A DNA stretch of 64,000 bases. It comes from Parcubacteria group bacterium Gr01-1014_31 (GTDB lineage Bacteria > Patescibacteriota > Patescibacteriia > Buchananbacterales > GWA2-38-13). The stretch lies in contig VMFR01000001.1 of assembly GCA_007376135.1 (NCBI GenBank), positions 452,360-516,359 of the forward strand. Reading direction: 5' to 3'. The position numbers and the translations under genes were made by a program. The notes under the pieces were generated by a model that made no database searches, was not told where the DNA came from, and saw nothing but the letters and a program-made list of their open reading frames with translations. Position 1 is the first letter of the stretch; each line of letters opens with the position of its first letter. This document shows positions 1 through 64,000 of this stretch, piece after piece.

Positions 1-44
1 GGCCACGACGGCGGAAGGCGGAACGAGGGACGTGCACATAGGGA

Positions 45-602
45 TCATTGCCGCAACGTGACGGTACTGGTCAAATCCAGCGACGCGTTACGGCTCGGGT
101 CGCCGCCGGGGTTCAAGGTCTGCATGGAGATCTCCAGCCGCACGCTCTCGGGGCTGCCGGGTCGCGTCATATCCGTGAACACCAGCGAAGTAACCGTTAC
201 CAGGTCACCGGTCAGAGCGACCGGGCTGCCGCCGCCGACCGCGGCGCGCAGAAAACGCACCTCCACATCGCCGCCGCCAATGCTTACCGTGGTGGTGGCC
301 GTGTCGAACAGGATATCGCGTGCCGTCCCCGGATAATCCAAGGACAGCACCCCGGGATGCACCCCGAACCTCGAGGCGCCGGTTTGCACGCCAGCTGCCC
401 CCCGCAGCTCCTCTTCCATCCTGCGCACTGCCAGATGCGCGTTCTGCTGGGCCTCCCGCAGGGCGGTGCTACTCACCTGTGCGGAAAGCACCTGCCACAG
501 CAGGTCGAACCCCGCGACCAAAACGACCGCCACCAAGGCAAGCGCCAGCGTCGCTTCCACCAGCGTGAACCCTGCACGCCGCGGCAATCGCTTAAAAATC
601 AT
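45..602 (-). CDS. type IV pilin-like / pseudopilin with prepilin-type N-terminal cleavage-methylation domain
   Basis: N-terminus RAGFTLVEATLALALVAVV (prepilin G-F-T-L-x-E motif plus hydrophobic helix). Overlaps the upstream gene by 11 nt. Confidence 0.6.
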   Translation of the reverse strand: MIFKRLPRRAGFTLVEATLALALVAVVLVAGFDLLWQVLSAQVSSTALREAQQNAHLAVRRMEEELRGAAGVQTGASRFGVHPGVLSLDYPGTARDILFDTATTTVSIGGGDVEVRFLRAAVGGGSPVALTGDLVTVTSLVFTDMTRPGSPESVRLEISMQTLNPGGDPSRNASLDLTSTVTLRQ

Positions 603-2478
603 AGAATACGCTCACGTCTTCAAGCACCGGGGCTACCGTCGGATCAAAGGTCTGCAGGTAGGCGCGTAACTGTATCCACCGCGCGCCGCTGGCTCCCGGG
701 TCAAGGGTGACGGTTTGCCCCGGGACGGTGTACGGCGCGCTGGCGGTCCCATCCACGCCGGCCCAGCGGGCGGCCGCAAGGTGGGCGGCGGTATCGGCGG
801 TGCGCAGCAGGAACTGCACCGTGCCGGTCCCTTGCCGGCTCCACTGCAGCGTGGTGTAGGCGGTCGTGCTGGTCTGGGTGTCGAACGGTGCCGACGTGAA
901 CGTGCCGCGCGGAGCAAAGGTCGCCGTCGCGCCCCCGCGGACGGCAGTTACTTCCGCCCCGTTGGCGCGCGAGATGGCGTAGGCGAACGCCCCATACGCG
1001 CATACGCTGTTGACCGTCGAAGAGCCGGCGAGATTGACGTTGCTTTGCGCCAGCGTGCCAAGATCGATGGCGACCAGTTCGCGGCTGCCAGCATCGGTCG
1101 CGACAAAGGCGTAACGCCCCTCCACCGCGACCTGCAGGGCGTTGGTGTCCAACTCCGCAACGCTCAACGGCGACGTCGGGATGGCGCCGGGCACCGTTGC
1201 ATCATAGACGTAAAACTCGGCGCCGCTGTCCTGGCGCTTGACGACGTACAACCGGTTGCCGACGGCCAGCACGTCGCTGGCATTCCCGTTGCCGCCGATG
1301 TTCAGCTGCTGCACCACGGCGTAGTCCGCCAAGCGTACGATCACGACCTCCTCGCTGTTCCCGTCGGTCGCCACATACGCGAAACGTCCGTCCGCAGAAA
1401 GCGCGACGGCGTTGCTATTAAACCCGATCTCGGCGGTACCCAATGGCGTTCCCGGCAGGCTGGCGGGTGTGGTGATATCAATGGCGAAGAATTCCGGGTC
1501 CCCGCCATCGGCATCGGTCACCAGGTAGGCGACCGTCCCGCTGGCAGTAACGTCGTTCGCATTCGCATTCGTGCCGGGCGTGTTCCAGGACGAAAGCTGA
1601 ACACCGTCGGACAACCGGGCGACCATCATTTCCTGCCCATTCTGGCTGGTCGCAAAGTAGGCGTGAGCCGCCTGCACCGCCAGTCCGTTGGCGTCCTCGC
1701 CGATCTCGGCGGTCGCCACGGCATACAGCGCGGTCGTGGTTGCGCTGATGTCGGCCAGGTCGTACCCATAGAGCTCCGGCCGACCGCTCCCGCGCGCGTC
1801 GGTCGCCACGTACAGCACGTCGGCAACCGGGTCAACGGTGCAGTCGCTGGCATCTTCGACGCCGCCGATATCGACGGTGTGCGCGCTGACTGCCGCAGCC
1901 CAGTTGCCCTCGGCCGCCAACTGTAATTCCCCGTCATCGGTGACGGTGACCTGCAGGCTGTTACGCCGGCCCGCCGTAAAATCCGCCGTAACGTCGTGCA
2001 GCCACCGCTTGAGCGACCACTGCGTCAGCAGGGTCGTGAGCGTTACCGACTGCGGCCCGCTCAGCGTCAACCAGCTGACCGCAGCGGTCACATACCGCGA
2101 CGAGGGATCTATGCTGGCGCCTGCGTCCGTCGCTTCGGCCAGCGCTCCGGTGCCGCCCGCAAGGCGGTAGACGGGCCCCACCTGGACCTTACGGGTGTAG
2201 CCGCCGACGGTTTCCTGGGTGCCGGAGAACGCCCACGCGCCGCCCCCGGCGGTCAATCCATGGTCGCCGACCGCGAGGTCGAGGAACCGATGGTCGCGGA
2301 TGCTCCGGGCCGCTTCCAACCCTTCCACGGCGAACGCCCGCGCCTGTAGCATCCTGCCCTGGCGCTGTTCATCGGTCGTTGCTCCAAGAGCGACGGTGAG
2401 AACCGCCGATGCGACCACGGTGAAAATGCCGAACGCCAGCAATGCCTCGATTGCGGAGAATCCCTTGCGCAGCGGCAT
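592..2478 (-). CDS. prepilin-type N-terminal domain protein fused to LVIVD-like repeat beta-propeller (putative pilus-associated adhesin)
   Basis: N-terminus KGFSAIEALLAFGIFTVV (prepilin-like). The body has about 7 repeats of [AL]Y[VL][AV]TDA..G...[VI].D[IL] resembling LVIVD repeats. Confidence 0.5.
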   Translation of the reverse strand: MPLRKGFSAIEALLAFGIFTVVASAVLTVALGATTDEQRQGRMLQARAFAVEGLEAARSIRDHRFLDLAVGDHGLTAGGGAWAFSGTQETVGGYTRKVQVGPVYRLAGGTGALAEATDAGASIDPSSRYVTAAVSWLTLSGPQSVTLTTLLTQWSLKRWLHDVTADFTAGRRNSLQVTVTDDGELQLAAEGNWAAAVSAHTVDIGGVEDASDCTVDPVADVLYVATDARGSGRPELYGYDLADISATTTALYAVATAEIGEDANGLAVQAAHAYFATSQNGQEMMVARLSDGVQLSSWNTPGTNANANDVTASGTVAYLVTDADGGDPEFFAIDITTPASLPGTPLGTAEIGFNSNAVALSADGRFAYVATDGNSEEVVIVRLADYAVVQQLNIGGNGNASDVLAVGNRLYVVKRQDSGAEFYVYDATVPGAIPTSPLSVAELDTNALQVAVEGRYAFVATDAGSRELVAIDLGTLAQSNVNLAGSSTVNSVCAYGAFAYAISRANGAEVTAVRGGATATFAPRGTFTSAPFDTQTSTTAYTTLQWSRQGTGTVQFLLRTADTAAHLAAARWAGVDGTASAPYTVPGQTVTLDPGASGARWIQLRAYLQTFDPTVAPVLEDVSVFYDF

Positions 2479-2488
2479 AGTCAGCAGG

Positions 2489-2971
2489 CTACGGCGCGTT
2501 GACCGCCCCGGCGGCGTTCACCCGCAGCTCAAAAGTCTTGCCCTCGCTACTACGCAGCGTGACGCTGCCGATGTTCCCGGTGGTTCCCCGGCCGCGCGAA
2601 AATACCACCGCATCGCCGCCCGCCACCAAAATGGCATCGTAGGCGACCGACGGCGGCAAAACCGTTACCTGGTCATACGCCGCGTCCCGGGTCGCGAAGC
2701 TCGCCCCGCGGAACAGTACGAAACGATCGCTGGCGGCATCATCAAAATGCACTCCCCAGGCGCTGGCGCCGTCGCCGGCCATGGCGCGCGCCTGCGCTTC
2801 CCGCACGACGGCGGCCAATTCCTGGGCGACGGTATCCAGCCCGCTTTGCGACTGCCAGTTGAAGAACAACGGGACGGCCAGGGCCGCCAAGGTGACCATC
2901 AGGCCCAGTACGACCAGCAGCTCAATGAAGGTAAAACCGAACGACGCTCGCAGCGGAGTCTTTGATTCCAT
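2489..2971 (-). CDS. type IV pilin (PilA/pseudopilin family)
   Basis: MESKTPLRASFGFTFIELLVVLGLM: canonical prepilin leader + GFTxIELLVV. Start trimmed to the internal ATG (the 43 upstream codons carry the promoter/terminator). Confidence 0.65.
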   Translation of the reverse strand: MESKTPLRASFGFTFIELLVVLGLMVTLAALAVPLFFNWQSQSGLDTVAQELAAVVREAQARAMAGDGASAWGVHFDDAASDRFVLFRGASFATRDAAYDQVTVLPPSVAYDAILVAGGDAVVFSRGRGTTGNIGSVTLRSSEGKTFELRVNAAGAVNAP

Positions 2972-2990
2972 AGCGACGAAAATCGATTTG

Positions 2991-2999
2991 ATTATACCA
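2991..2999 (-). promoter_or_regulatory. extended -10 element TGGTATAAT upstream of pilin gene
   Basis: Minus strand reads TTTGTGGTATAAT about 20 nt upstream of the pilin ATG. The same CGGTTTGTGGTATAAT motif recurs at 4951-4959 upstream of the FG-GAP gene. Confidence 0.45.
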
Positions 3000-3030
3000 C
3001 AAAACCGCTGCCGCGATCCGCGGCAGCGGT
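3000..3030 (-). terminator. rho-independent terminator after FG-GAP/dockerin gene
   Basis: Perfect 12-bp inverted repeat ACCGCTGCCGCG atc CGCGGCAGCGGT followed by TTTT on the minus strand. The T-tract runs into the -10 box of the next gene. Confidence 0.6.
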
Positions 3031-3059
3031 TCAAGAAAGGCTTCGCGTCCAAAAAACGG

Positions 3060-4925
3060 TCAGTAGGCTTCGCACCCCAGCCTGTCGCTGGTCGGGTCAA
3101 CCCCCAAGGATGCCCCGGGGTACGGCGGCCGTGCGCCCCCCAGCAGCTGGAAACGGTTGATGAAATCCGCGTCCTTGAGATCCTTGACCCCGTCGTCGTT
3201 GGCGTCCATCGCGTCGTCGCAGTTCGGATACACGTAGCACAGCCCCTGGTTGACCTTGCACTGGAGGGAATTTGGCTGCTCGCAGCCGGGCGCGGCCGAC
3301 AGGCACGTCACGTGGTCTTTCACCGACTGTCCGTCGGCAATATCCACGCGGCCGTCGTGGTTGGCGTCGCCGCGGATGAACGCCACATCGGTGTGATTGG
3401 TATTGCCGAGGGCATACCCCGGCTGTGCCGCCGGCATCGCGTTGACCGCCTTGCTGTACGGGAACGTATACACCTGAACATTAAGCCGTCCCCGGGTGGT
3501 TCCATAATCAGAACGGAAATAATCAACGACGACTTCAAGCGTGCGGTCGCGGTTTAAATCGGCCACGGCGACACCGACGAGCGCGGAGTAGACAGGTGAT
3601 TGCCAGATCGCCACGCCGCGCTGGTCGAAAATAACGACTCGGGTCTCATCCATGCTCCCGACCGATTTTCGCACGATTGCGATCACCTCTTCGGCCGGCC
3701 CATCATCCATGTTGTGCAGTCCAACAATGGACACTCTATCTGCGGCGCCGTAACGCACCGTCAGCTGCGGCTGGCCGCTCAAAGAGAACGACTTTACGGT
3801 ATTATGGCCATCAGTGACTACTATTGCGTTGTTATGGACGACTGGGCGGCCAATTACCTCATCGTAGGTCGGCGTAATAGCGGCGACCCATAACGGGGTG
3901 CCATCCTGATCGAGGGCAACAAGCCTCCCATCGTCGTCGACATAGACCAACTCGGTATACAAATCGCTGTCGACGTTCGCCACAGCAACCTCGGACGACG
4001 CACCGCTGCGGCTCCACAGTCTTTTCCCGTTACCATCAATGACAAAGAACGTTGAGAGATTATTCGCAACGATCTGATGCCGCCGGCTTTCCACATCCTG
4101 CAGCTGAGCGGCGACGGGGGCGATCGACCCGCCGGCAAACTCCCAGATCTGCGCTCCTTCAGGGCTGAACGCCACAGTTTTCTGACGTTCAGGGTTACCA
4201 TTGGTAGCGACAACTTCCAAACGGTCATCACCGTCTAAATCCATGACGACCGGTATCAGATACGAGCCCCCCGCCGACCAAAGTTTTCGCCCGCTGGCAC
4301 CGTCCAGCGCCACCAACCCGGCATTCGTAGTGCCAAATGCGGCGTACACCACCTCCTGCGTGCCATTGCGGTCAAGGTCGGCGACCACCGGAGAACGGTA
4401 CACGGCCCGGCCGATGGCGTCCGCACGCCACAACTCACGGCCATTGGAAGAGATCACCACGAGCTCATACTGGTCGGATTCGCCCGCCAGGAGCACTTCG
4501 AGCTGTCCATCGCCGTTCACATCCGCGACCACCGGGTGCGGGGAGTACACCGAGCTGCCATCGGCACCCTGGAAAGACCACAATGGCCGAGCCACTTCCT
4601 GGCAGCTCGCGGTGCAACCCACGCCCGGCGGGTCGCACTGCTCGCTTCCCTCCACCAGACCATTGCCGCACACGGCCGTGTTCACGTTGACGTTGGTATT
4701 GCCGAAGTTGGTGATGGTGCCGTAGTTCAGCCCGCTATTCACCGCGGTTCCAAGCGAAGCCATCCGGAAACGGCCGGGATATAAGCCCTTGGCCACGTTG
4801 ACACCCAGCAGCGCCGCATAAAATCCGCCGGCCACGGGCAGCACCGTCAACGCAACGAGGGTCAAAAATGCGGTTGCGACAACTGGCTTGGTGCCGGTCT
4901 GCGTTTCCAAGAATGGACGTAGCAT
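3060..4925 (-). CDS. secreted FG-GAP repeat protein with N-terminal Cys-rich repeat and C-terminal dockerin-like Ca-binding repeats
   Basis: Motifs DLDGDDRLEVV and DLNRDRTLEVVVD (FG-GAP). C-terminus has DANHDGRVDIADGQ and DANDDGVKDLKDAD (dockerin-like DxNxDGxxxxxD x2). VCGNGLVEGSEQCD is a Cys-rich repeat. The track start 4952 lies inside the putative -10 box, so the start is placed at the internal ATG at 4925. Confidence 0.5.
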   Translation of the reverse strand: MLRPFLETQTGTKPVVATAFLTLVALTVLPVAGGFYAALLGVNVAKGLYPGRFRMASLGTAVNSGLNYGTITNFGNTNVNVNTAVCGNGLVEGSEQCDPPGVGCTASCQEVARPLWSFQGADGSSVYSPHPVVADVNGDGQLEVLLAGESDQYELVVISSNGRELWRADAIGRAVYRSPVVADLDRNGTQEVVYAAFGTTNAGLVALDGASGRKLWSAGGSYLIPVVMDLDGDDRLEVVATNGNPERQKTVAFSPEGAQIWEFAGGSIAPVAAQLQDVESRRHQIVANNLSTFFVIDGNGKRLWSRSGASSEVAVANVDSDLYTELVYVDDDGRLVALDQDGTPLWVAAITPTYDEVIGRPVVHNNAIVVTDGHNTVKSFSLSGQPQLTVRYGAADRVSIVGLHNMDDGPAEEVIAIVRKSVGSMDETRVVIFDQRGVAIWQSPVYSALVGVAVADLNRDRTLEVVVDYFRSDYGTTRGRLNVQVYTFPYSKAVNAMPAAQPGYALGNTNHTDVAFIRGDANHDGRVDIADGQSVKDHVTCLSAAPGCEQPNSLQCKVNQGLCYVYPNCDDAMDANDDGVKDLKDADFINRFQLLGGARPPYPGASLGVDPTSDRLGCEAY

Positions 4926-4950
4926 AAACAAAATGGTTAACCTTGGCGAC

Positions 4951-4959
4951 ATTATACCA
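4951..4959 (-). promoter_or_regulatory. extended -10 element TGGTATAAT upstream of FG-GAP gene
   Basis: GGTTTGTGGTATAAT on the minus strand, about 25 nt upstream of ATG 4925. Shares the motif with the pilin promoter. Confidence 0.4.
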
Positions 4960-5023
4960 CAAACCGCACCCCCCCAACTACCCCCGCGATAAACGAAAAA
5001 GACCCGGCATCACTGGGTGCTTT

Positions 5024-5054
5024 TTCCATGGCGGGGGCGGTAGGAATCGAAGTC
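5024..5054 (-). pseudogene. 31-nt exact duplicate of the tRNA-Trp 3' end (T-loop/acceptor + 6-nt trailer); tRNA fragment
   Basis: tttttccatggcgggggcggtaggaatcgaa is identical to 5226-5256. The upstream T-stem partner is not conserved (ACGAC vs CCTAC), so it is not a functional tRNA. Confidence 0.6.
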
Positions 5055-5202
5055 GTCGATCCAATAGATCTTCTCCTCATAGGGGCTTCCGCCCCTCTGG
5101 CGTTCGTCCCGCAATAGGCGGAACGAACGGTCACCCCCGGCAATGCGAGGGAGCTACGCTCCCCCGCCACCCCCCTCGTTCGATCCCTCAATTCTTTCAC
5201 GC

Positions 5203-5231
5203 GAAAAAATATCCCTTCAGGGATATTTTTT
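5203..5231 (-). terminator. rho-independent terminator downstream of tRNA-Trp
   Basis: AAAAAATATCCCT tca GGGATATTTTTT: perfect 13-bp palindromic hairpin flanked by A/T runs. Confidence 0.7.
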
Positions 5232-5234
5232 CCA

Positions 5235-5308
5235 TGGCGGGGGCGGTAGGAATCGAACCCACGCAAACGGTTTTGGAGACCGCTGTACTACCATTATACG
5301 ACGCCCCC
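5235..5308 (-). tRNA. trnW: tRNA-Trp (anticodon CCA)
   Basis: Hand-folded. Acceptor GGGGGCG/CGCCCCC, D-stem GTAT/GTAC, anticodon stem GCGGT/ACCGT, loop CUCCAAA, T-arm GTGGG-TTCGATT-CCTAC, discriminator G, CCA encoded. Resembles E. coli tRNA-Trp. Confidence 0.85.
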
Positions 5309-5330
5309 GCGGCCGCTTACGCGGTCGTCC

Positions 5331-5486
5331 CTATTTGGTTTCCTTGTGCCCGGTGTGCTTGCGGCAGTGCTCGCAGTACTTGCGCAGCTGGAGACGGTTC
5401 TTCAGCGTCTTTTTGTTCTTGCGCGAGTAGTAGTTGACGCGACGACAGTCGACGCACTCGAGTTTGATGAGATTGTCTTGGCTCAT
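5331..5486 (-). CDS. rpmG: 50S ribosomal protein L33
   Basis: 51-aa ORF MSQDNLIKLECVDCRRVNYYSRKNKKTLKNRLQLRKYCEHCRKHTGHKETK, C4 zinc-ribbon L33 signature. Below the 60-aa cutoff of the ORF track. Confidence 0.85.
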   Translation of the reverse strand: MSQDNLIKLECVDCRRVNYYSRKNKKTLKNRLQLRKYCEHCRKHTGHKETK

Positions 5487-5500
5487 AAGAATCTTGGATC

Positions 5501-5572
5501 AGCTGGGGGTGGGGGTCGAACCCACAACCTATAGTTTACAAAACTATTGCTCTACCATTGAGCTACCCCAGC
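5501..5572 (-). tRNA. tRNA-Thr (anticodon TGT)
   Basis: Acceptor GCTGGGG/CCCCAGC, D-arm GCTC-AATGGTA-GAGC, anticodon stem ATAGT/ACTAT with loop TTTGTAA, T-arm GTGGG-TTCGACC-CCCAC. No encoded CCA. Confidence 0.8.
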
Positions 5573-5654
5573 AAACTCGTCTGGTGAGTGAATAGCGCGC
5601 CCGCAAGGCGTGGTTTCGTTTTGTTAAGTGCGTGTTGTGTTTACTCAAGAGGAC

Positions 5655-5741
5655 TGGTGGGCAGGCCAGGATTCGAACCTGGGTAGCCATTACGGCGCCT
5701 GATTTACAGTCAGGTGCAATTGACCGCTCTGCCACCTGCCC
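5655..5741 (-). tRNA. tRNA-Tyr (anticodon GTA), long variable arm
   Basis: GGGCAGG...GCAG-AGCGGTCAATT-GC, anticodon loop CTGTAAA, variable arm of 16 nt, T-arm CAGG-TTCGAAT-CCTGG, CCA encoded. Confidence 0.85.
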
Positions 5742-5744
5742 AAG

Positions 5745-5987
5745 TTAACCATGAACCGTCCTCCGGAATGCCTCGCCGCCCTTATAACTCTTTAACTGCA
5801 TTTCGCGACGGTACGCTGCGGCTTTTGTTTCAAAGAATTCCTTGTAGACCATGATCCACGGTCGCCAAGCCTTGGTCGACCGCACCTCGCCGCAGTTATG
5901 CTGACTGAGGCGTGTCCGCCAGTCTGCGGCATGACCGATGTAATGCCGGCCATTCTGGGAACTCTGCAACACATATACCCAGCTCAT
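5745..5987 (-). CDS. GIY-YIG nuclease family protein (UPF0213/YhbQ-like, stand-alone URI domain)
   Basis: MSWVYVLQSSQNGRHYIGHAADWRTRLSQHNCGE...WRPWIMVYKEFFETKAAAYRREMQLKSYKG matches the GIY-YIG core. GAGGGG Shine-Dalgarno sequence lies 6 nt upstream of the ATG. Confidence 0.7.
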   Translation of the reverse strand: MSWVYVLQSSQNGRHYIGHAADWRTRLSQHNCGEVRSTKAWRPWIMVYKEFFETKAAAYRREMQLKSYKGGEAFRRTVHG

Positions 5988-6078
5988 ATGGCCCCTCATC
6001 ATTGGGGAGGTCGGGTGCAATTTCCCGCCACCGAAATTTTCTTACCTAAGGTAGGCGGGACCCCGCCGAAGGCGGTGG

Positions 6079-6099
6079 GACCGCTCTGCCACCTGCCCA
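6079..6099 (-). pseudogene. 21-nt exact duplicate of the tRNA-Tyr 5' end (acceptor + D-stem); tRNA fragment
   Basis: gaccgctctgccacctgccca is identical to 5722-5742. Downstream sequence diverges into GC hairpins, so there is no complete cloverleaf. Confidence 0.6.
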
Positions 6100-6165
6100 C
6101 GGCGTGTGGTGGTAAAAGTACAGCGTCGGAGGGTTCCCCTCCGCCACTCGACTGAAGCCGTTGGT

Positions 6166-6220
6166 CGGATCTGAACCGGCGACCTACTCCTTACCCATAC
6201 TAGCACACCCCCCTGCCATC
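6166..6220 (-). pseudogene. degenerate copy of the 3' half of tRNA-Thr(GGT)
   Basis: About 45 nt matches tRNA-Thr(GGT) from the anticodon loop to the acceptor with 3-4 substitutions (TTCGAAT->TTCAGAT, GTCGG->GCCGG). The 5' half is unrelated. Confidence 0.5.
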
Positions 6221-6225
6221 GCCTT

Positions 6226-6298
6226 AGCCGTTGGTCGGATTCGAACCGACGACCTACTCCTTACCATGGAGTTGCTCTACCAACTGAGCTACAACGGC
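6226..6298 (-). tRNA. tRNA-Thr (anticodon GGT)
   Basis: Acceptor GCCGTTG/CAACGGC, D-arm AGCTCAGTTGGTAGAGC, anticodon stem ACTCC/GGAGT with loop ATGGTAA, T-arm GTCGG-TTCGAAT-CCGAC. Confidence 0.85.
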
Positions 6299-6305
6299 TT
6301 AGGTA

Positions 6306-6376
6306 ATGGCAGGGAGAGTTGTCTCCCTGCGGGAGATCACCCGAAGGGTGACTCTGCCAGCTGAGCTCCAACGGCA
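6306..6376 (-). ncRNA. tRNA-Thr 5'-half-like sequence fused to a GC-rich multi-hairpin element with mutually exclusive folds
   Basis: Minus strand starts GCCGTTGGAGCTCAGCTGGCAGAG (21/24 nt match to the tRNA-Thr 5' end), then CACCC-UUCG-GGUGA (UUCG tetraloop hairpin) and UCUCCC-GCA-GGGAGA. On the plus strand there is an alternative 9-bp hairpin GCAGGGAGA-GTTG-TCTCCCTGC. Confidence 0.35.
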
Positions 6377-6419
6377 CTGGACGACTGGCGGGGTCGGGAG
6401 GACAAAAAAGACTCCTGGA

Positions 6420-7256
6420 TTAGCGGAGCTCATCGATCTGCTGGCGCAAATCCTGGAGCTTGGCATTGTCCGGGTCGGCTGCCTTCAGCGCCTGCCAGGT
6501 CTTGTCGGCCAACGATCGGTCTTTCACTAGAATACTGATTTTTAGCAAAAAGTCAAGCATTCGCGGGTTGTCCGCATCGGCCGCCACGGCCTTCCTTGCA
6601 TTCTGCAGCGCCTGCGCCAGCTGCCCCAGTTCCTGGAACACCATGGCGAGATTCTGGTAGCACGCGGCCAGGCGCTGGGCCTGTCCCGCCTCCTTGGGCT
6701 GTACGGCCGCCAGGCGGCTGGCGCCGCGGCGCAGAAGTTTAACCAGGTAGGTGAACACCTCGCGCGCCTTGGCGAATTCCTTGGTCTCCAGATAAAGGTC
6801 GCCCAGCATTTCGTAGGCAGCAACATGGTGCTGGTTCAAGCCGATGGCCTTGATCAGGTGGTCTTCCGCCGCCGCGAAATCACCGCCTGAGCGCAGGCGC
6901 TGTGCATCCTGGATCAAGGCGGCAAGCGTACCGGTCAGGTCGCCGCTCGGCACCGGTTCGGGTTTGGGGCGCTGGTAACGCTGCTCCAGGTCCAATATCC
7001 GCCGGTACCTGCGCTTGACGAACCGCAGCAGGGCGGAAACGACCGGACGGCAAACGGCGGAAAGCCAGCGGCCAAACCCCTGCAACCGACGCCGCAGACG
7101 GTCGGCCAATAACCGCTGCTTCAGACGCAGTTCGCGTTCCGCCGGGATGGACGCGACATCCACACTCCTGGCCTGCGGGAGCTTGCGGCCCATGATCAAC
7201 AACACCACGGTCACGCTGACCAACAGCACGAAGATCGGAATGAGATCGTAGGCCAT
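6420..7256 (-). CDS. TPR repeat-containing membrane-anchored protein
   Basis: N-terminal TM helix. C-terminal half has TPR-like helical repeats (AYEMLGDLYLETKEFAKAREVF..., AACYQNLAMVFQELGQLAQALQNARKAV...). Confidence 0.5.
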   Translation of the reverse strand: MAYDLIPIFVLLVSVTVVLLIMGRKLPQARSVDVASIPAERELRLKQRLLADRLRRRLQGFGRWLSAVCRPVVSALLRFVKRRYRRILDLEQRYQRPKPEPVPSGDLTGTLAALIQDAQRLRSGGDFAAAEDHLIKAIGLNQHHVAAYEMLGDLYLETKEFAKAREVFTYLVKLLRRGASRLAAVQPKEAGQAQRLAACYQNLAMVFQELGQLAQALQNARKAVAADADNPRMLDFLLKISILVKDRSLADKTWQALKAADPDNAKLQDLRQQIDELR

Positions 7257-7315
7257 ACTTGCCGAAGTAACAAAATCGAGCGGCTCCCCTCCGCGCCGCC
7301 CCCAAGGGGCTTTCT

Positions 7316-8197
7316 CTAGCGGGATCTCGACACTGCCCGCCCGGCGCTGCCGAACACCTTTAATTTCCCTTCCACCACACGCTGCACGGCGAGCGTCGCC
7401 GGACCCAGGTAGGTACGAAGATCATACTGGCCGCGCTGCTTCCCCAGCGTGCGCCGCAACGACTGGGTAAACGCGATCCTCAACTCGGTATCCACGTTGA
7501 TGATGCGAATACCCCGCCGGACAGCGGCGCGGATCTGTACGGGCGCGACGCCCGATCCGCCGTGCAACACTAGGGGTACCTTGGCGACTTTAGCAATGGC
7601 CGAGATCCGCGGCAGGTCCAGCCGTTCACGGCCGCGGAACGCCCCGTGCAGGGTGCCCACCGACACCGCCAGTGTGTCCACGCCGGTCGCGCGCAGATAT
7701 TCGGCCACACCCGCGGGGTCGGTCAGATATTGGCGCGCTGCGGCAACGCCGCGCAATTTCGTCAGACCCTCCTTGCCGAAGATCACGCCCAGCTCGCCCT
7801 GCACCCACACCCCGGCCCGATGGGCGTAATCAACGGCCTGGTGGGTAGCGGCGATATTGTTCTCCAGCGGCTGCTCGCTGGCGTCGATATGCACGGAAGA
7901 AAACCCGGCATCCACGCACTCGCGTACCGCGGCGAAACTGCGGCCATGGTCGAAATGCAACGCTACCGGCACGTCCCCACCGACATGCCGAGAAACCGTC
8001 CGGATGACATCCGCGATCGGTTTGAGCTCGGCGTACTTGATGGTCTTTTCGGAGATCTGCACGATAACCGGCGACCGCAGATTGACGGCGGCGCGCACGA
8101 TCGCCAACGTCACCTCAAGGTTGACGGTATTGAACGCGCCCACGGCGTAGCGGCGCCGCACGGCGTCCTGCATGATGTCCTTAAGCGGTACCAGCAT
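7316..8197 (-). CDS. fbaA: class II fructose-1,6-bisphosphate aldolase
   Basis: Motifs VALHFDHG and LVLHGGSG, with GAFN at the N-terminus. Start trimmed to MLVPLKDIMQD (the ATG directly abuts an inverted-repeat element). Confidence 0.85.
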   Translation of the reverse strand: MLVPLKDIMQDAVRRRYAVGAFNTVNLEVTLAIVRAAVNLRSPVIVQISEKTIKYAELKPIADVIRTVSRHVGGDVPVALHFDHGRSFAAVRECVDAGFSSVHIDASEQPLENNIAATHQAVDYAHRAGVWVQGELGVIFGKEGLTKLRGVAAARQYLTDPAGVAEYLRATGVDTLAVSVGTLHGAFRGRERLDLPRISAIAKVAKVPLVLHGGSGVAPVQIRAAVRRGIRIINVDTELRIAFTQSLRRTLGKQRGQYDLRTYLGPATLAVQRVVEGKLKVFGSAGRAVSRSR

Positions 8198-8305
8198 ACC
8201 CAGTAAGACAACGGTCACCGCGTGACCTTTTCGTTATCTCTCGTAAAGTTATTCGCATATGGTTATATCACCGTGTTCGATCTGTCCGTTGTCCTACTGG
8301 GCATG
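8195..8305. repeat. IR-bracketed intergenic element E1 (terminal inverted repeats CATACCCAGTAAGACAAC / GTTGTCCTACTGGGCATG)
   Basis: 17/18-bp inverted repeats flank about 75 bp that contain the GGTCACGCGTGACC palindrome. The left repeat includes the fbaA ATG. The right repeat lies inside the 3' end of tpiA and encodes a C-terminal extension. Confidence 0.55.
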
Positions 8306-9069
8306 GGGTTGAGGGCGGCGGAAATGACCGCCAAGAACGTTGCGGCGTCCAAACTCGCGCTGCCCACCAGCACGCCGTGCAGGGTCGGCAGCTGCGTGAA
8401 CGACGCCACGTTGCTTGGATTGACGCTGCCGCCGTACACGATCTGCACCGAGCGCTGCAGCACGGCCGCGCCGTACAGGTCAATGATGATGTGCCGAATG
8501 ACCTCGGATGCGTACTGGACTTCGTCCGGGGTCGCCTCAATGCCGGTACCACCGGTGCTGATCGCCCACACCGGTTCGTAGGCGACCACCAACCGGTCGT
8601 CCGGCCCAAGCGTTACCCCTTGCAGCGCCGCCTGCAGTTGGCGGATGAGCACGTAATCTTTTTGGCTGCCGGAACGCTCCTGGTAATTTTCCCCAATACA
8701 CAGCACCGGCGTCAGCCCCGTACGCAGGGCCGCCTCCAGTTTCCGGTGCACCTGCCCGTCGGTTTCCTGCATGTGTTCCCGGCGCTCGGAATGCCCCAAA
8801 ATGACATACTGACAGTCCAGCTGGCGCAGATCGGCCGGCGAAACCTCGCCGGTGAATGCGCCCTGCGTTTCCCAAAAACAATCCTGCGCGCCAAGACGCA
8901 ACGTGCTGCCCTTCACGGCTGCCGCCACGTGCGCCAAGCTCAAGAACGTCGGGCACAAAACGACCTCAGTGCCCTGCGGCAAGTGCCGCGCGGACTTCAC
9001 CATCGCCTGCGCCAGCGCGACACTCTGCAGGACGTCCAATTTCATTTTCCAATTCGCGATGGCTAGCAT
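8263..9069 (-). CDS. tpiA: triosephosphate isomerase (about 15-aa C-terminal extension)
   Basis: Motifs NWKM, GHSERR, AYEPVWAISTG and YGGSV. Start trimmed to MLAIANWKMK. The last about 15 codons (NPMPSRTTDRSNTVI) are encoded by element E1. Confidence 0.85.
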   Translation of the reverse strand: MLAIANWKMKLDVLQSVALAQAMVKSARHLPQGTEVVLCPTFLSLAHVAAAVKGSTLRLGAQDCFWETQGAFTGEVSPADLRQLDCQYVILGHSERREHMQETDGQVHRKLEAALRTGLTPVLCIGENYQERSGSQKDYVLIRQLQAALQGVTLGPDDRLVVAYEPVWAISTGGTGIEATPDEVQYASEVIRHIIIDLYGAAVLQRSVQIVYGGSVNPSNVASFTQLPTLHGVLVGSASLDAATFLAVISAALNPMPSRTTDRSNTVI

Positions 9070-9071
9070 AC

Positions 9072-9605
9072 TCAATAGTATACACCGTCCGGAACAAACC
9101 AACCCAACAGGGCCGAACCGCTGTAGGTAACGGCCAGCATGATGCCGCCCGCGATCAGCAGCCCCAGCAGAATAAGCGGCAGCGCCCGGCGCGAAGGAAT
9201 GCCAAACAGCCAAGCGGCCAGCGACGCGGTCCACGCGCCGCTAAGCGGCAGTGGCAACGGGAAAGCGACGAACAGCAGCAGCGCGAATTCGCCGTACCGC
9301 TCATACTTCTGTGAGAACTTGCCGCGGGTCCGCGCAAACAGCCAGGAAAAGAAACGTTCGGCCAGCCTGGACCGGCGCTGTAGCCACCGTGAAACTGGTT
9401 CGGCCAAGGAAAGCACCAGCAGCGCGACCAGGAAACTCCCGGCGACCGCGCTCGAGAATGCCACGCCCGCCGGCAGCCGGTACTTCAGGATGGCGAATGG
9501 GATGGCGACGGACAGCTCCACCGATGGCACCATCGCGATAAGTGCGGTGCCCAACGGCGGCGGCAGCACGGCAACCCACGAGAAGAGGGCTTGGAAAAAA
9601 TTCAT
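9072..9605 (-). CDS. putative small multidrug export-family membrane protein (Sm_multidrug_ex/COG2426-like)
   Basis: Four predicted TM helices. ...VELSVAIPFAIL... and ...PLPLSGAWTASLAAWLFGI resemble PF06695. Start trimmed to MNFFQALF. Confidence 0.45.
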   Translation of the reverse strand: MNFFQALFSWVAVLPPPLGTALIAMVPSVELSVAIPFAILKYRLPAGVAFSSAVAGSFLVALLVLSLAEPVSRWLQRRSRLAERFFSWLFARTRGKFSQKYERYGEFALLLFVAFPLPLPLSGAWTASLAAWLFGIPSRRALPLILLGLLIAGGIMLAVTYSGSALLGWFVPDGVYY

Positions 9606-9633
9606 GCGGGAAAAGATCAGGTGAACACAAGGG

Positions 9634-9642
9634 AGTATACCA
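9634..9642 (-). promoter_or_regulatory. extended -10 TGGTATACT upstream of membrane protein gene
   Basis: Minus strand GCGTGGTATACTCCC about 30 nt upstream of ATG 9605. Confidence 0.3.
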
Positions 9643-9651
9643 CGCCCGTTG

Positions 9652-10560
9652 CTACCCGCCCAACGCCGGCCAACGGAAACTGGAAAACGTCCAGGCGGCG
9701 AGCTGCACGGCGTCCTGAAATCGGGCATCTGCGGACGGCGCACCCAGCACTGCCACGCTGACCTGGTGCCCCGCCTGCTCGAAGATCAACGCTACGTTGT
9801 ACCCGCTCTCGTCAAGATACCCGGTTTTGCCGCCGACGGGGAGCGGATTGCCGTTCTTGCGGCCCTGCTGGAGCAGAATGTTGGTGCTCTCCGCCGTCAC
9901 CCGCCGGCCGGTGTTGCGTATGGTCAAACGGTAGCCGGACAGCTGCACTGCCGCGGAAATCATCGGATCGCTGAATGCCGCGCGCACGAGTTTTGCCGCG
10001 TCGGCGGCATGCGCGACGTTGCCGGGCTCCAACCCCGCAGGATCGACGAATCGGGTATCCGCCAGACCGAGCGCCTTGGCTTTCTTATTCATGGCCGCAA
10101 CGAACGCCTGGGGGGTCAGGCCGCTGGAACGCGCCAAGGCAACGGCGGCTTCATTGGAGGATGCAACCAGCATGACCTCGAAAAGGTCACGCACGCTGAC
10201 CTGGTCGCCGACCGAAAGTATCACCCGCCCGCCGCTACGGACATCCTCGGCCCGTAGCGTAACCAGCGCTTCCCAGTTCGGCTTCCGGTCGATGGCCACC
10301 AGCGCGGTCATCAATTTGGTGATGCTGGCGAGCGGGTGCGGCGCAACGCCCTCCCGCCGGTACAGCACGGCTCCGGAAGCCAAATCCACGACCGCTACCG
10401 CCAGGGCGTCCATCGCCGGCGGCGCGGCGGCCGGAGCCACCGCTGCCGGCGGGGAAACGGCCGGACGCACGGTCACCGCCGGCGCGGGCGGCAGGCCGGC
10501 GGTTACCGGCACGAACGCCGCGACCATCGCCGCCAGCAGGCGGGAAAACCACTGCCCCAT
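9652..10560 (-). CDS. D-alanyl-D-alanine carboxypeptidase (serine-type, PBP5/DacA-like)
   Basis: Motifs SITKLMT (SxxK), SSN and KTG. N-terminal Pro/Ala-rich signal region. Confidence 0.75.
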   Translation of the reverse strand: MGQWFSRLLAAMVAAFVPVTAGLPPAPAVTVRPAVSPPAAVAPAAAPPAMDALAVAVVDLASGAVLYRREGVAPHPLASITKLMTALVAIDRKPNWEALVTLRAEDVRSGGRVILSVGDQVSVRDLFEVMLVASSNEAAVALARSSGLTPQAFVAAMNKKAKALGLADTRFVDPAGLEPGNVAHAADAAKLVRAAFSDPMISAAVQLSGYRLTIRNTGRRVTAESTNILLQQGRKNGNPLPVGGKTGYLDESGYNVALIFEQAGHQVSVAVLGAPSADARFQDAVQLAAWTFSSFRWPALGG

Positions 10561-10563
10561 ACA

Positions 10564-11124
10564 TTAGGCCGCCGGTTTCACCGCCTCCGCCTCCAAGAGA
10601 CGGCCGACGGTATCCAGCGTATGGAGCCGCTGGTAATCCGGCAGCTGTTCGACGGTGGCGTACCCCAAATGTTTGAGAAAATCCAAGCTGACGACGTAGC
10701 GGATGATACCGACCTGCCGGTCGGCCTGCGCCTCTATTAAGCCCCGCATCATCAGGTTGCGGAGGATAATGGCGCAGTTCACGCCGCGGATCTGCTCCAG
10801 CTCGGCGCGCGTGACCGGCCCGCGGTACGCAATGATGGTAAGGGTTTCCAGCTGCGCACGCGTCAGTTCACCCGTGGTCTCCTGTTTCAAGAACCGCTGC
10901 ACTGCAGGAGCGGCACCCCCGGCGGTGACCAGCTGCACCTGACCGCCAACCCGCTGCAACAGGATACCGCCGTCCTGGCGCTGATCGTACTGCTGGGTCA
11001 AAGCAATAACTGCCTGCTCGGTATCCTTCGGGCTGGCTTCGGCCAAAGTTGCCAGCTCGCGCACCGTCATCGGACGGTTCGAGACCAGTAGTAGCGCTTC
11101 AATGGTCGCGGAAAGATTGGCCAT
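10564..11124 (-). CDS. scpB: segregation and condensation protein B
   Basis: ScpB winged-helix pair (…LTRAQLETLTIIAYRGPVTRAELEQIRGVN…). Adjacent to scpA. Confidence 0.8.
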   Translation of the reverse strand: MANLSATIEALLLVSNRPMTVRELATLAEASPKDTEQAVIALTQQYDQRQDGGILLQRVGGQVQLVTAGGAAPAVQRFLKQETTGELTRAQLETLTIIAYRGPVTRAELEQIRGVNCAIILRNLMMRGLIEAQADRQVGIIRYVVSLDFLKHLGYATVEQLPDYQRLHTLDTVGRLLEAEAVKPAA

Positions 11125-11136
11125 ATGGGGTGAGCT

Positions 11137-11838
11137 CTAAATGCGTTCAATGACAATATCCTTGAACAGCTCGTCCTGGCGGACGCTGACAGTACGCTGC
11201 TTGGCCAGCTCCAACACCGCCAGAAAACTGACGATGACCTCCATCCGGCTCTTGCTGGTCTTCAGAAGTTCGGAGAAACGCAACTTGGTCTCCTTCCAGA
11301 TCAGCTCGCGCAGCTGAAGGATCCGCTCATGCACCGTGATCCCGTTGGCCAGAACGCCTTTTTGCAGCGGCAAAAGCGGCGGCAGCGCGGAAACGACCCC
11401 CAGGAACATCTGGTGCAGGCGCGCGGCGGTCAGGTTGGGCGGCGGTGTAAATTCGGTCGGTTCCATTGGAACGAGCAGCCGTTCACGGGCGAAGCCGAAC
11501 TGCTTTTTCCGCAGCCGCGCGTTGACCACCAACGCCGCCAGGGCGAATTCCCGGTACAGCTTCAATTGCCGTTCCAGCTCCTGCCCCTCATCGGCGTCGG
11601 GCGGCTGCAGGTACGGCAAGAGCGTCCGCGATTTGATGAGGAGTAGCCTGGCAGCAACCGCCAGAAAATCGGCCAGGTCATTGGCCGACATCTGGTCGCC
11701 GATCTGCTGCAGCGTCAGCAGGTACTGCTCGGTCACCGCCGCCAGCGACAGCTGCGTGATGTCCAGCTTGTGCTCTTCAATGAGCTGCAGCAGTAAATCC
11801 AGCGGCCCCTCGAATTGGGTCGTTTTAATGGAATGCAT
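11137..11838 (-). CDS. scpA: segregation and condensation protein A
   Basis: N-terminus FEGPLDLLLQLIEEHKLDITQLSLAAVTEQYL is the classic ScpA kleisin. Confidence 0.8.
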   Translation of the reverse strand: MHSIKTTQFEGPLDLLLQLIEEHKLDITQLSLAAVTEQYLLTLQQIGDQMSANDLADFLAVAARLLLIKSRTLLPYLQPPDADEGQELERQLKLYREFALAALVVNARLRKKQFGFARERLLVPMEPTEFTPPPNLTAARLHQMFLGVVSALPPLLPLQKGVLANGITVHERILQLRELIWKETKLRFSELLKTSKSRMEVIVSFLAVLELAKQRTVSVRQDELFKDIVIERI

Positions 11839-11841
11839 GTA

Positions 11842-12375
11842 TCACCACTTTGAGCCCCAACGTTCCTCCATGATTCCCCACGTAATCGATTCCCACAACG
11901 AAAGAGTAAACCACAATCCAAATAGTACGACAATGAAAAGAATGGCTGCACCAAGTCCATAAATCAATCGATACCGAACCCACGGAAACCGAGAGAGTCT
12001 GACCGCAACCACCCAGTACAAGACAGATGCTAAAACCATAAATACTGTTCCAACGAGATAGAACGTCCGATGATGGTAAATGTAATCATTGGGAATGACG
12101 CAAGCGTAAGCCAAGCCGGAAGGACCCGGAATGTTCGGTACCCAACTGACACGGTCAGGGGCGAACGGATTGAAGTAATTGTAGACTGCCTCACGGTGTA
12201 ACTGCCCACCGTTCTGATCAACGCAACCATCATACTCAACTGGCAAGAAGCTGAGCGGTATACTAAGCAAACCCAACACGCCAACAGCAACACTGAGCTT
12301 CAATAGCAAGGGCCTATTTGGACGACGCTGACCAGCTGTCTGTTTACTAACTTTAACCACTGCCATCATAGGCAC
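11842..12375 (-). CDS. hypothetical membrane protein (lower GC than surroundings)
   Basis: Four or five hydrophobic segments, no recognisable motif. GC is roughly 45% against a roughly 68% background. Confidence 0.35.
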   Translation of the reverse strand: MPMMAVVKVSKQTAGQRRPNRPLLLKLSVAVGVLGLLSIPLSFLPVEYDGCVDQNGGQLHREAVYNYFNPFAPDRVSWVPNIPGPSGLAYACVIPNDYIYHHRTFYLVGTVFMVLASVLYWVVAVRLSRFPWVRYRLIYGLGAAILFIVVLFGLWFTLSLWESITWGIMEERWGSKW

Positions 12376-12393
12376 GATCCGTCAACCGAGTTA

Positions 12394-12918
12394 CTACTTC
12401 CTGTTAATCTTACGCTTGGCCTTCTTCGCTTTGGCCTTGGGCGCCGTATACCCGGCCGCGCCGGAAATACTGGCAAGTTTTGCCTGCTCCATCGCCAGAA
12501 AATCCTTCACCTTCATCCGCACCGAATCGGTGAAACTGCCGGCCTGTAAAATGATCTCCTTGGTCTTGCCCAGCCCGCGGTCGGCAATGATCTCCAGTTT
12601 GTGCAGCCCGCCGAACGCCGTCAGCGCCCCGGGTTTCACCTTCAGCACTTTGACCATTACCTTTTCGGGCACCATCGCGACGTTCTTGGCCCGCAACGCT
12701 TTCTTCAATTTCTTAAAGTCAATGCGCGAGCTGGCCGGCACGACCACCAGCACATACGCCTTGTCGGCCTTGACCAGCAGAGTCTTGCCGATCTCCTTGA
12801 GGCCGCGTTTGAGCGTCTGCGCCAAGTCATAGGCGGTAAAGACCGTCTTGTGGGCGACCACGTCGAACTTTTTATTCGCTTTTTTCAAATACGTTTCCAC
12901 GCGTTTCGGGATGGGCAT
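12394..12918 (-). CDS. YbaK/ProX-type aminoacyl-tRNA deacylase domain protein with Lys-rich tail
   Basis: ...TLLVKADKAYVLVVVPASSRIDFKKLKKAL... fits YbaK/EbsC. The C-terminal KAKAKKAKRKINRK tail is unusual. Confidence 0.5.
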   Translation of the reverse strand: MPIPKRVETYLKKANKKFDVVAHKTVFTAYDLAQTLKRGLKEIGKTLLVKADKAYVLVVVPASSRIDFKKLKKALRAKNVAMVPEKVMVKVLKVKPGALTAFGGLHKLEIIADRGLGKTKEIILQAGSFTDSVRMKVKDFLAMEQAKLASISGAAGYTAPKAKAKKAKRKINRK

Positions 12919-12973
12919 AATAAATTAATTAAAAAAATTAAGATACAAAGGTCAATAAAGATTCTATTGTATG

Positions 12974-13288
12974 CTAAGGCAAAACAGTTAATGGTGCTTC
13001 AAAAAAATTTACAAAAAACAAGTATAACCCAATTACGATAACGACGGCGGTGACGGAAATGGCGGTTAACCAAACTCCAACTTTATATATTTTTTTATCA
13101 TTACGACTACGAATCCGAAGTACAATTCCTACTGGTAACAACAATATCGCCAACAGCAGCCCAAGAATAAGTATGATATTGATAACGAACACCGTGAACC
13201 CCGTAGAACCTGAAATTAGGGTATAGGTTATCAGGGCTGCGAGAGAAATGATGAGTGACCAAACAAATATTTTTGTAAATTTTGACAT
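12974..13288 (-). CDS. hypothetical small membrane protein encoded in an AT-rich islet
   Basis: Three TM helices (Ile/Leu-rich). The surrounding 12919-13330 is about 30% GC, far below the genome background. Confidence 0.35.
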   Translation of the reverse strand: MSKFTKIFVWSLIISLAALITYTLISGSTGFTVFVINIILILGLLLAILLLPVGIVLRIRSRNDKKIYKVGVWLTAISVTAVVIVIGLYLFFVNFFEAPLTVLP

Positions 13289-13321
13289 AGATACTGAGAG
13301 TTAACGGCCGCAGATACTTTA

Positions 13322-13660
13322 TTAAATTTGGTTTGCACTTTTACCAGCTATCTTTTGTCGGACTTTCAACGGCAGTGTCTGCTGCACCCCGAGCAGCTTC
13401 CGGGCCATTCTCCTTCCCTTCGGGGTCAGGCGCACGTGGTCAAAGAACCACTTCTGCGCCGTCTTCCTGCCAAACCCAACGACCAGTTCCTTGGCAATCA
13501 GCCGCTCCACGCTGCGGGCAACGATAGTGGAAAGATCGCGCGGTTTGGGCTTGCGCGAAACGCTGTCGTAGTAACGAACGATTGCCTGGCGCCGCACTGT
13601 GCCCTGCGCGCTGCTGGCGGCCTGTTTCAGGATATAGCGTTGGAGCGCGGAGAGCGTCAT
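13322..13660 (-). CDS. hypothetical protein (basic, possibly DNA-binding)
   Basis: No recognised motif. Arg/Lys-rich. Confidence 0.3.
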   Translation of the reverse strand: MTLSALQRYILKQAASSAQGTVRRQAIVRYYDSVSRKPKPRDLSTIVARSVERLIAKELVVGFGRKTAQKWFFDHVRLTPKGRRMARKLLGVQQTLPLKVRQKIAGKSANQI

Positions 13661-13678
13661 ATGCCCCGCAACGCGGCC

Positions 13679-15505
13679 TCATTTCTTGGCCTTTTTCGCG
13701 GTAATTTCCGGGTCCAGCCGCAGCTTCAGCTCTTTCAACTGCTTGGGGTCCACCTCGGACGGCGCATTCATCATCGCATCCTCGGCGCGGCCGTTCTTGG
13801 GGAATGCGGTCACCTCGCGGATGTTGTGCTCCTCGCGCAGTATCATCACCATTCGCTCGATGCCGGGGGCAAAGCCGCAGTGCGGCGGCGCGCCATAACG
13901 GAATGCCGCGATCATATGGCCGAATTTCTTGTCCACGGCCTCTTGTCCGTAACCAGCAATTCGGAACGCCTCGTACATGATCTCGGGCACGTTGTTGCGC
14001 ACGGCGCCCGAGGACAATTCAATACCGTTGCAGACGATGTCGTACTGATAGGCCAGGACCTCCTGAGGATCCTTGTTCTTCAGCGCATGCATGCCGCCCT
14101 GGGGCATGGAGAACGGGTTGTGGCAAAAATCTATCTTTTTTTCCTGTTCGTTGTACTCGTACATCGGGAAATCCACGATCCAGCAGAAGGCGAGCTTCCC
14201 CTGGTCGACCAGTTCCAATCGCTTACCAAGGGTCAAGCGCGTAGCGCCCAGCGACGCAGCGACAATTTTTGGCGTATCGGCGCCGAAAAACAGGACGTCG
14301 CCGGGCTTTCCGCCCAATTGCGTAATGATCGTTGCCGCCAGTGCATCGCCCAAGAACTTCACGATAGGCGACTGCAGCGTGCCATCCGCTTTCACGATGA
14401 TGTAGGCCAGCCCCTTGGCGCCGAGTTTCTTTACCTCCTCGGTCATCTTTTCGATCTCCGTGCGCGAGAGTTTCGCCGCCCCCGGGGCGCACAGTGCCCG
14501 CACCACGCCGCGGTTCTTCACGGCATTGGAAAACACCGAAAACCCGCAATTCTTCACGAGCGCGGTGATATCCTCAATCTCCATCCCGAACCGTAGGTCG
14601 GGCTTGTCGGTGCCGTACTTCAGCAGCGCGTCCGCGAAGGTCAAGCGCGGCAAACGGCCGTTGACCAACGGCACGGTTTTGTTCGTGAACTCCTTGGCCA
14701 AGTCCAAAAACAGCGGCTCCATCAGGTTGAAAAACTCGTCCTGCTCCAGGAAGCTGGTCTCCACGTCCAGCTGGTAGAACTCGCCGGGACTGCGGTCGGC
14801 TCGTGCGTCCTCGTCGCGCATGCATGGCGCGATCTGGAAATATTTATCAATACCGCCGACCATCAAAAGCTGCTTGTATTGCTGGGGCGCCTGCGGCAGC
14901 GCGTAGAACTTGCCGGGATGCAGCCGAGACGGCACCAGAAAATCGCGCGCCCCCTCCGGCGAGGACGCCGTCAAGAGCGGCGTTTCCACTTCCAGGAAAC
15001 CGCGGCTGTGCATCCAGTCGCGCAGGAATTTGATGACCCGGGCGCGGAATTCCAGATTTTCCAGCATCCGATGCCGCCGCAAATCCAGGAAGCGGTACTT
15101 CAACCGCAGGTCTTCGTTGACGTCCTGCGTACTGGCCGCCCCCTCGCCTTCCGGCATCCACGTCAGCGAAAATGGCGGCGTTTTCGCGGGGTTGAGGATC
15201 TCAATGCCCGTAGCAAAAATCTCCACCTCTCCCGTGGAAAGCTTGGGGTTGATCATTTCCGCCGGCCTGCGCTCCACCGTGCCGGTCACCTTGATGACGT
15301 ATTCGTCGCGCACCTTGTCTGCGACTGCCCAAGCGTCCTTGGCTCGCGTCGGGTTGAAGGTTACCTGGGTCAGGCCGTACCGGTCGCGCAGGTCGATAAA
15401 AATCACTCCGCCGTGGTCGCGGCGGCTGTTCACCCATCCGGAAAGCGTTATCGTTGTGCCCGCAGCAGAAGCGCGCAGCTCCCCGCAGGTGTGCGTGCGA
15501 AACAT
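13679..15505 (-). CDS. aspS: aspartate--tRNA ligase
   Basis: Class II aaRS motifs and an N-terminal OB fold (…GWVNSRRDHGGVIFIDLRDRYG…). The C-terminus has the GGIDRMVM-like GIERMVMIL. Confidence 0.9.
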   Translation of the reverse strand: MFRTHTCGELRASAAGTTITLSGWVNSRRDHGGVIFIDLRDRYGLTQVTFNPTRAKDAWAVADKVRDEYVIKVTGTVERRPAEMINPKLSTGEVEIFATGIEILNPAKTPPFSLTWMPEGEGAASTQDVNEDLRLKYRFLDLRRHRMLENLEFRARVIKFLRDWMHSRGFLEVETPLLTASSPEGARDFLVPSRLHPGKFYALPQAPQQYKQLLMVGGIDKYFQIAPCMRDEDARADRSPGEFYQLDVETSFLEQDEFFNLMEPLFLDLAKEFTNKTVPLVNGRLPRLTFADALLKYGTDKPDLRFGMEIEDITALVKNCGFSVFSNAVKNRGVVRALCAPGAAKLSRTEIEKMTEEVKKLGAKGLAYIIVKADGTLQSPIVKFLGDALAATIITQLGGKPGDVLFFGADTPKIVAASLGATRLTLGKRLELVDQGKLAFCWIVDFPMYEYNEQEKKIDFCHNPFSMPQGGMHALKNKDPQEVLAYQYDIVCNGIELSSGAVRNNVPEIMYEAFRIAGYGQEAVDKKFGHMIAAFRYGAPPHCGFAPGIERMVMILREEHNIREVTAFPKNGRAEDAMMNAPSEVDPKQLKELKLRLDPEITAKKAKK

Positions 15506-15585
15506 AGAGAGATTGTCGCATTTATTATAGTTGAAAAAGCACGGTATTTCAAGCGCGCAAACTTGATATTTTTTGGCTTAACCTA

Positions 15586-15618
15586 AACAAAAAATGAGCC
15601 TCGGTCGCTGGCTCATTG
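15586..15618 (-). terminator. rho-independent terminator after recO
   Basis: Minus strand AATGAGCCAGCGACCGAGGCTCATTTTTT: 6-bp stem + T6. Confidence 0.5.
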
Positions 15619-15636
15619 CCCCGGTCATAAAAAAAT

Positions 15637-16359
15637 TCACGCGCTCTTTGCAGTTGCGTGATACGCCACCAAGTCATTGGCCATCTGTTTCGCGGTACGA
15701 CGGGTGTCCGCGGACGCCGGAACGGCTGCTGCCGCGGGCAACGGATCTTTCAGCACGCTGCGCAGGTACTGTACGGTCTCGATCCCCAGTGCCGCCGCAC
15801 CGGAAACGCTCCGGGCGCAGGACACGCACAGCAGCGCACCGGCGGGCAGGTCGAACGAACCGCTGGCAACGCCAGCATTGCACCGGCCGCACCGGTCCAA
15901 CTGCGGCCGCCATCCCAGTAGCGACGACAGTTGCAATGCAAAGACGGTGGGGACCGCATCGCGTACCTCGGGTGCAGCACCATCATCAAGCGCCGTTAAG
16001 GCGTCACGAAGCAGCGCGTACGGCTGCGGGTCATCCTGGCCAACCCCGATCAGCTCCCGGCACAGCCGCAGGCACGCGCCGGCCGCCTGCATCCGTTCCA
16101 CGGTCCGCGCGATATTCAAAAAACGACGCCGGCACACCGCGCCGGTCAGCTTAGTGGTGGTCCCGCGCTGAACCAGCGTTACCACAGCCTCTGAGAACGG
16201 CTCCAGGTGGCCGGCCAACTTGCTCAAAATTTTCCCGCTCCCATCGGCGATGGCCTCGAGCCGACCGCCGTTCGCCGCCAGGAGCGTATACACGCGGTCA
16301 CCCTCGCCCCGCCGCTGGTGGCAGATGGTGATGGCCGCGGTCGTGAAATACGTGGACAC
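15637..16359 (-). CDS. recO: DNA repair protein RecO
   Basis: N-terminal OB-fold region and a C4 zinc motif CGRC…CVSC. Next to ruvX. Confidence 0.7.
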   Translation of the reverse strand: MSTYFTTAAITICHQRRGEGDRVYTLLAANGGRLEAIADGSGKILSKLAGHLEPFSEAVVTLVQRGTTTKLTGAVCRRRFLNIARTVERMQAAGACLRLCRELIGVGQDDPQPYALLRDALTALDDGAAPEVRDAVPTVFALQLSSLLGWRPQLDRCGRCNAGVASGSFDLPAGALLCVSCARSVSGAAALGIETVQYLRSVLKDPLPAAAAVPASADTRRTAKQMANDLVAYHATAKSA

Positions 16360-16469
16360 AACGAAAAAAAATCAAAATTCAAAAGGCAAAATTCAAAAAG
16401 ATGGTGGCAGGTATTCCGGCCCGAAATACTTTCAGGCCTCCAAACTTTTGAGTTTTGGCTTTTGACTTT

Positions 16470-16862
16470 TTACTTCGCCGCCTCGGCGTCCAGCCATCCC
16501 TGCAGGATGAGCATGGCTGCGGTGGCGTCATCCCGCCCGCGCATGCCGCGCTGTAAACGCTGTGCCATTTTGGTGCTCAATCGCTCGTCGGAAACGTGCA
16601 CCGGCAGCCTGGTCGTTGCCGCCAATTCCTGGGCAAATAATTTTATCGCCGCGGCCGAACTGCCTGCGAAGCCGCCAACGGAGATCGGCAAACCGACCAC
16701 GATCTCCTCGATCCCCTCATCCTGGCAGAGCGCAAAGATCCGCGCCAATAATCCTCGCTGGCCGCGGTTCTCCCAAATGGCCAACGGCACGGCGGGAGTG
16801 CCGGCGGCGGCCTTGGCCAAACCTACCTTGCGCTTGCCGTAGTCAATGCCAAGAATGGCCAT
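16470..16862 (-). CDS. ruvX: Holliday junction resolvase-like RuvX/YqgF
   Basis: MAILGIDYGKRKVGLA… is the YqgF N-terminus, with a conserved Asp/Glu pattern. Confidence 0.8.
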   Translation of the reverse strand: MAILGIDYGKRKVGLAKAAAGTPAVPLAIWENRGQRGLLARIFALCQDEGIEEIVVGLPISVGGFAGSSAAAIKLFAQELAATTRLPVHVSDERLSTKMAQRLQRGMRGRDDATAAMLILQGWLDAEAAK

Positions 16863-16868
16863 GCTGGT

Positions 16869-17648
16869 CTACATTCGCGTCAGTACCTCGTGCCCGGTTT
16901 CCGTCACGGCCACGGTGTGCTCAAAATGCGCCGACAGCGTCCCATCCTCGGTCACCATGGTCCAGCCGTCCGGCAACGTCTTGACCCGCCAATCGCCGAC
17001 ATTCACCATCGGCTCGATGGCAATGACCAAGCCGGGCTTCAAGACCACATCTTTATGCGACGGCGTGAAGTAATTCGGCACCTGCGGCTCCTCGTGCACG
17101 GCGTAGCCGACCCCGTGGCCGACCAGCTGGCGTACGATCGAGTACCCCGCCGCTTCCACGCGGCGTTGAATTGCCCGGCTGATGTCCGAGACGCGCTTGC
17201 CCGGCTCAACCTCGGCTATGCCGAGATTGAGCGCCTCTTCGGTCGCGGTGAGCAGGCGCCGCGAAGTTCGGGTGATCCCGCCGATACCCACCGTGCGGGC
17301 GGCGTCCACGTACAGCCAACGGTCGCGCGGCTTGGTCGCCAAACCCAGGTCCAATCCGACGATGTCGCCTTCCTTGAGGACGCGGTCGGACGCCGGAGCG
17401 TGCACGACCTCGTTATTGACCGAAGCGCACAGCGTGCAGGGAAACGGCGTTCCGGCATGGGACGGCCGATAGCCTAAAAAGGCCGGCTTTGCCCCGGCCT
17501 CGCGGATGAGCTGTTCGGCGAGCTGGTCCAGCTGGCGGGTGGTGACGCCCGGCCTGGCAGCCTTTGCCAATGCCTCAAGCACGCGGGCCAGCAGCTGCCC
17601 GGCTTCCCGCAGGCTGGCGATATCCTCGGGGGTTTTCGTTGTTATCAT
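16869..17648 (-). CDS. map: type I methionine aminopeptidase
   Basis: Pita-bread metal ligands (D…D…H…E…E) and …HGVGYAVHEEPQV… The 4-bp overlap with adk conserves the usual adk-map order. Confidence 0.9.
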   Translation of the reverse strand: MITTKTPEDIASLREAGQLLARVLEALAKAARPGVTTRQLDQLAEQLIREAGAKPAFLGYRPSHAGTPFPCTLCASVNNEVVHAPASDRVLKEGDIVGLDLGLATKPRDRWLYVDAARTVGIGGITRTSRRLLTATEEALNLGIAEVEPGKRVSDISRAIQRRVEAAGYSIVRQLVGHGVGYAVHEEPQVPNYFTPSHKDVVLKPGLVIAIEPMVNVGDWRVKTLPDGWTMVTEDGTLSAHFEHTVAVTETGHEVLTRM

Positions 17649-18412
17649 ATTCGGGTCTTGGCGCCAAGCGTTTTCCGTAAACGCGAAACCACGCTGCGGA
17701 AAACCACCGAAATTGCCGGACGGCCGTCGACGCGCAACAGCACGCCCTGGCGGCGATAGTGGGACAACAGCGGCGCGGTTTCACGGTGGTAGATGCGGAT
17801 GCGGCGCCGCACCGGCGCGGGCCGGTCGTCATTGCGCACGAACAGCGCGCGGCCGCAGGAATCGCAGATATTGCGCCGCCGCGGCGGATTATGGTCCACG
17901 TGGTAGCTGGCCCCGCAGACGCAGTTGAGGCGTCCGCCGATGCGCCGCACCGCCTCGCGGTCCGGCAACGCGATCTCAATGGCATGGGTCACCCCGCCCA
18001 GACGCTCCAAGGCTTTGAGCTGGCTGTGATTGCGGGGGTACCCGTCCAGGATGAACCCGCGGCGGCGCGCCGCGGCGGTCTTGAGGTACTTGCCCACCAT
18101 GGCGTTGGTCACCGCATCGGGCACGAGCTTTCCGGAAGCCAAAAACCGCATCGCCCGCTTGCCCAGCGCGGTCTTTTTGGATATTTCCGAGCGGAAAATG
18201 TTGCCGGTGGAAACGTGGGAAACTCCGTAACGCTTGGCGATCAGTTCGGCCTGCGTCCCCTTGCCCGACCCCTGCACGCCAAAAATAACCATCCGCGGTG
18301 GCCCCGAATCTTCGGCAGGGTTCAATGGTTTTCGTTTCGCCATACGTGCAACCATGGATGGTACGGCATCTTGAGAAAAAACGCAACGGACAAACAAAAA
18401 CGAGGGCTTCAA
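17645..18412 (-). CDS. adk: adenylate kinase (zinc-lid type)
   Basis: P-loop GVQGSGKGTQ, a CxxC…CxxC lid, and GFILDGYPRN. Confidence 0.85.
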   Translation of the reverse strand: MKPSFLFVRCVFSQDAVPSMVARMAKRKPLNPAEDSGPPRMVIFGVQGSGKGTQAELIAKRYGVSHVSTGNIFRSEISKKTALGKRAMRFLASGKLVPDAVTNAMVGKYLKTAAARRRGFILDGYPRNHSQLKALERLGGVTHAIEIALPDREAVRRIGGRLNCVCGASYHVDHNPPRRRNICDSCGRALFVRNDDRPAPVRRRIRIYHRETAPLLSHYRRQGVLLRVDGRPAISVVFRSVVSRLRKTLGAKTRI

Positions 18413-18438
18413 CCCCCGTGCGACACCTGCCCCATGTT

Positions 18439-18611
18439 ACAGCCGCCCCAGCGGAGCGCCGGAGATGCCGATCGCGAACATCGCCGAGAACAACCCCAAC
18501 AATACCGGCAGCACGCCGATGGCAACGATGACGTACACCGCAACACCCAGCAGGATGCCAATGGAAACGGCCGGATGAATGTGGACTTGCAACGGTTTAG
18601 GAACTGCCATA
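18439..18611 (-). CDS. possible small hydrophobic protein (57 aa)
   Basis: Hand-translated MAVPKPLQVHIHPAVSIGILLGVAVYVIVAIGVLPVLLGLFSAMFAIGISGAPLGRL. Two TM-like segments. Below the ORF-track cutoff and could be spurious. Confidence 0.2.
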
Positions 18612-18667
18612 CTCGCCTCTACTATACCCTACCCCAAGGAAGACAAGCCAGCCCAGATATCCACTGG

Positions 18668-20074
18668 CTACTGCTGGCCCCGTACATCCGTCAATAGCAA
18701 GAACACTCCTGGCCGCAACAGGAACGGCTGCCGGGGCGCGGCGGGCGGCAAACTCTTCCAGGCGTCACCTTTGGCCGCGGCAATGATAAAATCGTAGCGC
18801 GCCAACGGCGGGAGGGGTTGCTTGATGGACCAATACTCCACCTGGTGCTGCCGCAGATAGAACGGCATCGGCCAATATTCGTCCGCCCACACCAACACCC
18901 GCGCGCGCGGGAGTATCCGCGTCAACGCCTGCGCCGCCGTAACAACGGAACGGTCCGTATGCTCATACGCATAAGGATTGCCGACCTGCCAGGACTGCAG
19001 CCATGAGAACTGCACCGCGAACACCGCCAGGAACGCGATGCTGGCAACGCCGCCGCCGTAGCGCAGCGCGCGGCTTTTCACATGCGCAAATCCCCAAGCG
19101 CCCAAGAGCGCCAACGGCGCGACCAGATTGATGACCAGCCACGGCGTTTTGTAATCGATGGCGCTGTAGACCACCAAGGCAAAGATCGCCCAGAGCGCGA
19201 TGCTGCGTCCCGCCACCTCGCGCCAAGCGTACCGCAGCCCAACGGCCGCCCACAGCAAAAGGGGCAACTCGAAGCGCGAGATCAGCAGCAGGTAGTAGGT
19301 CCAAGGCTTGTTGTGCCCGGCGCCTTCAAATCCCCGCGACAGCCAGGGAGCAAACCCCTGCAGCGAGTCGGCCAGTCCCGGGAGGTAGCGGAAAAAGCTG
19401 GAAAACAGGCTGACGTAGACGAGCACCAGCAGCGCGGAGGCGAGGGCAAGGTATTCCCACTTGTGGGGTTGCCGCAAAGCCGCCAGGCCGCGCCGCCAGT
19501 GGACGATGCAAATCAGCCCCATAACGGCCAGCACGATGACGGCGGTTTCCTTGGTGGTCACCAGCAGTGCCACGGCCGCCGCCAGCATCGGCAGGAACGC
19601 CAGATCGCGACGCTGCAGCAGGGTGACCGTGAGCATGACCGCCGCCAGCGAGAACAGCACCAACGACGATTCATGGATGGAATATCGCGAGTAATAGGTC
19701 ATGGATGGCGACAGCAGCAAGGCAACGGCGGCCGGCAGCGCGAAACGCGGCTCCCTCCGCCACCACACCAGCGGTATGGCAACCAATGCGATCCCCGAGA
19801 TCATTGCCGGCAGCCGCAGCGACAGCTCCGACACGCCGAACGCCAGGAATGAAAAAAAGACCGCGAAAAAATACAGCGGTCCGTGGTAGTTGTTCGGGTC
19901 GTAGCGGAACTGCCCGCTCTCGCTGATGCGCTGGGCAAACCAATAATTCACGCCCTCGTCGTGGTGCAGCGGCCGCAAGGCCGGCAGGGCCAGACGCGAA
20001 ATGATGGCCAAGGCCAGCACTGCGGCACCCGCCACGACCACCCACCGCCTTCGCACGATCGCTTGTTTATCCAT
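18668..20074 (-). CDS. membrane glycosyltransferase, GT-C fold (GT39/ArnT/PMT-like)
   Basis: At least 10 TM helices. The hydrophobic pattern and N-terminal loop resemble ArnT/PMT-family transferases. Start trimmed to MDKQAIV. It sits between secY and adk, which is unusual. Confidence 0.45.
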   Translation of the reverse strand: MDKQAIVRRRWVVVAGAAVLALAIISRLALPALRPLHHDEGVNYWFAQRISESGQFRYDPNNYHGPLYFFAVFFSFLAFGVSELSLRLPAMISGIALVAIPLVWWRREPRFALPAAVALLLSPSMTYYSRYSIHESSLVLFSLAAVMLTVTLLQRRDLAFLPMLAAAVALLVTTKETAVIVLAVMGLICIVHWRRGLAALRQPHKWEYLALASALLVLVYVSLFSSFFRYLPGLADSLQGFAPWLSRGFEGAGHNKPWTYYLLLISRFELPLLLWAAVGLRYAWREVAGRSIALWAIFALVVYSAIDYKTPWLVINLVAPLALLGAWGFAHVKSRALRYGGGVASIAFLAVFAVQFSWLQSWQVGNPYAYEHTDRSVVTAAQALTRILPRARVLVWADEYWPMPFYLRQHQVEYWSIKQPLPPLARYDFIIAAAKGDAWKSLPPAAPRQPFLLRPGVFLLLTDVRGQQ

Positions 20075-20082
20075 GGGAAAAG

Positions 20083-20193
20083 TATACCCGGTAGGACAAC
20101 TTCCGGGAATATCACTGTACCGGACAACGATGCACACACTCCCCCCGACGACCGAACGGAGCAGTCACCCGGCAGGTTGTACTACCGGGTATA
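20083..20193. repeat. IR-bracketed intergenic element E2 (TIRs TATACCCGGTAGGACAAC / GTTGTACTACCGGGTATA)
   Basis: 17/18-bp inverted repeats 8 nt upstream of the GT39-like ATG. Same terminal inverted repeat family as E1 and E3. Confidence 0.5.
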
Positions 20194-20196
20194 GCA

Positions 20197-20235
20197 CACG
20201 CAAAAAAAACCGCCCGCCGGCGGCGCGGACCGCAA
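20197..20235 (-). terminator. rho-independent terminator after secY
   Basis: GC-rich hairpin (CCGCGCCGCCGGCGGGCGG) followed by T8 on the minus strand. Confidence 0.45.
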
Positions 20236-20244
20236 CAAGCCGGT

Positions 20245-21567
20245 CTACCACCCCTCGTAGTCGCGCATCGTCAGCTGCGACTCGATCTGTTTGGTCGTCT
20301 CAATGACCACCGACACCACGATCAGCAGACTCGAACCCGATAAGGTCAGCGTCTGCAGCCCGGTAAAATACTGTAACGCGATGGGCAACACGGCGATGAG
20401 TGCCAGGAACAGCGCGCCGGCCAGCACAATGCGGTTGGACACCTGCCCCAGATACTCCGCGGTCGGTCGGCCCGGCCGGATGCCCGGGATGAACCCGCCC
20501 TGCTTCTGGAGGTTCTCGGCCACCTGCTCGGGATGGAAGACGACTTCGGTGTAAAAGTAGGTGAAGCCGAACACCAGCAGGAAGAACATGACGCCGTAGC
20601 CCAAGGGGTTGGCCTGGAGATTGAAAAAGCCGTAGACGGCGTTGGCCGCCCGCGCGACCGTGGTGTTGGTCGCCTGGATGAAGAACTGCGCGATCATCGG
20701 CGGGAACAGCACGACGGAGATGGCGAAGATGATAGGGATCATGCCCGCCTGGTTGACGCGCAGCGGCAGGTGCGTGTTGACCCCGCCGTAGAGCTTGATG
20801 CCGCGTACCCGCCGAGCGTAGGACACCGGCACGTTGCGCTGGGCCTCGGTGATGAACACGGTCGCCGCGGTCACCACGACCGCGACGGCCAGGAACGTCA
20901 CCACACTGATGAGTTGCGAGGTATCAAAGACGGACAACGTCTGCTGGATGGCGGTCGGAATGCTGGTCACAATGCCGGCAAAGATGAGCAAACTGATGCC
21001 GTTGCCGACCTTCTTCTCCGAGATGAGCTCACCCAGCCACATCAGGAAAATGGTGCCGGCCGTCAAGGTAACAATGGTGCCGGCCAGCTGCAGGGAGGTC
21101 ATGGCGGCGATCAGCCGCACGCCCCCGGCCTGCTGCTGCTGGAGCAACGCGATCAGCCCGTAGCCCGACAACACCGCCAACGGCACGGTCAGCATCCGCG
21201 TCCACTGATTGAGCTTATGGCGGCCCTGCTCCCCTTCCTTGCTCAAGGCCTCCATCTTGGGGATGATCATGGTCAGCAGCTGGATGATGATGGACGCGGT
21301 AATGTACGGCCCAACCCCCAGCGCGACCACGGAGAAGTTCTCCATCGCCCCGCCGGAAAAAATGTTGAGCAAACCGAACAGCTGGTTGCGCTGGAAAAAG
21401 TCGCGCAGCGCCGTCACGTCGACGTTCGGCAGCGGAATGTGGGCGGCCAGCCGGAAGACGACCAAAAGCGCCAACACGTAGAGGATACTGTTGCGCAGGT
21501 CCTTGGACTTCCAGATTTTCCGCAATGGGTCAAGCAGCATGGTCGGCAATTTAGCGGTTCCCTCCAC
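20245..21567 (-). CDS. secY: preprotein translocase subunit SecY
   Basis: 10-TM SecY with conserved GGxxxxF…P and plug regions. Follows rplO. Confidence 0.9.
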   Translation of the reverse strand: MEGTAKLPTMLLDPLRKIWKSKDLRNSILYVLALLVVFRLAAHIPLPNVDVTALRDFFQRNQLFGLLNIFSGGAMENFSVVALGVGPYITASIIIQLLTMIIPKMEALSKEGEQGRHKLNQWTRMLTVPLAVLSGYGLIALLQQQQAGGVRLIAAMTSLQLAGTIVTLTAGTIFLMWLGELISEKKVGNGISLLIFAGIVTSIPTAIQQTLSVFDTSQLISVVTFLAVAVVVTAATVFITEAQRNVPVSYARRVRGIKLYGGVNTHLPLRVNQAGMIPIIFAISVVLFPPMIAQFFIQATNTTVARAANAVYGFFNLQANPLGYGVMFFLLVFGFTYFYTEVVFHPEQVAENLQKQGGFIPGIRPGRPTAEYLGQVSNRIVLAGALFLALIAVLPIALQYFTGLQTLTLSGSSLLIVVSVVIETTKQIESQLTMRDYEGW

Positions 21568-21582
21568 GGCCGCCGCGGCGTC

Positions 21583-22062
21583 CTATCCTTTCTTTCGCGT
21601 ACTCGCCACGAGCAACGCAACGGTTGCTGTTCCGCCGGCCGCTTCGATCATCTTTTTGGCGCCGGCGGAGAACGCGTCGGCCTGGACGGTCAAGGCCTTG
21701 GTCATCGGCTTGCCCCCGGCCAGCACCTTGATGCCCTGACGGTCGGTATCCACCAGACGGGCGGCGACCAGCGTGTGGCCGGAAACCGTCGCGCCGGCGG
21801 GAAACTTCCGCTCCAGCTGGTCGGTGGTCACGGTCCGCTCTTTGGGGGCATTCGGCTTCTGCCCCTTGAACTTGGGCAGGTGCATGATGAGGTGTTTGAG
21901 CGAACGGCGGGCGATGCCTTTGGCGCCGCCGGTACGGGCGCGCTGGCCCTTCACGCCGCGCGTCGAAAATGCGCCGTGGCCGGACCCCAAGCCGCGGCCG
22001 ACCCGCTTGCGGGGACGGACCGAGTTGGGGAAACGCTGCAAATTGTGCAATCCAACGGTCAT
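21583..22062 (-). CDS. rplO: 50S ribosomal protein L15
   Basis: …RVGRGLGSGHGAFSTRGVKGQRARTGG… The gene is directly adjacent to rpsE, so there is no L30 gene between them. Confidence 0.85.
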   Translation of the reverse strand: MTVGLHNLQRFPNSVRPRKRVGRGLGSGHGAFSTRGVKGQRARTGGAKGIARRSLKHLIMHLPKFKGQKPNAPKERTVTTDQLERKFPAGATVSGHTLVAARLVDTDRQGIKVLAGGKPMTKALTVQADAFSAGAKKMIEAAGGTATVALLVASTRKKG

Positions 22063-22097
22063 AGAGGTGATAGCGGCATCCTTATCCTAGCACGCGA

Positions 22098-22652
22098 TTA
22101 TACCGACGTCTCGGTCGAAAGCTCCGTTTCTGCGGGCCGCGGCAGCTGCTGCAGCCGGCGGAACGCCTCCAGCGTCGCGCGGACATTACTGATCTTATTG
22201 CTGGAGCCGAGGTTCTTGCCGACGACATTGGACACCTGCGCCAGTTTCAACATGGTGCGCACGGCGCCGCCCACCTTCACGCCGGTACCGGCAGGCGCGG
22301 GTTTCAATAGGATATGAGCGCCCTTATACTTCACTTCGACGGGGCACGGGATGCTTTCGCGGTACACCGGAACCGCCACCAGGTGCTTGCGTGCCTGGGT
22401 AACGGCCTTATTCACTGCGCCGGTCACGTCCGCGCCTTTGGCAATACCGACGCCGACGCGATGGCCCTGGGGCATGCCGATGGCAACACAGGCGCGGAAC
22501 CGCATGCGCTTGCCGCCCGCCATCACGCGGGTAACGCGGTCAACGGCGATTATCTCCTGGGCAAAATCGGTCTCGGGCTGTGGCGCACCGCCACCGCGGC
22601 CGCCTCGGCGCCCTCCCCCGCCCCCCTTCGAGTTCATCTTGGGTCTCGGCAT
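22098..22652 (-). CDS. rpsE: 30S ribosomal protein S5
   Basis: S5 double-domain fold with a Gly/Arg-rich N-terminal extension. Confidence 0.85.
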   Translation of the reverse strand: MPRPKMNSKGGGGGRRGGRGGGAPQPETDFAQEIIAVDRVTRVMAGGKRMRFRACVAIGMPQGHRVGVGIAKGADVTGAVNKAVTQARKHLVAVPVYRESIPCPVEVKYKGAHILLKPAPAGTGVKVGGAVRTMLKLAQVSNVVGKNLGSSNKISNVRATLEAFRRLQQLPRPAETELSTETSV

Positions 22653-22661
22653 ACAAGAATC

Positions 22662-23018
22662 TTAAAACTTCAAACCGGCTTTACGCGCGCCCTCGGCCAC
22701 GGCCTTGACGCGGCCATGGTAACGGTACGCGCCGCGATCAAATACCACCGCGTCGATCTTTTTCGCTTTGGCGCCGTCAGCCGCCAGCGCGCCCAACTTT
22801 TCGGCGGCCGCGATCTTGCCCTTCGCGCCCTTGATACCAATCGTCGAACCCGCCCACAGCGTCACCCCGGCCGCATCATCGATGAGCTGGGCGTAGGTGA
22901 AGCGCAGGCTGCGGAAGACCGACAAACGCGGCCGTTGAGCGGTACCAAACAGCGTGGCGCGCGTGCGCAGGGCGCGGCGCTCTCGGCGTTGCTGGGTGGC
23001 GGTTTCACGATTTGCCAT
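22662..23018 (-). CDS. rplR: 50S ribosomal protein L18
   Basis: L18 motif …GAYRYHGRVKAVAEGARKAGL…. Confidence 0.85.
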   Translation of the reverse strand: MANRETATQQRRERRALRTRATLFGTAQRPRLSVFRSLRFTYAQLIDDAAGVTLWAGSTIGIKGAKGKIAAAEKLGALAADGAKAKKIDAVVFDRGAYRYHGRVKAVAEGARKAGLKF

Positions 23019-23038
23019 AACACTCAGGAATACGAAGA

Positions 23039-23584
23039 TTATTCGGTCTTGGTCGCCTGCTTACCGGCCTTGCGGCGGATGACCTCGCCGACGTACTTGA
23101 TACCCTTGCCCTTGTAGGGTTCGGGCGGCATGACGTGGCGGATCTCGGCGGCCACCTGGCCGACCTGCTGCTTGTCGGCGCCTGCCACGGTAATGATGTT
23201 CTTTTCCACCGTCACGGTGACACCGGCGGGCACCTGGTAAGCGACCGGGTGCGAATACCCGACGTTGAGCGTGAGCGTGCTGCCGGAAATGGCCGCCTTA
23301 AAGCCGATGCCGGAGATCTCCAGTTGCTTGGAGAATCCCTCGGTCACGCCGCGCACCATGTTGGCGATCAGGCTGCGGAACACCCCCCACAGCGCCGCCT
23401 GCTTGTGGTTGGCGGGATTCTTGACGCTGACGGACACGATGCCGTCCACGACCGACACGCCGACCAACGGATGCAGCAACGTGGTTAGTTTACCTTTCGG
23501 CCCCTGCGCGGACACCATCGGACCGTCAATGGCGATGGTGGTGCCGGCCGGCACGGGAATCGGTTGTTTACCAATCCTGGACAT
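23039..23584 (-). CDS. rplF: 50S ribosomal protein L6
   Basis: Two L6 alpha/beta domains and a conserved C-terminus. Confidence 0.85.
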   Translation of the reverse strand: MSRIGKQPIPVPAGTTIAIDGPMVSAQGPKGKLTTLLHPLVGVSVVDGIVSVSVKNPANHKQAALWGVFRSLIANMVRGVTEGFSKQLEISGIGFKAAISGSTLTLNVGYSHPVAYQVPAGVTVTVEKNIITVAGADKQQVGQVAAEIRHVMPPEPYKGKGIKYVGEVIRRKAGKQATKTE

Positions 23585-23590
23585 AACAGC

Positions 23591-23620
23591 AATTTCGATA
23601 TATCGATATTTCGAAATCTT
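23591..23620. repeat. AT-rich TCGA-containing 9-nt repeat block filling the rplF-rpsH spacer
   Basis: aatttcgatatatcgatatttcgaaatctt. 26 of its nt (1 mismatch) recur inside the fusA coding sequence at about 34956-34981. Confidence 0.6.
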
Positions 23621-24020
23621 AGTAGACTTCGCAGATCAATTCTCCACCGAGCCGGCGTTTGCGGGCTTCGCGGTTGGTCATCAGGCCGGCGGACGTGGAA
23701 ACGACGGCGATACCAAGGTCATTGAGCACGCGCGGCAGATCTTGACTGGTGACGTACACGCGGCGTCCCGGCTTGCTGATGCGCTTCACGCTGGCGATCG
23801 CGGGCACTCCCGGCTGACGATAGCGCAGACCCAGCGTCAGCTGCTGGCGCGCCGCCTGTTGCGGGTGCGGGGCAACCGCCACGGATGCCAAATACCCCTG
23901 CTGCTCCAGCACTTTGGCGATGGACAATTTCATTTTGGAGTACGGCATCACCACCTGGCGGTGACCCACGGCCAGGGCGTTGCGGATACGGGTGAGCATG
24001 TCGGCGATAGGATCGGTCAT
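23619..24020 (-). CDS. rpsH: 30S ribosomal protein S8
   Basis: MTDPIADMLTRIRNA… is the canonical S8 N-terminus. Confidence 0.85.
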   Translation of the reverse strand: MTDPIADMLTRIRNALAVGHRQVVMPYSKMKLSIAKVLEQQGYLASVAVAPHPQQAARQQLTLGLRYRQPGVPAIASVKRISKPGRRVYVTSQDLPRVLNDLGIAVVSTSAGLMTNREARKRRLGGELICEVY

Positions 24021-24030
24021 AGCAGGTACA

Positions 24031-24216
24031 TTACCAGGACGACTTGCGGACGCCGGGCAGCGCGCCTTTCAGCGCCAATTCGCGGAAACAAATGCGACAG
24101 ATCTGGAAATCCCGCATGTAGCCGCGACGCCGGCCGCACCGCCAGCAACGCCGCACAATGCGCGTGGAAAACTTGGACGGACGGGCGGATTTCAATCGTT
24201 GTGCTTTGACGGCCAT
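24031..24216 (-). CDS. rpsZ: 30S ribosomal protein S14 type Z (zinc-binding, 61 aa)
   Basis: [61 protein letters not shown]. Start trimmed to the internal M. Confidence 0.85.
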
Positions 24217-24226
24217 AGGGGAAACG

Positions 24227-24766
24227 CTAGCTGCGGAATGGGAAGCCCAGCTGTCGCAGCAAGGCCAGCCCTTCATCACGGTTGCGGGCGCTGGTGACGA
24301 CCGTCACCTCGACGCCGTGCAGCCGCTCCACCTCGTCGGCGGAGATCTCCGGGAACGGCAGGTTCTCTTTAAAGCCAAGGGACAGGTTGCCGTTGCGGTC
24401 GACGCCCTTGGGGTCCAACCCGCGGAAATCGCGCACGCGAGGCAACGTCACGTGCACCAATTTTTGCAAAAAGCTGAACATCCGTTCGCCACGCAGGGTC
24501 GCCTTCAACCCGATGACCTGGCCCTGGCGGATCTTAAAGTTGGAGATGGACTGCTTGGACTGCGTTTCCACCGGCTTCTGCCCGGTGATACGCCGCATGG
24601 TGCTGGCCGCAGCCTCGACGAACTTGGGGTCCTTGAGCCCGGGGCCCAGACCGATATTGACCACGACCTTCTGCAGACGCGGTACCTGCCAGACGTTGCG
24701 GTACCCGAGCTGCTGCTGGAGCGCCGCGGAGATCTGCTGCTGAAATTTGTTCTTCATGGTTTCCAT
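24227..24766 (-). CDS. rplE: 50S ribosomal protein L5
   Basis: L5 N-terminal and C-terminal domains. Confidence 0.85.
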
Positions 24767-24770
24767 AGGT

Positions 24771-25082
24771 CTAGCGGAAAGTTGCCTGACAGTGATGGCA
24801 GCGGCGCTCGTGGCGGCCGTTCTCCTGCACGGCCACGCCGACGCGTGTCGGCTTGCCGCACTGGGGACAAACCAGCATCACCTTGGCCGCCGGCATCGGC
24901 GCCGGGAATTGCACTTTCTGGCCTTGCTCGCCCGAACGGCGCGGGCGCAGGTGTTTGACCGCCAGGTTCATGCCTTCGATCGACAGCACCCCAAGCCGCG
25001 GGAACGCCTGCAGCACTTTGCCGGTCTTGCCGCGGTCCTTGCCGCGAATGACCATCACTTTGTCGCCGGTTTTGATCTTCAT
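24771..25082 (-). CDS. rplX: 50S ribosomal protein L24 (variant with C-terminal CxxC…CxxC)
   Basis: N-terminus MKIKTGDKVMVIRGKDRGKTGKVL (KOW domain). The C-terminus carries CPQCGKP…CHHC. Confidence 0.8.
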   Translation of the reverse strand: MKIKTGDKVMVIRGKDRGKTGKVLQAFPRLGVLSIEGMNLAVKHLRPRRSGEQGQKVQFPAPMPAAKVMLVCPQCGKPTRVGVAVQENGRHERRCHHCQATFR

Positions 25083-25087
25083 AGGGT

Positions 25088-25459
25088 CTACAGTACTTCC
25101 TCCGCGAGCGAAATGATCTTCGCAAACCCGCGGTTGCGCAGCTCGCGCGCCACGGGGCCGAAGATGCGCGTGCCCTTGGGTTCCTTGGTCTCCTTATCCA
25201 CCAGCACAATGGCGTTGTCGTCGAAGCGGATGAAGCTGCCGTCGGCCCGGCGCACTTCCTTGCGGGTGCGCACGATCACCCCGTGGTGGACCTCGCCTTT
25301 CTTGACCATGGCATGCGGTACGGCTTCCTTGATGGTCACCGTCACGATGTCGCCGACCGTCGCCACACGGCGCTTGTAGCCGCCCAAAACACGGATCACC
25401 TGGATGCGGCGAGCTCCGGTGTTATCGGCGGGCGTCATCATGGTGCGATGTTGGACCAT
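25088..25459 (-). CDS. rplN: 50S ribosomal protein L14
   Basis: [24 protein letters not shown]…. Confidence 0.85.
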
Positions 25460-25486
25460 AGGAATGCAGTACGAGGCGTGCCGGGC

Positions 25487-25741
25487 TTAAGATTTCGGGT
25501 ACACCACCAGCCAACGCTTGGTGCGCGAGATCGGCCGGCAGGCGACGAATTCGACCGTGTCGCCGGCGCGAAACTTGCCCAACGGGTCGTGCACGTGGAA
25601 CCGGCGGTGGGTGGTGTAGATCTTGTGATACTTGGGGTGCTCAACCGAACGCGCCACCTCGACCACCAGCGTTTTGGGGGTCTTGGCCGAGAGCACCTGG
25701 CCCTGGAATCGACGGATGCGGAGCGGTTGAGTGGTGGTCAT
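25487..25741 (-). CDS. rpsQ: 30S ribosomal protein S17
   Basis: OB fold; …GQVLSAKTPKTLVVEVAR…. Confidence 0.85.
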   Translation of the reverse strand: MTTTQPLRIRRFQGQVLSAKTPKTLVVEVARSVEHPKYHKIYTTHRRFHVHDPLGKFRAGDTVEFVACRPISRTKRWLVVYPKS

Positions 25742-25750
25742 AACAGTCTG

Positions 25751-25978
25751 TTACTTGGCCGTAATGGCGGGCGCGGATGCCGCGGGCTTGACGACGGGAG
25801 GATGCCGCAACGCGGTCTCCAGCTGGGCAATTGCCCGGCGGGCGGCGCGCACCTCGCGGACGTCCTTGTGTATGCCTTCGGCAACCTGCACGCGTAGCTG
25901 CTCCAGGCGGCGCTGCTCTTCCCGCAGCATCGTCTGCAGCTCTTCGCGATTTTTTCCGGCCAATGCAGCGAACTTCAT
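25751..25978 (-). CDS. rpmC: 50S ribosomal protein L29
   Basis: KELQTMLREEQRRLEQLRVQ coiled-coil. Confidence 0.8.
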   Translation of the reverse strand: MKFAALAGKNREELQTMLREEQRRLEQLRVQVAEGIHKDVREVRAARRAIAQLETALRHPPVVKPAASAPAITAK

Positions 25979-25981
25979 AGG

Positions 25982-26398
25982 TTATTTGAAACGCGTCAGA
26001 AATCTACTGCGCACCGGTAACTTGTGGGATGCCAAGAGCATCGCCTGTCGCGCCACGGTCTCCTCGACGCCATCCAGCTCGAACATGACAATACCCGGCC
26101 GGACGACCGCCACGTAGTGGTCCACGGCGCCCTTGCCCGAGCCCATCGTCGACTGCGTCCCCTTCATCGTCACCGGCTTATCGGGGAAAATGCGGATCCA
26201 GAGCTTGCCGCCCCGCTTCAGTTCACGCGTCATTGCGCGGCGCGCCGCCTCGATCTGGCGCGACGTCACCCAGGCGCCGGTCATTGCCTGCAAGCCGAAA
26301 TGGCCGTAGCCCAAAGCCGTCCCGGCGGTTGCCGCTTGACGGCGGCGCCGGCGTCCCTTGTGCCACTTGCGATGTTTGACTTTCTTCGGCATTAACAT
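25982..26398 (-). CDS. rplP: 50S ribosomal protein L16
   Basis: [17 protein letters not shown]…. Confidence 0.85.
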
Positions 26399-26423
26399 AC
26401 GTTCCTGGGTCGTTGATCAAGCA

Positions 26424-27116
26424 TTAGCGTCCGCGCGGATTGGCCCGGGCCGGAGCCGGGGCGGCCGCTGCCGGCTGCTCTTCCTTGGCGAATTTCTCAC
26501 CCTTATAGATCCAAACCTTGACCCCGATAGCGCCATAGGTCGTGAACGCGGCGCCGCGGCAGTAGTCGATGTTGGCGCGCAGCGTGTGCAACGGCATCTT
26601 GCCCGACACTAATTTTTCGGTCCGCGCGATCTCGGCGCCGTTGAGACGACCCGACAACATCACCTTGCAACCCAAAGCTCCTGCCCGATCGGCCCGCATA
26701 ACGGCCTGCTTCATGACCCGACGGAACGGCAGGCGCTTCTCCAGATCGGTGATCATCGCCTGCATCACGAGCGCGGCCGACTGATTAGCATTGGATACTT
26801 CCTGAATATTGATGGTCAAATTGGTCTTGGGTGGCAGGAGCTGCAGGATATCTTTCTTCAATTGCTCCACGCCCTGGCCGCCGCGGCCAATGATCATGCC
26901 CGGCTTGGCGGCATGTAAAATGACCGTCCACGCGGCGGGCGTGCGTTCGATCTCCACGCTTGCCAATCCGGCATCCCGAAGCTTGACCGCCAAGAACTTG
27001 CGGACCTGTACGTCCTGACGCAGCAGCACCGGGTAATCGCGCTTGCCGAACCACTTCGAATTCCACGGCATCATGACGCCGATGCGGATCGCAATGGGAT
27101 TGATCTTATGGCCCAT
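26424..27116 (-). CDS. rpsC: 30S ribosomal protein S3
   Basis: MGHKINPIAIRIGV… with KH domain and a basic C-terminal tail. Confidence 0.85.
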   Translation of the reverse strand: MGHKINPIAIRIGVMMPWNSKWFGKRDYPVLLRQDVQVRKFLAVKLRDAGLASVEIERTPAAWTVILHAAKPGMIIGRGGQGVEQLKKDILQLLPPKTNLTINIQEVSNANQSAALVMQAMITDLEKRLPFRRVMKQAVMRADRAGALGCKVMLSGRLNGAEIARTEKLVSGKMPLHTLRANIDYCRGAAFTTYGAIGVKVWIYKGEKFAKEEQPAAAAPAPARANPRGR

Positions 27117-27122
27117 ACCGAA

Positions 27123-27695
27123 TTAACCAGCTTTGCGGTTGAATAATTTGCGGGTAAAACCCTTCCCTCCCGAACGCCCGGATTCACCCGGCTTGCCGTC
27201 CTTGCCGGCTTCGCCGGCCGCGGCACCCATGCCGCGCTTCAACTCATCGAGCGTTACCGTCTTGATGGGCTCTGCAGGTTTGGCCGCCGCGGCTGACGGC
27301 TTGCGAGCCGCGCCCGGCCGTTCCGCCAGGATCACCGTGACGTGGCTGGAACGCTTGCGGATCATACCGGCGCGGCCGAATGCGCGCGGCCGCCAGCGTT
27401 TCAGGGTCGGTCCCTGGTTGACCAGGATCTCGCGCACCACCAGGTCTTCTTTGGCGATCTGAAAATTATGCGAGGCGTTGGCCACGGCCGAAGCGATGAG
27501 TTTGGCCAGCGGCACGGCCGGAGCCTTACGCAGCATCTTCAACCGGTCAATGGCAGAAGCCGCCGGCTGGCGCACGACCGTCTGGGCGACGACGCGCATC
27601 TTGCGCGGTGACATCCGGCAGTTGCGCAAAAACGCCGTCACCAACCGCGGGGACGCGGCGGGCTTGGCGGCTTTCGTTTTTTGCGCTGTGGCCAT
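27123..27695 (-). CDS. rplV: 50S ribosomal protein L22 (with long Ala/Gly/Lys-rich C-terminal extension)
   Basis: L22 core …CRMSPRKMRVVAQTV… plus an extension of about 70 aa. Confidence 0.85.
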   Translation of the reverse strand: MATAQKTKAAKPAASPRLVTAFLRNCRMSPRKMRVVAQTVVRQPAASAIDRLKMLRKAPAVPLAKLIASAVANASHNFQIAKEDLVVREILVNQGPTLKRWRPRAFGRAGMIRKRSSHVTVILAERPGAARKPSAAAAKPAEPIKTVTLDELKRGMGAAAGEAGKDGKPGESGRSGGKGFTRKLFNRKAG

Positions 27696-27724
27696 AGGAT
27701 AATGCTCCGATGAAAGTCCGGGAA

Positions 27725-28087
27725 TTATTTACCGGCGGGTTTACCTCCTGCGGCCGGGGCGGGAGCGCCAACGGCTGCCTTGCGAGCCGCTTCCTCCTTG
27801 GCCAACTGGGCGGCTTGCTGCTCTTTCGCCATGCGGCCGCCGTGGGTCGTGAACTTGCGGGTCTGCGCGAACTCGCCCAACCGGTGGCCGACCATGTTTT
27901 CCACGACCTGCACCGGCACGTGGGCACGGCCGTTATGCACGCCGATCGTGAACCCTACCATGGCAGGAGTGATGGTGCAAGCGCGGTCCCAGGTCTTTAC
28001 GACCGTGCGGTCGCCCGGTTTGCGCTTGACGAGTTTCGCCAGTAAACGCTGGTTAATATAGGGGCCTTTTTTGAGCGATCGTGCCAT
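27725..28087 (-). CDS. rpsS: 30S ribosomal protein S19
   Basis: [16 protein letters not shown]…[13 protein letters not shown]…. Confidence 0.85.
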
Positions 28088-28094
28088 AAAAGTA

Positions 28095-28934
28095 TTACTT
28101 GGCCAGCTTGCGACGCTGGATGATCAGGCGGTTGGAGTATTTCTTCGGCTTGCGGGTCTTGACCCCCAGCGCCAGCTTGCCCCACTTGGTCTTGGGCGCC
28201 TTCAAACCGATCGGTTGATTGCCTTCACCGCCGCCGTGCGGGTGGTCCACCGGGTTTTGCGCCTTGCCGCGCACCGTCGGACGCCAGCCCATGTGGCGCT
28301 TGCGGCCGGCTTTGCCAACGCGCACGTGCATGGCATCGGGGTTGGAAACCTGCCCGACCGTGGCCAGGCACTGTTTGGCGATCAGACGCACTTCCTTGGA
28401 GGGCAGAACCAGCTGCGCGAACGGCCCGTCGATGGCCAACAGCTTGATGGTTGTTCCGGCCGCGCGGGCCAGTTCGCCACCCTTGCCGGGCAAGAGCTCC
28501 ACGTTGCAGATCGGGGTTCCCGGCGGCACCATTTCCAGCGGCATGCGATTGCCAACCTTGATGTCCACACGGCCGCGGGACGTCACGATCTTCTGTCCGA
28601 CCTGCAAACCGTCGGGTGCCAAAATGTAGCTCTTCACGCCGTCGGCGTAATACACTAAGGCGATCCGCGCGCGACGCGCCGGGTCGTACTCGATGGTCCT
28701 GACCACGGCGGGAATGTCAAAACGATTCTGCTGGAAATCCACCATGCGAATAAAGCGCTTGGCGCCGCCCCCGCGGTGGCGCACGGTGATCTTGCCCGCC
28801 GCGTTGCGACCGGAGTGTTCCTTGCGGATGAACAACAGCGGCTTGTGCGGCCGATCGGTGGTCAGCTCGCTGAACGTGCTGACCGACGACAGCCGACGGC
28901 CGGGGCTGGTGGGACGATACTGTTTCACTGGCAT
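28095..28934 (-). CDS. rplB: 50S ribosomal protein L2
   Basis: [14 protein letters not shown]… and …[10 protein letters not shown]… Start trimmed to the internal ATG. Confidence 0.85.
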
Positions 28935-28948
28935 ACGATAGGCAAAAA

Positions 28949-29341
28949 CTAGGCGGTGGTCTTTTCCGCGTCGATCTTGGCGTTGGCAGGGAATGTGGCG
29001 ATCGCCTTCTTCCAAGCTTTCGTCTTCCCCTGCGTGCGTCCGAACCGCATCCCGCGGCCGCGGAGGTTAACGATGCGCACCTTTTCGGGAGCCACGCCGT
29101 ACCGCTGTTGCAAAGCGCGCTTGATGGTGATCTTATTGGCATCCGGGGCGACCTCGAACACGTACTGCGAGCGCGGCGCGCCCGCGGCGGCCTTCTCGGT
29201 CACCAGCCGTCGCAAAACGATGCCCGAAAGGTGCGGCGCCCGGCCCCCGAGCTTGGCGGAATGCGCTGGCGTCGCGACGGACTTCACCGCCGCTGCCGCC
29301 GGTTTTCCGTCCTGTTTTTTAAAAGCTTTGAGGAATCCCAT
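28949..29341 (-). CDS. rplW: 50S ribosomal protein L23 (N-terminal extended)
   Basis: …IVLRRLVTEKAAAGAPRSQYVFEVAPDANKITIKRALQQRYGV…. Confidence 0.8.
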   Translation of the reverse strand: MGFLKAFKKQDGKPAAAAVKSVATPAHSAKLGGRAPHLSGIVLRRLVTEKAAAGAPRSQYVFEVAPDANKITIKRALQQRYGVAPEKVRIVNLRGRGMRFGRTQGKTKAWKKAIATFPANAKIDAEKTTA

Positions 29342-29345
29342 AGAT

Positions 29346-30053
29346 CTAGGCCTTGGCGGTGGAACCGTACACTTCCATCATCCGGTCCAAACCGGCGAGC
29401 GGCAGCACCAGCACCTGGTGGGACAGAACGTCGGCAACGTTCAAACTGTCAGCGGCAATCGTCGACACGCGGCGCAGATTACGGAAGGCCAACACCTGGT
29501 CGTCGGATTTCGGGGGTAACACCACCAAGACGCGCGGCCAAGATTTGGCTGCGGGAACTGCCGCTGCTTTCTTTTTCAATTCCGTAGCGGCCGGCTTGAC
29601 CGCTTTGCCGGGACGGAGCTTCAACGCGGTCAACAGCTGGAACGCGACCTTGGCCTTGCCGCCCAATGGTTTGATGTCATCCACCAAATGCACGGCTTCG
29701 GCCTTAGACGACAATGCCATACGCAGCGCCTGACGGCGCACCTTGCGGTTCATCTTCAGTGTAAAATTGCGGTTCGAGCGCGGACCGAACGTGATACCGC
29801 CGCCGATCCAGATGGGCGAACGGATGGAGCCGTGGCGGGCGCGCCCGGTCCCCTTCTGCTTCCAGGGCTTACGGCCGCCGCCGCGCACTTCACCGCGGGT
29901 CTTGGTATGCGCCAACACTTGGCGGGCATTGGCCTGCTGGGCGACGACCGCCAGCTGCAACAATCCCGGTTTCACGGGGACGCCAAACAGCGCGGCGGGG
30001 AGCTCACGCTCGCCGACCGCCTGACCGCTGACGTTGTAGACCTTCACTTTCAT
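29346..30053 (-). CDS. rplD: 50S ribosomal protein L4
   Basis: L4 family; …KTRGEVRGGGRKPWKQKGTGRARHGS…. Confidence 0.85.
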   Translation of the reverse strand: MKVKVYNVSGQAVGERELPAALFGVPVKPGLLQLAVVAQQANARQVLAHTKTRGEVRGGGRKPWKQKGTGRARHGSIRSPIWIGGGITFGPRSNRNFTLKMNRKVRRQALRMALSSKAEAVHLVDDIKPLGGKAKVAFQLLTALKLRPGKAVKPAATELKKKAAAVPAAKSWPRVLVVLPPKSDDQVLAFRNLRRVSTIAADSLNVADVLSHQVLVLPLAGLDRMMEVYGSTAKA

Positions 30054-30056
30054 ATC

Positions 30057-30797
30057 CTACTGGGTGGTGGTTGCCGCGGGCACGGCCGGGGCTTCCGATA
30101 TCGCGGGAACGGCTGCCGGCTCAACCGGTGCGGCCGCTTTCGCGGTCGTGAGGTCGCCCTTCCCCTGGATCACGAGCAATCCGTTGCGGCTGCCCGGGAT
30201 CGCACCTTGCACATACAAGGTATGCTCCGGGACATCCACCGCGATGATCTCCAAATTGGCGACCGTGATCTGCTCGTTGCCCATGCGGCCGGGCATACGC
30301 TTGCCAGGTCGCACCCGCTGCACGCCGCCCGCGCCGCTCGAGCCAGGCATGCGTAGCTGGTCCTTATGACCGTGGGTTTTCGGCGAACCCTTGAATCCAT
30401 GGCGCTTCACAACCCCCTGGAAACCGCGGCCCTTGGACCACCCCGTTACTTTTACCACGTCGCCGGGGACAAAGGTTTCCACCGTAATGCGGTCGCCCAC
30501 CGCCAGTGGCTTTGCCTCCTCGGGCGTCAAGCGGATCTCACGCAAGACGGCAACCGGACCGATACCCTTGAGGTGGCCGGCCTGGGGCTTGGCAACGCGC
30601 TTCCGCTTGCCGCTCGCCACCTGCACGGCGGTGTACCCGTCGCGCGATACCGATTTGATCTGCGCCACCACGCACGGCTCGGCGACCACTTTGGTCACCA
30701 CAACCGCGCTGCCGTCGGGACGGTAGCGCTGGGTCATTTCCGATTTTCGGCCGAGGATGAACTTCATACCGCGGATAAACAAAAACTGCCTCAACAA
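30057..30797 (-). CDS. rplC: 50S ribosomal protein L3
   Basis: …GFKGSPKTHGHKDQLRMPGS…. Confidence 0.85.
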   Translation of the reverse strand: MLRQFLFIRGMKFILGRKSEMTQRYRPDGSAVVVTKVVAEPCVVAQIKSVSRDGYTAVQVASGKRKRVAKPQAGHLKGIGPVAVLREIRLTPEEAKPLAVGDRITVETFVPGDVVKVTGWSKGRGFQGVVKRHGFKGSPKTHGHKDQLRMPGSSGAGGVQRVRPGKRMPGRMGNEQITVANLEIIAVDVPEHTLYVQGAIPGSRNGLLVIQGKGDLTTAKAAAPVEPAAVPAISEAPAVPAATTTQ

Positions 30798-30998
30798 TGA
30801 GCCAGCTCCAAGAGCTTTTGGCAGATTGTCGGTCGGGCTGTTAGGTCGGGTTGTCAGTGCTCCATGCGCCTCGCCGTTCGGGGCCGGGGATGCCCCGCAT
30901 CTTTGGTTGAATCGCTTCCACCAAAGGTGCGGGGCCGCATCCGGCGCTTTCCGGAGGGGCTGGGCTCCGCCGCCGCAGGTGCGGACGGCGGGGCGAGC

Positions 30999-31370
30999 TT
31001 ACATCTTGATTTCAATGTCGACGCCCGCGGGCAAGCTCAGGTTGGTTAGGGCGTCAACGGTCTTGGCGGTCGGGTCCAGGATATCCAGCAGCCGCTTGTG
31101 GATGCGCATCTCATACTGGTCGCGGCTGTTCTTGTGGACGAATGTCGAACGGTTGACGGTATACTTCTTCTTTTCGGTCGGCAGCGGCACCGGACCGATG
31201 ACCTTGGCCCCGCTGCGGTTGGCCGTCTCAATGATGGTGCGCAGCGACTGGTCCGCGATCTTGTGGTCGTACGCGCGGATCTTGATGCGGATCCGCTGAC
31301 GGCCCTCCTCCTGTTCCGGAGCGGCCGGAGCGGCCGCCACCGTCTTTGTGCGCGCTGCGATTGCGGTCAT
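30999..31370 (-). CDS. rpsJ: 30S ribosomal protein S10
   Basis: …[41 protein letters not shown]… The annotated N-terminal extension is possibly upstream of the true start. Confidence 0.85.
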
Positions 31371-31396
31371 GGGAAAGATCGTGCCGACGAATGGCG

Positions 31397-32587
31397 TTAC
31401 TTAATGATCTTGATGACCGCACCGGCGCCCACGGTATGGCCGCCTTCGCGGATGGCAAACCGCTGCTTCTCTTCCAGTGCGATCGGCCCGATCAGCTTGA
31501 TCTTGATCTTCACGGTGTCACCGGGCATGACCATTTCCGTGCCTTCCGGCAACTCGATCTCACCCGTCACGTCCGCGGTGCCGATGAAAAACTGAGGCTT
31601 GTACCCCTTGAAGAACGGCTTATGGCGGCCACCTTCCTCTTTCGTCAAGATATACGTCTGGCCCTCGAACTCCGTGTGCGGGGTGATGCTACCGCTCTTG
31701 GCGAGCACCATGCCGCGGTCGACTTCCTCTTTCTTGATACCGCGCAACAGGATGCCGGCGTTGTCGCCCGCCTCACCCTGATCCAGCGACTTGTTGAACA
31801 TTTCAATGCCGGTCACGGTGGTCTTCTTGGTGTCGCGGATGCCGACCAGCTCGACTTCGTCGTTCAGTTTGACCATCCCGCGCTCGATGCGGCCGGTCAC
31901 GACGGTGCCGCGGCCTTCGATGGAGAAGATGTCCTCGATCGGCATCAGGAACGGCTTATCCTTCTGGCGCACCGGCTCCGGAATGTAGGTGTCCAGCGCA
32001 TTGACCAGATCATCCATTGGTTTGATCCACTCGGCATCGCCGGGGTTCTCCAAGACCTTGAGGGCCGAACCGCGGATGACCGGAATGGTGTCGCCGGGGA
32101 ATTCGTACTTCTTGAGCAGCTCGCGAACCTCTTCCTCCACCAGGTCCACCAGTTCCTTGTCCTTGACCTGGTCGACTTTATTGATGAATACGACGATATG
32201 GGGCACCCCTACCTGGCGGGCCAGGAGGATGTGCTCGCGCGTCTGCGGCATCGGTCCGTCGGTCGCCGCCACCACCAGGATGGCGCCGTCCATTTGGGCC
32301 GCACCCGTCACCATGTTCTTGACGTAGTCGGCGTGCCCGGGACAGTCGATGTGCGCGTAGTGGCGGTTGGCGGATTCGTACTCGACGTGCGAAGTATTGA
32401 TGGTGATACCGCGCGCCTTCTCTTCCGGCGCGTTGTCGATCTGATCGACCGACTTCTGCTGGGCCTTGAGGCCTTTTTTATTCAAATACGTCAAAAGCGC
32501 CGCCGTCAACGTGGTCTTACCGTGGTCGACGTGGCCGATGGTGCCGACATTCAAGTGCGGCTTCGTGCGTTCAAATTTACCGGTCAT
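31397..32587 (-). CDS. tuf: elongation factor Tu
   Basis: [22 protein letters not shown] and the full EF-Tu length. Confidence 0.95.
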
Positions 32588-32680
32588 GGGAGACTCCTTA
32601 CGGCGCAGCCAACCGCGAGGCGCGGGTGGCCGGACGCGCGGGTTAATTAATTTAAATCAAGCTATTTTTTACGTTCCCCA

Positions 32681-32709
32681 ATTATAGAGAGAATGAGCCA
32701 AAATGTCAA
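32681..32709 (-). promoter_or_regulatory. consensus sigma70-type promoter for tuf (TTGACA-17-TATAAT)
   Basis: Minus strand TTGACATTTTGGCTCATTCTCTCTATAAT, with a GGAG Shine-Dalgarno sequence before the tuf ATG. Confidence 0.6.
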
Positions 32710-32752
32710 ATCGACGCTCCGCACAGCCTATCCACACGGTTTTTTTGCTGGG

Positions 32753-33100
32753 TTACTCGATCGGTTCAAAAAAATACTGGTCCGATGCGTTTTCTGCGGC
32801 GGTTGCCTCCGGCGCGGCTGGGGATGGCTCTTCTGGACCCCATGGCTGGGGTGCCCCGATGCCGCGGGATTCGGCGTCACGGGAAATATCGGCGGCGAGA
32901 TCTTTCGGCATGGCGAGCGGACGACGCTCCGCCAAGCGTTCGTACTCGTTGAGCGGCAGGATGACGTAGGCGGGGTTGCCCTCGTGATCCAGCACGATAC
33001 AGCGGTCGCCGGTGCGCTTGATGAACGCGATGATCTTTTCCAAACCCGTGGTCATAGGCGGCTTAGCGGCCCTTGGCGCGCTCGGTGTCATACTCGCCAA
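32753..33100 (-). CDS. hypothetical small protein between fusA and tuf
   Basis: 115-aa ORF (…[37 protein letters not shown]…) with an acidic Pro-rich tail. No recognised family. Overlaps the fusA 3' end by 38 nt. Confidence 0.3.
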
Positions 33101-35219
33101 TAAGCTTTTCGGCGACCTGGCGCGGAACGGGCTGGTATTCGTGGAACTCCATTGTGGAAGCGGCGCGACCCTGAGTCAGCGAACGCAGCTCGGTGGCGTA
33201 GCCGAACATCTCGGCCAGCGGCACCTCGCCGTCCACCACCTTGGTCTTGCCGCGGTCGCGCATTTCGGTGATCTTGGTGCGCTTGCTGTTGAGGTTGCCG
33301 ATGACCTCGCCCATGAACTGTTCCGGCGTGATGACCTGGATCTTCATGATAGGCTCGAGGATGACCGGGTTGGCCTTGCGGACGGCGGCCTGGAACGCCA
33401 TGCTGCCGGCGATCTTGAAAGCCGCTTCCGACGAGTCAACGTCGTGATAGGAACCGTCAAAAACAGCGGCCGCCACATCCACCACCGGGTAGCCGGCAAT
33501 GACCCCCCGAGTCATGGCCTCGGTAACGCCCTTCTCAATGGCGGGCAAAAATTCGCGCGGGATCAAGCCACCCTTGATCTCGTCCAAAAATTCGAATTCG
33601 CCGCCCCGCGGGCGCGGCTCCACCCGCAGCCAGCAGTGGCCATACTGGCCGCGGCCGCCGGACTGCCGGATATACTTGCCTTCAGCTTCGGCGCTGGCCA
33701 GAATGGTTTCCTTGTAGGCAACCTGCGGCTTGCCGACGGTCGCTTCCACCTTGAACTCGCGCTTCATCCGGTCGACGATGATCTCCAGGTGCAACTCGCC
33801 CATCCCCTCAATGATGGTTTGCATCGTTTCCTCGTCGGTATGCACCTTGAACGTCGGGTCTTCTTCCGAGAGTTTCTGCAATGCCACGCCCATCTTTTCC
33901 TGATCGGCCTTGGTCTTCGGTTCAATGGCCTGGGCAATGACCGGGTCGGGGAAGCTGATGGATTCTAGCAGGAGCGGGCTGCCCGGATCGCACAAGGTGT
34001 GGCCGGTAAAGGTATTTTTCAACCCGACAATGGCGGCGATCTCCCCGGCAAAAACCTCAGTCACATCTTCGCGGAGGTTCGCGTGCAGCCGCACAATGCG
34101 GCCGACGCGCTCCTGGTTGCCGGTGGTCGCGTTCAGCACGTAGGAACCGGCCTTGATGGAACCGGAATAGACGCGGAAGAAGCACAGCTTGCCCACGAAC
34201 GGGTCAGCAGCGATCTTGAATGCCAGCGCCGAGAACGGCTCAGTGTCGGACGCGTGGCGCTCCAAGGACTTGTTCTTGTCGTTGAGGTCGTGGCCCTGGA
34301 TGGACGGAACATCCAGCGGGGACGGCAGGTACGCGACCACGGCGTCCAGCAACAGCTGCACGCCCTTGTTCTTAAGCGCCGAACCGCAGAATACCGGCAG
34401 GATCTTGGAGGCAATGACGGCCTTGCGCAGCACGGGCTTGAGCTCCTCCACGGACGGCTCGTCGCCCGCCAGGTAGCGGTTCATCAATTTTTCATCGTGC
34501 TCGACGATGGCTTCCACCAGCTTGGCGCGCCACTTCTCGGCGGTCGCCTTGAGGTCCTCGGGAATGGCGATAACCTCCATATCTTTGCCCAGGTCGTCCT
34601 TCCAGATGAGGGCGGTCCGATCCAGCAGGTTCACGACGCCCTGAAATTTTTCCTCGGTGCCAATGGGGAGCTGCATCGGGTAGGCCGCTTCGGTCAGCCG
34701 CTCGTGGATGGAGGCCAGGTCCGCGAAGAAATCCGCCCCCATGCGGTCGAGCTTGTTGACGAACGCGACCAGGGGGACTTTGAACTTTTCGGCCTGGTGG
34801 TAGACGGTCTCGGACTGCGGCTCCACACCCGCCACGCCGTCAAAGACGACCACCCCGCCGTCCAGCACGCGCAAGCTGCGCTGCACCTCGGCGGTAAAGT
34901 CGATGTGGCCGGGGGTGTCGATGATGTTGATCTGGCAGGTCTCGATTTTTTGAGATTTCGATATGTCGATATTTCGAAATGTCGAAATTTCGTCCGGCCG
35001 CGGCCAAAAGCAGGTCACCGCGGCGGCCGTGATGGTGATGCCGCGCTCGCGCTCCTGCTCCATCCAGTCGGTGGTGGTATCGCCCTCGTGAACCTCGCCG
35101 ATCTTGTGCTTCTTTCCCGTGTAAAACAAAACGCGCTCGGTGACCGTGGTCTTACCGGCGTCAATGTGAGCGATGATCCCGATATTGCGGACGCGCTCGA
35201 TCGGATAGGAGCGGGGCAT
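33063..35219 (-). CDS. fusA: elongation factor G (with about 20-aa AT-rich in-frame insert between the G2 and G3 motifs)
   Basis: [18 protein letters not shown] and domains II-V. The insert [24 protein letters not shown] is encoded by AT-rich 9-nt repeats. Confidence 0.9.
34941..34992. repeat. AT-rich in-frame 9-nt tandem repeat block (TCGA-containing) inside fusA
   Basis: ctcgattttttgagatttcgatatgtcgatatttcgaaatgtcgaaatttcg. 26/27 nt match the rplF-rpsH spacer repeat. Confidence 0.6.
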
Positions 35220-35231
35220 TCGGCTACAGCG

Positions 35232-35711
35232 TTACTTCCGGCGGTTGAAGCGGGCAAAGTGCGCGAACGCGCGGTTGGCTTCGGCCATCCGGTAGACATC
35301 CTCGCGCTTCTTGAAGGCGGAGCCGACCTTGTTGGCGGCATCGGTCAGCTCAGCGGACAACTTCTGCCACATCGGCTGGCCCTTGCGGGTGTGGGCGGCC
35401 GCCAGGATCCAGCGGAACGCCAGCGCCTGCCGGCGCTCAGGGGAGACGGGCGTGGGGATCTGGTAATTGGCGCCGCCGACCCGGCGTGAGCGCACCTCAA
35501 CCTCGGGGCCGACGTTGCGCACGGCCGCGTCGAACACCTCGCGCGGATCGTGCTTGGTTTTTTCTGCAATGTCCTCAAAACTCTGGTAAAGAATGGATCG
35601 GGCAATGGACTTCTTGCCCTTGCGCATGATGTAGTTGATGAACTTTGTGACCGTCGCGCTGCCGTACTTGGCATCCGGCACCATCTTCCGTTTCGGGGAT
35701 TTTCCGCGCAT
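35232..35711 (-). CDS. rpsG: 30S ribosomal protein S7
   Basis: …KFINYIMRKGKKSIARSILYQSF…. Confidence 0.85.
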   Translation of the reverse strand: MRGKSPKRKMVPDAKYGSATVTKFINYIMRKGKKSIARSILYQSFEDIAEKTKHDPREVFDAAVRNVGPEVEVRSRRVGGANYQIPTPVSPERRQALAFRWILAAAHTRKGQPMWQKLSAELTDAANKVGSAFKKREDVYRMAEANRAFAHFARFNRRK

Positions 35712-35726
35712 ACCAAAAACTTCCGA

Positions 35727-36155
35727 TTAAGCGGCTTTCGCCTGGGTCTTCTTCACGCCGTACATCGAGCGGCTCTGCTTGCGGCCTTCCACGCCAGCGG
35801 TGTCGTACACGCCGCGGACAATATGGTAGCGCACGCCGGGCAAGTCTTTGACGCGGCCGCCGCGCACCAACACAATGGAGTGCTCCTGCAAATTGTGGCC
35901 CTCGCCGGGGATGTAGGCGGTCACTTCCAAACCGTTGGACAGCCGAACGCGAGCGATCTTGCGCAGCGCGGAGTTGGGCTTCTTCGGGGTGGTCGTGGTG
36001 ACCTTCAGACACACGCCGCGCTTGAACGGCGAACCTCCCGGCAGCTCGTAGCGACGGCGGCGCAAGGTATTATTGACCGACTGCAACGCCGGCGTTTTGG
36101 CTTTGCTCCGCTGCTGCTTTCGGCTTTTGCGGAGTAGTTGGTTGATGGTGGACAT
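35727..36155 (-). CDS. rpsL: 30S ribosomal protein S12
   Basis: [13 protein letters not shown]…[10 protein letters not shown]…. Start trimmed to the internal ATG. Confidence 0.9.
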
Positions 36156-36185
36156 GGGGGTGCGAGCGTATGCGGCGTACCGGAA

Positions 36186-36210
36186 GAAAAACCCTGCCCG
36201 AAGGACAGGG
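36186..36210 (-). promoter_or_regulatory. terminator-like hairpin + T-run in the rpsL leader (possible attenuator)
   Basis: Minus strand GCCCTGTCC-UUCG-GGCAGGG-UUUUU, located 3' of a TTGACG-17-TATACT candidate promoter (36225-36252). Confidence 0.35.
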
Positions 36211-36271
36211 CAACAGAATGAAACGAGTATATCGGGGAACGCGGCTCCCGTCAAGTCAGCAGGCCCGCGTC

Positions 36272-36910
36272 CTACCAGTAGGCGCCAACCAACAGCGCGT
36301 AGACGAACTGGAGTATCGGCGACAGCAACGGACCGGCGACAAAAATGAGCGGCAGCAGCAGCCACAAGCCGTAGGCCTGCAGGAACACCTCCACATTATG
36401 CAGCCGGTCGGGCAACAATGAGAACAGCACCTTGGAACCGTCCAGTGGAGGAATGGGCACCAGGTTGAAGACCGCCAAGAGCACGTTGGCGAACACCGCG
36501 ATGGATAAAAGGTCGGTGAACGAGGACGGCGGCGCGAACTGCACCACCACCCCGAGCACCATCGCCAGCAGCAGGTTGGATAACGGCCCGGCCAGCGCCA
36601 CCACCCCGCCATCGCGTTTCGGATTGCGTAAATTGTACGGATTGACCGGTACGGGCTTGGCGTACGCGAACAACACGCTGTTGCCCGGCAGCGCCAAGAG
36701 CAGCAGTGGCAGCAGCAGTGTGCCGATGGGGTCGATGTGCGGCAGTGGGTTGAGTGTTAGCCGGCCGGCCAGCCGGGCGGTCGGGTCGCCCAAACGATCG
36801 GCCATCCAGCCGTGACAGTACTCGTGGACGATCGCGAACACGGCGACCGCCAGGAGAAAAAATATCCGTTCAAGTTCGAACATAGCGCTGTCGCTTGCCA
36901 GAGCGCGCAC
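36272..36910 (-). CDS. site-2 protease family (peptidase M50) membrane metalloprotease
   Basis: HEYCHG (HExxH) inside a TM helix plus the LDG motif ([13 protein letters not shown]). Confidence 0.6.
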
Positions 36911-36947
36911 AATGTGCTACGCTCAAGGCCACGGTAATTTGCATGCT

Positions 36948-37139
36948 ATGGCAAAAGTTTGTGATTCCTGCGGCCGACGCGCCCTGCGCGGCAATTCCCG
37001 CAGCCACTCCAATATCGCGACCGTCCGGCACCAGCAGATCAACCTACAGTGGCGCCGGTTGCCCGGCGGACGCCGTCGGCTGTGCGTCAACTGCATCAAA
37101 ACGATGCACCGCGACGCTCCGCGTCCCAAAACAGCATAA
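36948..37139 (+). CDS. rpmB: 50S ribosomal protein L28 (zinc-binding form)
   Basis: MAKVCDSCGRRALRGNSRSHSNIATVRHQQINL…CVNCIK. Start trimmed to the internal ATG. Confidence 0.8.
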   Translation: MAKVCDSCGRRALRGNSRSHSNIATVRHQQINLQWRRLPGGRRRLCVNCIKTMHRDAPRPKTA

Positions 37140-37158
37140 CACCCATTCCGCCGCTGGT

Positions 37159-37183
37159 AAACGGCCCTTGGGCCGTTTTTTCG
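37159..37183 (+). terminator. rho-independent terminator after rpmB
   Basis: AAACGGCCC-ttg-GGCCGTTTTTT. Confidence 0.65.
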
Positions 37184-37270
37184 TTTCCCGCGATTTGACC
37201 CGCGAGAAAGAGCGATGCTAGGGTTTCCCCGACCGTCCTAAACTCATCGCCCTTTTTCAAGGAGGCCGAC

Positions 37271-37519
37271 GTGCAAGGGATCATTTGCACCCACTGCCGT
37301 GAAGAAAACTCCCCCGAGGACCTGTACTGTGCCCAATGCGGCACGCCGCTGCCCGTCTTTTGCGTCCACTGCGAAAAGGACAACGACCGGTTGCTGGACG
37401 CCTGCGAATGCTGCGGGCAACAGCGCGAAACCCGCCCGCTCACTACTTGCCGCTTCTGCGGCCAGCCATTAGAGGATCCGCTCGCGCAACGCGCGGCCAC
37501 GCCTGCAAAACCGAAATAA
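37271..37519 (+). CDS. double zinc-ribbon small protein
   Basis: Four CxxC pairs (CTHC…CAQC…CVHC…CECC…CRFC). AAGGAGG Shine-Dalgarno sequence 9 nt upstream of a GTG start. Confidence 0.5.
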   Translation: MQGIICTHCREENSPEDLYCAQCGTPLPVFCVHCEKDNDRLLDACECCGQQRETRPLTTCRFCGQPLEDPLAQRAATPAKPK

Positions 37520-37548
37520 CGTCCGCCCGCAACGGCCGACGCCTTTCC

Positions 37549-37570
37549 CCCGCCCTCCCGCGGGGCTTTT
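37549..37570. terminator. bidirectional terminator between convergent genes
   Basis: CCCTCCCGCGGGG palindrome followed by T7. Confidence 0.4.
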
Positions 37571-37571
37571 T

Positions 37572-39185
37572 TTAGTTCACGTGCGGCTCCAATTTTCCCT
37601 GCAATCCATTGGCGCGCAGGATCTGCTCCGGCGTCACGGTCAAGAGTTTCGGGTCGCGCTGGTCCACCGGGTACAGCACCGTATACATCTCCGGCAGCAT
37701 CGGCTCCATCATCTCGGACATCGTGACGGTACGCGCCAACCGCGCGAACGCCCCGAAGGTGGTGTCCTCACCCTCCAGGGCCATATCAATGCCGGTCGCC
37801 GGCACCAGCGACCCCGTCACGGTCTTGAGGTACGACAGCACCATGCCGTCGCCGCCCAATTCCTTGGTCTGCACGGGTTCCAGCGCTGCGGCCTCGTCGG
37901 ACCGCCCGACCGCCGCCAAGAGCTTGCGCCAGGCCTCCTTGGTCAACGTCAGGTCGTGTACCTGGCAGAATCCGCCCAGACATTTGAACCCGTAATACAA
38001 CGCGACGGTCAGGTAGCACAGCAGCATGCTGGGGAAGATCTTTTTCTGCCGTAACGCTTCGGCAATGTCCTCGGGCGTGAACGGCAACACATACTGGCTG
38101 GTTTTTGTTCGCAGGGTTCGATGGTCCAGCAGCATGCGCATGCGGTGTAATTTTTCGTCCACCGCCCAAAAAAAGAAGGACCCCCAATCCCCTTGGCGTG
38201 AAAACCCGCCGGGAATGCCGTCGAACAGCTCCAGCGCCAAGCGCTGGTAGTCGGGCACAAACAGCACTTGGTACAGGAGCGAGGACGGGTCGTTCAGGTG
38301 GCGGCGCAAAAGCAGCTCCGTCACCAGGGTCTCGATATCCAGGTACACCAGGTCGGGGATCTTCGGTCCGCCGGTCTGCGGGACATTGGCCGCCGGGTGG
38401 AAGAAGGTCGGCCATAACCGGTAGTTGATGGCCGAGATCTGGGATGCGAAATCGGGCTTCGCCAGCACTTGCGGCGTTGCGAAATACGCTTCCAACAGCG
38501 CGCGGATCTTTTGCCCGCGGCCGTCGGCGATCTCGCCCTTCTTCTCTTTCTTCACCAGCTCGGCTTCCGCTTTGGTCAGATCCTCGCGCGTGAACGGCCG
38601 CATGCCGTAGACGACCCCCATCTTGACGCGGTCGGGCAGGATGGGCAGCCGGATGAAATTCCCCGAGCCGTTAATGCCGCCGTGGAACTCGATACCTCGC
38701 GGATACGCCGAGGCGTTGTTGACCGAAACCGACGCAAATGAAAAAACCACCAGGTACCGGAGCTCCGGAATGGTGGCAGTCACGTACGGCAGCGCGGAGA
38801 TGATGTTGGCGTTGATGAAGAAGGGATGGTCGATGGGACCGTGATGGTCGGTGGTGGAGACCAGCGGCAAACGGGCCAGTTGCGTCGCGACGCCGGCGGC
38901 TACTTCCTCGCCCAAGCGCTTGGCGATCAGCTCGCGCGCGACGGCGATCAACTCGGGCTTGCGCGCATCCAACCGCGGCGCGGGATTCACATCCAGAAAA
39001 TCCTGGGCGTAGTCGTGCAGGATCAACGATCCGTGCTTGGCCATGATCTCGCCCAGCACCGGCCGGCGCTTCCAGATGGCTTCCCGTAACACGGAAAGAT
39101 TGCCCGCAACGGTGTGAGCCGGCGGTCTACCCTCGGTCTCGGGGGTAAAGGAAGCCATAAACTGGCTTGCCGGGAACACTACCAC
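37572..39185 (-). CDS. hypothetical protein, 537 aa
   Basis: Long ORF with no recognisable catalytic motif. Mixed alpha-helical. Preceded by an AT-rich promoter region. Confidence 0.4.
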   Translation of the reverse strand: MVVFPASQFMASFTPETEGRPPAHTVAGNLSVLREAIWKRRPVLGEIMAKHGSLILHDYAQDFLDVNPAPRLDARKPELIAVARELIAKRLGEEVAAGVATQLARLPLVSTTDHHGPIDHPFFINANIISALPYVTATIPELRYLVVFSFASVSVNNASAYPRGIEFHGGINGSGNFIRLPILPDRVKMGVVYGMRPFTREDLTKAEAELVKKEKKGEIADGRGQKIRALLEAYFATPQVLAKPDFASQISAINYRLWPTFFHPAANVPQTGGPKIPDLVYLDIETLVTELLLRRHLNDPSSLLYQVLFVPDYQRLALELFDGIPGGFSRQGDWGSFFFWAVDEKLHRMRMLLDHRTLRTKTSQYVLPFTPEDIAEALRQKKIFPSMLLCYLTVALYYGFKCLGGFCQVHDLTLTKEAWRKLLAAVGRSDEAAALEPVQTKELGGDGMVLSYLKTVTGSLVPATGIDMALEGEDTTFGAFARLARTVTMSEMMEPMLPEMYTVLYPVDQRDPKLLTVTPEQILRANGLQGKLEPHVN

Positions 39186-39313
39186 CAGCCCGAAAATAAA
39201 TCAATCCTCCCAAAATCATACGAAATCATAAAAAATATATTTTCTACTGATCTCGGCCAAAAAAAATATGCCACCCCGGAGAGCGGCGAAAAAATTACGG
39301 CGCGTAATTATCG

Positions 39314-40549
39314 CTATTCGTAGCGCAACGCTTCGATGGGGTTTTTGCGCGCAGCCTGCGACGCCGGGTACAAGCCGAACACCACGCCCACCAGCGTTGA
39401 GACTCCGACGCCCAGCATCACCGCCGAGAGCGGCAGCGCGTAGCCCCACTGCAAGCCCATGGCATACCGCAATACCAGCGACGCGATCCCGGAAAACATT
39501 GCGCCTAAAGCGATGCCGACCACCCCGCCGGTCCCCGTCAGCAGGATGGATTCAAGCAGGAACTGCTGCATGATGTCGCCGCCCGTCGCGCCCACGGCCT
39601 TGCGCAGCCCGATCTCGCGCGTGCGTTCGGTCACGGCCACCAGCATGATGTTCATGATGCCAATACCGCCCACCACCAGCGAGATGGCGGCGACCGACGT
39701 GAGCAGCACCGTCAGGATGGTGGACACGATGCCGATGGACGCCATGGCGTCGGCTTGCGTCGTGACGTGGAAATCGTCCTTGTCCGGGTCGGTAATGTTG
39801 TGCGATTCGCGCAGCGTCAGCTCGATATCGCGGGCCACGCGCGGCACTAAGGCCTCGGTCTGCGCCTGCACCATGATGGCATGGAAATGGTTGATGCCCA
39901 GCAGGTACTCCTGCGCCGTCGTGTACGGCACGAACGCCATCTGGTCGATGTCGATGAGACCGGCGCCCTTTTCCTTGAGCACGCCCACAACCCGGAAGGT
40001 CTTGCCCTTGATCTTCACCTTCTGGCCGACCGCGGCATCCGCACCGAACAGCTCCTCCCCCACCTTCGTGCCGATGACCACGACGCTGGCGCGCCGCCGC
40101 ACATCCTCATCCGTGAAGAAACTGCCCTCCGCGACCGCCAAATTCATGATCTCGCTGATGAACGGGTCGGTGCCGCGCATCGTGATGCGCTTGGTCTCGG
40201 TGCCGTAGACAATGGTCGCGGCGACCGCCACGGCCGGCGAAACGCGCGCGACCCCCTGGACATTGGCCGGCTGGAGGATGGCCGCAACGTCGCGCGGCTT
40301 GAGCGAGTCCGTGAAGATCTCGACGAAATCCGACGGCCCTTTCGGCTGGCGGCCCGGCTCCACGATAATGGTGCGTGATCCCAGGCCGCGGATCTGATCC
40401 AAGATGAGCTGCTCGGCGCCCTCGCCCACCGACATGACCAAAATGATGGCGGTGATGCCGATGACGATACCCAGAATCGTCAGCGCGGAACGCGACTTGT
40501 TGGCACGCAGGCCCCGGAAGGCGGTTTTCAGCGTAAAGCGCAGTCGCAT
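39314..40549 (-). CDS. ABC transporter permease (FtsX/MacB family)
   Basis: N-terminal TM helix, a large periplasmic domain, and three C-terminal TM helices typical of MacB/LolCE permeases. Confidence 0.75.
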   Translation of the reverse strand: MRLRFTLKTAFRGLRANKSRSALTILGIVIGITAIILVMSVGEGAEQLILDQIRGLGSRTIIVEPGRQPKGPSDFVEIFTDSLKPRDVAAILQPANVQGVARVSPAVAVAATIVYGTETKRITMRGTDPFISEIMNLAVAEGSFFTDEDVRRRASVVVIGTKVGEELFGADAAVGQKVKIKGKTFRVVGVLKEKGAGLIDIDQMAFVPYTTAQEYLLGINHFHAIMVQAQTEALVPRVARDIELTLRESHNITDPDKDDFHVTTQADAMASIGIVSTILTVLLTSVAAISLVVGGIGIMNIMLVAVTERTREIGLRKAVGATGGDIMQQFLLESILLTGTGGVVGIALGAMFSGIASLVLRYAMGLQWGYALPLSAVMLGVGVSTLVGVVFGLYPASQAARKNPIEALRYE

Positions 40550-40784
40550 ACCCAGTAGGACAACTTTGAAAAGATACTATTTTAAAACCGCGAAAAAAGT
40601 GGTGATCGCTGTCATTGCGAGGAGTCCCGAGCCAGTCGAGGGACAACGTGGCGATCTCGTTTTTGGTTTGACACCGAGATTGCTTCGTTTCACTCGCAAT
40701 GACGAAAGGTACCGCTCACCGCCCTGGAGGCATTGCAGAATATGGACGTAGTGGGATTCTGTCGAAGTTGTCCTACTGGGCATA
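40547..40784. repeat. IR-bracketed intergenic element E3 (TIRs CATACCCAGTAGGACAAC / GTTGTCCTACTGGGCATA)
   Basis: Perfect 15-bp inverted repeats (17 including flanks) bracket about 200 bp between the ABC ATPase stop and the permease ATG. The left repeat contains the permease start codon. Confidence 0.55.
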
Positions 40785-40787
40785 CCC

Positions 40788-41507
40788 TTATTTGACGAAA
40801 TCCGACGACGCGTGCAGCCGTTTGGCAACGGCCTGGTCGGATTCTATTAGGCCGTCGCGGACCCGAATAATGCGCCCCGCGTGTTCGGCGGTATAGGTTT
40901 CGTGGGTAATGAGGACGACCGTGTGGTTGTCGTGTTCGTTGAGCTTCTGCAAAATTTCCATCACGGCTTTACCCGACTGGGAATCCAGGTTGCCGGTCGG
41001 CTCATCCGCGAAGATCACTCGCGGCTTGTTCACCAGCGCCCGCGCGATGGCGACCCGCTGGCGTTCGCCCCCCGATAGTTTCGCCACATCAAAACCGGCG
41101 CGGTGGGACAGCCCGACCGCATCAATGGCAATTCTCGCGCGCTCGTCCCACTCGGCCGGCGGCACCGAAGAATACAAAAGCGGCAGCCGCACGTTATCCA
41201 TCACGCTGGTGCGCGGCAGCAGGTTGAACGACTGGAACACGAACCCCATTTGTTCGTTGCGCACCCGTGCCAACTCGCGATCGGTATGCTCGCCGATCTC
41301 GCGACCATCGAACCGGTAGGTGCCGGCGGTCTGGCGGTCCAAGAACCCCAGGATATGCAGCAAGGTGGATTTGCCGGACCCCGACGGCCCCATGATGGCA
41401 ACGAATTCCCCTGCGGCGATGGTAAAACTTACGCCGTGGAGTACCGGGGTCTGCAGCTCGTCGCTACTATAGACCTTGGTCAGCGCGTTGACCTCAATGA
41501 GTGCCAT
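40788..41507 (-). CDS. ABC transporter ATP-binding protein (MacB/LolD-like)
   Basis: Walker A GPSGSGKST, Q-loop, signature LSGGERQRVAIARAL, and Walker B IFADEPTGNLD. Confidence 0.85.
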   Translation of the reverse strand: MALIEVNALTKVYSSDELQTPVLHGVSFTIAAGEFVAIMGPSGSGKSTLLHILGFLDRQTAGTYRFDGREIGEHTDRELARVRNEQMGFVFQSFNLLPRTSVMDNVRLPLLYSSVPPAEWDERARIAIDAVGLSHRAGFDVAKLSGGERQRVAIARALVNKPRVIFADEPTGNLDSQSGKAVMEILQKLNEHDNHTVVLITHETYTAEHAGRIIRVRDGLIESDQAVAKRLHASSDFVK

Positions 41508-41524
41508 AGCACGCCGCGCGATGG

Positions 41525-43171
41525 TTACGGTTTTGGGACTTCGATAAGCACGCGGTCCCCCTCACTCAATCCGGTCGTGATCTCGATATTACCGTCCGAA
41601 CCGCGCAGGCCGACTCCCACCGTCACCTCCACCACTTCATTGCCGCCGGTCTGAGAGCGCAATTTGCGGACGAATTTATCGCCATTGCGGCCGAACACCG
41701 CCCGCAGTGGGACCACGATGACGTTGGTGCGTTCCGCGGCCCGGATGTCCAGGTCGGCAGTCATGCCCGAGCGGATGCGTTCGTCCGGCTGGTCAAATAG
41801 AACGGTCACGACGTAGGTCGGCACCCCCTCCACCACCGTTTCCGCCGGGTCGATCTTTGCCACATGCGTACGAAACGTCACATCGTTGCCGTAGGCGTCC
41901 AGCGTGGCGACGCCGGCATCGCCGATCTTGAGCTTGGCGATATCCGCTTCCGGGACGTTGGCCTCGATCTCATAGCCCGCATCGGAAATGATGGACACGA
42001 GCGACACATTGGCGGCGATGATCTCGCCGACCTCAAGGTCGACTTTGGTGACCACGCCATCGAACGGCGAGCGCAACACGGCCTTATCCAGCTGCGCGCG
42101 GATGTTGGCGGCGCTGGCTTCCATCTGCCGGATCTGGGCCAGCTGGCCGGCAAGCGTCGCCTCGGCCTGGGCGACCAACGCCTCCTGCGCGGCCACCTGC
42201 GAGGACGTACTGCCCGCCTGCTTGAGCTTGAGCTCCTCCTCCACGCGGGCGACGATGCGCTGATTGGCGGAAATGTCCTGCTGCAGATCGGCGACCGCTG
42301 CCAGCTGCGCCGCAATGTTCACCCGCGCGGTATTGACATCATCGCGACGGGTATCCAGCGCGTCGTCCTGGAGCGAGCACTCGGTCACCAGCGCCTGGTT
42401 AAGCCGATCAAGGAACTGCTGGTACAGCATGAGCTCCTTGGCGGCATCGCTCAACGCCAGATCCAGCACGTCTCGCGCCGTCCCCGCCCCGATCGCCGTC
42501 AAAGAGGTCTGCCACGCCTGGAGCGAACGCTCGCTGGAAGCGCGCAGAAAGGTCACATCATTCTCCAGCGGATCGTTGCAGGCCCGGAACAACAGCAAAT
42601 AGCCACTCGAAAGGTTGCCGGAGAACAGCGCGGTGGTCTTGACGCGCACGGCGTCATCGGCCTTGGTGGACGCGGTCCGCAGCGTATCCACGACATCCTT
42701 GTAGGCATTCGCGAGATCCTGCTGAGCCGTGTCCAACTCCGCCTGCTTGACGGCAATCTCCTCCGGCCGGGTGCCGCGCCGCACCTCATCCAATCTGGCT
42801 TGCTGGTTGCGCAGAGCGGCCGCATACTGGTCCGATTGCGCTTTCGCGGAATCAACCCTCGCCAGCGCCTCGCTCAATTGCGCGACCAGATCCGCGCTGT
42901 TGAGGCCGGCGAGCAGCGCGCCCTTGTTGACCCGATCGCCGACGGCGACGGGGATGACGGCAACCCTTCCACTCCGCTCAAACGCCAGGTCCACCGCGTG
43001 GGTCGGCTTGACGCGACCGGTGACGCTGACCTCTTGCACCAGATCGGCGCGAACGGCGGTCGCCGTTTCGTACTCGACTGGCTTAGGCCGGGTGGCGGCG
43101 TACCCCAACGCGGCGGCAGCGATCACGATCGTCCCTGCGATCCCCACGGTTACTTTCGTGCGCGTGCGCAT
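41525..43171 (-). CDS. efflux transporter periplasmic adaptor (HlyD/MacA-like, long coiled-coil)
   Basis: N-terminal TM helix, a long Ala/Gln/Leu-rich coiled coil, and a C-terminal beta-barrel/MP domain. Confidence 0.55.
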   Translation of the reverse strand: MRTRTKVTVGIAGTIVIAAAALGYAATRPKPVEYETATAVRADLVQEVSVTGRVKPTHAVDLAFERSGRVAVIPVAVGDRVNKGALLAGLNSADLVAQLSEALARVDSAKAQSDQYAAALRNQQARLDEVRRGTRPEEIAVKQAELDTAQQDLANAYKDVVDTLRTASTKADDAVRVKTTALFSGNLSSGYLLLFRACNDPLENDVTFLRASSERSLQAWQTSLTAIGAGTARDVLDLALSDAAKELMLYQQFLDRLNQALVTECSLQDDALDTRRDDVNTARVNIAAQLAAVADLQQDISANQRIVARVEEELKLKQAGSTSSQVAAQEALVAQAEATLAGQLAQIRQMEASAANIRAQLDKAVLRSPFDGVVTKVDLEVGEIIAANVSLVSIISDAGYEIEANVPEADIAKLKIGDAGVATLDAYGNDVTFRTHVAKIDPAETVVEGVPTYVVTVLFDQPDERIRSGMTADLDIRAAERTNVIVVPLRAVFGRNGDKFVRKLRSQTGGNEVVEVTVGVGLRGSDGNIEITTGLSEGDRVLIEVPKP

Positions 43172-43258
43172 ACGTGGTAAATGAAAGCGCTATGAATCAA
43201 ATCGTAGTGATGCGGAACTCACCCATCTGGTTCACCCGCCCTTTTTCGGGGTGCGGGC

Positions 43259-43358
43259 CCCGTTAGAAAATTACTGTTCCGCTGGTCAAACGCTCCAACG
43301 ATTTCCAGCATCCAGAAATATTACAGAACACATTATTCGCAAAGTTTTCTAACGGGGC
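43259..43358. mobile_element. MITE-like 100-bp element with perfect 13-bp terminal inverted repeats (CCCCGTTAGAAAA) and a 4-bp CGGG target duplication
   Basis: Removing the element and one CGGG restores TCGGGGTGCGGGGAGTCGAACC, identical to the 3' end of the adjacent tRNA-Pro. The element interior is AT-rich. Confidence 0.5.
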
Positions 43359-43407
43359 GGGGAGTCGAACCGCCGCCGCATGCACCCTTCACCCCACACC
43401 TTTCCTC
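43359..43407 (-). pseudogene. degenerate tRNA-Pro-like copy (acceptor/T-arm retained, D/anticodon region deleted), disrupted by the MITE-like element
   Basis: Shares GGGGAGTCGAACC and GGGTGCATG with tRNA-Pro. The T-stem is mispaired (GGCGG vs CCCCG). Confidence 0.45.
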
Positions 43408-43478
43408 TCGGGGTGCGGGGAGTCGAACCCCGTCTCCATGCACCCCATGCACGTGTACTGCCGGTATACTACACCCCG
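43408..43478 (-). tRNA. tRNA-Pro (anticodon GGG)
   Basis: Acceptor CGGGGTG/CACCCCG, D-arm GTAT-ACCGGCA-GTAC, anticodon stem CGTGC/GCATG with loop ATGGGGT (G37), T-arm CGGGG-TTCGACT-CCCCG, discriminator A. Confidence 0.8.
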
Positions 43479-43648
43479 AAAGGAAAGGTGTGGGGCAATC
43501 GCACGTGGACTACCACTACCCCATACCCCGAAAAAAGGCGGGTGAAAAACGAACTTGCCCGCGATGCCGCACACCTGTGAAGTAAAAACGTGAAATGTAC
43601 GAATACCCACTCTACCGCATCGGTGCGCTCCCGGCAAGGCGTCCGGCG

Positions 43649-44272
43649 TCACCCGAGCAGCGCCGCCCGCAACGGTGCCCCATCCAACCCCATAAACTTC
43701 AACGGCAGCCCGATGAACACGTAACGCCCGGGCCGAACTTTTGACAAGTCCAATCCCTCCACGATGGGAATGCCGCGTGAAAGCAGGGCCGTATGCGGCC
43801 GGTTGTCAGGACTGCCGCGCTGCTTGACCGAGAGCGAATCAATGCCGACCAGACTGACGCGCCGCTGCGCGAGCCAAGCAGCCGCCTCCCCAGTAAGCCA
43901 GACATAATCGTCCCACCAGCGGGAAAACCCACGACGCGAATTGCGCGTTTTCAAAAGAACGCGCTCCCCCGCCCGGATACGGTATCCGGCAAGGTCGGTG
44001 GTCGTAATGGCGCCAGCCAAACGAGTCAAATCCAGCACGCGGCACGGCCCGTAGAATGCTTGCAGCGGTAAGCGGTCCACGCCGCCGCCATCCCGGAACG
44101 CATGACGCGGCGCGTCCACGTGCGTGCCCGTGTGCGATCCAAGTACTACCTCCGAATGCCAAGAGGTTTTGCCGCGCAGCGTGCGAATTTTCACGCGCGG
44201 GTTGCCGGGGTACACCACGGTCTTGCCGTGCAGCGGGAGTGAAATATCAACTAGGCGTAATCGTCGAGCCAT
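43649..44272 (-). CDS. cyclase family protein (kynurenine formamidase-like fold)
   Basis: HTGTHVDAPRH motif. Start trimmed to MARRLRLVDISL. Confidence 0.6.
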   Translation of the reverse strand: MARRLRLVDISLPLHGKTVVYPGNPRVKIRTLRGKTSWHSEVVLGSHTGTHVDAPRHAFRDGGGVDRLPLQAFYGPCRVLDLTRLAGAITTTDLAGYRIRAGERVLLKTRNSRRGFSRWWDDYVWLTGEAAAWLAQRRVSLVGIDSLSVKQRGSPDNRPHTALLSRGIPIVEGLDLSKVRPGRYVFIGLPLKFMGLDGAPLRAALLG

Positions 44273-44274
44273 AG

Positions 44275-45219
44275 CTAGAGGGTCGTAATTGGTCGCGACT
44301 GGACAATGAAAAATTTCTTCTTCGCGAACGCCCACTCGATATCCTGCGGCTTACTGTAATGACGCTCAATGTCAGTGCAGAGCTTCGCCAGTTCAACGAT
44401 CTGGCGGCCGGTCAATTTTTGCACCTCTCGTTTCTCTGCGGACACGGACCGCCACACGTTGCCGCCGCTAGATTTTCGTACCAGCATTTTTTCCTGCGCG
44501 GCAATGTTGATGTCGACCAGATGGAGGTCGCGCTTATCGATGACGTAGCTGTCGGGCGTGATCTGGCCGGAAACGATAGCTTCGCCCAGGCCGAACCCGG
44601 CCTCAATGATCATCTGGTTATAGTCCTTGGTCACCGGATGCACGGTGAAGGCGATGCCAGCAACCTCGGCCTGGATCATCTGCTGCACCACCACCGCGAC
44701 CGACACTTTTGACCGTCTCATTCCTTTCTCGTTGCGGTAAACAATGGCCCGCGGCGTGAACAGTGACGACCAGCACTTCTTGACATTGCCGAGCAAAATC
44801 TTTGCCGTTGTGTTCAGATAGCTCTCTAATTCTCCCGCCCAAGAGGCAACCGAGGAATCTTCGGCGGTTGCCGAGCTTCGGACCGCGACCAGCGGGCTCT
44901 TGAGCTGGCGGAAGCGGCCCAGCACGGCCGCACTGAGATCCTTAGGAAACGCTGCGTCGTGGATAAGGTCGCGGATGATTACTGACGCCCGCTCAACGGA
45001 ATGGACGTCGCGATAGTTGACCTTAGCCAACGCGGCCCTAATCTCTTGGACCAAGTCAGCGCCCTTCAAAAACTGTTCAAACGCGGCTGCCGTGACCACA
45101 AAACCTGGCGGCACCGGAATGCCCGCGCGCGTCATTTCCCCCAACGATGCCCCCTTGCCGCCGGCCAGATGCGCGTCGGTCTTTTTTAACTGTTCAAAAT
45201 CTAGGAGATAATCCACCAT
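44275..45219 (-). CDS. stand-alone PPDK_N-type ATP-grasp nucleotide-binding domain protein (PEP synthase / rifampin phosphotransferase N-terminal domain homolog)
   Basis: GGKGASLGEM, VPPGFVVT, VRSSATAEDS…SWAG, VAVVVQQMIQ, GFGLGEAIVSG, and QDIEWA. 314 aa, ending where a fused dikinase would continue. Confidence 0.75.
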   Translation of the reverse strand: MVDYLLDFEQLKKTDAHLAGGKGASLGEMTRAGIPVPPGFVVTAAAFEQFLKGADLVQEIRAALAKVNYRDVHSVERASVIIRDLIHDAAFPKDLSAAVLGRFRQLKSPLVAVRSSATAEDSSVASWAGELESYLNTTAKILLGNVKKCWSSLFTPRAIVYRNEKGMRRSKVSVAVVVQQMIQAEVAGIAFTVHPVTKDYNQMIIEAGFGLGEAIVSGQITPDSYVIDKRDLHLVDINIAAQEKMLVRKSSGGNVWRSVSAEKREVQKLTGRQIVELAKLCTDIERHYSKPQDIEWAFAKKKFFIVQSRPITTL

Positions 45220-45228
45220 ACCGTCAGC

Positions 45229-46710
45229 CTATCGTTTTTTCACCAATTTGACCACGCCGCGATTTGCATCCACCTCAACCTCATCGCCATCCTGGAACAC
45301 CCTCGTCGCAATCTTGGTACCGATGATGCAGGGTTTGCCGAGCTCTCGCGCGATAATCGCAGCGTGGCTGGTTACACCGCCGACTTCAGCAATAATCGCT
45401 GAAGCCAATTTCATCGCCGTGACAAGTCGGGGGTTTGTCGTATGGGCGACGAGCACATCACCTTTCTCCATTTTTGTAATATCTTGCACTGTATCCACAA
45501 TTTTTACTAGCCCCCTTGCTTTTCCCGGCGAACCCGTAGCACCTTTCAATTCTTTTATATTCCTCTCAATAACTGAAGTTTGGGCAAGCAGCCAATCAAA
45601 CAAATGTTGGGCGATCTGGCCTTGATATTCATCAATTATTCCATCATGAAAATAGAGGGCAAACATTTTCTTTCTTTGGCTGAGCAAGTTGGCGTTCACT
45701 GACGCGCCTTTTAAGGTCTTGATCATTTCAAGCGGCTTGAGAAATTGCACTTGTGTAAGCGACAGAAAATGTTCTCGGGCAATTTTACAAAGGAGCGGCT
45801 CCAAAGACCAATACAACAACCAAGAGGCATCAACGCGTAAGGCTTTCATGGTAGCGATCTCTTCAAGCAATTTCGCGATTCTCGTGGCTTCCTTTGATAA
45901 TTTATATTTTTTTACCATCTCTTTTTTCCGGCGGCGGATTTCCTGTCGATATTTCGTTTCAGGTTTTATATATTTTTTGGAATTTTTTTCTTTTCTGATG
46001 AGCTTCACTCGCTCTTCAAAATAGCCAACATCATACGCCGGCCCTTGCCAATTGTATCCCAACCATGCGTATTTCTGCCAGTGTTGCTTTATTTTCTTCC
46101 CTGGCGGCCTCCCTTCGATTAAACCCAAAAGGTCTTGCTCTTCTTTCTGCAAAAAACTGTATTGCTCGGGAGTGGTGATAACGGTAAATATTTCTCCAAG
46201 AGATGACCGAGACACGCTGTTTCCTTCCAAAATTTTCTTTAATTTATCTCCGAGCAACGAACGACCCATTTCCAACAAGTTAATTGCTTGTCCCCGAAAC
46301 CACAGATGATCGTGAATTTCATACAATTTGAAGTACATTTTAGCAAGCTTTCCATTTGCAATCTTATTAACATCAAGGCGTTGTAGGCGGCGGGATTCAA
46401 CCATGAGTTTTTGGCTTAAACTCCTGATCTCATCTAAAATGTTTTTTATAAAACCGGGTTTTTTTATATCCTGTGCAAGTATTTTTTTGCCAGCAATCTC
46501 CAATTCATCATCGAGATGGTACATGAAAATATCATTATTTTTAAAAACCCAAATCCCACGAAATATGCCGGTTTTGTACATTTTATTGAGCATGTACGCA
46601 TAGGCGATTAAGGCTGACTGGACTATCCAGAGCGGGCAATTCGGAATTTTCTCAAAAAGATCCCAGCGGTAAGATTGTATTTGTTTTTTTATATCCTTTA
46701 TCGTGTTCAT
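45229..46710 (-). CDS. PEP-utilising-enzyme mobile (phospho-His swivel) domain protein, paralog 1; AT-rich gene
   Basis: C-terminus GDVLVAHTTNPRLVTAMKLASAIIAEVGGVTSHAAIIARELGKPCIIGTKIA (phospho-histidine domain). The N-terminal 380 aa are uncharacterised and Lys-rich. About 38% GC against about 68% for neighbours. Confidence 0.6.
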   Translation of the reverse strand: MNTIKDIKKQIQSYRWDLFEKIPNCPLWIVQSALIAYAYMLNKMYKTGIFRGIWVFKNNDIFMYHLDDELEIAGKKILAQDIKKPGFIKNILDEIRSLSQKLMVESRRLQRLDVNKIANGKLAKMYFKLYEIHDHLWFRGQAINLLEMGRSLLGDKLKKILEGNSVSRSSLGEIFTVITTPEQYSFLQKEEQDLLGLIEGRPPGKKIKQHWQKYAWLGYNWQGPAYDVGYFEERVKLIRKEKNSKKYIKPETKYRQEIRRRKKEMVKKYKLSKEATRIAKLLEEIATMKALRVDASWLLYWSLEPLLCKIAREHFLSLTQVQFLKPLEMIKTLKGASVNANLLSQRKKMFALYFHDGIIDEYQGQIAQHLFDWLLAQTSVIERNIKELKGATGSPGKARGLVKIVDTVQDITKMEKGDVLVAHTTNPRLVTAMKLASAIIAEVGGVTSHAAIIARELGKPCIIGTKIATRVFQDGDEVEVDANRGVVKLVKKR

Positions 46711-48239
46711 GGTAGCAATGTTACAACTCCTCTGTTTGCATCTACCTCGACCTCATCGCCGTCCTTAAACACCTTCGTGGCGATCTTCGTGCCGATCACG
46801 CATGGGATATTCAACTCGCGGCTGACAATCGCCGCGTGTGAGGTAACGCCACCTTGCTCGGTGACGATCGCAGCGGCCTTTTTCATCGCCGACACAATGT
46901 CTGGGTCAGTGGCAATAGACACGAGGATATCACCCTGCTTCATCTTGGCCATATCCGAAGCGCGAATGATAATCTTGACCGTCCCCCGCGCATGGCCCAG
47001 ACAGGCTGGCTGGCCCCTGATCTCACGCACGTCAGTATCAACTATCCGTTCCACTGTCGAGAGATATTCCCTCGCGGTATCGCCGATCATGAGCTTATCG
47101 CACCCGCGTTCAGCGTAGTAAACCATGAGCTTCGTCCGCTCCTCCAGGACAGCGGGGTGGCAGATGCGCCGCAGCAGCATGGCCTTCATTTCTTCCGGCA
47201 AGACGCAGCGCACCTGCGCCTCGCTGATGCCGCGGCGGCGGGCGATCTCGCGGAGGATCGCCCCCATGTGATGCACGGCGAGCAGTTGCGCGTAACGCCG
47301 ATAAATTTTTGTCACCATGAAGTCGCCAAAAGACCCAAAGACCGCCGCCCATTGGCCATTGATCTTGAGCCGACGAAATAATTGCCGGCGTCGGCTCCGC
47401 GCCCTTACAAGCTCGCGGGTTTGGAGCCGCAGCTGTTCCTGCGGCGATTGGTCCTTGTCAAAAATCTCTTTGAGTTGGCGGAGGTAGTCCGCGATCGTGT
47501 ACTCCCCGCTCACCCAGAGGTGCTTCGTGTAGTAGTACTTGCGGCGGTGCGTCTCTAGCGACCGACGAATAGCGGGGGGAAACTTCGCCATTACAACTTG
47601 AGTATCCTTGTGTTTCAACGCCGCTTGCGCCGACTGATCACCCACAATCTTAGCCGCAATCTTAAGAAGCTGCTCATGCTCGATGTAGATGAGCGACTTC
47701 TTGGTCGGTTGTGTCAGAATGAGAAATGACTCAGTGATTCGCTCGTCGCTCACCCCTTTAGCCCGTAGGTACTCCTTCACCTTATCCGTGAGGTTGTTAT
47801 GGAACATGTCCGCGCCCACGGGAATCCAGCACCAAGTGTAATACGTCGAGTGAATTTCATTATGGCGCCGGTAGACGGCCCACAGCTGACGATCGGTTAG
47901 GCGATCGAGATTACGCTGCGGAATTTTATCGCAAAAGCGTCGCAGCTTGTCCGCCTCAACGATGATGTGACGGTTCACCCGAGCCGCATAACCAGGCTCG
48001 CCGACAATGCGCCGAGCGATATTTTCTCCCACGGCAAATGAATCCTGCTGGCCGAAATAAAACCACAAATGGTAGCCAACGTACTTGCTGACGATTTTAG
48101 CGTACGCCCGACCGGTGTGCTTGGCAAAGTCGTTGACGAACCCGTGCAGCCAAACGTTAGAGAAGAACAGATCGGCGTTGGGGATGTCTTCGCCCAGCAT
48201 CCAGGGATCTTTGTCGTGGTAGTGTTGAAGTGACTTCAT
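46707..48239 (-). CDS. PEP-utilising-enzyme mobile domain protein, paralog 2
   Basis: C-terminus GDILVSIATDPDIVSAMKKAAAIVTEQGGVTSHAAIVSRELNIPCVIGTKIA. 4-bp overlaps with both neighbours. Confidence 0.6.
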   Translation of the reverse strand: MKSLQHYHDKDPWMLGEDIPNADLFFSNVWLHGFVNDFAKHTGRAYAKIVSKYVGYHLWFYFGQQDSFAVGENIARRIVGEPGYAARVNRHIIVEADKLRRFCDKIPQRNLDRLTDRQLWAVYRRHNEIHSTYYTWCWIPVGADMFHNNLTDKVKEYLRAKGVSDERITESFLILTQPTKKSLIYIEHEQLLKIAAKIVGDQSAQAALKHKDTQVVMAKFPPAIRRSLETHRRKYYYTKHLWVSGEYTIADYLRQLKEIFDKDQSPQEQLRLQTRELVRARSRRRQLFRRLKINGQWAAVFGSFGDFMVTKIYRRYAQLLAVHHMGAILREIARRRGISEAQVRCVLPEEMKAMLLRRICHPAVLEERTKLMVYYAERGCDKLMIGDTAREYLSTVERIVDTDVREIRGQPACLGHARGTVKIIIRASDMAKMKQGDILVSIATDPDIVSAMKKAAAIVTEQGGVTSHAAIVSRELNIPCVIGTKIATKVFKDGDEVEVDANRGVVTLLP

Positions 48240-49753
48240 ACTTTCCTCACCACTCCCCTCTCCGCATCCACCTCGACCCGGTCTCCATCACGAAATACTG
48301 ACGTTGCGATTTTCGTACCCACAACACATGGGATCAGGAGCTCGCGCGAAACAATCGCCGCATGGCAGGTCAAGCCGCCTTCATCGGTCACGATCGCCGA
48401 CGCCTGGCGAATTGCCGGCATCAGATTCGGGCTGGTCGCCCGTGATACGAGAATATCCCCACGTTTCATTTTTCCCATCTCCGATGGCGCAGAGATGAGC
48501 TTGACCGTACCACGGACCTTACCGGTGCAGGCGGTAGTTCCATGAATTTCATTGACTTCTACGACAGCATTTTTCTCGGCATTCGCCTGCAGAAAATCCG
48601 CCGCCGGCTTTCCCACCAATAACCACTGCCGCTTGCCCTGCCGTCCATAGACAACACAACGGAGACGATTTCGAATCTCTGACCGATCAACGCCTCCATA
48701 CCGTAGTAGAATTTCTACCTCCGAAGGCAGCAGCATACGTATCTCTGGTATGGTCAACCCCGCACGACGAGCCATCTCGGCAAGTAACGGTTCCAACAGA
48801 TAATACGACCATGTTTGCAATTCCCGGCGGTAGGGTTTAAAAAATACGCTCGCCCGAGCAAGCTCAAGGATGGCCCGTTCATTACGGTCGAGCTGCAGCT
48901 TCTTCACGACTGCATGTTGCCGCAGCGCCAATGTCTTTCGTTCCTGTTCGTATTGGCGGAGCTGCGCCTCCGGCGAGATACCCTGATCGACCAAATCTTT
49001 CAAGGCGGATACGAAATACGCCGGACCCGCCGCCGGACCTTGATAGACATAATTCACCCAGGCAAACGTTTGTGCATGTGATCGGATCTTCCGCCAAACC
49101 GTCGGATAGTTGCCGGAAATGATAGTGACCAAACGATCCGGAGGCAAAGTTTTAAACTGTTGGACCAGTCGCGACTGCCGGCGAATCGTGGCAAGAATGT
49201 GTAATAATGCAATTTCGGCGCGTTTGTTGTAGGTGGCTCGCCGCGGCGTCGTGAGCAGGGTGGTGTGCGCAGCGGCATTATGCCCCTGCAGAATGCGGTT
49301 GATCTCATCGGTTATAAAAGTCGTGGTCTGGAAATCAAGGAGTGGAATCACGGCGCTCAAACCGTACAATGTTGTGTTCATCACAACGTACCGCTGGTAG
49401 CACCGATTGAGCTGCGCAGCCGTGAGCGTCCGCAAAAATGACGGAGATAATGTTTTCGCGTACGCGATCAACTTTTTCCCCCGCTCTTCACAGGTTCGGA
49501 AGTTTTGCGCCAGAAAGCGCGGGTATAGCTGGATCTTCGCCACCAGCCGCCGGTGCGCGATCTCCCAATTTTTTGGCTGACAAAACCACGTCAAATCTTC
49601 ACCGTGAATCGCAACGGCAATGGACACCGGATGTTGTAGAATGCCGAGCTTCGATAACCTCGCCCACCCGTCCGGCAGCATGAAGGCCGGAAAGAGCGAG
49701 GCGACGTACTCTTTGGCAATGATGGACCAAGCCGCTTGCTTTGCCATACTCAT
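48236..49753 (-). CDS. PEP-utilising-enzyme mobile domain protein, paralog 3
   Basis: C-terminus GDILVSRATSPNLMPAIRQASAIVTDEGGLTCHAAIVSRELLIPCVVGTKIA. Shares the LEPLLAEMARR motif with paralog 1. Confidence 0.6.
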   Translation of the reverse strand: MSMAKQAAWSIIAKEYVASLFPAFMLPDGWARLSKLGILQHPVSIAVAIHGEDLTWFCQPKNWEIAHRRLVAKIQLYPRFLAQNFRTCEERGKKLIAYAKTLSPSFLRTLTAAQLNRCYQRYVVMNTTLYGLSAVIPLLDFQTTTFITDEINRILQGHNAAAHTTLLTTPRRATYNKRAEIALLHILATIRRQSRLVQQFKTLPPDRLVTIISGNYPTVWRKIRSHAQTFAWVNYVYQGPAAGPAYFVSALKDLVDQGISPEAQLRQYEQERKTLALRQHAVVKKLQLDRNERAILELARASVFFKPYRRELQTWSYYLLEPLLAEMARRAGLTIPEIRMLLPSEVEILLRYGGVDRSEIRNRLRCVVYGRQGKRQWLLVGKPAADFLQANAEKNAVVEVNEIHGTTACTGKVRGTVKLISAPSEMGKMKRGDILVSRATSPNLMPAIRQASAIVTDEGGLTCHAAIVSRELLIPCVVGTKIATSVFRDGDRVEVDAERGVVRKV

Positions 49754-51120
49754 CTACGAGACAATCTCCGCACAGTCCCCTTCTCAGCGTCCACTTCCAC
49801 ACGGTCGCCGTCTTTGAGTGCTTGGGTGGCGATCTTGGTACCCATCACGCACGGAATTTTATATTCCCGCGCCACGATCGCGGCGTGCGCGGTAATACCG
49901 CCTTCGTCCGTCACGATGGCCTTCACTCTTTTCAAAAAAGGTACAATCTCGGGCGTGGTCATTCCCGTCACAATGATATCGCCGCGCCGGATGCGGTCGT
50001 AGGAGTACGGATTGACCTTGCGGACGCGACCGCGAACGTTGCCAGGGTAGGCCGCCAAGCCACGTAAGAATTTCTCCTTCTGCCCCCCACCCTCGTTCGC
50101 CATAGCCCGAAACCAACGACCGGTGAAGAGATACCCCTGGCCACCCAGCACGACGTAGCCCATACCACGCTGACGCTGACGAATGACGGCACGCGAAATG
50201 CGCTGCTGCAATATCTCGTCGGCGGTCAGCTGGATGATCTCGTTGAAAGTCAAACCATACCGCCGCGCCAGCTCGCTCATGAACGGCTGCTGGGCATAAA
50301 AAAATTTCGTCACGGCCAGCAGGCGCGTATCGCGAAATGCTACCAAGCGCTGCGCAACGTAAAATAATTTCCGATGACGCCGCAACGACGCTGGCAGGAT
50401 TTTATGGCGAGACGGGGTTGATGTACGCGCCTCGCGCATTTCGCGCCGTAATACCGCCGGAGTGTAGTGCCGAATATGAAAAAGATAGGAATTCGACCAG
50501 CCGTAACGTTCAATAAAATCGGCAGCAACCTTGGCCGGCAGGCGTGTGCCATACCGGCGGCGCAACGTCACCAATGCCTGCTGTTTCCGTTGCAGTTCCG
50601 TCAACCCATGAGGTGCCGAATAGCGTACAATGGCGTCAGCGTCCACACCTCGAGCCGTCAACCGGTCTTTCACGACCTGGTCGGCAAACATCGGAAAATA
50701 GGCCGACGCCCATACCCGGTCGCAATGCTCGACAAATTTCAAAAAATGGCGCTGCAACTCCTGTAGGGTCCAGGTGCGAAACGGCACATGGCGCTGACCC
50801 TCGCCCCAGCGTATGGCCCGATCGAGGATCCGCTGGAGGACGTCGACGCGCTGGATGACGAGGTCCGGACGACGCGTGAGCCAGCCGCGGATGGTCCGGT
50901 GGACCGCGGCCAGTTCGCGCCGATGGAAAAAGGACGCCTCGCCGTAGCGTTTCCAGTATTGAAGATTCGGTAAACCTAAAATCGGCCGCAGCTGCGACCG
51001 ATTGCATCGTCGGATGGTATCTACAACGAGAACGGGATGGCCTCCGCGGGCGACGAAACGCTCCCAAGGAATTTGCCGCTGTTGCCGCAACGCGCTTGCC
51101 AAGGACAGCCGTTTCGCCAT
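49750..51120 (-). CDS. PEP-utilising-enzyme mobile domain protein, paralog 4
   Basis: C-terminus GDIIVTGMTTPEIVPFLKRVKAIVTDEGGITAHAAIVAREYKIPCVMGTKIA. Confidence 0.6.
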   Translation of the reverse strand: MAKRLSLASALRQQRQIPWERFVARGGHPVLVVDTIRRCNRSQLRPILGLPNLQYWKRYGEASFFHRRELAAVHRTIRGWLTRRPDLVIQRVDVLQRILDRAIRWGEGQRHVPFRTWTLQELQRHFLKFVEHCDRVWASAYFPMFADQVVKDRLTARGVDADAIVRYSAPHGLTELQRKQQALVTLRRRYGTRLPAKVAADFIERYGWSNSYLFHIRHYTPAVLRREMREARTSTPSRHKILPASLRRHRKLFYVAQRLVAFRDTRLLAVTKFFYAQQPFMSELARRYGLTFNEIIQLTADEILQQRISRAVIRQRQRGMGYVVLGGQGYLFTGRWFRAMANEGGGQKEKFLRGLAAYPGNVRGRVRKVNPYSYDRIRRGDIIVTGMTTPEIVPFLKRVKAIVTDEGGITAHAAIVAREYKIPCVMGTKIATQALKDGDRVEVDAEKGTVRRLSRR

Positions 51121-51133
51121 AACACCATGTTTC

Positions 51134-52444
51134 TCACCGCCCCAAAATCCGACGCGTTTCTACTTTGTAGGCCTCGACGTTCGGCTGGTCAAAGGCGTTC
51201 ACGTTCATCAGCTTGCCCAGGTACATCATCTCCATCATTTTGAATTGCATAAATTCGCCCAGGCTGCGTTCCGACACGTCATCAAGTATCACCTCCATGA
51301 ACGGCAGGCCGCGCTTGCCGTAGGCGATCTTTACGCCGGACAGTATCGCGTCCATGACGCCCACAGCAGTTTTCCCCGCGATGCCGGAGACCAAGCCCGC
51401 CAACGCCAGTTTGGACGGGATTTTCACGCTTGCGCTTTTCGCGGTGGTAACGAACGTCGTTACCACCGCCTTGGGCCCGCCTAGATACAGCTGCCCGACC
51501 GAATGCAGGTCCGTGGAACCGACCGACACGGTCGGGAACATCCCGGCGTTGACGGTCTTTCCGCCAACATCCTGCTCTTTGCCGATGCTTTCGCCCATCA
51601 GCTGCCGGTACCACTTCCCCAGCGACTCCAGTTCCGGATGGAACACGAACGTGTCGTGGATGAGAAATCCGCGCTGCCGCTGCTGATATAAAATACAAGC
51701 CGAAAGCATTGCCGGGTTGTCTTCCAAACGTTGGGCCAGGCAACGCTCAAGCATTGCCGCTGCACCCCCGCGCAGTGCCTTGATATTGTATCCAGCCGCG
51801 GCCAGCGGGAAGAGGCCGACTGCCGACAGCACCGAGTAGCGTCCGCCCACGGACTTGGGAATGGGCAGGCGTCGTAGCCCGAGCGTCACGGCCAGCTGCC
51901 AAAGTTTCGAGCCCTCGTCGGTGGTCACCACCAGGCGGTGGGCGGCGTCCGGAAAGCGACGGGAAAGGTGGCGGTACAAAATTTCAAAGTTGGCGACCGG
52001 TTCCGTGTTGCTCCCGGATTTGCTGATGATGTTGACCACGACCTCACTCGACCGCTTGACCTCGGTTTCCATTAGGCGGCCCAACCGCTGCAGCCACTCC
52101 GGGTCAACGGTATCGGCGAACAACAGCTTGGGAAAACGGCGCGGTTCCAGGACATCAAATCCTCCGGAGATCGCGTCGTAGATGGCCTTGGTACCTAGAT
52201 TGGAACCGCCGATGCCAACGACCACCAGGTACTTGAGCGATTTGGTTGCCGTCGCCTTCACCGCCGCCGTAACATTATTGGACAGCACGGCATCCGACGC
52301 CAAACACAACGAGCTTTCCGCCGCTTCATAGCCGCCGCGGGTCGTGGCTGTGCGCAGTTGCTGCCGGTACGCGACCAGCTCCTGCCCGCACTGCTGCAGT
52401 TCGATCGGCGTCAAACGGCAGGTCTCTCGATAGCGCAGTTCCAT
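51134..52444 (-). CDS. pgi: glucose-6-phosphate isomerase
   Basis: SIS-domain motifs (…VVVGIGGSNLGTKAI…) and a catalytic Glu/His region. 436 aa. Confidence 0.8.
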   Translation of the reverse strand: MELRYRETCRLTPIELQQCGQELVAYRQQLRTATTRGGYEAAESSLCLASDAVLSNNVTAAVKATATKSLKYLVVVGIGGSNLGTKAIYDAISGGFDVLEPRRFPKLLFADTVDPEWLQRLGRLMETEVKRSSEVVVNIISKSGSNTEPVANFEILYRHLSRRFPDAAHRLVVTTDEGSKLWQLAVTLGLRRLPIPKSVGGRYSVLSAVGLFPLAAAGYNIKALRGGAAAMLERCLAQRLEDNPAMLSACILYQQRQRGFLIHDTFVFHPELESLGKWYRQLMGESIGKEQDVGGKTVNAGMFPTVSVGSTDLHSVGQLYLGGPKAVVTTFVTTAKSASVKIPSKLALAGLVSGIAGKTAVGVMDAILSGVKIAYGKRGLPFMEVILDDVSERSLGEFMQFKMMEMMYLGKLMNVNAFDQPNVEAYKVETRRILGR

Positions 52445-52457
52445 ACCGTCAGGCCAC

Positions 52458-54287
52458 CTACAATATTTTTTTCACCATCTCGACGATGGCCGGCGCCGAG
52501 ATCTCTTCGTAGTCCAGCAATTCTTGCGGGGTGCCGGACTTCGGCTGCTTGCGAACTGCCAGACTGTACACGCGCACCGGAATTTCAGCCACGGCTTCCC
52601 GCACCGCGTCGCCGATCCCGCCCTCCGCCACATGGTCTTCCACCGTGATGATGGCTTTCGTATCGTGCGCGGCGCGCTGCAAGGTCGCGCGGTCCACCGG
52701 TTTGACGCTGTAACAGTCAATAACTCGCGCGTCAATCCCCTGTTCCTTGAGCTGGTCGGCGGCTTTGAGCGCCTCAAATACCGTGACCCCTGCACCGACG
52801 ATGGCAACCTGGTCGGCCGCGGTTGCCCGCAGCACCTTGCTGCCGCCGATAGCAAGCTTCTCGCCGGGACTATACAGCAGGGGCGTTGCCATGCGCGTGG
52901 TGCGCACGTACACGATCCCGCGATGTTTGACCGCCTCCTCCACCAGGGCTTCGGTACTATACGCATCGCACGGGTACAGCACGACGCTGTTGAGGACCGT
53001 CCGAAACATCGCCAGATCCTCCAACCCCATCTGCGACGGCCCGTCCTGCCCGATGGACACGCCAGCGTGCGAACCGCAAAACTTGATGTTGCCGCCGGAA
53101 TACTGGCTCATGCGGATCTGGTCAAACGCGCGGGTGAAGAATGCCGCGAAAGTGGAGACGAACGGGATCTTGCCGCGTCGCGCCATCCCCAAAGCCGCGC
53201 CGACCATGTTCTGCTCGGCAATGTACATTTCCACGTAGCGTTCCGGATACACCTGCCGCATCTTCTCAGCAAAGGTGGAATTGGAGGTCTCGCCGTCCAT
53301 GGCGACCAGCGACGGGAACAGCGGCGCCAATCGGACGAGCGCATGCCCGTACGCTTCGCGGGTGGCCACCGGCTTTCCCGCCGGATAGGACGGGGCCTTG
53401 CTCACGCCAACCACGAATGACCGCGGCCGCTGCTCTTCCGGCAGGGCGATTTGCCCCCGCACCGACGCATCCACCGGCCCCAGCTCGGCCAGCGCCCCTT
53501 TCAGTTCGTCCTGGCTCAAGGCCTTACCGTGCCAACCCGGTTTATTCTCCAGCAGCGAGACGCCCCTCCCCTTCATCGTCTTGGCAACGACCATCACGGG
53601 CTTGCCTTTGACGCGCGCAGCGGCGCGGTAGGCGGCAATGACCTTGGGCAAGCTGTGGCCATTCACGACGATGCACTTCCACCCGAAAGACTCGACGCGC
53701 TTGGCGTACGCCTTCACATCGTGGCCGTACATCGTCGGACCGGTCTGGCCCAAGCGGTTGACGTCCAGGATGCCGACCAAATTGTCCAATTGGTAGTGGG
53801 CAGCCAGCTGGATCGCTTCCCAGATCGAACCCTCGGCCATCTCGCTGTCGCCCAGCAGGACGTACGTGCGATAGGGCAGCTGGTCGAAGTACTTGGCGTT
53901 GTAGGCCATGCCGACGCCGATGGACAGCCCTTGGCCCAGCGACCCGGTGGCCGCCTCCGCGAACGGGAACGCCGGGACCGGATGGCCTTCGAGCACGCTC
54001 CCGAATTTCCGCAACGTTACCAGCTCATTTTCGCTGACGCGGCCCGCGGCCGCCCAGAGCGCGTACAGCAGCGGCGAAGCGTGACCTTTGGAAAAAATGA
54101 GCCGGTCGTTGTTGGGCCGAGCGGGGTGGTCGGCGTCAAAACGGAACACGCCGGAAAACAGCAGCCCGACGGTGAGCTCCACCGCCGACAGCGACGAGCT
54201 CGGATGCCCCGACCCGGCCGCGGTCGTCGATTTCAAAATGTAATACCGGACCAATTGGGTGAGTTGCCGTAAAGAGTCTTTCGCCAT
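52458..54287 (-). CDS. tkt: transketolase
   Basis: TPP-binding GSGHPSSS…, GDSEMAEGS, a pyrimidine domain and a C-terminal domain. 609 aa. Confidence 0.9.
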   Translation of the reverse strand: MAKDSLRQLTQLVRYYILKSTTAAGSGHPSSSLSAVELTVGLLFSGVFRFDADHPARPNNDRLIFSKGHASPLLYALWAAAGRVSENELVTLRKFGSVLEGHPVPAFPFAEAATGSLGQGLSIGVGMAYNAKYFDQLPYRTYVLLGDSEMAEGSIWEAIQLAAHYQLDNLVGILDVNRLGQTGPTMYGHDVKAYAKRVESFGWKCIVVNGHSLPKVIAAYRAAARVKGKPVMVVAKTMKGRGVSLLENKPGWHGKALSQDELKGALAELGPVDASVRGQIALPEEQRPRSFVVGVSKAPSYPAGKPVATREAYGHALVRLAPLFPSLVAMDGETSNSTFAEKMRQVYPERYVEMYIAEQNMVGAALGMARRGKIPFVSTFAAFFTRAFDQIRMSQYSGGNIKFCGSHAGVSIGQDGPSQMGLEDLAMFRTVLNSVVLYPCDAYSTEALVEEAVKHRGIVYVRTTRMATPLLYSPGEKLAIGGSKVLRATAADQVAIVGAGVTVFEALKAADQLKEQGIDARVIDCYSVKPVDRATLQRAAHDTKAIITVEDHVAEGGIGDAVREAVAEIPVRVYSLAVRKQPKSGTPQELLDYEEISAPAIVEMVKKIL

Positions 54288-54296
54288 GGAAGTTTC

Positions 54297-54650
54297 CTAC
54301 AGGCTTATGAACAGTGCGGAGACCAGGTTCACAATGCCGCCGACCAGCAGGCCCGTGCCGATCCCCAGGTGTTTTTTTTGGACTTTCAATACGGCCAGCA
54401 AGACCGCCCCGCCGACCACCAGCACGAACGGCGAGACCAGATAAAAGAAGAACGCGTAGTAGGCGGCGCCGATCTCGGCGTCCGGCTGCCGCATTCCCAG
54501 GTAGCCGACGATAGAGGAAACCACGCCGGGCATCAGACCGAGGATGAACGGCAAACTCTTGGCGAACCGCCCCGGCAGCATGGGCATCGGCGGTATAGGT
54601 ACGGGTACGTTTTCCATAGGCAAAAAAATTTCTGTTATTCTACTTAACAT
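54297..54650 (-). CDS. hypothetical small membrane protein
   Basis: Three hydrophobic helices. No motif recognised. Confidence 0.3.
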   Translation of the reverse strand: MLSRITEIFLPMENVPVPIPPMPMLPGRFAKSLPFILGLMPGVVSSIVGYLGMRQPDAEIGAAYYAFFFYLVSPFVLVVGGAVLLAVLKVQKKHLGIGTGLLVGGIVNLVSALFISL

Positions 54651-54657
54651 TTCATCA

Positions 54658-54686
54658 TTGACATACTACCAGATTCAGCGTATATT
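54658..54686 (+). promoter_or_regulatory. sigma70-type promoter TTGACA-17-TATATT for the alpha-CTD-like gene
   Basis: Followed by an AGGAGG Shine-Dalgarno sequence at 54729-54734 and a TTG start at 54740. Confidence 0.5.
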
Positions 54687-54739
54687 ATCCTTTCGCAATT
54701 CTTGCACTTTCGACAACCACATTTTGATAGGAGGCTCCC

Positions 54740-55177
54740 TTGGCGAATAGTCGACTTGAGCGGGTCTTTGACGAATTCCGAGCGTTGATTCAAGGTGGCC
54801 GACTGGATGAGGCGAGCGTCTACTGGTGGCTTCTTGAAGCCTCAGGGATTGCCAGCACGCGGCCAATCAAGAAACGCAGGGAGAGCGTCACGGGTCTCGA
54901 AGAATACGATGTCGATGTGCTACGCACCCCCGCCATTCAAATCCCATCCTTCCGATGGTCAGGACGGGCGCAGACCCTGCTCGCCTCCATCGAACGAGAA
55001 CAGGGACAGCCACTCCTCCTCCACCACCTCATCCAATACACCGAAATGGAGCTGATGAGCTTCCGCGGGACGGGCATGACCACAATCAACGAAGTCAGGA
55101 CCAACCTTGCAACCCTCGGGCTAAGCCTCGGTTCCATTATCGGGATCGAACTCGCCAAACGAATCCTCTCCATGTAG
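54740..55177 (+). CDS. stand-alone protein with an RNA polymerase alpha-subunit C-terminal-domain-like (HhH) module
   Basis: C-terminus LIQYTEMELMSFRGTGMTTINEVRTNLATLGLSLGS is close to the RpoA alpha-CTD [35 protein letters not shown]. The N-terminal 90 aa are unrelated. Confidence 0.45.
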   Translation: MANSRLERVFDEFRALIQGGRLDEASVYWWLLEASGIASTRPIKKRRESVTGLEEYDVDVLRTPAIQIPSFRWSGRAQTLLASIEREQGQPLLLHHLIQYTEMELMSFRGTGMTTINEVRTNLATLGLSLGSIIGIELAKRILSM

Positions 55178-55244
55178 CGGTAGCCCCCGAACCTAAGGGC
55201 CGACAGCTACGAACCAGCCGCCACACACAAGTGGCGGTTTTATT

Positions 55245-57653
<2,409 letters not shown>

Positions 57654-57749
57654 AGCAATAAACTACCCGCCGTCTCCTGCCGGCGTTCCTGCTCATTTTA
57701 GCACTGTCTGACCCAGCGGCGCCAACCAATCGTTTCGCTGCTCACTGCG

Positions 57750-57841
57750 GCCGCCAGGTTGAAAATCCGCCGAAAGAAAGCTCCGGGATCGGTTGGAAGT
57801 AGGGTTCGGCAATCAAAATCTTGGGCCACCGGGTAGCCTAT
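57750..57841 (-). pseudogene. remnant copy of the 3' end (last about 30 codons + stop) of the GT-C membrane protein gene
   Basis: Minus strand encodes (AT)RWPKILIAEPYFQPIPELSFGGFSTWRPQ*. The current gene end at 59783-59875 encodes (VI)RWPKRLIAEPYFRQVPELSFGGFSTWRVR*. Differences are mostly synonymous third positions. Confidence 0.55.
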
Positions 57842-58819
57842 TCAGGCGGAACGAATCTGGCCCTGGTAGCGCTGATATGCTTGTTTTTTGAGCAGAAGTC
57901 GTCGCGCCCTTGTTGGGCTATACGCACCTCTTTTTTTTAGTAAATTTATTACGCTATCTCTCCTTGAACGGCTTTTACTCCCCATCGCCAATTTATTTCT
58001 CCCTAATTTCAAGCCGAGATGCTCGGCCCCGCTAGCGTAGGTGCGTATTTTCGTTTTTGCAGGGTTTACTGGAAGTCTCTGATTATTATCAAAATCAGAA
58101 AGGATTTTTTCCACTATTTTTACGACTGCCGAAATTTTTTCCTGGCTCACTCTGCTTGCGCTGATACCTATGTCGTCTATAAAAATCGCCACTCGAGGAT
58201 CATATTTTTTAAGGAGCTTTTTTACTTCCCGATCAAGGTGAATAAAGGTATCTAAATTACACCACACGGCTAATCGAGTAGAGGTTGCGAAACCTCGAGC
58301 AAGAGTTTTTTCTGTAGACATAGAACCCTTTTGGCCAACGGGAACGCAACATAGACTGGCCAATAGCCGTGATGCTCGGGGGCTACAGCCGCATTTTCTA
58401 TAGAAGAAAAAAAATACTCTCTGTTCACGAATCTGTTCAAAAAAATGCGTGATGTCGAGACTAGCTAAAATCCTCCCTCTCTCTTGCCCCAGTAGACTAC
58501 GGGCTGCTTGTATATGACTTCTGCCTGTCATGCCGCCAAAAATATAATTGGGTACGAGACGATCATGAGGTGCAAGAACCTTCTTATCAATCCGTTCGAG
58601 AAGCACGCCCAATGGAGTGCGGGCCGCACTACGCACAAACTTTCCTCTGTTAGGTTGAGAATTCTCGCTATTATCGCGCCAGTAATAATCAAAGTTACGA
58701 ATCACATCATTAATGAGTGTCAGTGCCTGCGGATAAGGTAAGGCGCTATCGCTAATCGTTTTTGCCAACTCATTCTTGCTACCAATCCTCAATCGCGGGT
58801 ATCGCGGACGGCTAAACAT
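57842..58819 (-). CDS. reverse transcriptase (retron/defence-associated RT-like, 325 aa), AT-rich
   Basis: RT motifs: IFGGMTGRSHIQAARSLL (2a), LDITHFFEQI (3), CVPVGQKGSMS (4, LPQGxxxSP-like), RVAIFIDDIGIS (5, xxDD), and NPAKTKI (6). No maturase or endonuclease domain. Confidence 0.7.
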   Translation of the reverse strand: MFSRPRYPRLRIGSKNELAKTISDSALPYPQALTLINDVIRNFDYYWRDNSENSQPNRGKFVRSAARTPLGVLLERIDKKVLAPHDRLVPNYIFGGMTGRSHIQAARSLLGQERGRILASLDITHFFEQIREQRVFFFFYRKCGCSPRASRLLASLCCVPVGQKGSMSTEKTLARGFATSTRLAVWCNLDTFIHLDREVKKLLKKYDPRVAIFIDDIGISASRVSQEKISAVVKIVEKILSDFDNNQRLPVNPAKTKIRTYASGAEHLGLKLGRNKLAMGSKSRSRRDSVINLLKKRGAYSPTRARRLLLKKQAYQRYQGQIRSA

Positions 58820-59135
58820 AGCGCTTTAAATATTTTGCCCTCACATCGATCAGATACAGCTGTAGTTGACTACCAACGTCAATCAGCGATTTTTCTAGCT
58901 GGGATAATTTTTTTGTGGATGAGGGACTATCGAGCAACAAGAACGGCGTAATCGAACTGGGTTGTACACCCAATTTGTCAGCAAGTTTGATGATAAAATT
59001 TTTGGATACCTCTTTTTGACCCGATTCGATCATCGCAACAAGGACAGTTGATACACCTAAAACATTGGCAAATTCACTCTGCGTTAAATCACTTTCATCC
59101 CGAATTTTTTTTATCAACTCCGGTAGAGTATACAT
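58812..59135 (-). CDS. XRE-family helix-turn-helix protein
   Basis: LTQSEFANVLGVSTVLVAMIESGQK is the Cro/C1-type HTH. Overlaps the RT start by 8 nt. Confidence 0.7.
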   Translation of the reverse strand: MYTLPELIKKIRDESDLTQSEFANVLGVSTVLVAMIESGQKEVSKNFIIKLADKLGVQPSSITPFLLLDSPSSTKKLSQLEKSLIDVGSQLQLYLIDVRAKYLKRYV

Positions 59136-59149
59136 AATGTAAATATGAC

Positions 59150-59600
59150 TAAGGGGTGGCTACATGAACCGCATGATGTCCATCACGATGCGAATGATCC
59201 AGATAATGATCCGAATGATTCGCAGAATGTAGACCAGCATACGTGCTAGCCACCCCTACACACGGAACGCCCAGACTAGAGTTTAGATTGGAGAAATGAG
59301 TTGCATTCATAGATAAGGGGTTTATTAATTAACCGACCTTTACCCAGGTGACTGATTACTCCAAAGCTTATGGCCATTTATTCCGAAATGCGGCGTTCCG
59401 GCGGAACTCACGGCCATAAGCTGTGAGCAATCATTAGACATCGACCTAATATCTTACAAGCACTTCCCTGCCCCTCGTCCTCCCCATCATCTCCTACACA
59501 TCTACTGGTTGTTTTTTTGAGGCAGATACTTTCGCTTGAGACAGCACCCGGGATTCCCCGGGGCAATAATTCATCCCCCCTACGGCACTAGCAGGAGAGA
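59150..59600 (-). ncRNA. candidate structured non-coding RNA region upstream of the HTH-RT operon (retron msr/msd-like or RT-associated ncRNA)
   Basis: 11-bp inverted repeat AGGGGTGGCTA…TAGCCACCCCT (59151-61 and 59247-57) brackets GGATCATT repeats. Further hairpins: GCTTATGGCC…GGCCATAAGC with an inner GTTCC-GGC-GGAAC; CCCGGG-attc-CCCGGG; AGACAC-ttaac-GTGTCT. No ORF of at least 60 aa with a plausible start. Confidence 0.35.
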
Positions 59601-59782
59601 GATCCAGACACTTAACGTGTCTAAAATCATCGGATTCAACGGCCATCACTCTACTCCGTTTTCAATGTACCGTGATTGAATCATATACTTTTCGTATATG
59701 AATGTCAACTGACTTATCCACAGAGCAAAACACGAGCTAGGGTGCCGCGAAGAGTAAAAATATTGACTTTGGTAAGAACATT

Positions 59783-61537
59783 TTACCTCACCCGCCAGGT
59801 AGAAAACCCACCAAAGGAAAGCTCGGGTACTTGCCGGAAGTACGGTTCAGCGATCAACCGCTTCGGCCAGCGGATGACCTCTTCGCGGCCGCCGTTCGGA
59901 TAGTCGTCGAGCCACAGGTACAGGAGGTAGTCGTCCCCGTCGCCGTACAGGATGAGTTGTTCGATGGGATCAAATACGTTCTTGCGGTGGAACCACTCGG
60001 AAAATTGCGCCGGGGTTTTCGCCAGCGCGAGTATGCGCAGATAGCGGAGGCGCTCGGAGAATCGGGCGGCCGGATGCGAGTAGTGCTGATTGTAGGAAAT
60101 GAACTGTGGCAGCGCAACCTGCGCCTGGAGCGGCGGGAAGAAACTCAAGGCCGTCCTCTTGGCGTCCTCCGGATGCGTGCGGAAATAGTCAGCAAAACGG
60201 GCGGCGGTAACGCTCCCCTGCCGCACTGCTGCTAAGCGCACGGCGGTGGACTCCTGGTCCAGCCACAGGCCGAACGGCAGCGATACGGCAATCGCGATCC
60301 AGGCGAGCAAAAATTTCGTCGCCCCCGTCTGCGGAACGGCGGCCGAAAATCGTTCCCGCAAGACCGCGGCAACGCGGGTGAAACCCTGGGCGGGTGCGCT
60401 TCCCGCGATCCAGACGGTCAGTCCATAGGCGGCGCCGTACGCCAGAATAATCTCCCCGAAAAACGTAAAGCCGCGCGCGCCCTGGAACGGCGCGTCGCCA
60501 AACATCGTCGCTACCAGCGTAACGGCCTGCCAGACGTAACACCCCAACAGCAGCTGCAGCGCGGGACGGATCAGCGGCCGCCGGCGATACGCGACCAACG
60601 CGACCAGCCCGACCCAGAGCCAGGCGCTGCGGGGCGTGAACTCCACGGGCGGAAAAAAATTGAGATCCGAGGCGATAAAGAACGCCGGCTGCCAATTCTC
60701 CATCCCATGCCGGACGTAGCTTGCCGCCAACGGCCACCAGTACCAGAGGGACCCCAAGGCGACAACACCCCCGATCGCTCCCCAGGAAACAAGCTCGCGC
60801 GCCAGCGACCGCGGATTCCGCCAGGGCAAGAACGTCAGCACCGCGATGCCGACCATCACAAACCACAGGTAGTACGTCGTGAACAACGCCGCCCCCAGTA
60901 CCCCGATGGCTAGCATGTGCAGCAACTGCCGCTCGCTGCCCGCCAAAAAACGCCGCACCACGGTGAACCACAAGAGAACCCCCAAAGCGGAGGCAAACTC
61001 ATACGGTTTGGCCAGCACCGACGGAAAATCCACGGCCAGGAACGGGGTGAGCGTCAACAGCAGCGGAAAGAGCGGATTGGCGATGGGCCCGTCCGAGTCA
61101 CGCCGGACCGTGCGCCAAAACCACCAGGAAAGCAGCGGAATGACGAGGGACGCAATGACCCCGGCAAGCTTGGCCGCCCCAACCCCCGTCAGACCAAACA
61201 TTCGGGCGATGCCGCCGATCGAATAAAACCACAGCGGCGGATAAAACGCCGGCAATTTGGCATACGTAAGATCATGCCCGATGCCGTCGGTAATGACCCG
61301 CTGGTAGAACGCCGTGGTCAACGCTTCGTCCCCCTGCAAGCCGCCGAACGGCAGAGGGGTTTGCCAGAGTATGACCACCTGCAGGGTAACGATGGCAGCG
61401 ATCACCGCACCCGCCGCCAGCAGGCATCGCCGCGCGATCTTGCGATTCGTCCATAGGCCCACCCCAAGCACAGCAAACAACAGCATCTTGCCGAACGCGA
61501 GGATATGAATCGTGGACGGCTGGAACGGTGGCAGCAT
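59783..61537 (-). CDS. polytopic membrane protein, GT-C-fold glycosyl/arabinofuranosyltransferase-like
   Basis: About 12 TM helices then a soluble C-terminal domain. Weak resemblance to AftA/GT39-type transferases. Its 3' end is duplicated downstream of the RT cassette. Confidence 0.4.
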   Translation of the reverse strand: MLPPFQPSTIHILAFGKMLLFAVLGVGLWTNRKIARRCLLAAGAVIAAIVTLQVVILWQTPLPFGGLQGDEALTTAFYQRVITDGIGHDLTYAKLPAFYPPLWFYSIGGIARMFGLTGVGAAKLAGVIASLVIPLLSWWFWRTVRRDSDGPIANPLFPLLLTLTPFLAVDFPSVLAKPYEFASALGVLLWFTVVRRFLAGSERQLLHMLAIGVLGAALFTTYYLWFVMVGIAVLTFLPWRNPRSLARELVSWGAIGGVVALGSLWYWWPLAASYVRHGMENWQPAFFIASDLNFFPPVEFTPRSAWLWVGLVALVAYRRRPLIRPALQLLLGCYVWQAVTLVATMFGDAPFQGARGFTFFGEIILAYGAAYGLTVWIAGSAPAQGFTRVAAVLRERFSAAVPQTGATKFLLAWIAIAVSLPFGLWLDQESTAVRLAAVRQGSVTAARFADYFRTHPEDAKRTALSFFPPLQAQVALPQFISYNQHYSHPAARFSERLRYLRILALAKTPAQFSEWFHRKNVFDPIEQLILYGDGDDYLLYLWLDDYPNGGREEVIRWPKRLIAEPYFRQVPELSFGGFSTWRVR

Positions 61538-61539
61538 TA

Positions 61540-62058
61540 TTATTTTTCTGACGGGTAAAAACGCGCTTGATTGGCGTAGAGCCAGGAAAAACAGGGTGGC
61601 ACCTGGGGATGGACCCGAAAGCCGCCCTCCACCAGTGCACGGGCTGATTCTAGGTCATAGAACTCCCCGTACGCAACTTCGCCGTCTGCGAATTGAAATC
61701 CCTCACCCGCAAAGGCAACAAAAAGCTGGACAAAGCGCTGGTGGCCCTGGTCTGAATAGACGAATGCATGAGCCGCCGACAGCGGGACCGTGAGGCCTAA
61801 TTCTTCACGCAACTCTCTGGCCGCGGCCGCAGCATACGATTCGCCGCTGCGCACATGGCCGCCGGCGGATGTGCACCAGTAGCCGGGGAGGTAGGATTTT
61901 GTTTCCGCGCGGCGCTGCAGATAGACCGCACGACGTTCCGGATGCAAGACGAGCACATGCACGACACGGTGCCCAAGTTTACGGCGGTATACCTCCCCCA
62001 TCTCGGCCTGGCCGATGACCACGTCGCGCGCATCCACAATATCCAAGACTTCCGGCAT
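61540..62058 (-). CDS. NUDIX hydrolase
   Basis: Nudix box GGHVRSGESYAAAAARELREELGL. Confidence 0.75.
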   Translation of the reverse strand: MPEVLDIVDARDVVIGQAEMGEVYRRKLGHRVVHVLVLHPERRAVYLQRRAETKSYLPGYWCTSAGGHVRSGESYAAAAARELREELGLTVPLSAAHAFVYSDQGHQRFVQLFVAFAGEGFQFADGEVAYGEFYDLESARALVEGGFRVHPQVPPCFSWLYANQARFYPSEK

Positions 62059-62069
62059 ACGACTCCGGG

Positions 62070-62639
62070 TCAGCGGGTAGCCTCGTAGACCGACAGCGGC
62101 GGCAGGTTGGGCCAGACCCGCCGGGCAACGACCCGCGGGAACACCACCCGCAAATGCGCGCCCACCTGCGGCGAGAATTGGTACACGATGAACACCCCGC
62201 CGGGCTTCAGGGCGGCAGCGACCTGGCGCATGATGGCTTCCTGCCGATGCCCGGGGAAAAAACTGAACGGAATGCCCGAGATGGCCGCATCCGCCGGCGG
62301 AAATCCGCGGGCGGAAAGCAGCTCGGACAGATGCTCGGCGGAATCCTGCACGACCGTGAGGCGCGGGTCATGCCACGCGTTGAGCGTCGCGACAAACGTC
62401 GGGTTCAGATCGACGGCCAGCACCCGGCTGTCGGCAGTCATTTGAGACAGCAGGTAACGGGTGAACGCCCCGTTGCCCGGACCCAGCTCGACCACGTTGA
62501 GCGGACGCGAAAAGTCGAGCGGACGGCAGACTTGGACGACGGCACGGGGCGAGGTCGGCACCACCGACGCGATCTTGCCGTCACGCAAAAACGTTCGAAA
62601 AAATTGCCAGCGGCTAGGGTTACTGGGCGTCGCACTCAT
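62070..62639 (-). CDS. class I SAM-dependent methyltransferase
   Basis: Motif I VVELGPGNGAFT and motif II region. Start trimmed to avoid a long overlap with ribD. Confidence 0.55.
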   Translation of the reverse strand: MSATPSNPSRWQFFRTFLRDGKIASVVPTSPRAVVQVCRPLDFSRPLNVVELGPGNGAFTRYLLSQMTADSRVLAVDLNPTFVATLNAWHDPRLTVVQDSAEHLSELLSARGFPPADAAISGIPFSFFPGHRQEAIMRQVAAALKPGGVFIVYQFSPQVGAHLRVVFPRVVARRVWPNLPPLSVYEATR

Positions 62640-63675
62640 ATAAGGCGTCAGGTCCGAAAAATTGCGGGTTGGTACGGTCCAGGCAGCGGTGCAACGGTAC
62701 AAGGTCGGTCAGGGCGTCCACGCCGGTATGGCCGAGCGGGCGCGAGGCGACAAAGATGTACCAACGGCGGATGAGGCCGGCGCGGGTAAAACTGTCGAGC
62801 ACTTCCCTGCCCCCCTCCACCAAAAGACTAGAAATTTCGTGCTGGGCGCACCACGTCAGAACTTCCGCGACGTTGACCCGCCCTTCCTGACGGTCGGTCA
62901 CCAGCACCGGGATACCGGACTGGCGCAGGCCGGCAAGCACGGCCGGGTCGGCATCCTGGGTCGTTGCAACGAGCACGTTCTGGTCGGCCAGCGCCTTGGA
63001 ACCGAGCGGCAACTTGAGCGTGCTGTCCAAAATGATGCGGCGCGGGTCGCGCGGGCGTTCCGGATAGTGGCGGACCGTCAACGCGGGGTCGTCGGTGATG
63101 ACCGTGCCGGCGCCGACCAGGATGGCATCATGGGTCTGGCGCAATTCGTGGGCCTTGCGCTGCGCCTCCTCCCCCGTGATGTGCGTGCGCACGCCGGGCG
63201 CGGCGGCGATCTTCCAATCGCTGCCGATGGCAATTTTGGCGGCGATGTAGGGCGTGCCCGTGGTGATCCAGTGGATAAAGATGCGGTTGAGGGCGCGGCA
63301 TTCTGCCTCGCGCACGCCGACCGTCACGCGGATGCCCGCTTGGCGCAATTTGGCAATGCCCCGGCCCGAAACCTTCGGATTGGGGTCCACCATGCCGACC
63401 ACCACCCGCTTGATGCCGGCGGCAATGATCGCGTCGGTGCAGGGCGGCGTTCTGCCCTGATGGTCGCAGGGCTCCAAATTGACGTACAGGGTCGCCCCGC
63501 GGACCGGCGTTTTCGCGCGCGTAAACGCTGCGGCTTCCGCGTGCGCGCCGCCGAGCTTTTCATGGAAACCATCGGCAATGACGGTCCTGCCGCGCGCGAT
63601 CACCGCCCCCACCAGGGGGTTGGGCGACACCCAGCCCAAACCGCGACGCGCCAATAGCAGGCAGCGCCCCATCAT
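62620..63675 (-). CDS. ribD: bifunctional riboflavin biosynthesis protein RibD (deaminase/reductase)
   Basis: CMP/dCMP deaminase motif HAEAAA…LEPCDHQGRTPPC and a C-terminal RibD reductase domain. Start trimmed to MMGRCLLLARRG. Confidence 0.8.
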   Translation of the reverse strand: MMGRCLLLARRGLGWVSPNPLVGAVIARGRTVIADGFHEKLGGAHAEAAAFTRAKTPVRGATLYVNLEPCDHQGRTPPCTDAIIAAGIKRVVVGMVDPNPKVSGRGIAKLRQAGIRVTVGVREAECRALNRIFIHWITTGTPYIAAKIAIGSDWKIAAAPGVRTHITGEEAQRKAHELRQTHDAILVGAGTVITDDPALTVRHYPERPRDPRRIILDSTLKLPLGSKALADQNVLVATTQDADPAVLAGLRQSGIPVLVTDRQEGRVNVAEVLTWCAQHEISSLLVEGGREVLDSFTRAGLIRRWYIFVASRPLGHTGVDALTDLVPLHRCLDRTNPQFFGPDALYECDAQ

Positions 63676-63719
63676 CCGCTTGTCTTGTGCACCGTGGAAC
63701 AACATTCTAGGATGGTTAC

Positions 63720-64000
63720 ATGCGCTTGTTTCCTCCGGTGCGCGCGATGCTGTTCGACTGGAACGGTACGCTGCTAGCCGACCTTCCGGCGGCCTACCGC
63801 GCCTGGATGGCGTGTTTTAGGCTACTCGGTCGGCCGGAAATCACGCTCGCGGAATTCCGCCGCACCTACGCACTGCCCTGGCAGGCATTCTACCGCCGCC
63901 ATGGGGTCTCCGCCAGGCAACTGCGGCGCGAAGGGAAACGGCTTGCCGCGCGCCATCGGCTCGCGTACGGCACCCCGCCCTTCGCTCCCGGCGCACGGCA
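63720..64000 (+). CDS. HAD-superfamily hydrolase (partial, runs off the window end)
   Basis: MRLFPPVRAMLFDWNGTLLADL (DxDGTL-type motif I). Open to the window end. Confidence 0.45.
   Translation, partial: MRLFPPVRAMLFDWNGTLLADLPAAYRAWMACFRLLGRPEITLAEFRRTYALPWQAFYRRHGVSARQLRREGKRLAARHRLAYGTPPFAPGAR

Follow-up and report, generated by a model that had tools for sequence, protein, structure and literature searches.

A tRNA-Pro locus of a Parcubacteria group bacterium as a probable stack of three small nested mobile elements

The tRNA-Pro(GGG) locus of Parcubacteria group bacterium Gr01-1014_31 is probably a stack of three small cut-and-paste elements belonging to one superfamily, whose members have CCC...GGG ends and arms of about 13 bp, make a staggered target cut of 4 bp and are about 100 bp long. 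The locus lies in a stretch of 64,000 nucleotides (the window, to which all positions refer). Its three layers all begin with CCC(C/G) and are flanked by TTCA/TGAA or by CGGG. The old tRNA-Pro gene has CCCG...CGGG arms of its own, a middle unit of 104 bp with CCCC...GGGG arms, which holds the live tRNA-Pro(GGG), is inserted in the anticodon loop of that old gene, and a 100-bp non-coding element severs the 3' end of the old gene from the remainder.

As its cargo the middle unit carries the live tRNA-Pro(GGG), which ARAGORN places at 43407-43479 and which as cargo spans 43408-43478, on the minus strand like the tRNA parts described below (arms, flank words, duplications and elements are given without strand). 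This tRNA is also recognized by the Rfam tRNA model (47.6 bits, against a threshold of 29). It is enclosed by a perfect 14-bp inverted repeat, composed of CCCCACACCTTTCC (plus strand) at 43392-43405 on the 3' side of the tRNA and GGAAAGGTGTGGGG (plus strand), located by inverted-repeat search, at 43482-43495 on its 5' side. Around this unit stand the two halves of a dead outer tRNA-Pro. The 5' half (43496-43530) contains the acceptor strand, the D arm, the anticodon stem and the loop bases ATTG, and 43501-43533 is 76% identical to 43449-43481, the 5' half of the live tRNA. The first part of the 3' half (43358-43387) contains the loop bases GGGT, the anticodon stem and a degenerate T arm, with 82% identity to the live tRNA (43354-43387 compared with 43412-43445), and the last 12 bases, CCCGCACCCCGA at 43246-43257, lie beyond the 100-bp element and are identical in 12 of 12 positions to the live 3' end at 43408-43419. 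Four extra bases, TGAA in tRNA orientation, are found at 43388-43391 (minus strand), between the middle unit and the remainder of the outer anticodon loop. The outermost unit is delimited by the flank word TTCA and the arm CCCGCCCTTTT(T) at 43231-43245, which begins with CCCG like the termini of the 100-bp element, and by the arm AAAAAAGGCGGG and the flank word TGAA at 43531-43546, again located by inverted-repeat search.

The sequence-only reading of this DNA had placed a degenerate tRNA-Pro copy next to the live gene; the copy is real, but it surrounds the live tRNA, with its 5' half upstream and its 3' half downstream, and does not stand beside it. The enclosing inverted-repeat pairs, reported there as 19 and 14 bp, are also real but longer, one being 27 nt at 89% (43231-43257 and 43520-43546) and the other 24 nt at 96% (43392-43415 and 43472-43495). 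Folding the minus strand of the region, which had been suggested with a pre-tRNA processing stem in mind, gives a fully nested structure of -171.6 kcal/mol (z = -8.66 versus shuffles). The nested fold is confirmed, whereas the preferred reading takes the two long inverted repeats as terminal repeats of two more nested units, each with a tRNA-Pro, rather than as a processing stem. Similarly, of the recurrent insertion and recombination proposed for this tRNA, insertion holds, while the inverted repeats are best read as unit ends and not as products of recombination.

The 100-bp element (43258-43357) consists of perfect 13-bp terminal inverted repeats (TIRs), CCCCGTTAGAAAA at 43258-43270 and TTTTCTAACGGGG at 43345-43357 (13 of 13 bases complementary, or a 14-bp match with the flanking G/C counted), and an AT-rich interior of 74 bp. 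The 4-bp target duplication CGGG is found on its left (43254-43257) and on its right (43358-43361). Deleting the element together with one CGGG joins ...GACTCCCCG to CACCCCGA and yields the 3' end of the live tRNA. The GC content of the element is 0.45, against about 0.65-0.70 in flanking genes, and no ORF of at least 80 aa is found inside it. Its interior has no relative among 132 interiors of the family described below. An Rfam search of 42500-44500 with E values up to 10 returned only tRNA and no family match for the element, nor any match to the catalytic core of group I introns, even at E = 10; weak matches (mascRNA, SpF41, permuted tmRNA and others) were set aside as tRNA-like noise. A scan of 43100-43700 for promoters and terminators returned nothing. 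The locus is also present in the Logan assembly of SRR8863434, which matches at 100% identity along 17,277 bp that include the tRNA-Pro locus, and which may share reads with the metagenome-assembled genome (MAG).

An empty site, which had been proposed as a check, is found in the relative L132, where the homologous pseudo-tRNA 3' end is uninterrupted, with GACTCCCCG directly followed by CCCCCCGA and without the 100-bp element; L132 is a distant relative, with 65% identity in the neighbouring protein, and the comparison is not one between strains. The 100-bp element shows several of the features by which a MITE is recognized, namely a short and non-coding sequence, TIRs, a duplication of fixed length and an empty site, and the earlier description of a MITE-like element in a tRNA-Pro pseudo-copy is borne out in its coordinates, its repeats, its CGGG pair and the restored tRNA 3' end. 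A near-identical tRNA-Pro(GGG) occupies the syntenic place in L132 and in another relative, L131. In L131 the arms around this tRNA are ATCGAAAACACATT, wholly different and without a CCC start, with pairing kept; judging from these arms, some paired leaders and trailers do not appear assignable to the present superfamily. Arms of the middle-unit type (CCCCACACC, type 2) form bare hairpins of 28 bp with TNNA-type flanks in L123 and stand wider apart in L131. Extra CCC...GGG hairpins are located in pseudo-tRNA arms of L123 and L132.

Within the window the exact terminus of the 100-bp element occurs in a single copy, accompanied by two further elements with related CCC termini. The first is a small element of 103 bp (20087-20189), with termini CCCGGTAGGACAAC and TATA duplicated on both sides, located 12 nt upstream of a gene start. 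The second is an element of 230 bp (40551-40780), located by inverted-repeat search, with perfect 14-bp termini CCCAGTAGGACAAC and a CATA duplication that includes the start codon of a MacB-like gene (39314-40549, minus strand). Both are assigned to the same superfamily as the 100-bp element.

A lack of other copies of the terminal repeat had been named among the observations that would speak against the sequence-only reading, and this is not what is seen. A scan for exact matches to both termini at a spacing of 59-89 bp found Y-CCCGTTAGAAAA...TTTTCTAACGGG-R at the ends of at least 120 elements, each about 100 bp long, in MAGs from many phyla. Those among the listed matches include Patescibacteria, Omnitrophota, Nitrospirota, Desulfobacterota-type and Planctomycetota lineages, and others. 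Among the listed copies the 13th base is complementary in 118 of 123, and the length mode is 100-103 bp (83-113 bp being permitted). The best model of the flanks is a 4-bp direct duplication, perfect in 72 of 123 listed copies (71 of 122 in a second count), while other lengths fail. Its commonest form is T-N-N-A, followed by C-N-N-G; the first base is T and the fourth A in about 80% of the listed copies, and the middle bases are free. The flank pairs are non-identical in 51 of the 122 listed; 12 of these share none of the 4 bases and 9 share one, and both sides keep the TNNA form. Such flanks are not decayed duplications, since the differences are too great while 24 terminal bases stay perfect. 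Several other MAGs contain 2-3 copies of the terminus per 8 kb. The family arms show compensatory changes in both arms, and bare hairpins exist. Apparent compensatory changes, judged by eye, are also seen in one Omnitrophota subfamily with two hairpins.

These copies elsewhere, together with their target duplications, bear on the simplest account of the locus, in which local duplication, slippage or chance palindromes in a GC-rich spacer would have produced it with no mobile element at all. The exact terminus being found only once in the 64-kb window agrees with that account, but the family of at least 120 members, the empty site in L132 and the z score of -8.66 leave it with next to no probability.

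The interiors of the family are unrelated between genomes, 111 of 132 being singletons, which is unusual for MITEs, as these normally descend from one autonomous element. About 39% of the listed copies are placed exactly on a start codon, and insertions are also found at promoters. Seven of the 122 listed copies lie in, or at most 12 nt from, tRNA or pseudo-tRNA DNA, compared with about 1.4 expected (one of them, L081, was judged by reading); the numbers are small, and for the four adjacent copies alone p = 0.054. The idea that 'empty' elements are decayed tRNA carriers was rejected, as the yields of relaxed ARAGORN searches and of T-loop motifs did not exceed those in shuffled or genomic controls. 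A scan of viral contigs for the termini returned 0 matches and thereby gave no hint of a phage vector. No description of the family was found in the literature, which was searched for its terminal sequence, for tRNA genes that are nested or disrupted, for tRNA-bearing MITEs and for tRNA introns of the candidate phyla radiation (CPR).

Some members of the family carry a whole tRNA between the termini of the 100-bp element. Eleven such elements from nine distinct loci were found (L037, L084 and nine metagenome matches), the tRNA types being Pro-CGG and Pro-TGG (two each), Thr-CGT, Thr-TGT (two), Ser-CGA and Val-GAC. All 11 are inserted in the anticodon loop of a tRNA of the same isotype and share its orientation, always at positions 35/36, with 4 extra bases on one fixed side for each tRNA type; no tRNA-carrying unit outside a tRNA is present among the elements found. 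The extra word, seen as TGAA in the window, is TGAA, CAAG or TAAA at the equivalent place in other genomes. Removal of the unit and exactly 4 bases from one side leaves a valid tRNA with the same anticodon in L037, L122 and L129, while L084 needs 5. A standard duplication model was rejected for the nested units, which have only one copy of the native 4 bases and, on one side, a foreign word of 4 bases. Selection alone was also judged an insufficient account of the cognate nesting, on a rough rate argument that makes this judgement a provisional one.

Units that carry a tRNA could also reach the cognate gene by homology and not through target choice by a transposase, with the 100-bp element still being a transposon. 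A nested allele, after its formation, would pass from lineage to lineage by uptake of DNA and homologous recombination, in which the outer tRNA halves serve as arms, perhaps helped by a homing endonuclease specific for tRNA genes, such as the small GIY-YIG proteins nearby. The match between inner and outer tRNA at the isoacceptor level in nearly all cases and the constant junction position would be explained in this way, and the outer 3' half is kept between the window and L132 with the neighbouring protein only 65% identical. GIY-YIG genes directly adjoin the nested tRNA-Ser of L084, and one is found in the window between a tRNA-Tyr 5' fragment and tRNA-Tyr, but none is found at the window's tRNA-Pro locus. 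At about 35 bp the homology arms are short, and an original insertion is still required for each of at least six isoacceptors. Moreover, loci of the same isoacceptor (L123 versus L127, and L037 versus L125) differ strongly in inner tRNA and spacer while their termini are perfect, which fits recent independent insertions better, and this route is rather unlikely. Group I introns are present in two related loci, the 16S gene of L021 and contig L127.

The window contains a second nested tRNA locus (6141-6375, minus strand), where the live tRNA-Thr(GGT) at 6225-6299 has a paired leader and trailer and is surrounded by pieces of an older tRNA-Thr, 5' at 6352-6375 and 3' at 6156-6195. It has the same nested architecture as the tRNA-Pro locus, with a fold z score of -5.57, and no paired leader and trailer is found at the other tRNAs of the window. 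The two perfectly nested cloverleaf-in-cloverleaf folds could suggest a structure that acts at the RNA level, the inverted repeats being leader-trailer processing stems, the insertions being intron-like and the outer tRNA still being made. The arms that differ in sequence between the window and L131 with pairing preserved, and the outer tRNAs of L122, L129 and L037, intact after removal of unit and 4 bases, speak in the same direction. However, in the outer tRNA-Pro the T stem is mismatched, the acceptor stem contains an A-C mismatch and the loop is preceded by an additional base, and ARAGORN reports no tRNA when both insertions are removed. Outer copies are truncated in L121, L124 and L126, and the outer loop of L122 has a C at the position of U33, which is universally conserved in tRNA. 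The junction is an internal loop of 4 x 7-8 nt beside a 13-14-bp helix and not a bulge-helix-bulge, the host is a bacterium, and no Rfam intron family is matched. The 4-bp direct duplications and the insertions at start codons and promoters are DNA events, and the other tRNAs of the window do without paired leaders and trailers, making an RNA-level explanation very unlikely.

The half-copies could also be leftover att sites of decayed, integrase-borne islands at tRNA-Pro, with the 100-bp piece as the last remnant. The anticodon or T loop of a tRNA gene is reportedly a frequent target of integrative elements, whose insertion leaves a 3' part of the gene displaced. The tRNA-Trp of the window fits this pattern exactly, with a repeat of its 3' 23 nt located 183 bp downstream. 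Such islands are not expected to displace a 5' half to the upstream side, as seen at tRNA-Pro, nor does an origin of this kind agree with a live tRNA within a perfect 14-bp inverted repeat, or with a 100-bp piece that is bounded by a 13-bp inverted repeat and by direct repeats of 4 bp. Among the at least 120 elements listed, units of about 100 bp with these termini are also found at non-tRNA sites, no integrase is found near the tRNA-Pro locus, and an island origin is extremely unlikely. Compared with tRNA-targeting integrative elements, the nested units are alike in the insertion in the anticodon or T loop, the maintenance of a working tRNA by sequence of the element and the displaced fragment left behind. 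They differ in bringing a whole tRNA instead of a 3' part, in a size of only about 105 bp, in inverted rather than direct repeats, in the displacement of both halves of the old gene and in the lack of an integrase near the locus.

Other known systems share some of these features. Archaeal tRNA introns, split tRNAs and 'transposing' introns (Thermoproteales, Nanoarchaeum) also interrupt tRNA genes in or near the anticodon loop, with related insertions in several tRNA genes and complementary leaders and trailers of 12-14 nt, while the present units are found in bacteria, lack a bulge-helix-bulge, are placed at 35/36 rather than 37/38 and hold a second complete tRNA inside a decaying gene. Group I introns in bacterial tRNA anticodon loops occupy the same region, but here there is no group I fold, the unit is about 100 bp long with a simple terminal helix, and target duplications are present. 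Bacterial MITEs such as Correia of Neisseria and RUP of Streptococcus are likewise short and non-coding, with TIRs and a short duplication, are often found at gene starts and have no transposase of their own. Unlike them, this family has its 13-bp termini as its sole defining feature, with unrelated interiors and a length held near 100 bp, spans many phyla rather than one genus and includes members with a complete tRNA gene; we know of no parent insertion sequence for it. REPIN/RAYT systems consist of two inverted REP sequences without target duplication, in hundreds of copies and with one RAYT gene, whereas this family has a target duplication and a low density in the window.

A transposase for the family was sought in several ways. 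No transposase is found beside the solo arms in L016, L082 and L120, no recurrent protein family emerges across 129 loci (clustered ORFs of at least 150 aa), and a Pfam/NCBIfam scan of 26 of the 54 window ORFs of at least 150 aa gave no transposase family. A tblastn search with the ISEcp1 transposase (plasmid pC15-1a) against all loci and the window returned no significant match (best E = 2), and CCC...GGG inverted repeats 130-3500 bp apart in all loci revealed no transposase-encoding partner element. No full-length transposase-encoding element with the same termini is found in the 129 loci and the window; the enzyme may be encoded elsewhere in the genome.

Comparable ends are known from piggyBac, whose termini begin with CCCTT, CCCTC or CCCAT, whose duplication is the 4-bp TTAA or a variant such as TAAA or TCAA, and whose prokaryotic relative is IS1380 (PMC10813416). 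Excision of piggyBac is footprint-free and proceeds via hairpins on the transposon ends (PMC8151067). ISEcp1, of the IS1380 family, begins with CCTAGATTCTACGT and the 100-bp element with YCCCGTTAGAAAA. A start in CC(C), with TAGA(A) a few bases on, is common to the family and to the piggyBac/IS1380 superfamily. The 4-bp T-N-N-A duplication of the family resembles the TTAA of piggyBac, the target is restored cleanly on removal, and the 13-bp terminal repeat is the same size as that of piggyBac. On the other hand, no homologous transposase is found in the loci and the window, the target is not constrained at its two middle bases and can also be C-N-N-G, the 4-base words left and right of the element differ in many copies, and ISEcp1 makes a 5-bp duplication. 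From these features of ends and duplications, we infer that the moving enzyme may be piggyBac/IS1380-like.

For the stack of three elements, the following order of insertion can be proposed. The first working gene would have been the tRNA-Pro flanked by CCCGCCCTTTTT arms (43235-43542). The 104-bp unit with CCCCACACCTTTCC arms and a complete tRNA-Pro(GGG) would then have entered its anticodon loop, after about position 35 and co-oriented, so that the old gene died and the cargo tRNA took over, probably from the promoter of the old gene. Finally, the cargo-less 100-bp element would have entered the 3' end of the dead gene, by then dispensable, duplicating CGGG. Mobilization would occur in trans by an unseen DDE transposase, presumably of the piggyBac/IS1380 type, with a 4-base donor flank probably carried over on one side; the extra 4 bases are found on one fixed side, while random segregation of a donor/target heteroduplex predicts both sides.

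The superfamily may prefer tRNA-shaped DNA as a target, hits on which would normally be lethal. Survivors would be those in which the target is already dead, the end of the element rebuilds the tRNA end, or the element brings a working cognate tRNA in the right orientation. A bolder view of the family, which we advance tentatively as a possibility, is that it consists of cross-phylum carriers of small RNA genes, about 100 bp long, whose tRNA-loaded members are directed to positions 35/36 in the anticodon loop of the cognate resident gene and destroy that gene, replacing it with a foreign allele that the cell cannot lose. Targeting could then take place by recognition of tRNA-shaped DNA or through guidance by the cargo. 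If true, horizontal replacement of tRNA genes would have a new route and selfish 'addiction' a new form, and successive rounds would build Russian-doll tRNA loci such as the one found here.

In the minimal genomes of CPR/Patescibacteria and other ultra-small bacteria, tRNA genes are single-copy, and for this reason insertions in them should be lethal. The locus illustrates how lethality can be avoided, by using dead targets, by rebuilding a tRNA or a start codon with the end of the element, or by bringing along a replacement tRNA. The copies on start codons raise the question of how translation of the downstream genes starts. Genome annotation is affected as well, because tRNA finders report the inner gene only. 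The family points to an unrecognized transposase whose apparent properties are short defined ends, a 4-bp target and clean removal, the properties behind the use of piggyBac as a tool. If confirmed, the process would provide a mechanism for horizontal tRNA gene replacement and would account for the tRNA fragments scattered near tRNA genes in these genomes.

The 100-bp element lies at 43258-43357 and, read on the plus strand, ends in CCCCGTTAGAAAA and TTTTCTAACGGGG, with CGGG flanking it on either side. Its arms are complementary at 13 of 13 positions (14 if the adjoining G/C is counted) and its GC content is 0.45, against 0.65-0.70 in the neighbouring genes; those around the locus encode an HlyD-like protein, a cyclase, PEP-utilising enzymes and a MacB-type ABC exporter. 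The HlyD-like protein shares 100% identity with one from the CPR/Patescibacteria MAG Parcubacteria group bacterium Gr01-1014_31. Excision of the element with one CGGG fuses ...GGTTCGACTCCCCG with CACCCCGA and so recreates the 3' end found in the live tRNA-Pro(GGG) at 43407-43479 on the minus strand (ARAGORN; Rfam, 47.6 bits). The perfect terminal inverted repeats, the 4-bp duplication and the restored tRNA end described in the sequence-only reading are all confirmed, as are the long inverted repeats around the locus (27 nt at 89% and 24 nt at 96%). An Rfam search of 42500-44500 returned no credible match besides the live tRNA. The Logan assembly of run SRR8863434, which may share reads with the MAG, is identical over 17,277 bp spanning the locus.

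The degenerate second tRNA-Pro copy of that reading is real but not merely adjacent: its 5' half precedes the live gene and its 3' half follows it, so that an older tRNA-Pro has been split by the unit carrying the live one. Along the minus strand, TTCA and CCCGCCTTTTTT lead into the outer 5' half, CGGGGTATGGGGTAGTGGTAGTCCACGTGCGATTG (43530-43496, 76% identical to the live 5' half), followed by CCCCACACCTTTCC, the live tRNA, GGAAAGGTGTGGGG and TGAA, then by the outer 3' half (GGGTGCATGC...GGTTCGACTCCCCG, the 100-bp element and CCCGCACCCCGA), and finally by AAAAAGGGCGGG and TGAA. The 104-bp middle unit, in which perfect 14-bp arms hold the live tRNA, interrupts the older gene after about position 35 of the anticodon loop; the 100-bp element splits it again near its 3' end, and the older gene is flanked by complementary arms of its own. 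All three arm pairs start with CCC(C/G) and finish with (C/G)GGG. The older gene is degenerate: its T stem is mispaired, its acceptor stem holds an A-C mismatch and one base too many precedes the loop, and ARAGORN called no tRNA in it with both insertions deleted.

Folded as the sequence-only reading had advised, the minus strand takes a nested shape (-171.6 kcal/mol, z = -8.66). A reading at the RNA level, with the repeats as processing stems around the pre-tRNA or the insertions removed like introns, is nevertheless contradicted: the outer genes are decaying, and the duplications are of DNA type. Nor are the half-copies explained as decayed integrase att sites, which would leave both the 5' half and the inverted termini unaccounted for, even though the tRNA-Trp of the window (minus strand; 5029-5059, 5235-5308) does resemble such a remnant. 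An exact second copy of its last 23 nt and 8 nt of trailer lies 183 bp downstream, each 3' copy preceding a different terminator hairpin, which is the pattern of T-loop integration with a rebuilt 3' end and differs in kind from the tRNA-Pro insertion.

The gene order cyclase, tRNA-Pro(GGG), HlyD, ABC, MacB is conserved in relatives. In the syntenic relative L132, whose neighbouring protein is 65% identical, a homologous outer 3' half, GGTGCATGC...GACTCCCCG joined to CCCCCCGA, comes after the live tRNA, and the point occupied in the window by the 100-bp element is empty; the T arm of this pseudo-half holds a different, 38-bp CCC...GGG hairpin. The second syntenic relative, L131 (57% identical), carries the arms of the middle unit (CCCACACCTTTCT, AGGAAAGGTGTGGGG) about 390 bp apart around tRNA-Pro debris, and its live tRNA is enclosed by another perfect 14-bp inverted repeat. 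These hairpins and repeats bear out the proposed recurrence of insertion at this tRNA and make it a property of the lineage. Being short, with terminal inverted repeats, a target duplication and an empty site, the element is a MITE by structure, and the structural reading of the locus probably holds. A parent element, which MITEs normally have, was found neither in the 129 loci nor in the window.

A similar but more decayed nest surrounds tRNA-Thr(GGT) (6225-6299 within 6141-6375, minus strand), whose leader pairs with its trailer (CCCTGCCAT / ATGGCAGGG) between pieces of an older tRNA-Thr (5', 6352-6375; 3', 6156-6195, 92.5% identical); the flanks of the older gene likewise pair with each other, and two small hairpins have been inserted beyond its D arm. 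Elsewhere in the window, a 325-aa reverse transcriptase (57842-58819, minus strand) weakly matched retron-type and group II intron-type enzymes in NCBIfam, and a near-match to the terminus, CCCAGCTAGAAAA, stands just upstream of it at 58891-58903.

Copies of the terminal repeat also occur far beyond this genome. A scan for CCCGTTAGAAAA, 59-89 bases and TTTTCTAACGGG, with one genome per species, found at least 120 stretches with both termini, where by our own estimate about 2 would be expected by chance; the matches listed come from many CPR lineages, Omnitrophota, Nitrospirota, Deltaproteobacteria, Planctomycetota, WOR-3, Bacteroidota and others, while viral contigs scanned for the termini gave 0 matches. 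The 13th terminal base pairs (C/G or T/A) in 118 of the 123 copies listed. Only a duplication of 4 bp directly outside the 13-bp arms fits, being perfect in 72/123 against 0-2 for other lengths; the duplicated word is mostly T-N-N-A (TTCA, TTTA, TGAA, TAAA, TCAA and so on), with C-N-N-G, the class of the CGGG in the window, next commonest. A chance origin is excluded by the number of stretches, their 4-bp duplications and the fold score at tRNA-Pro. The family units inserted as DNA, at a target cut with a 4-bp stagger, and over evolutionary time they are mobile.

Element length peaks at 100-103 bp, well within the permitted range, and the interiors are AT-rich (35% GC versus 45% for the loci) and nearly all mutually unrelated (111 singletons among 132), the units accepting almost any interior of about 75 bp. 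Arm variants with compensating changes on both sides, bare hairpins with no interior and longer relatives of 133-642 bp were also found. Literature searches, including one for the terminal sequence itself, found no description of this family, which is unusual in being defined by its termini only, in spanning many phyla and in having a size fixed near 100 bp. An 89-90-bp subfamily from Omnitrophota and Paceibacterota MAGs (loci L012, L035, L040, L052, L055, L077) has a conserved two-hairpin interior with compensating base changes by eye (e.g., CCCTGTGG..CTACAGGG versus CCCTCTGG..CCAGAGGG), which may represent a small structured RNA borne as cargo. Locus L021 has a family copy (7540-7643, CCAG duplicated) in the 515-530 region of a 16S rRNA gene (7180-7660), adjoining a group I intron (7217-7511, Rfam 62 bits); at the head of this insertion, following the same GCCAGC, stands a second left arm of variant sequence, CCCGTTTGAAAT.

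Start codons are a frequent site, since 47 of 122 copies lie exactly on the start codon of an outward ORF of at least 60 codons (random positions, 2%), as in the copy at a topoisomerase I start in locus L001 (2073-2178). There the 13th terminal base and the duplicated TG, the first two bases of the flank word, restore ATG or GTG. The right terminus places TAA 4 nt ahead of the rebuilt start, and in a second frame a TGA overlaps it, so ribosomes arriving from the old start would either terminate at the rebuilt one or read into it. Two further elements with related termini occur in the window: a 230-bp element (40551-40780) with perfect 14-bp termini, CCCAGTAGGACAAC, lies exactly between the ABC ATPase stop and the MacB-like start codon, its CATA duplication restoring ATG, and a 103-bp element (20087-20189; termini CCCGGTAGGACAAC, TATA duplication) lies 12 nt upstream of a membrane-protein gene start.

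Whole tRNAs are carried by 2 of the 123 copies, Thr-TGT in L037 and Ser-CGA in L084, and a search of metagenomes for these termini enclosing a T-loop motif yielded 9 matches, each with one complete tRNA: two Pro-CGG, two Pro-TGG, two Thr-CGT (near-identical contigs), Thr-TGT, Val-GAC and Ser-CGA, the last being the L084 locus. Every such unit lies, co-oriented, within the anticodon loop of a tRNA of the same isotype and, wherever readable, the same anticodon. Inner and outer tRNAs are different alleles, each with its own paired stems, which excludes local duplication as the source of the inner one. The junction is fixed: loop bases 32-35 precede the unit, and a 4-base word (TGAA, CAAG or TAAA) and then bases 36-38 follow it, except that in Thr-TGT units the added word (CCAG or CGCG) stands on the 5' side. 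Removal of the unit and exactly this 4-base word gives a valid tRNA with the same anticodon in the nested loci L037, L122 and L129; in L084, 5 bases must go. The middle unit of the window has different arms from the 100-bp element but the same kind of junction (ATTG, unit, TGAA, GGGT), and its arm motif reappears in locus L123 as 28-bp hairpins with TNNA-type flanks, one of them within an outer tRNA-Pro T loop. These units resemble tRNA-targeting integrative elements in outcome, because a working tRNA is kept, and archaeal interrupted tRNAs in appearance, but lack the defining features of either.

The nesting step could alternatively reflect a nested allele that spread through homology or through a homing nuclease, and GIY-YIG genes adjoin some nested tRNAs. 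In L084 such a gene stops just upstream of the nested tRNA-Ser. In the window, an 80-aa GIY-YIG nuclease gene (5745-5987, minus strand; Pfam E = 4.6e-15) terminates 4 nt before tRNA-Tyr, whose first 20 nt recur 340 nt upstream (6079-6098), beyond the gene, as though the gene had entered tRNA-Tyr and the 5' end had been remade. A group I intron (L127 2200-2456, Rfam 95.7 bits) shares a contig with five tRNA genes, including a nested tRNA-Pro.

The putative mover is a DDE transposase of the piggyBac/IS1380 kind, suggested by termini that open with CCC and run on to TAGA(A), by the 13-bp length of the repeat, by a 4-bp T..A target and by a site that is cleanly restored; the features compared were drawn from PMC10813416 and PMC8151067, and the ISEcp1 end was read directly. 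By this analogy, a piggyBac-like mechanism is plausible, if short of probable. No piggyBac/IS1380-like transposase gene was found in the loci or the window (ISEcp1 tblastn; ORFs of the loci; 26 window ORFs against Pfam/NCBIfam). Excised piggyBac, as Mitra et al. reportedly described in 2008, keeps the donor's 4 flank bases as 5' overhangs that can be ligated into the target gap. With the middle two target bases free, the word brought from the donor would not match that of the target, and a new insertion could retain the donor word at one flank. Two different flank words, both still of TNNA type, border 51 of 122 copies, and they are too different, beside 24 perfect terminal bases, to be decayed duplications. 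Donor-word retention would account for these pairs and for the one native loop-base copy and one foreign word of nested units; it leaves unexplained the fixed side of the foreign word, with the unit between positions 35 and 36.

The superfamily would, in addition, prefer tRNA-shaped DNA as a target, and a hit in a live single-copy tRNA gene would survive only if it brought in a working cognate tRNA in the transcribed orientation. Pointing to this are cargo-less copies in or at tRNA or pseudo-tRNA DNA (7/122 versus about 1.4 expected, about fivefold, L081 included), extra hairpins recurring in dead tRNA halves (window, L123, L132), and tRNA ends rebuilt at two loci (L117 2889-3056 and L053 3123-3293), where the element end (CGGGC, GGGC) forms the first bases of tRNA-Pro(GGG) and tRNA-Ile(TAT), respectively; in L117 the displaced original 5' bases persist upstream of the element. 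The same survival logic would also cover the start-codon placements. The tRNA-carrying units are too small for a promoter, which fits the strict co-orientation of their cargo, and promoter prediction over 43100-43700 gave none. This account of targeting is tentative, the balance leaning somewhat against it, and it is in the nesting rule that new biology might lie.

Follow-up and report, generated by a model that had tools for sequence, protein, structure and literature searches.

A single ATP-grasp gene beside four substrate-swivel paralogs: a probable one-to-many two-component dikinase system in an ultra-small bacterium

Introduction

PpsAB (phenylphosphate synthase), CreHI and HpeHI are two-component RPH-like dikinases that occur as 1:1 pairs of an ATP-grasp protein and a His subunit, and both components are required (PMC12167813). 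The free-standing ATP-grasp domain of HpeI has been crystallised, and HpeH alone was found to transfer phosphate from 4-phosphoacetophenone to acetovanillone (PMC12167813). The genes of these systems lie in aromatic-catabolism clusters of Proteobacteria and Actinobacteria. In RPH itself (RPH-Lm; PDB 5FBS, 5FBT, 5FBU, 5HV1), an ATP-grasp domain, one helical substrate domain and, at the C-terminus, a swivel domain bearing the catalytic His form a single chain of 867 aa.

Here we describe a locus of an ultra-small (CPR) bacterium in which one stand-alone ATP-grasp gene accompanies four genes for His-bearing acceptor proteins. All coordinates refer to the window, i.e. the whole stretch of 64,000 nucleotides that was analysed.

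Results

Gene order and operon structure

The five ORFs described in an earlier note on this DNA were confirmed on the minus strand. They encode paralogs A (456 aa; 49750..51120), B (505 aa; 48236..49753), C (510 aa; 46707..48239) and D (493 aa; 45229..46710), and the stand-alone ATP-grasp (PPDK_N) subunit G (314 aa; 44275..45219). The note had placed the ATP-grasp gene first; transcription order is A-B-C-D-G, with G last. It had also reported 4-bp ATGA overlaps between the genes. These are present at the A/B, B/C and C/D junctions but not between D and G, where TAG plus 9 nt separate two genes that share a reading frame.

Upstream of paralog A, and likewise on the minus strand, the gene for glucose-6-phosphate isomerase (pgi; 51134..52444; PF00342) lies 13 nt away, and a gap of the same length separates pgi from the preceding transketolase gene (tkt; 52458..54287; Pfam Transketolase_N, Transket_pyr and Transketolase_C). 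The operon probably begins with a 117-aa hydrophobic ORF (54297..54650, minus strand), which is followed after 9 nt by tkt. The candidate promoter region (54637..54713) was defined by consensus matches only; ahead of the 117-aa ORF it contains two promoter-like minus-strand sites, at 54713-54684 and at 54664-54637, and each agrees with the consensus at 9 of 12 positions. On the other side of the array, a cyclase/arylformamidase-like gene (43649..44272, minus strand; PF04199, E 3e-25), which scored below the NCBIfam arylformamidase cut-off, has its probable ATG at 44272, 2 nt past the stop of G, and is followed by a tRNA at 43408-43478. No convincing terminator was found between the sites upstream of the 117-aa ORF and position 43649. 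The genes pgi and tkt are in one operon with A-D and G, and the cyclase-family gene is probably co-transcribed with G; the spacing supports the operon with pgi and a cyclase-family gene that had been proposed. In related loci, the cyclase family was outside the top 25 families in both neighbour censuses (ORFs inside the arrays; nearest flanking ORFs).

The ATP-grasp subunit G

G consists of the PPDK_N domain only (Pfam PF01326, E 5e-97, profile positions 3-311 of 328). Its nucleotide motifs are intact: in the alignment, K22, R114 (RPH R117), S133 (RPH T136), QDIEW and VQSRPIT all have counterparts among the catalytic residues of RPH and PEPS. The residues with which RPH positions ATP are retained in G. 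Bit scores of G were 235 with the ATP-grasp domain of PEPS, 214-216 with that of RPH and 191 with HpeI (9GOJ), and NCBIfam model PRK06464 gave 334 bits. The best 120 relatives of G in the database were all PPDK_N-only proteins of 311-367 aa with 65-77% identity, which rules out that G is a fragment of a frameshifted longer gene. Identity across CPR phyla covers the same range (65-77%), and stand-alone homologs of this length form well over a hundred clusters.

Paralogs A-D

The Pfam content of A-D is confined to the PEP-utilizers domain at the extreme C-terminus (E 1e-24 to 1e-26; PF00391 at residues 378-448 in A, 430-500 in B and 415-485 in D), and no Pfam match was obtained in the N-terminal ~350-400 aa. 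The conserved swivel His is present in all four proteins, as His412 in A (GGITAHAAI), His464 in B (GGLTCHAAI), His468 in C (GGVTSHAAI) and His449 in D (GGVTSHAAI). The four paralogs are 14-22% identical to one another in their N-domains and 44-65% in their swivel domains. Profile comparison with hhalign showed the C-type N-domain to be homologous to the N-domains of B (probability 99.3%, E 3e-20) and D (probability 99.4%, E 5e-22); A gave only a weak match (E 1.5e-3). A is the most divergent paralog and its homologs at 40-50% identity are rare; several CPR loci contain orthologs of B whose N-domains are 38-41% identical to its own. D differs in composition from its neighbours, with a GC content of 42% and GC3 of 46% as compared to GC3 values of 60-81%, which suggests that it was acquired recently. 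In the closest relative (L007), the interval from C to the ATP-grasp gene contains no D-like gene. In an alignment of low confidence in this region, the position of the catalytic Arg666 of RPH is occupied by a basic residue in A-D and an invariant Arg follows three residues further on (K311 and R314 within TKIYRRYAQ in C), while Glu667, the partner of Arg666 in RPH, is not kept.

AlphaFold (AF2) models were made for C, the most conserved paralog, and for A, with pLDDT values of 91-93 (A, 91.3). RPH was the sole structure that matched both models across substrate and swivel domains; for A, the best Foldseek match in the PDB was RPH-Lm 5fbu (E 6e-13). Both models are helical and RPH-like, not PEP/pyruvate TIM barrels. 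Together with the domain content of G, these results confirm the gene products as they had been described in the note: a split RPH-type dikinase with an ATP-grasp domain on one chain, and four paralogs in which a divergent substrate domain precedes a conserved C-terminal His swivel.

Related loci and natural fusions

In 82 non-redundant related loci, with 300 acceptor and 40 stand-alone ATP-grasp genes in all, the number of ATP-grasp genes per locus never exceeds one. In the CPR/DPANN loci of at least 20 kb (n=34), the median number of acceptor genes is 5 and the highest is 10; the loci found through G homologs alone (n=3) have 5-6 acceptor genes beside one G. No ATP-grasp gene was found within 10 kb in 13 of the 34 large loci; some acceptors may have a different donor, or their ATP-grasp gene may be located at another place in the genome. 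CPR bacteria and DPANN archaea commonly have the one-to-many layout, and the split is repeated in more than 80 independent CPR/DPANN loci.

Of 86 loci examined, the related ones among them retrieved with C itself, 85 have exactly one C-type paralog; its identity is 35-60% from CPR bacteria to DPANN archaea. The 222 N-domains fell into about 80-120 clusters. Judged from these sequence comparisons, C is the single-copy conserved core and the remaining paralogs are hypervariable.

In several proteins the modules are fused. An uninterrupted ORF of 2309 aa (P0361) joins four substrate-swivel modules to one PPDK_N domain, P0443 combines one PPDK_N with two modules, and P0410 and P0476 are 1:1 fusions. 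The PEP/pyruvate TIM barrel (PF02896) was absent in Pfam searches throughout the loci.

Gene neighbourhood

Among 130 ORFs located inside related arrays, 19 encode HAD and 12 encode His_Phos_1 proteins. Genes for phosphoribosyltransferase (PRTase), nicotinate phosphoribosyltransferase (NAPRTase), NUDIX, HIT and NAD(P)HX-dehydratase proteins were found near the arrays, together with phosphatase genes and a gene for an acylphosphatase. Beside the array itself lie pgi, transketolase and a G6PD-6PGD fusion. Pentose-phosphate genes are next to the array both here and in Nanoarchaeota, where one array (L003) has an adjoining transketolase-like gene (555 aa; Pfam Transketolase_C and a faint Transketolase_N). 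In a close relative (L091) the order tkt-pgi-A-B is kept, with a 106-aa ORF in the position of the 117-aa ORF. Judged by this context, the substrates would more likely be hydroxyl-bearing compounds of central or salvage metabolism (sugars, nucleosides, cofactor precursors) than antibiotics.

Discussion

The locus probably encodes a one-to-many two-component ATP-dependent small-molecule dikinase system. In the proposed mechanism, ATP would be bound by G, on which the swivel domain of each of A-D would dock in trans; the swivel His would receive the beta-phosphate of ATP, and AMP and Pi would leave. The charged swivel domain would then swing back to its own RPH-type N-terminal domain and there phosphorylate a hydroxyl group on the small-molecule ligand of that paralog. 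G would be the common charging module and A-D four substrate-specific modules. Charging of A-D by G in trans is what we infer from this arrangement, with a precedent in the two-component requirement of PpsAB, CreHI and HpeHI; dikinase chemistry would be expected from the homology to RPH and HpeHI, and the four substrates presumably differ from one another. The much better conservation of G and the swivel domains than of the N-domains fits many acceptors with one shared docking partner. That several acceptors share one ATP-grasp partner, as had been proposed, is also supported by the comparative data and the natural fusions. Each phosphorylation by a dikinase costs two phosphoanhydride bonds, which is expensive for a fermentative organism and counts against the dikinase reading. 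The large loci in which no nearby ATP-grasp gene was found, and the lack of conservation at the Glu partner of Arg666, also weigh against the proposed system.

As to the substrates, we tentatively suggest that the proteins could be modular metabolite, water dikinases, a family with changeable substrate modules that all draw on one ATP-grasp subunit. If so, scavenged hexoses, pentoses, nucleosides or vitamin precursors would be the substrates of these modules, which would replace the hexokinase, PFK and ribokinase-type enzymes that almost every CPR genome lacks (Jaffe et al. 2020, PMC7304191). The C-type module would carry out the core reaction, and new modules such as D would arrive via horizontal transfer. 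This reading is mildly favoured by pgi, transketolase and the G6PD-6PGD fusion beside the array, by HAD and histidine phosphatases inside related arrays, and by the PRTase, NAPRTase and NUDIX genes nearby.

Alternatively, the array could be a battery for inactivation of xenobiotics or antibiotics, each paralog phosphorylating another toxic compound of the host or community, in the way that RPH modifies rifamycins, and the array diversifying in an arms race. The RPH-type fold, the hypervariability of the accessory paralogs, the apparent horizontal acquisition of D and the rph-like matches in a CPR resistome survey (PMC8651080) are in line with this, but the C-type paralog, single-copy and conserved from CPR to DPANN, has the look of a housekeeping rather than a resistance gene. 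In addition, A-D score far below the cut-off of the NCBIfam RPH equivalog, phosphatases within the arrays would reverse an inactivation, the neighbours are pentose-phosphate and nucleotide-salvage genes instead of efflux or resistance genes, and the paralogs had no match among the PADLOC anti-phage defence models. We regard this alternative as unlikely; antibiotic inactivation, which the note had named as one possibility, found no specific support and some evidence against it.

Less probable again is that the acceptors are ATP-independent phosphotransferases that move phosphate from one phospho-metabolite to another via the swivel His, or that together with G they run in reverse, synthesising ATP from AMP and a high-energy phospho-donor like the PPDK of anaerobes. 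HpeH alone moves phosphate between phenolic compounds (PMC12167813), the nearby ATP-grasp gene is lacking in the 13 large loci mentioned above, acylphosphatase and phosphatase genes are close by, and the swivel motif GGxT[SCA]HAAI is of the PEPS/PPDK type. Set against this are the very strong conservation of G, its tight linkage to the arrays, its fusion to acceptor modules and the absence of a PEP/pyruvate TIM-barrel domain from the loci. By established thermodynamics, ordinary phosphate esters are unable to power the conversion of AMP to ATP. Finally, the notion of an artefact or of decay, by which the genes would be pieces of one or more PEP synthase or RPH genes broken by frameshifts, or else duplicates without function, could appeal to D and G lying in one frame, TAG and three codons apart, and to fused forms of identical domain order elsewhere, but with five full-length ORFs with intact motifs, confident AF2 models, and the recurrence of stand-alone G homologs and of the same split, it is effectively refuted by the comparative data.

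The one-to-many dikinase system favoured here can be set beside three types of known enzymes. PEPS is the nearest sequence match for its ATP-grasp and swivel domains: the swivel domain of PEPS 8A8E matched the A1 profile with 142 bits, and GGxTxHAAI including the Thr is common to PEPS and A-D. Unlike PEPS and PPDK, the system has no PF02896 TIM barrel, its swivel domain is C-terminal instead of central, and its domains reside on separate chains. Since, in addition, full-length PEPS cut-offs were not reached, the 'pyruvate, water dikinase' type of name that databases give these genes is misleading. RPH shares the succession of ATP-grasp, helical substrate domain and C-terminal swivel His, but here these modules are split over separate genes and identity to the RPH substrate domain is only ~14%. 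The RPH swivel motif is GGLMTHGAV, and against the RPH equivalog NF041857 (cut-off 999) A-D reached 59-74 bits and G 303.

As in PpsAB, CreHI and HpeHI, the ATP-grasp domain forms a separate protein (~35-40 kDa in those systems), and a second protein combines an RPH-type substrate domain with the swivel domain, which bears the catalytic His and lies at the C-terminus. The His subunits of those systems have ~600-650 aa, A-D 456-510 aa. NCBIfam PRK08296, a family of ~600-aa hypothetical proteins with a C-terminal swivel which we take as a possible stand-in for PpsA/HpeH-type His subunits, matched A-D over the last ~105-130 residues only (58-103 bits; cut-offs 578-730). G is nearer to the ATP-grasp domains of PEPS and RPH than to HpeI, and the swivel motif is PEPS-type. 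The split between ATP-grasp and His subunit is already known from these pairs, and to that extent the earlier note, which named no described system of this architecture, went too far; the other element, a single ATP-grasp gene with several acceptors (1:4 in this locus), appears to have no description in the literature searched. In place of the 1:1 pairs of aromatic catabolism in Proteobacteria and Actinobacteria, CPR bacteria and DPANN archaea have one ATP-grasp gene for several acceptors, four here and as many as ten in related loci, in a context of pentose-phosphate, salvage and phosphatase genes.

Organisation of the dikinase gene array

Five consecutive genes on the minus strand encode the domains of a dikinase-like system on separate polypeptides. 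In the direction of transcription, the four acceptor paralogs A (456 aa; 51120..49750), B (505 aa; 49753..48236), C (510 aa; 48239..46707) and D (493 aa; 46710..45229) are followed by the ATP-grasp subunit G (314 aa; 45219..44275). The sole Pfam domain of A to D is the PEP-utilizers mobile domain, located in the last ~70 residues of each protein, and G matches nearly the whole PPDK_N profile (E 5e-97) and no other Pfam domain. ORFs, domains and motifs were all as described in the earlier note, so that the split into one ATP-grasp protein and four swivel paralogs is real; the ATP-grasp gene, thought at the time to be the first of the five, is the last in the direction of transcription (A-B-C-D-G). 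The 4-bp ATGA overlaps ascribed to these genes are present at the A/B, B/C and C/D junctions but not at D/G, where G starts 9 nt beyond the TAG stop codon of D, in the same frame and three codons apart (45219-45231, minus strand). Read-through of this TAG would yield a D-G fusion protein; the order swivel-then-grasp exists in the natural fusion P0361.

Upstream of paralog A, a 117-aa hydrophobic ORF (54650..54297, minus) comes first in transcription order, followed by the genes for transketolase (tkt; 54287..52458, minus) and glucose-6-phosphate isomerase (pgi; 52444..51134, minus), with 13-nt gaps at both tkt/pgi and pgi/A. Downstream, the likeliest start of a cyclase/arylformamidase-like gene is the ATG at 44272, 2 nt past the stop codon of G; this gene ends at 43649 (minus), and beyond it lies a tRNA gene (43408-43478). 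Owing to these tight junctions, to minus-strand promoter-like sites found only upstream of the 117-aa ORF, and to the lack of a convincing terminator inside 54650-43649, this stretch looks like one operon, which would include pgi and the cyclase gene as had been supposed. The cyclase-family gene was not counted as a component of the system because it does not recur in related loci.

Catalytic motifs of the ATP-grasp subunit and the swivel domains

Alignments of G with the ATP-grasp domains of PEP synthase (PEPS; E 1e-68) and the rifampin phosphotransferase RPH-Lm (E 3e-62) run from one end to the other. The residues that position ATP according to RPH mutagenesis are kept: RPH Lys22 corresponds to K22 of G, Arg117 to R114 (within AVRSSATAED) and Thr136 to S133. 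The motifs QDIEW and VQSRPIT are present as well. All four paralogs possess the predicted phosphocarrier histidine, namely His412 in A (GGITAHAAI), His464 in B (GGLTCHAAI), His468 in C and His449 in D (both GGVTSHAAI). This swivel motif is of the PEPS type, Thr included (PMC12167813). Pairwise identity among A to D amounts to 44-65% in the swivel domain and 14-22% in the N-terminal domain. That G might be a piece of a frameshifted or fragmented PEPS gene, a possibility raised beforehand, is ruled out: homologs of G are as a rule stand-alone proteins, and none of the motifs is damaged.

Fold of the N-terminal domains

Confident AlphaFold2 models were obtained for paralog C (62 homologs; pLDDT 93.0, pTM 0.89) and paralog A (31 homologs; pLDDT 91.3, pTM 0.88). 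In Foldseek searches against the PDB, RPH-Lm structures were the best matches of both models over ~540-590 columns (E 2e-13 for C and 6e-13 for A; TM 0.5-0.6). The N-terminal domains of B and D were homologous to the C-type N-domain in hhalign (99.3% and 99.4% probability, respectively); that of A has weak sequence similarity to the C type and the same predicted fold. Based on the models, the Foldseek matches and the homology among B, C and D, the N-terminal domains are predicted to be RPH-type substrate domains. They are not the PEP/pyruvate TIM barrels against which the earlier note had asked them to be checked, a reading ruled out by Pfam and the two models. Searched against the PDB by sequence alone, a profile of the C-type N-domain gave no match; its kinship to RPH is visible only by fold or with a four-paralog profile that includes the swivel domain. 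In a low-confidence alignment of the catalytic Arg666-Glu667-x-x-Lys670 region of RPH, A to D each carry a basic residue where RPH has Arg666 and, three positions further on, an invariant Arg (TKIYRRYAQ in C); Glu667 is not retained.

Distribution and gene content of related loci

The window belongs to Parcubacteria group bacterium Gr01-1014_31, a member of the CPR. Orthologs of paralog C with 35-60% identity occur throughout the CPR (Magasanik-, Falkow-, Komeili-, Kerfeld-, Veblen-, Nealson- and Saccharibacteria) and in DPANN archaea (Nano- and Woesearchaeota). A scan with the C-type N-domain against one genome per GTDB species yielded 80 loci. By taxon label these belong to CPR or DPANN, except for about 20 'uncultured Gammaproteobacteria', two 'uncultured Methanosarcinales' and several 'bacterium' or 'archaeon' entries, labels that were taken as doubtful or uninformative. 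The 'uncultured Gammaproteobacteria ... binchicken' labels (L008, L010-L012, L020, L024 and others) stand on loci typical of CPR and look unreliable. As far as sampled, one-to-many arrays are confined to CPR bacteria and DPANN archaea.

Genes were counted with HMMs that we built for the two domains, swivel and ATP-grasp. In the 82 non-redundant loci there are 300 acceptor genes as against 40 stand-alone ATP-grasp genes, and no locus has two or more of the latter. The loci that span at least 20 kb, 34 in number, have a median of 5 acceptor genes (maximum 10), and 21 of them have an ATP-grasp gene within 10 kb. Three loci reached independently via homologs of G carry 5-6 acceptor genes beside one G. 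Across CPR phyla G is conserved at 65-77% identity and is always 311-367 aa long. Overlaps of 4 bp account for 42 of 218 same-strand junctions. The finding is more general than was known when the array was first noted.

A gene for a TrwB/VirD4-like type IV coupling ATPase is located directly upstream of the array only in loci of the Magasanikbacteria type (L001:6313-8484, L005:6461-8419, L006:7501-9516 and three further loci), which may reflect lineage synteny and not a functional link. In L088 the acceptor array is separated from the ATP-grasp gene by five consecutive ORFs of 198-277 aa that lack a Pfam match (L088:5070-8758), and similar unannotated ORFs of 225-301 aa are found in L089 and L090; these could be further components of the system.

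Core module, accessory modules and fusions

When 307 N-domains from loci retrieved with C were clustered, the C-type cluster comprised 85 members, one per locus in 85 of 86 loci, and the remaining 222 fell into about 80-120 small clusters. The array thus consists of one conserved core module (C type) and a hypervariable accessory set. Orthologs of B occur in several phyla; within the examined loci, D has a single distant relative and A hardly any relatives. The GC content of paralog D is 42% and its GC3 46%, compared with 60% GC for the genome and a GC3 of 60-81% for neighbouring genes, and the closest relative, L007, has no D-like gene between C and the ATP-grasp gene. D was therefore probably gained recently, which suggests that single modules enter existing arrays by horizontal transfer.

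The superfamily is large: a profile of the four N-domains retrieved at least 4,230 clusters at 50% identity from 1.84 billion representatives, most of 480-520 aa. Some database proteins unite the modules in one chain. P0361 (L087:2012-8941), an uninterrupted ORF of 2309 aa, contains, in this order, three substrate-swivel modules, PPDK_N and one more such module, with linkers rich in Lys and Glu between them. Its gene adjoins Translin and TGT genes on a contig of 113 kb with 34% GC; judged by these neighbours, the host is probably a DPANN archaeon. P0443 consists of PPDK_N followed by two modules, P0362 and P0367 have three fused modules each, and P0410 and P0476 are RPH-like 1:1 fusions. Such fusions link the ATP-grasp domain in function with more than one acceptor module at a time.

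Genomic neighbourhood and possible function

An anti-phage defence system was ruled out, as none of the six proteins matched the PADLOC defence models. Scores against the NCBIfam RPH resistance equivalogs were far under the cut-off. Among 130 ORFs inside arrays, 19 encode HAD hydrolases (HAD-IA by NCBIfam, resembling glucose-1-phosphatase, pyrimidine 5'-nucleotidase or phosphoglycolate phosphatase), 12 belong to the histidine-phosphatase superfamily and 4-5 encode orotate, adenine or hypoxanthine phosphoribosyltransferases. Of the 112 nearest flanking ORFs, 8 belong to the NAD(P)HX dehydratase family, more than to any other; NUDIX, HIT, HD, nicotinate phosphoribosyltransferase (NAPRTase) and acylphosphatase genes are also found near arrays.

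The array of the window is co-linear with the transketolase and pgi genes, an order shared by the close relative L091. A gene for an 802-aa fusion of glucose-6-phosphate dehydrogenase and 6-phosphogluconate dehydrogenase (G6PD-6PGD; 55245-57653, minus), conserved in L091 (810 aa), is located just upstream, and NUDIX and RibD genes are 10-12 kb away. An independent pentose-phosphate context was seen in a Nanoarchaeota locus. On one side of its C-type gene are a transketolase-like gene (555 aa; Transketolase_C, faint Transketolase_N) and a Glucosamine_iso-family gene, read as 6-phosphogluconolactonase; on the other are G6PD, purine-synthesis and NUDIX genes.

The phosphatases, phosphoribosyltransferases and pentose-phosphate neighbours, together with the absence of PADLOC matches and the low RPH equivalog scores, point to phosphorylation of primary or salvaged metabolites, not of antibiotics, as far as function can be read from neighbourhood. 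According to Jaffe et al. (PMC7304191), nearly all CPR lineages lack hexokinase/glucokinase and PFK, with novel divergent enzymes left as a possibility. Genes of the A to D type are concrete candidates for phosphorylation of sugars or salvaged metabolites in CPR that lack hexokinase and PFK; that the arrays supply the sugar and nucleoside kinases found missing from ultra-small prokaryotes is a tentative and rather doubtful extension of this idea.

[quoted passage not shown] A family of this size, kept by organisms that are otherwise so reduced, probably has a central part in their life as scavengers. Current annotations of the genes read 'pyruvate, water dikinase', 'PEP-utilizing enzyme' or 'hypothetical'; the first of these names is wrong and can lead metabolic reconstructions astray.

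Other features of the window

A gene for a 325-aa reverse transcriptase (Pfam RVT_1; 57842-58819, minus) is located between an AftA_N-like glycosyltransferase gene and the G6PD-6PGD gene, within a low-GC patch (58000-60000; 45% GC). It looks like an insertion because it is absent from the syntenic stretch of L091. Rfam revealed neither group II intron nor retron RNA next to the gene. A second low-GC patch (12001-14000) has 51% GC as opposed to about 62% on either side, and four tRNA genes are clustered at 5238-6298 (minus).

Proposed mechanism and comparison with known dikinases

In the proposed mechanism, ATP would bind to G, and the swivel domain of any of A to D would dock on it. The swivel histidine would attack the beta-phosphate of ATP with release of AMP and Pi, and the phospho-His domain would swing back to its own RPH-type domain and phosphorylate the substrate bound there. 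What was observed is the domain anatomy, the fold, the intact motifs, the fusions and the ratio of one ATP-grasp gene to n acceptor genes; dikinase stoichiometry and a distinct substrate for each paralog are inferred, and charging in trans is proposed by analogy with HpeHI. One shared docking partner would predict the pattern seen here, in which G and the swivel domains are highly conserved and the substrate domains very poorly so.

The split architecture, for which the earlier note knew of no described system, has precedents in the two-component RPH-like dikinases HpeHI, CreHI and phenylphosphate synthase PpsAB (PMC12167813), so that the arrays are not categorically new. HpeI, which has been crystallised (PDB 9GOJ), is an ATP-grasp protein on its own, and HpeH combines an RPH-like substrate domain with a swivel domain; activity requires both proteins, and the conserved His is essential (PMC12167813). 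The described enzymes are 1:1 pairs in aromatic-catabolism clusters, whereas the array of the window has four acceptors for one G. The arrays have ATP-grasp and swivel sequences of the PEPS type, and G is closer to PEPS (235 bits) and RPH (214-216 bits) than to HpeI (191 bits). With the PRK08296 models of NCBIfam, which describe ~600-aa hypothetical proteins with a C-terminal swivel domain and are a possible stand-in for PpsA/HpeH, the window proteins align at the swivel only. They are not close relatives of HpeHI, CreHI or PpsAB.

No description of such arrays in CPR, Patescibacteria or DPANN was found in the literature searched, and a Patescibacteria Tn-seq paper does not mention these dikinase genes. 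What appears to be new is the combination of one ATP-grasp subunit with multiplied, modular and partly horizontally exchanged acceptor/substrate modules. If one ATP-charging subunit does serve many exchangeable substrate modules, dikinases would have an organisational principle new to them. The arrangement would resemble the PTS, in which enzyme I feeds many sugar-specific branches as one G would feed many modules.

Follow-up and report, generated by a model that had tools for sequence, protein, structure and literature searches.

The four acceptor genes of a predicted split dikinase array in Parcubacteria group bacterium Gr01-1014_31 do not appear to share a single history, one of them, designated par1, being probably a late addition, horizontally acquired from lower-GC Patescibacteria and displacing a histidine phosphatase gene. 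The locus was considered within a window of 64 kb, i.e., the whole stretch of DNA analysed, and comprises the following features (positions within the window):

43649-44335, minus strand: putative cyclase (PF04199), downstream of the ATP-grasp gene, where ordinary synteny resumes
44275-45219, minus strand: stand-alone ATP-grasp (PPDK_N) subunit, 314 aa (PF01326, E 4.9e-97)
45220-45228, minus strand: 9-nt spacer (GCTGACGGT) from the par1 stop codon to the ATP-grasp start codon
45229-46710, minus strand: paralog 1 (par1), intact ORF of 493 aa, AT-rich acceptor subunit of the predicted split dikinase
45455-46744, no strand assigned: AT-rich tract delimited by maximum-likelihood two-breakpoint segmentation
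46707-46744, minus strand: left junction, i.e., the last 12 codons of par2, with A/T-ending codons and the novel C-terminal tail VVTLLP-stop, including the ATGA overlap
46707-48239, minus strand: paralog 2 (par2), 510 aa, of a large, widespread subfamily
48236-49753, minus strand: paralog 3 (par3), 505 aa, with a 4-nt overlap with par2
49750-51120, minus strand: paralog 4 (par4), 456 aa, with a 4-nt overlap with par3
51134-52444, minus strand: glucose-6-phosphate isomerase, upstream of par4
52458-54287, minus strand: transketolase, upstream of glucose-6-phosphate isomerase

The host is a tiny groundwater bacterium of the CPR with a 539-kb genome. Since gaps of just 13 nt separate the genes for transketolase, glucose-6-phosphate isomerase and par4 on the same strand, the first two probably share a transcription unit with the dikinase array. 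A 4-nt overlap is used at every paralog-paralog junction, here as well as in other arrays, and corresponds to an ATGA stop/start (46707-46710) between par1 and par2; this overlap and the short spacer of 9 nt to the ATP-grasp gene had been correctly recognised in the first-pass annotation. When 43-58 kb was scanned for promoters and terminators, terminator-like sites occurred at chance level and nothing informative appeared near par1, and an Rfam search returned tRNAs only.

None of the four paralogs is a whole dikinase. Each is composed of an RPH-like helical substrate domain and a C-terminal phospho-His swivel domain, the ATP-grasp domain being encoded separately; as such, the earlier description of four dikinase paralogs stands as regards four related subunits but not as regards complete enzymes. 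In par1, the N-terminal helical domain (~380 aa) resembles the rifampin-binding domain of RPH, and the swivel domain (PF00391, E 1.2e-24) covers residues 415-485, with the predicted catalytic His449 lying in GGVTSHAAI, a motif invariant in a 59-sequence alignment. At His-8, the par1 clade has Ala whereas par2-4 have Thr, T/S having been noted for HpeH. With an AF2 model of par1 (pLDDT 93.2), the best Foldseek matches are RPH-Lm structures (5FBU/5FBT/5HV1, E 1.5e-13, TMq 0.51-0.54) over ~580 columns encompassing both the N-domain and the swivel, where the match of the N-domain to the RIF-binding domain is at fold level only, with no sequence-level signal. The RPH-like structure thus indicates a fold and not a substrate, and nothing points to rifamycin as the substrate of par1. 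As for the ATP-grasp protein, located 9 nt downstream of par1, it contains only PF01326 and aligns with models of PEP synthase and RPH over no more than their N-terminal ~315 residues; thousands of stand-alone orthologues (~314 aa, 65-77% identical) are found in Patescibacteria. It is presumed to be a shared ATP-binding "charger," equivalent to HpeI/PpsB.

From domain content and modelled fold, the locus can be read as a split dikinase of the PpsAB/HpeHI/CreHI kind. Two-component small-molecule dikinases are represented by the phenylphosphate synthase PpsAB, HpeHI (hydroxyphenylethanone kinase), and CreHI (PMC12167813). Like in these systems, the ATP-grasp is a separate protein of ~315 aa, the genes are adjacent, and the partner carries an RPH-like substrate domain followed by a C-terminal swivel with the histidine in a GGxT[S/C]HAAI motif. 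Several differences are nonetheless apparent, namely (i) one H subunit is matched by one I subunit in the known systems, whereas one I-type gene here accompanies four mutually distant H-type genes, other CPR loci having 2-6 H-type genes and relatives often a histidine phosphatase too, (ii) the known systems act on phenolics in the aromatic catabolism of Actinobacteria and Proteobacteria, whereas the present one belongs to a reduced CPR genome without aromatic-catabolic context, (iii) the N-domains are shorter, i.e., ~380 aa, for a total of ~600 aa in PpsA/HpeH, and (iv) HMMER detects no similarity outside the swivel region, the fold alone matching. While PpsA, HpeH and CreH share about 45% pairwise identity, the comparison here was made via NCBIfam models of the PRK08296 group (about 600 aa), named only "hypothetical protein" and which we take to cover PpsA-like proteins; PRK08296-type models align to the C-terminal 100-130 residues of the paralogs only, at 99-103 bits against a cut-off of 578 (E down to 1e-29).

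The resemblance to RPH (PDB 5FBS/5FBT/5FBU, 5HV1) concerns the helical substrate and swivel domains and the presumed relay from ATP to histidine to substrate, the mechanism described for RPH (PMC4844700). RPH is however one polypeptide with ATP-grasp, RIF-binding and swivel domains, to which par1 is 13-14% identical, and an identity as RPH was rejected on account of the domains being split over two genes and of scores far below the cut-offs (NF041857, 61 bits against 999; NF000283, 43 against 1700). Regarding PEP synthase and pyruvate phosphate dikinase, the PPDK_N and PEP-utilizers domains are homologous and provide the best sequence matches for both parts, to PEP synthase models and structures, with only residues 388-488 matching positions 354-461 of PEP synthase models (TIGR01418, PRK06464) at 101-107 bits against cut-offs of 598-740. 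The TIM-barrel PEP-utilizers_C domain is missing, though, and the swivel is C-terminal instead of central; lacking a PEP/pyruvate-binding domain, the protein does not support the label of the NCBI record, i.e., pyruvate, water dikinase (PEP synthase). By analogy with PpsAB, HpeHI and RPH, the ATP-grasp subunit would bind ATP and phosphorylate in trans the swivel histidine (His449 in par1), and the swivel would in turn deliver the phosphate to a small molecule held in the N-domain of the same subunit. Four acceptor subunits would then mean four substrate specificities for one charger, the gene counts suggesting that a single ATP-grasp subunit may serve several acceptors.

Within this array, par1 stands out by its composition. 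Its GC content is 0.420 and its GC3 0.46 (against 0.73 +/- 0.10), where par2, par3, par4 and the ATP-grasp gene have GC contents of 0.556, 0.542, 0.584 and 0.565, respectively, and the whole window 0.601; a strong dip centred on par1 is visible in the composition profile. The window has 51 ORFs that reach 150 aa, and par1 is the lowest of them in GC, with a z score of -4.6 relative to the other 50 ORFs (mean 0.612, sd 0.042), a background drawn from 64 kb of the 539-kb genome. In tetranucleotide usage, too, no other 1.5-kb stretch of the window is more deviant, par1 ranking as top outlier together with a retron island. The contrast with the neighbouring genes reported in the first-pass annotation is therefore real, although at 42% GC for par1 and 54-58% for its neighbours, instead of 38 and 65-70%. 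The enrichment in Lys (11.8% against 3.9-6.7% in par2-4) and Ile (8.9% against 5.5-7.5%) likewise holds, but Asn, included in the same claim, is hardly raised (3.4% against 1.5-3.0%). The GC3 and k-mer comparison then proposed as a check singles out par1; of the similarly AT-rich stretches whose genome-wide abundance would have spoken against the proposal, the 64 kb contain only a type VI retron and two small membrane ORFs. Of note, this retron is itself a mobile defence element.

That par1 is a native gene, with a low GC content resulting from amino-acid usage, expression tuning or relaxed selection, would agree with the Lys/Ile-rich protein and with the two small membrane ORFs of the window being low in GC as well. 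Such an explanation appears very unlikely considering that GC3 is low too, that the tetranucleotide signature is the most deviant, that 47 of the 49 family-conserved columns are retained, which argues against decay, and that par1 is missing from the closest relative. Besides, the par1 subfamily is not intrinsically AT-rich: other members track the GC content of their host contig (gene/contig, 0.52/0.526, 0.54/0.519, 0.37/0.439 and 0.40/0.417, versus 0.42/0.601 for par1), the mid-GC orthologues of mid-GC hosts indicating that the fold has no need for AT-richness. An assembly or binning chimera of two organisms could come to mind for a metagenome-assembled sequence, where mis-joining is possible at conserved swivel-coding repeats, but it is hardly credible here. 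Over 18,069 bp spanning both junctions, the Logan assembly of run SRR8863434, obtained independently, is 100% identical; par1 is an intact ORF that joins its neighbours on either side in frame and in operon style, and the paralogous repeats, just ~60-70% identical at the nucleotide level, are too dissimilar for mis-assembly. The AT-rich par1 is no assembler artefact.

Phylogenetic placement provides a second line of evidence. The par1 protein is 25-29% identical to par2-4 overall and ~20% in the N-domain. In an NJ tree, it belongs to a rare subfamily, a clade of 14 members (bootstrap 100), while par2 falls in a separate clade of 22 members (bootstrap 100) and par3 elsewhere; as such, par1 is not sister to par2-4, the alternative outcome envisaged when this phylogeny was first proposed, and does not appear to be a recent duplicate of any of them. 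The best par1 homologues are 43-49% identical. A search for a donor or close relative among 5.8 billion clustered proteins found none, par1 forming a singleton cluster with a best match at 49% identity. Taking together the deviant composition against the 64-kb background, the discordant phylogeny and the presence/absence pattern among relatives, horizontal acquisition of par1, as originally put forward, is supported, the source of par1 very probably being a different lineage of lower GC. With a best database homologue just 49% identical, the term "recent" used at that time is retained in a relative sense only, and both the recency and an origin within Patescibacteria are suggested by the composition and by the taxonomy of distant clade members, since no donor was found. 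Phages as vector and a defence island were also considered and rejected: among viral contigs (IMG/VR), no full-length par1 relative was detected, matches being restricted to the generic swivel domain (residues ~375-490), and PADLOC gave no match.

The organisation of the same slot in relatives bears directly on the nature of the event. Close relatives recovered through the par2 and ATP-grasp proteins comprise only L005, L037 (79%, on a 3-kb contig) and one 1.6-kb contig, the frameshift-ridden long-read contig L042 being left out. In L005, the closest one, nucleotide identity reaches 81% for par2, 91% for the cyclase and 88.6% for HlyD-ABC, the orthologues of par2, the ATP-grasp protein and the cyclase being 84, 77, and 93-94% identical, respectively. 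There, par1 is absent from the slot while the flanks are conserved (81-91% identical), and a 197-aa His_Phos_1 ORF on the opposite strand, together with an AT-rich spacer, occupies the interval between par2 and the ATP-grasp gene. The GC content of this L005 gene (0.60-0.68) is native-like. The same arrangement, i.e., a His_Phos gene on the opposite strand next to the ATP-grasp gene, is present in L040/L041, and by inference L044 may also carry it in the slot, its upstream sequence being homologous to the L005 spacer and to the 5' end of the L005 His_Phos gene. At least nine arrays include a His_Phos-like gene, and none was found in the 64-kb window. Between the histidine phosphatases of L005, L037, and L040, identity is only ~24%. 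In L037, the gene following par2 differs from par1 and the paralog upstream of par2 is not an orthologue of par3; none of the relatives compared has any paralog in the par1 slot.

The picture of a paralog precisely replacing a cassette position, as given in the first-pass annotation, is not supported by the data, a phosphatase occupying the slot of relatives, on the opposite strand in L005 and L040/L041, and the AT-rich tract being offset from the ORF. As relatives hold a phosphatase and no paralog at this position, insertion with displacement fits better than replacement of a paralog, and the array would gain and lose modules by recombination. Nor is the surrounding operon clearly native otherwise: apart from par1, the dikinase cassette is lower in GC than the genome by 2-7 points, mosaic divergence relative to L005 is seen in par2 and the ATP-grasp gene, and the position upstream of par2 is taken in L037 by a paralog that is not the par3 orthologue. 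L005 is itself recombinant at the locus: over the 5' two-thirds, its ATP-grasp gene has a nucleotide identity of 0.82-0.85 to L044 versus 0.53-0.75 to the window. That the import extended into the 5' part of the ATP-grasp gene is not taken as the simplest reading, given that GC3 is uniform (0.65-0.76) along this gene in the window; the lowered GC3 and the closeness to L044 are properties of the 5' part of the L005 gene.

The direction of the event, judged from few taxa with L005 recombinant at the locus, depends on whether par1 was gained in the window or lost elsewhere. It is conceivable, but rather unlikely, that par1 was present in the common ancestor with L005 and L037 and was later replaced there by phosphatases, its AT-richness then reflecting an older import or a local bias. 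The recombination in the adjacent ATP-grasp gene of L005 and the strong divergence of the three phosphatases, with that of L037 on the other strand, are in line with this scenario and suggest that the slot is variable in every lineage. Conversely, an old gene 18 GC points below its surroundings should have ameliorated, the L005 phosphatase has a native GC content, the His_Phos/ATP-grasp pair in opposite orientation is common to lineages of very different GC content (L005 0.585, L044 0.465, L040 0.397), and the par2 tail has RK[IL] in both L005 and L037 when TLLP occurs only in the window.

The par2 tail coincides with the left junction. Segmentation gave a GC content of 0.398 inside the AT-rich tract versus 0.572 outside (log-likelihood ratio 57), each boundary (45455 and 46744) being good to about +/-30 nt, so the tract enters the 3' end of par2 by ~37 nt and ends ~225 nt short of the par1 stop codon. 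Aligned with L005 and L037, par2 is homologous as far as ...GAGGTAGATGC and diverges thereafter, relatives ending in VVRKIG-stop and ...RKL-stop where the window has its own TLLP. From this alignment, the import would have rewritten the final residues of par2, and the 4-nt par1/par2 overlap probably came along with the DNA of a donor array rather than being precisely engineered. Under the favoured explanation of late acquisition, the source DNA would have been a piece of a similar array, running from the 3' tail of a swivel gene located upstream through the ATGA overlap to par1; one recombination junction would lie inside the conserved swivel-tail coding sequence of par2, and the event would have displaced the histidine phosphatase gene and the AT-rich spacer that relatives have between the array and the ATP-grasp gene. 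The right-hand junction is not mappable because L005 is itself recombinant in the adjacent ATP-grasp gene.

At the other end, the final ~225 nt of par1 are native-like (GC 0.57, GC3 ~0.6), the GC3 of the last 70 codons being 0.60 when the tails of par2-4 are at 0.63-0.64. This feature, along with a tract that starts in the swivel tail of par2 and stops where the swivel core of par1 begins and the ~68-70% nucleotide identity among paralogous swivel segments, would be expected if a paralog had been resident in the slot and a double crossover in swivel-coding segments, i.e., in the par2 tail and in the resident swivel core, had exchanged only the N (specificity) domain, leaving untouched the 3' end of the resident swivel as well as the 9-nt spacer and ATP-grasp gene. 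Such a module swap, which corresponds to the scenario of the first-pass annotation, is considered unlikely, since no relative has a paralog in the slot and the GC-normal tail bears the par1-clade signature (Ala at His-8, IIAEVGG); a swivel-only tree also puts par1 with the par1 clade, albeit weakly. Moreover, tail GC3 exceeds that of the body by 0.12-0.19 in three of the four par1 orthologues, so the step may be a property of the family; the native-like GC content of the tail is compatible with such a family-wide effect, as it is with a second, intragenic junction. That par1 is a chimera of a foreign N-domain and a resident swivel is likewise unsupported considering the clade-specific Ala441 and the tail GC rise shared by orthologues, while the tail itself does not discriminate, its identity being 0.70 to the par1 clade and 0.69 to par2. 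Gene conversion between the swivel tails of par1 and par2, suggested by an identical DGDEVEVDANRGVV peptide, was rejected with identical codons at just 28 of 64 identical residues and an overall nucleotide identity of 60%, the same as for other paralog pairs.

The role in defence or antibiotic modification initially proposed for the locus finds no direct support in the data, PADLOC (E <= 0.01) returning no match for the four paralogs or their ATP-grasp partner, and the genes following transketolase and glucose-6-phosphate isomerase at 13-nt gaps. While a single horizontally acquired gene is as such ordinary biology, it can be tentatively speculated that Patescibacteria possess a "one charger, many acceptors" kinase system, in which a conserved ATP-grasp subunit would serve 2-6 interchangeable RPH-like acceptors, often with a histidine phosphatase, and in which the swivel tail and ATGA would form a portable recombination joint, modules being shuffled between lineages, of which the present locus would be a case in progress. 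If so, rapid turnover of acceptors would suggest a role in host-symbiont interactions or chemical warfare, by modifying antibiotics, signals or scavenged metabolites; should each acceptor have its own substrate, the arrays would offer genome-reduced symbionts a compact and exchangeable means of phosphorylating a shifting set of small molecules. Split members of the RPH/PpsAB/HpeHI family have been characterised only lately and just as 1:1 pairs acting on phenolics, and a literature search for split dikinase arrays with several paralogs in CPR retrieved no paper. One CPR resistome survey merely names "rph-like" hits. Across CPR, the ATP-grasp subunit in its stand-alone form is extremely common and well conserved, typically with several mutually distant acceptors; at the present locus, the set of acceptors varies even between genomes ~90% identical in the flanks, one member having very probably been transferred.

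Paralog 1 belongs to an array of four acceptor-subunit genes and a stand-alone ATP-grasp "charger" gene, carried by a 539-kb contig of Parcubacteria group bacterium Gr01-1014_31 (CPR) and organised as follows:

49750-51120, minus strand, paralog 4
48236-49753, minus strand, paralog 3
46707-48239, minus strand, paralog 2
45229-46710, minus strand, paralog 1, 493 aa with an ATG start, exactly as first described
44275-45219, minus strand, ATP-grasp gene, 314 aa, stand-alone PPDK_N (E 4.9e-97), downstream of paralog 1

As reported in the first-pass annotation, paralog 1 overlaps paralog 2 by a 4-nt ATGA stop/start and is separated from the ATP-grasp start codon by a short spacer (9 nt). The composition profile of the window exhibits a clear trough at its position, where GC falls to 0.420 (GC1 0.48, GC2 0.32, GC3 0.46), compared with 0.556, 0.542, and 0.584 for paralogs 2, 3, and 4 upstream, 0.565 for the ATP-grasp gene and 0.601 for the whole 64 kb. 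Paralog 1 has the lowest GC of the 51 window ORFs of at least 150 aa (other 50: mean 0.612, sd 0.042; z = -4.6; for GC3, z = -2.7) and, tied with one other island, corresponds to the most tetranucleotide-deviant 1.5-kb segment of the window. The anomaly is thus genuine and significant, but the first-pass annotation overstated it, since the drop amounts to ~14-18 GC points rather than ~30. Of the residues said to be abundant, Lys (11.8%) and Ile (8.9%) exceed their levels in the other paralogs, and Asn is barely raised. An assembler-specific mis-join is unlikely because the independent Logan assembly of SRR8863434 matches the window at 100% identity along 18,069 bp that include the entire cassette.

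In each of the four paralogs, Pfam recognises a single domain, a phospho-His swivel (PEP-utilising mobile) domain that occupies the final ~70 residues and follows ~350-430 aa unannotated in Pfam. NCBIfam models of PEP synthase, RPH, and PigC/RedH match only the swivel or ATP-grasp pieces, with scores far below cut-offs, and a PEP/pyruvate-binding TIM barrel was found by Pfam and NCBIfam in none of the four paralogs or the ATP-grasp protein; as such, the GenBank name "pyruvate, water dikinase" is unjustified. The AlphaFold2 model of paralog 1 was built from a 59-sequence alignment and has high confidence (mean pLDDT 93.2, pTM 0.90). Among PDB entries it is matched best by the Listeria rifampin phosphotransferase (RPH) structures 5FBU, 5FBT, and 5HV1 (E 1.5e-13, TMq 0.51-0.54, ~580 alignment columns), with the helical N-domain as well as the swivel domain covered. 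The mechanism of RPH has been described (PMC4844700), and an RPH-like domain plus swivel architecture was recently described for HpeH, whose separate ATP-grasp partner is HpeI (PMC12167813), the same architecture as that of the acceptor and ATP-grasp subunits of the window. On this architecture, the locus groups with PpsAB, CreHI, and HpeHI, the two-component small-molecule dikinases. Paralog 1 itself looks functional, the catalytic His being retained (His449 in GGVTSHAAI) together with 47 of the 49 alignment columns whose conservation in the family reaches 85% or more.

Judged from their sequences, the four paralogs are old and non-orthologous, with pairwise identities of 25-31% overall and ~20% in the N-domains. 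In a neighbour-joining tree (85 sequences, 100 bootstraps), paralog 1 belongs to a clade of 14 (bootstrap 100) whose members share 43-49% identity with it, paralog 2 to another clade, of 22 members (bootstrap 100), beside its orthologue from L005, the contig of the closest relative, and paralog 3 groups with yet other sequences; a sister placement of paralog 1 to paralogs 2-4, set out beforehand as grounds for refutation, was not seen. The paralog 1 clade is small in databases (~10 proteins at E 1e-123 to 1e-149, next scores 1e-68); at 45% identity or higher, the paralog 2 subfamily counts more than 100 proteins. Where DNA of other clade members was recovered, gene GC follows contig GC:

L002, gene GC 0.52, contig GC 0.526
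L003, gene GC 0.54, contig GC 0.519
L004, gene GC 0.37, contig GC 0.439
L043, gene GC 0.40, contig GC 0.417
window, paralog 1 GC 0.42, window GC 0.601

Among these loci the gene lies 18 points below its surroundings in the window only, which argues against AT-richness driven by amino-acid content or fold; the subfamily is not intrinsically AT-rich. The GC of paralog 1 is compatible with a donor of ~40-45% GC, a range met in several Patescibacteria.

With the ATP-grasp protein as query, a scan of GTDB representative genomes returned L005 (JAUSGZ010000006.1, GC 0.585). At the nucleotide level, L005 matches the window at 81% for paralog 2, 91% for the cyclase gene, and 88.6% for HlyD-ABC (protein identities in this region 84%, 94%, 92%, and 95%), and paralog 1 was not found in it, tblastn returning paralog 2 only. 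There, the slot between paralog 2 and the ATP-grasp gene spans ~1 kb and holds an AT-rich spacer (32-34% GC) and a histidine phosphatase gene of native-like GC (0.60-0.68). In L037 (paralog 2 79% identical), a different His_Phos-like gene follows paralog 2 on the same strand; in the much more distant L040/L041 (paralog 2 59% identical, GC ~0.40), five paralogs are followed by an oppositely oriented His_Phos_1 gene, and this by the ATP-grasp gene; and in L044 (GC 0.465), 258 nt upstream of the ATP-grasp gene are homologous to the L005 spacer and phosphatase 5' end. His_Phos-like ORFs lie in or beside at least nine fetched arrays, and none was found within the 64-kb window. Those located are:

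L005 1803-2396, minus strand, opposite to the array, His_Phos_1, 197 aa, RHGE motif (E 8.9e-7)
L040 15734-16363, minus strand, histidine-phosphatase superfamily
L037 2261-3091, plus strand, same superfamily
L002 4935-5777 and 9066-9713, same superfamily
L003 4096-4953, same superfamily
L021, L023, and L038/L039, same superfamily

Such phosphatases recur within or beside split-dikinase arrays of many Patescibacteria, often divergent next to the ATP-grasp gene, and are mutually very divergent (~24% identity); L038/L039 also carry an acylphosphatase at the array end. Given a phosphatase in the slot of several lineages, with native-like GC in L005, parsimony favours the phosphatase-bearing slot as the older state, so that the window lineage would have acquired paralog 1 and lost the phosphatase gene and spacer; loss of paralog 1 by the relatives, instead of gain, is a live alternative. 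With moderate confidence, horizontal acquisition is the best explanation of paralog 1. The replacement of one paralog by another, as first proposed, is unsupported since the slot of relatives holds a phosphatase.

Homology between the window, L005, and L037 holds to ~30-40 nt before the paralog 2 stop and then breaks, the window continuing as GCA AAC AGA GGA GTT GTA ACA TTG CTA CCA TGA, i.e., with A/T-ending codons and the tail VVTLLP* (VVRKIG* in L005, ...RKL* in L037). Independently of alignment, maximum-likelihood segmentation locates the right-hand boundary of the AT-rich tract at 46744, 37 nt inside paralog 2; together, these indicate that the import rewrote the paralog 2 C-terminus. The same 4-nt overlap is present at all paralog-paralog junctions of the window array and at several in other arrays, so the simplest explanation is that it came with the donor fragment, the crossover having presumably occurred within conserved swivel-tail coding sequence. 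A "precise" replacement is not supported, the edges of the tract being offset from the ORF. The other edge lies at 45455, ~225 nt before the paralog 1 stop, as would be expected of a domain-level module swap with a second crossover inside the swivel core; this is also a live alternative, against which the tail bears the clade-specific Ala eight residues before His449 and three of four orthologues display the same GC3 rise in the last 70 codons, residue identity in the tail being uninformative. The downstream junction is unmappable against L005, which is itself recombinant at this place: over its 5' two-thirds (nt ~120-600), the ATP-grasp gene of L005 (2639-3586) is 0.82-0.85 identical to the lower-GC L044 (259-1224) but 0.53-0.75 to the window (44275-45219), with lowered GC3, and at the 3' end (last 120 nt) identity to the window rises to as much as 0.97. 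Recombination thus reaches the conserved charger gene too. The window ATP-grasp gene is compositionally uniform (GC3 0.65-0.76), giving no reason to consider that it arrived with paralog 1.

To describe the remainder as an otherwise native operon was too strong. Paralog 2 is a mosaic relative to L005 (5' half 0.50-0.87 identical, 3' half 0.91-0.96), paralogs 2-4 and the ATP-grasp gene lie 2-7 GC points below the window mean, and the gene upstream of paralog 2 in L037 (1-606) shares only 43% identity with paralog 3 over its last 207 residues, hence a different subfamily member, so that a second cassette position differs between close relatives; paralog order and number differ among all arrays examined. 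These data fit a locus exchanging modules, as suggested by the first reading, but the defence or antibiotic-modification role attached to it found no support, none of the dikinase components matching PADLOC defence models. Viral contigs yielded generic swivel-domain relatives only. Some contigs of CPR and DPANN carry a fusion of the ATP-grasp domain with at least one swivel-containing module (673-1284 aa), split and fused forms of the one system thus coexisting across these lineages:

L017 9983-12004, fused ATP-grasp and swivel ORF
L023 9995-12085, same fusion
L027 6930-10784, same fusion
L035 7029-9422, same fusion
L036 9983-12274, same fusion

The acquisition of one gene is ordinary in itself; what is of modest interest is the system around it, from a split-dikinase family characterised only recently. 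In CPR bacteria, a lone ATP-grasp subunit combined with multiple acceptor subunits is widespread and apparently undescribed, no description of such arrays in these bacteria having been found in the literature. In a three-step working model drawn from homology and gene neighbourhood, (i) the single ATP-grasp subunit would act in trans on every acceptor subunit, phosphorylating its swivel His, (ii) each acceptor would then phosphorylate its own small-molecule ligand, and (iii) the histidine phosphatase of relatives would act on the products or on the phospho-enzyme. The array follows transketolase and glucose-6-phosphate isomerase (PGI) genes on the same strand, with 13-nt gaps, and precedes a putative cyclase, a tRNA, and an HlyD/ABC/MacB export system. 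Directly upstream of this run lies a fusion of glucose-6-phosphate and 6-phosphogluconate dehydrogenases and, between it and a glycosyltransferase-like gene, a second AT-rich island (GC 0.39-0.45) encoding a reverse transcriptase and an HTH protein that match PADLOC type VI retron models. Features of the surroundings are:

55245-57653, minus strand, G6PD-6PGD fusion, 802 aa (G6PD_N, G6PD_C plus NAD_binding_2, 6PGD)
57842-59135, minus strand, type VI retron genes (RT_VI E 8.4e-30, HTH_VI E 3.6e-13)
59136-59782, non-coding stretch of ~650 nt beside the retron genes, which could be the msr/msd RNA site
43408-43478, minus strand, lone tRNA gene between the cyclase and HlyD/ABC/MacB genes, ~1.8 kb from paralog 1
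5238-6298, four-tRNA cluster
11842-12375 (GC 0.48) and 12974-13288 (GC 0.37), minus strand, two small ORFs, predicted multi-pass membrane proteins

The two small low-GC ORFs, for which Pfam returned no match, are interleaved with housekeeping genes of normal GC, namely ScpA, a YbaK-like editing domain, and AspRS.
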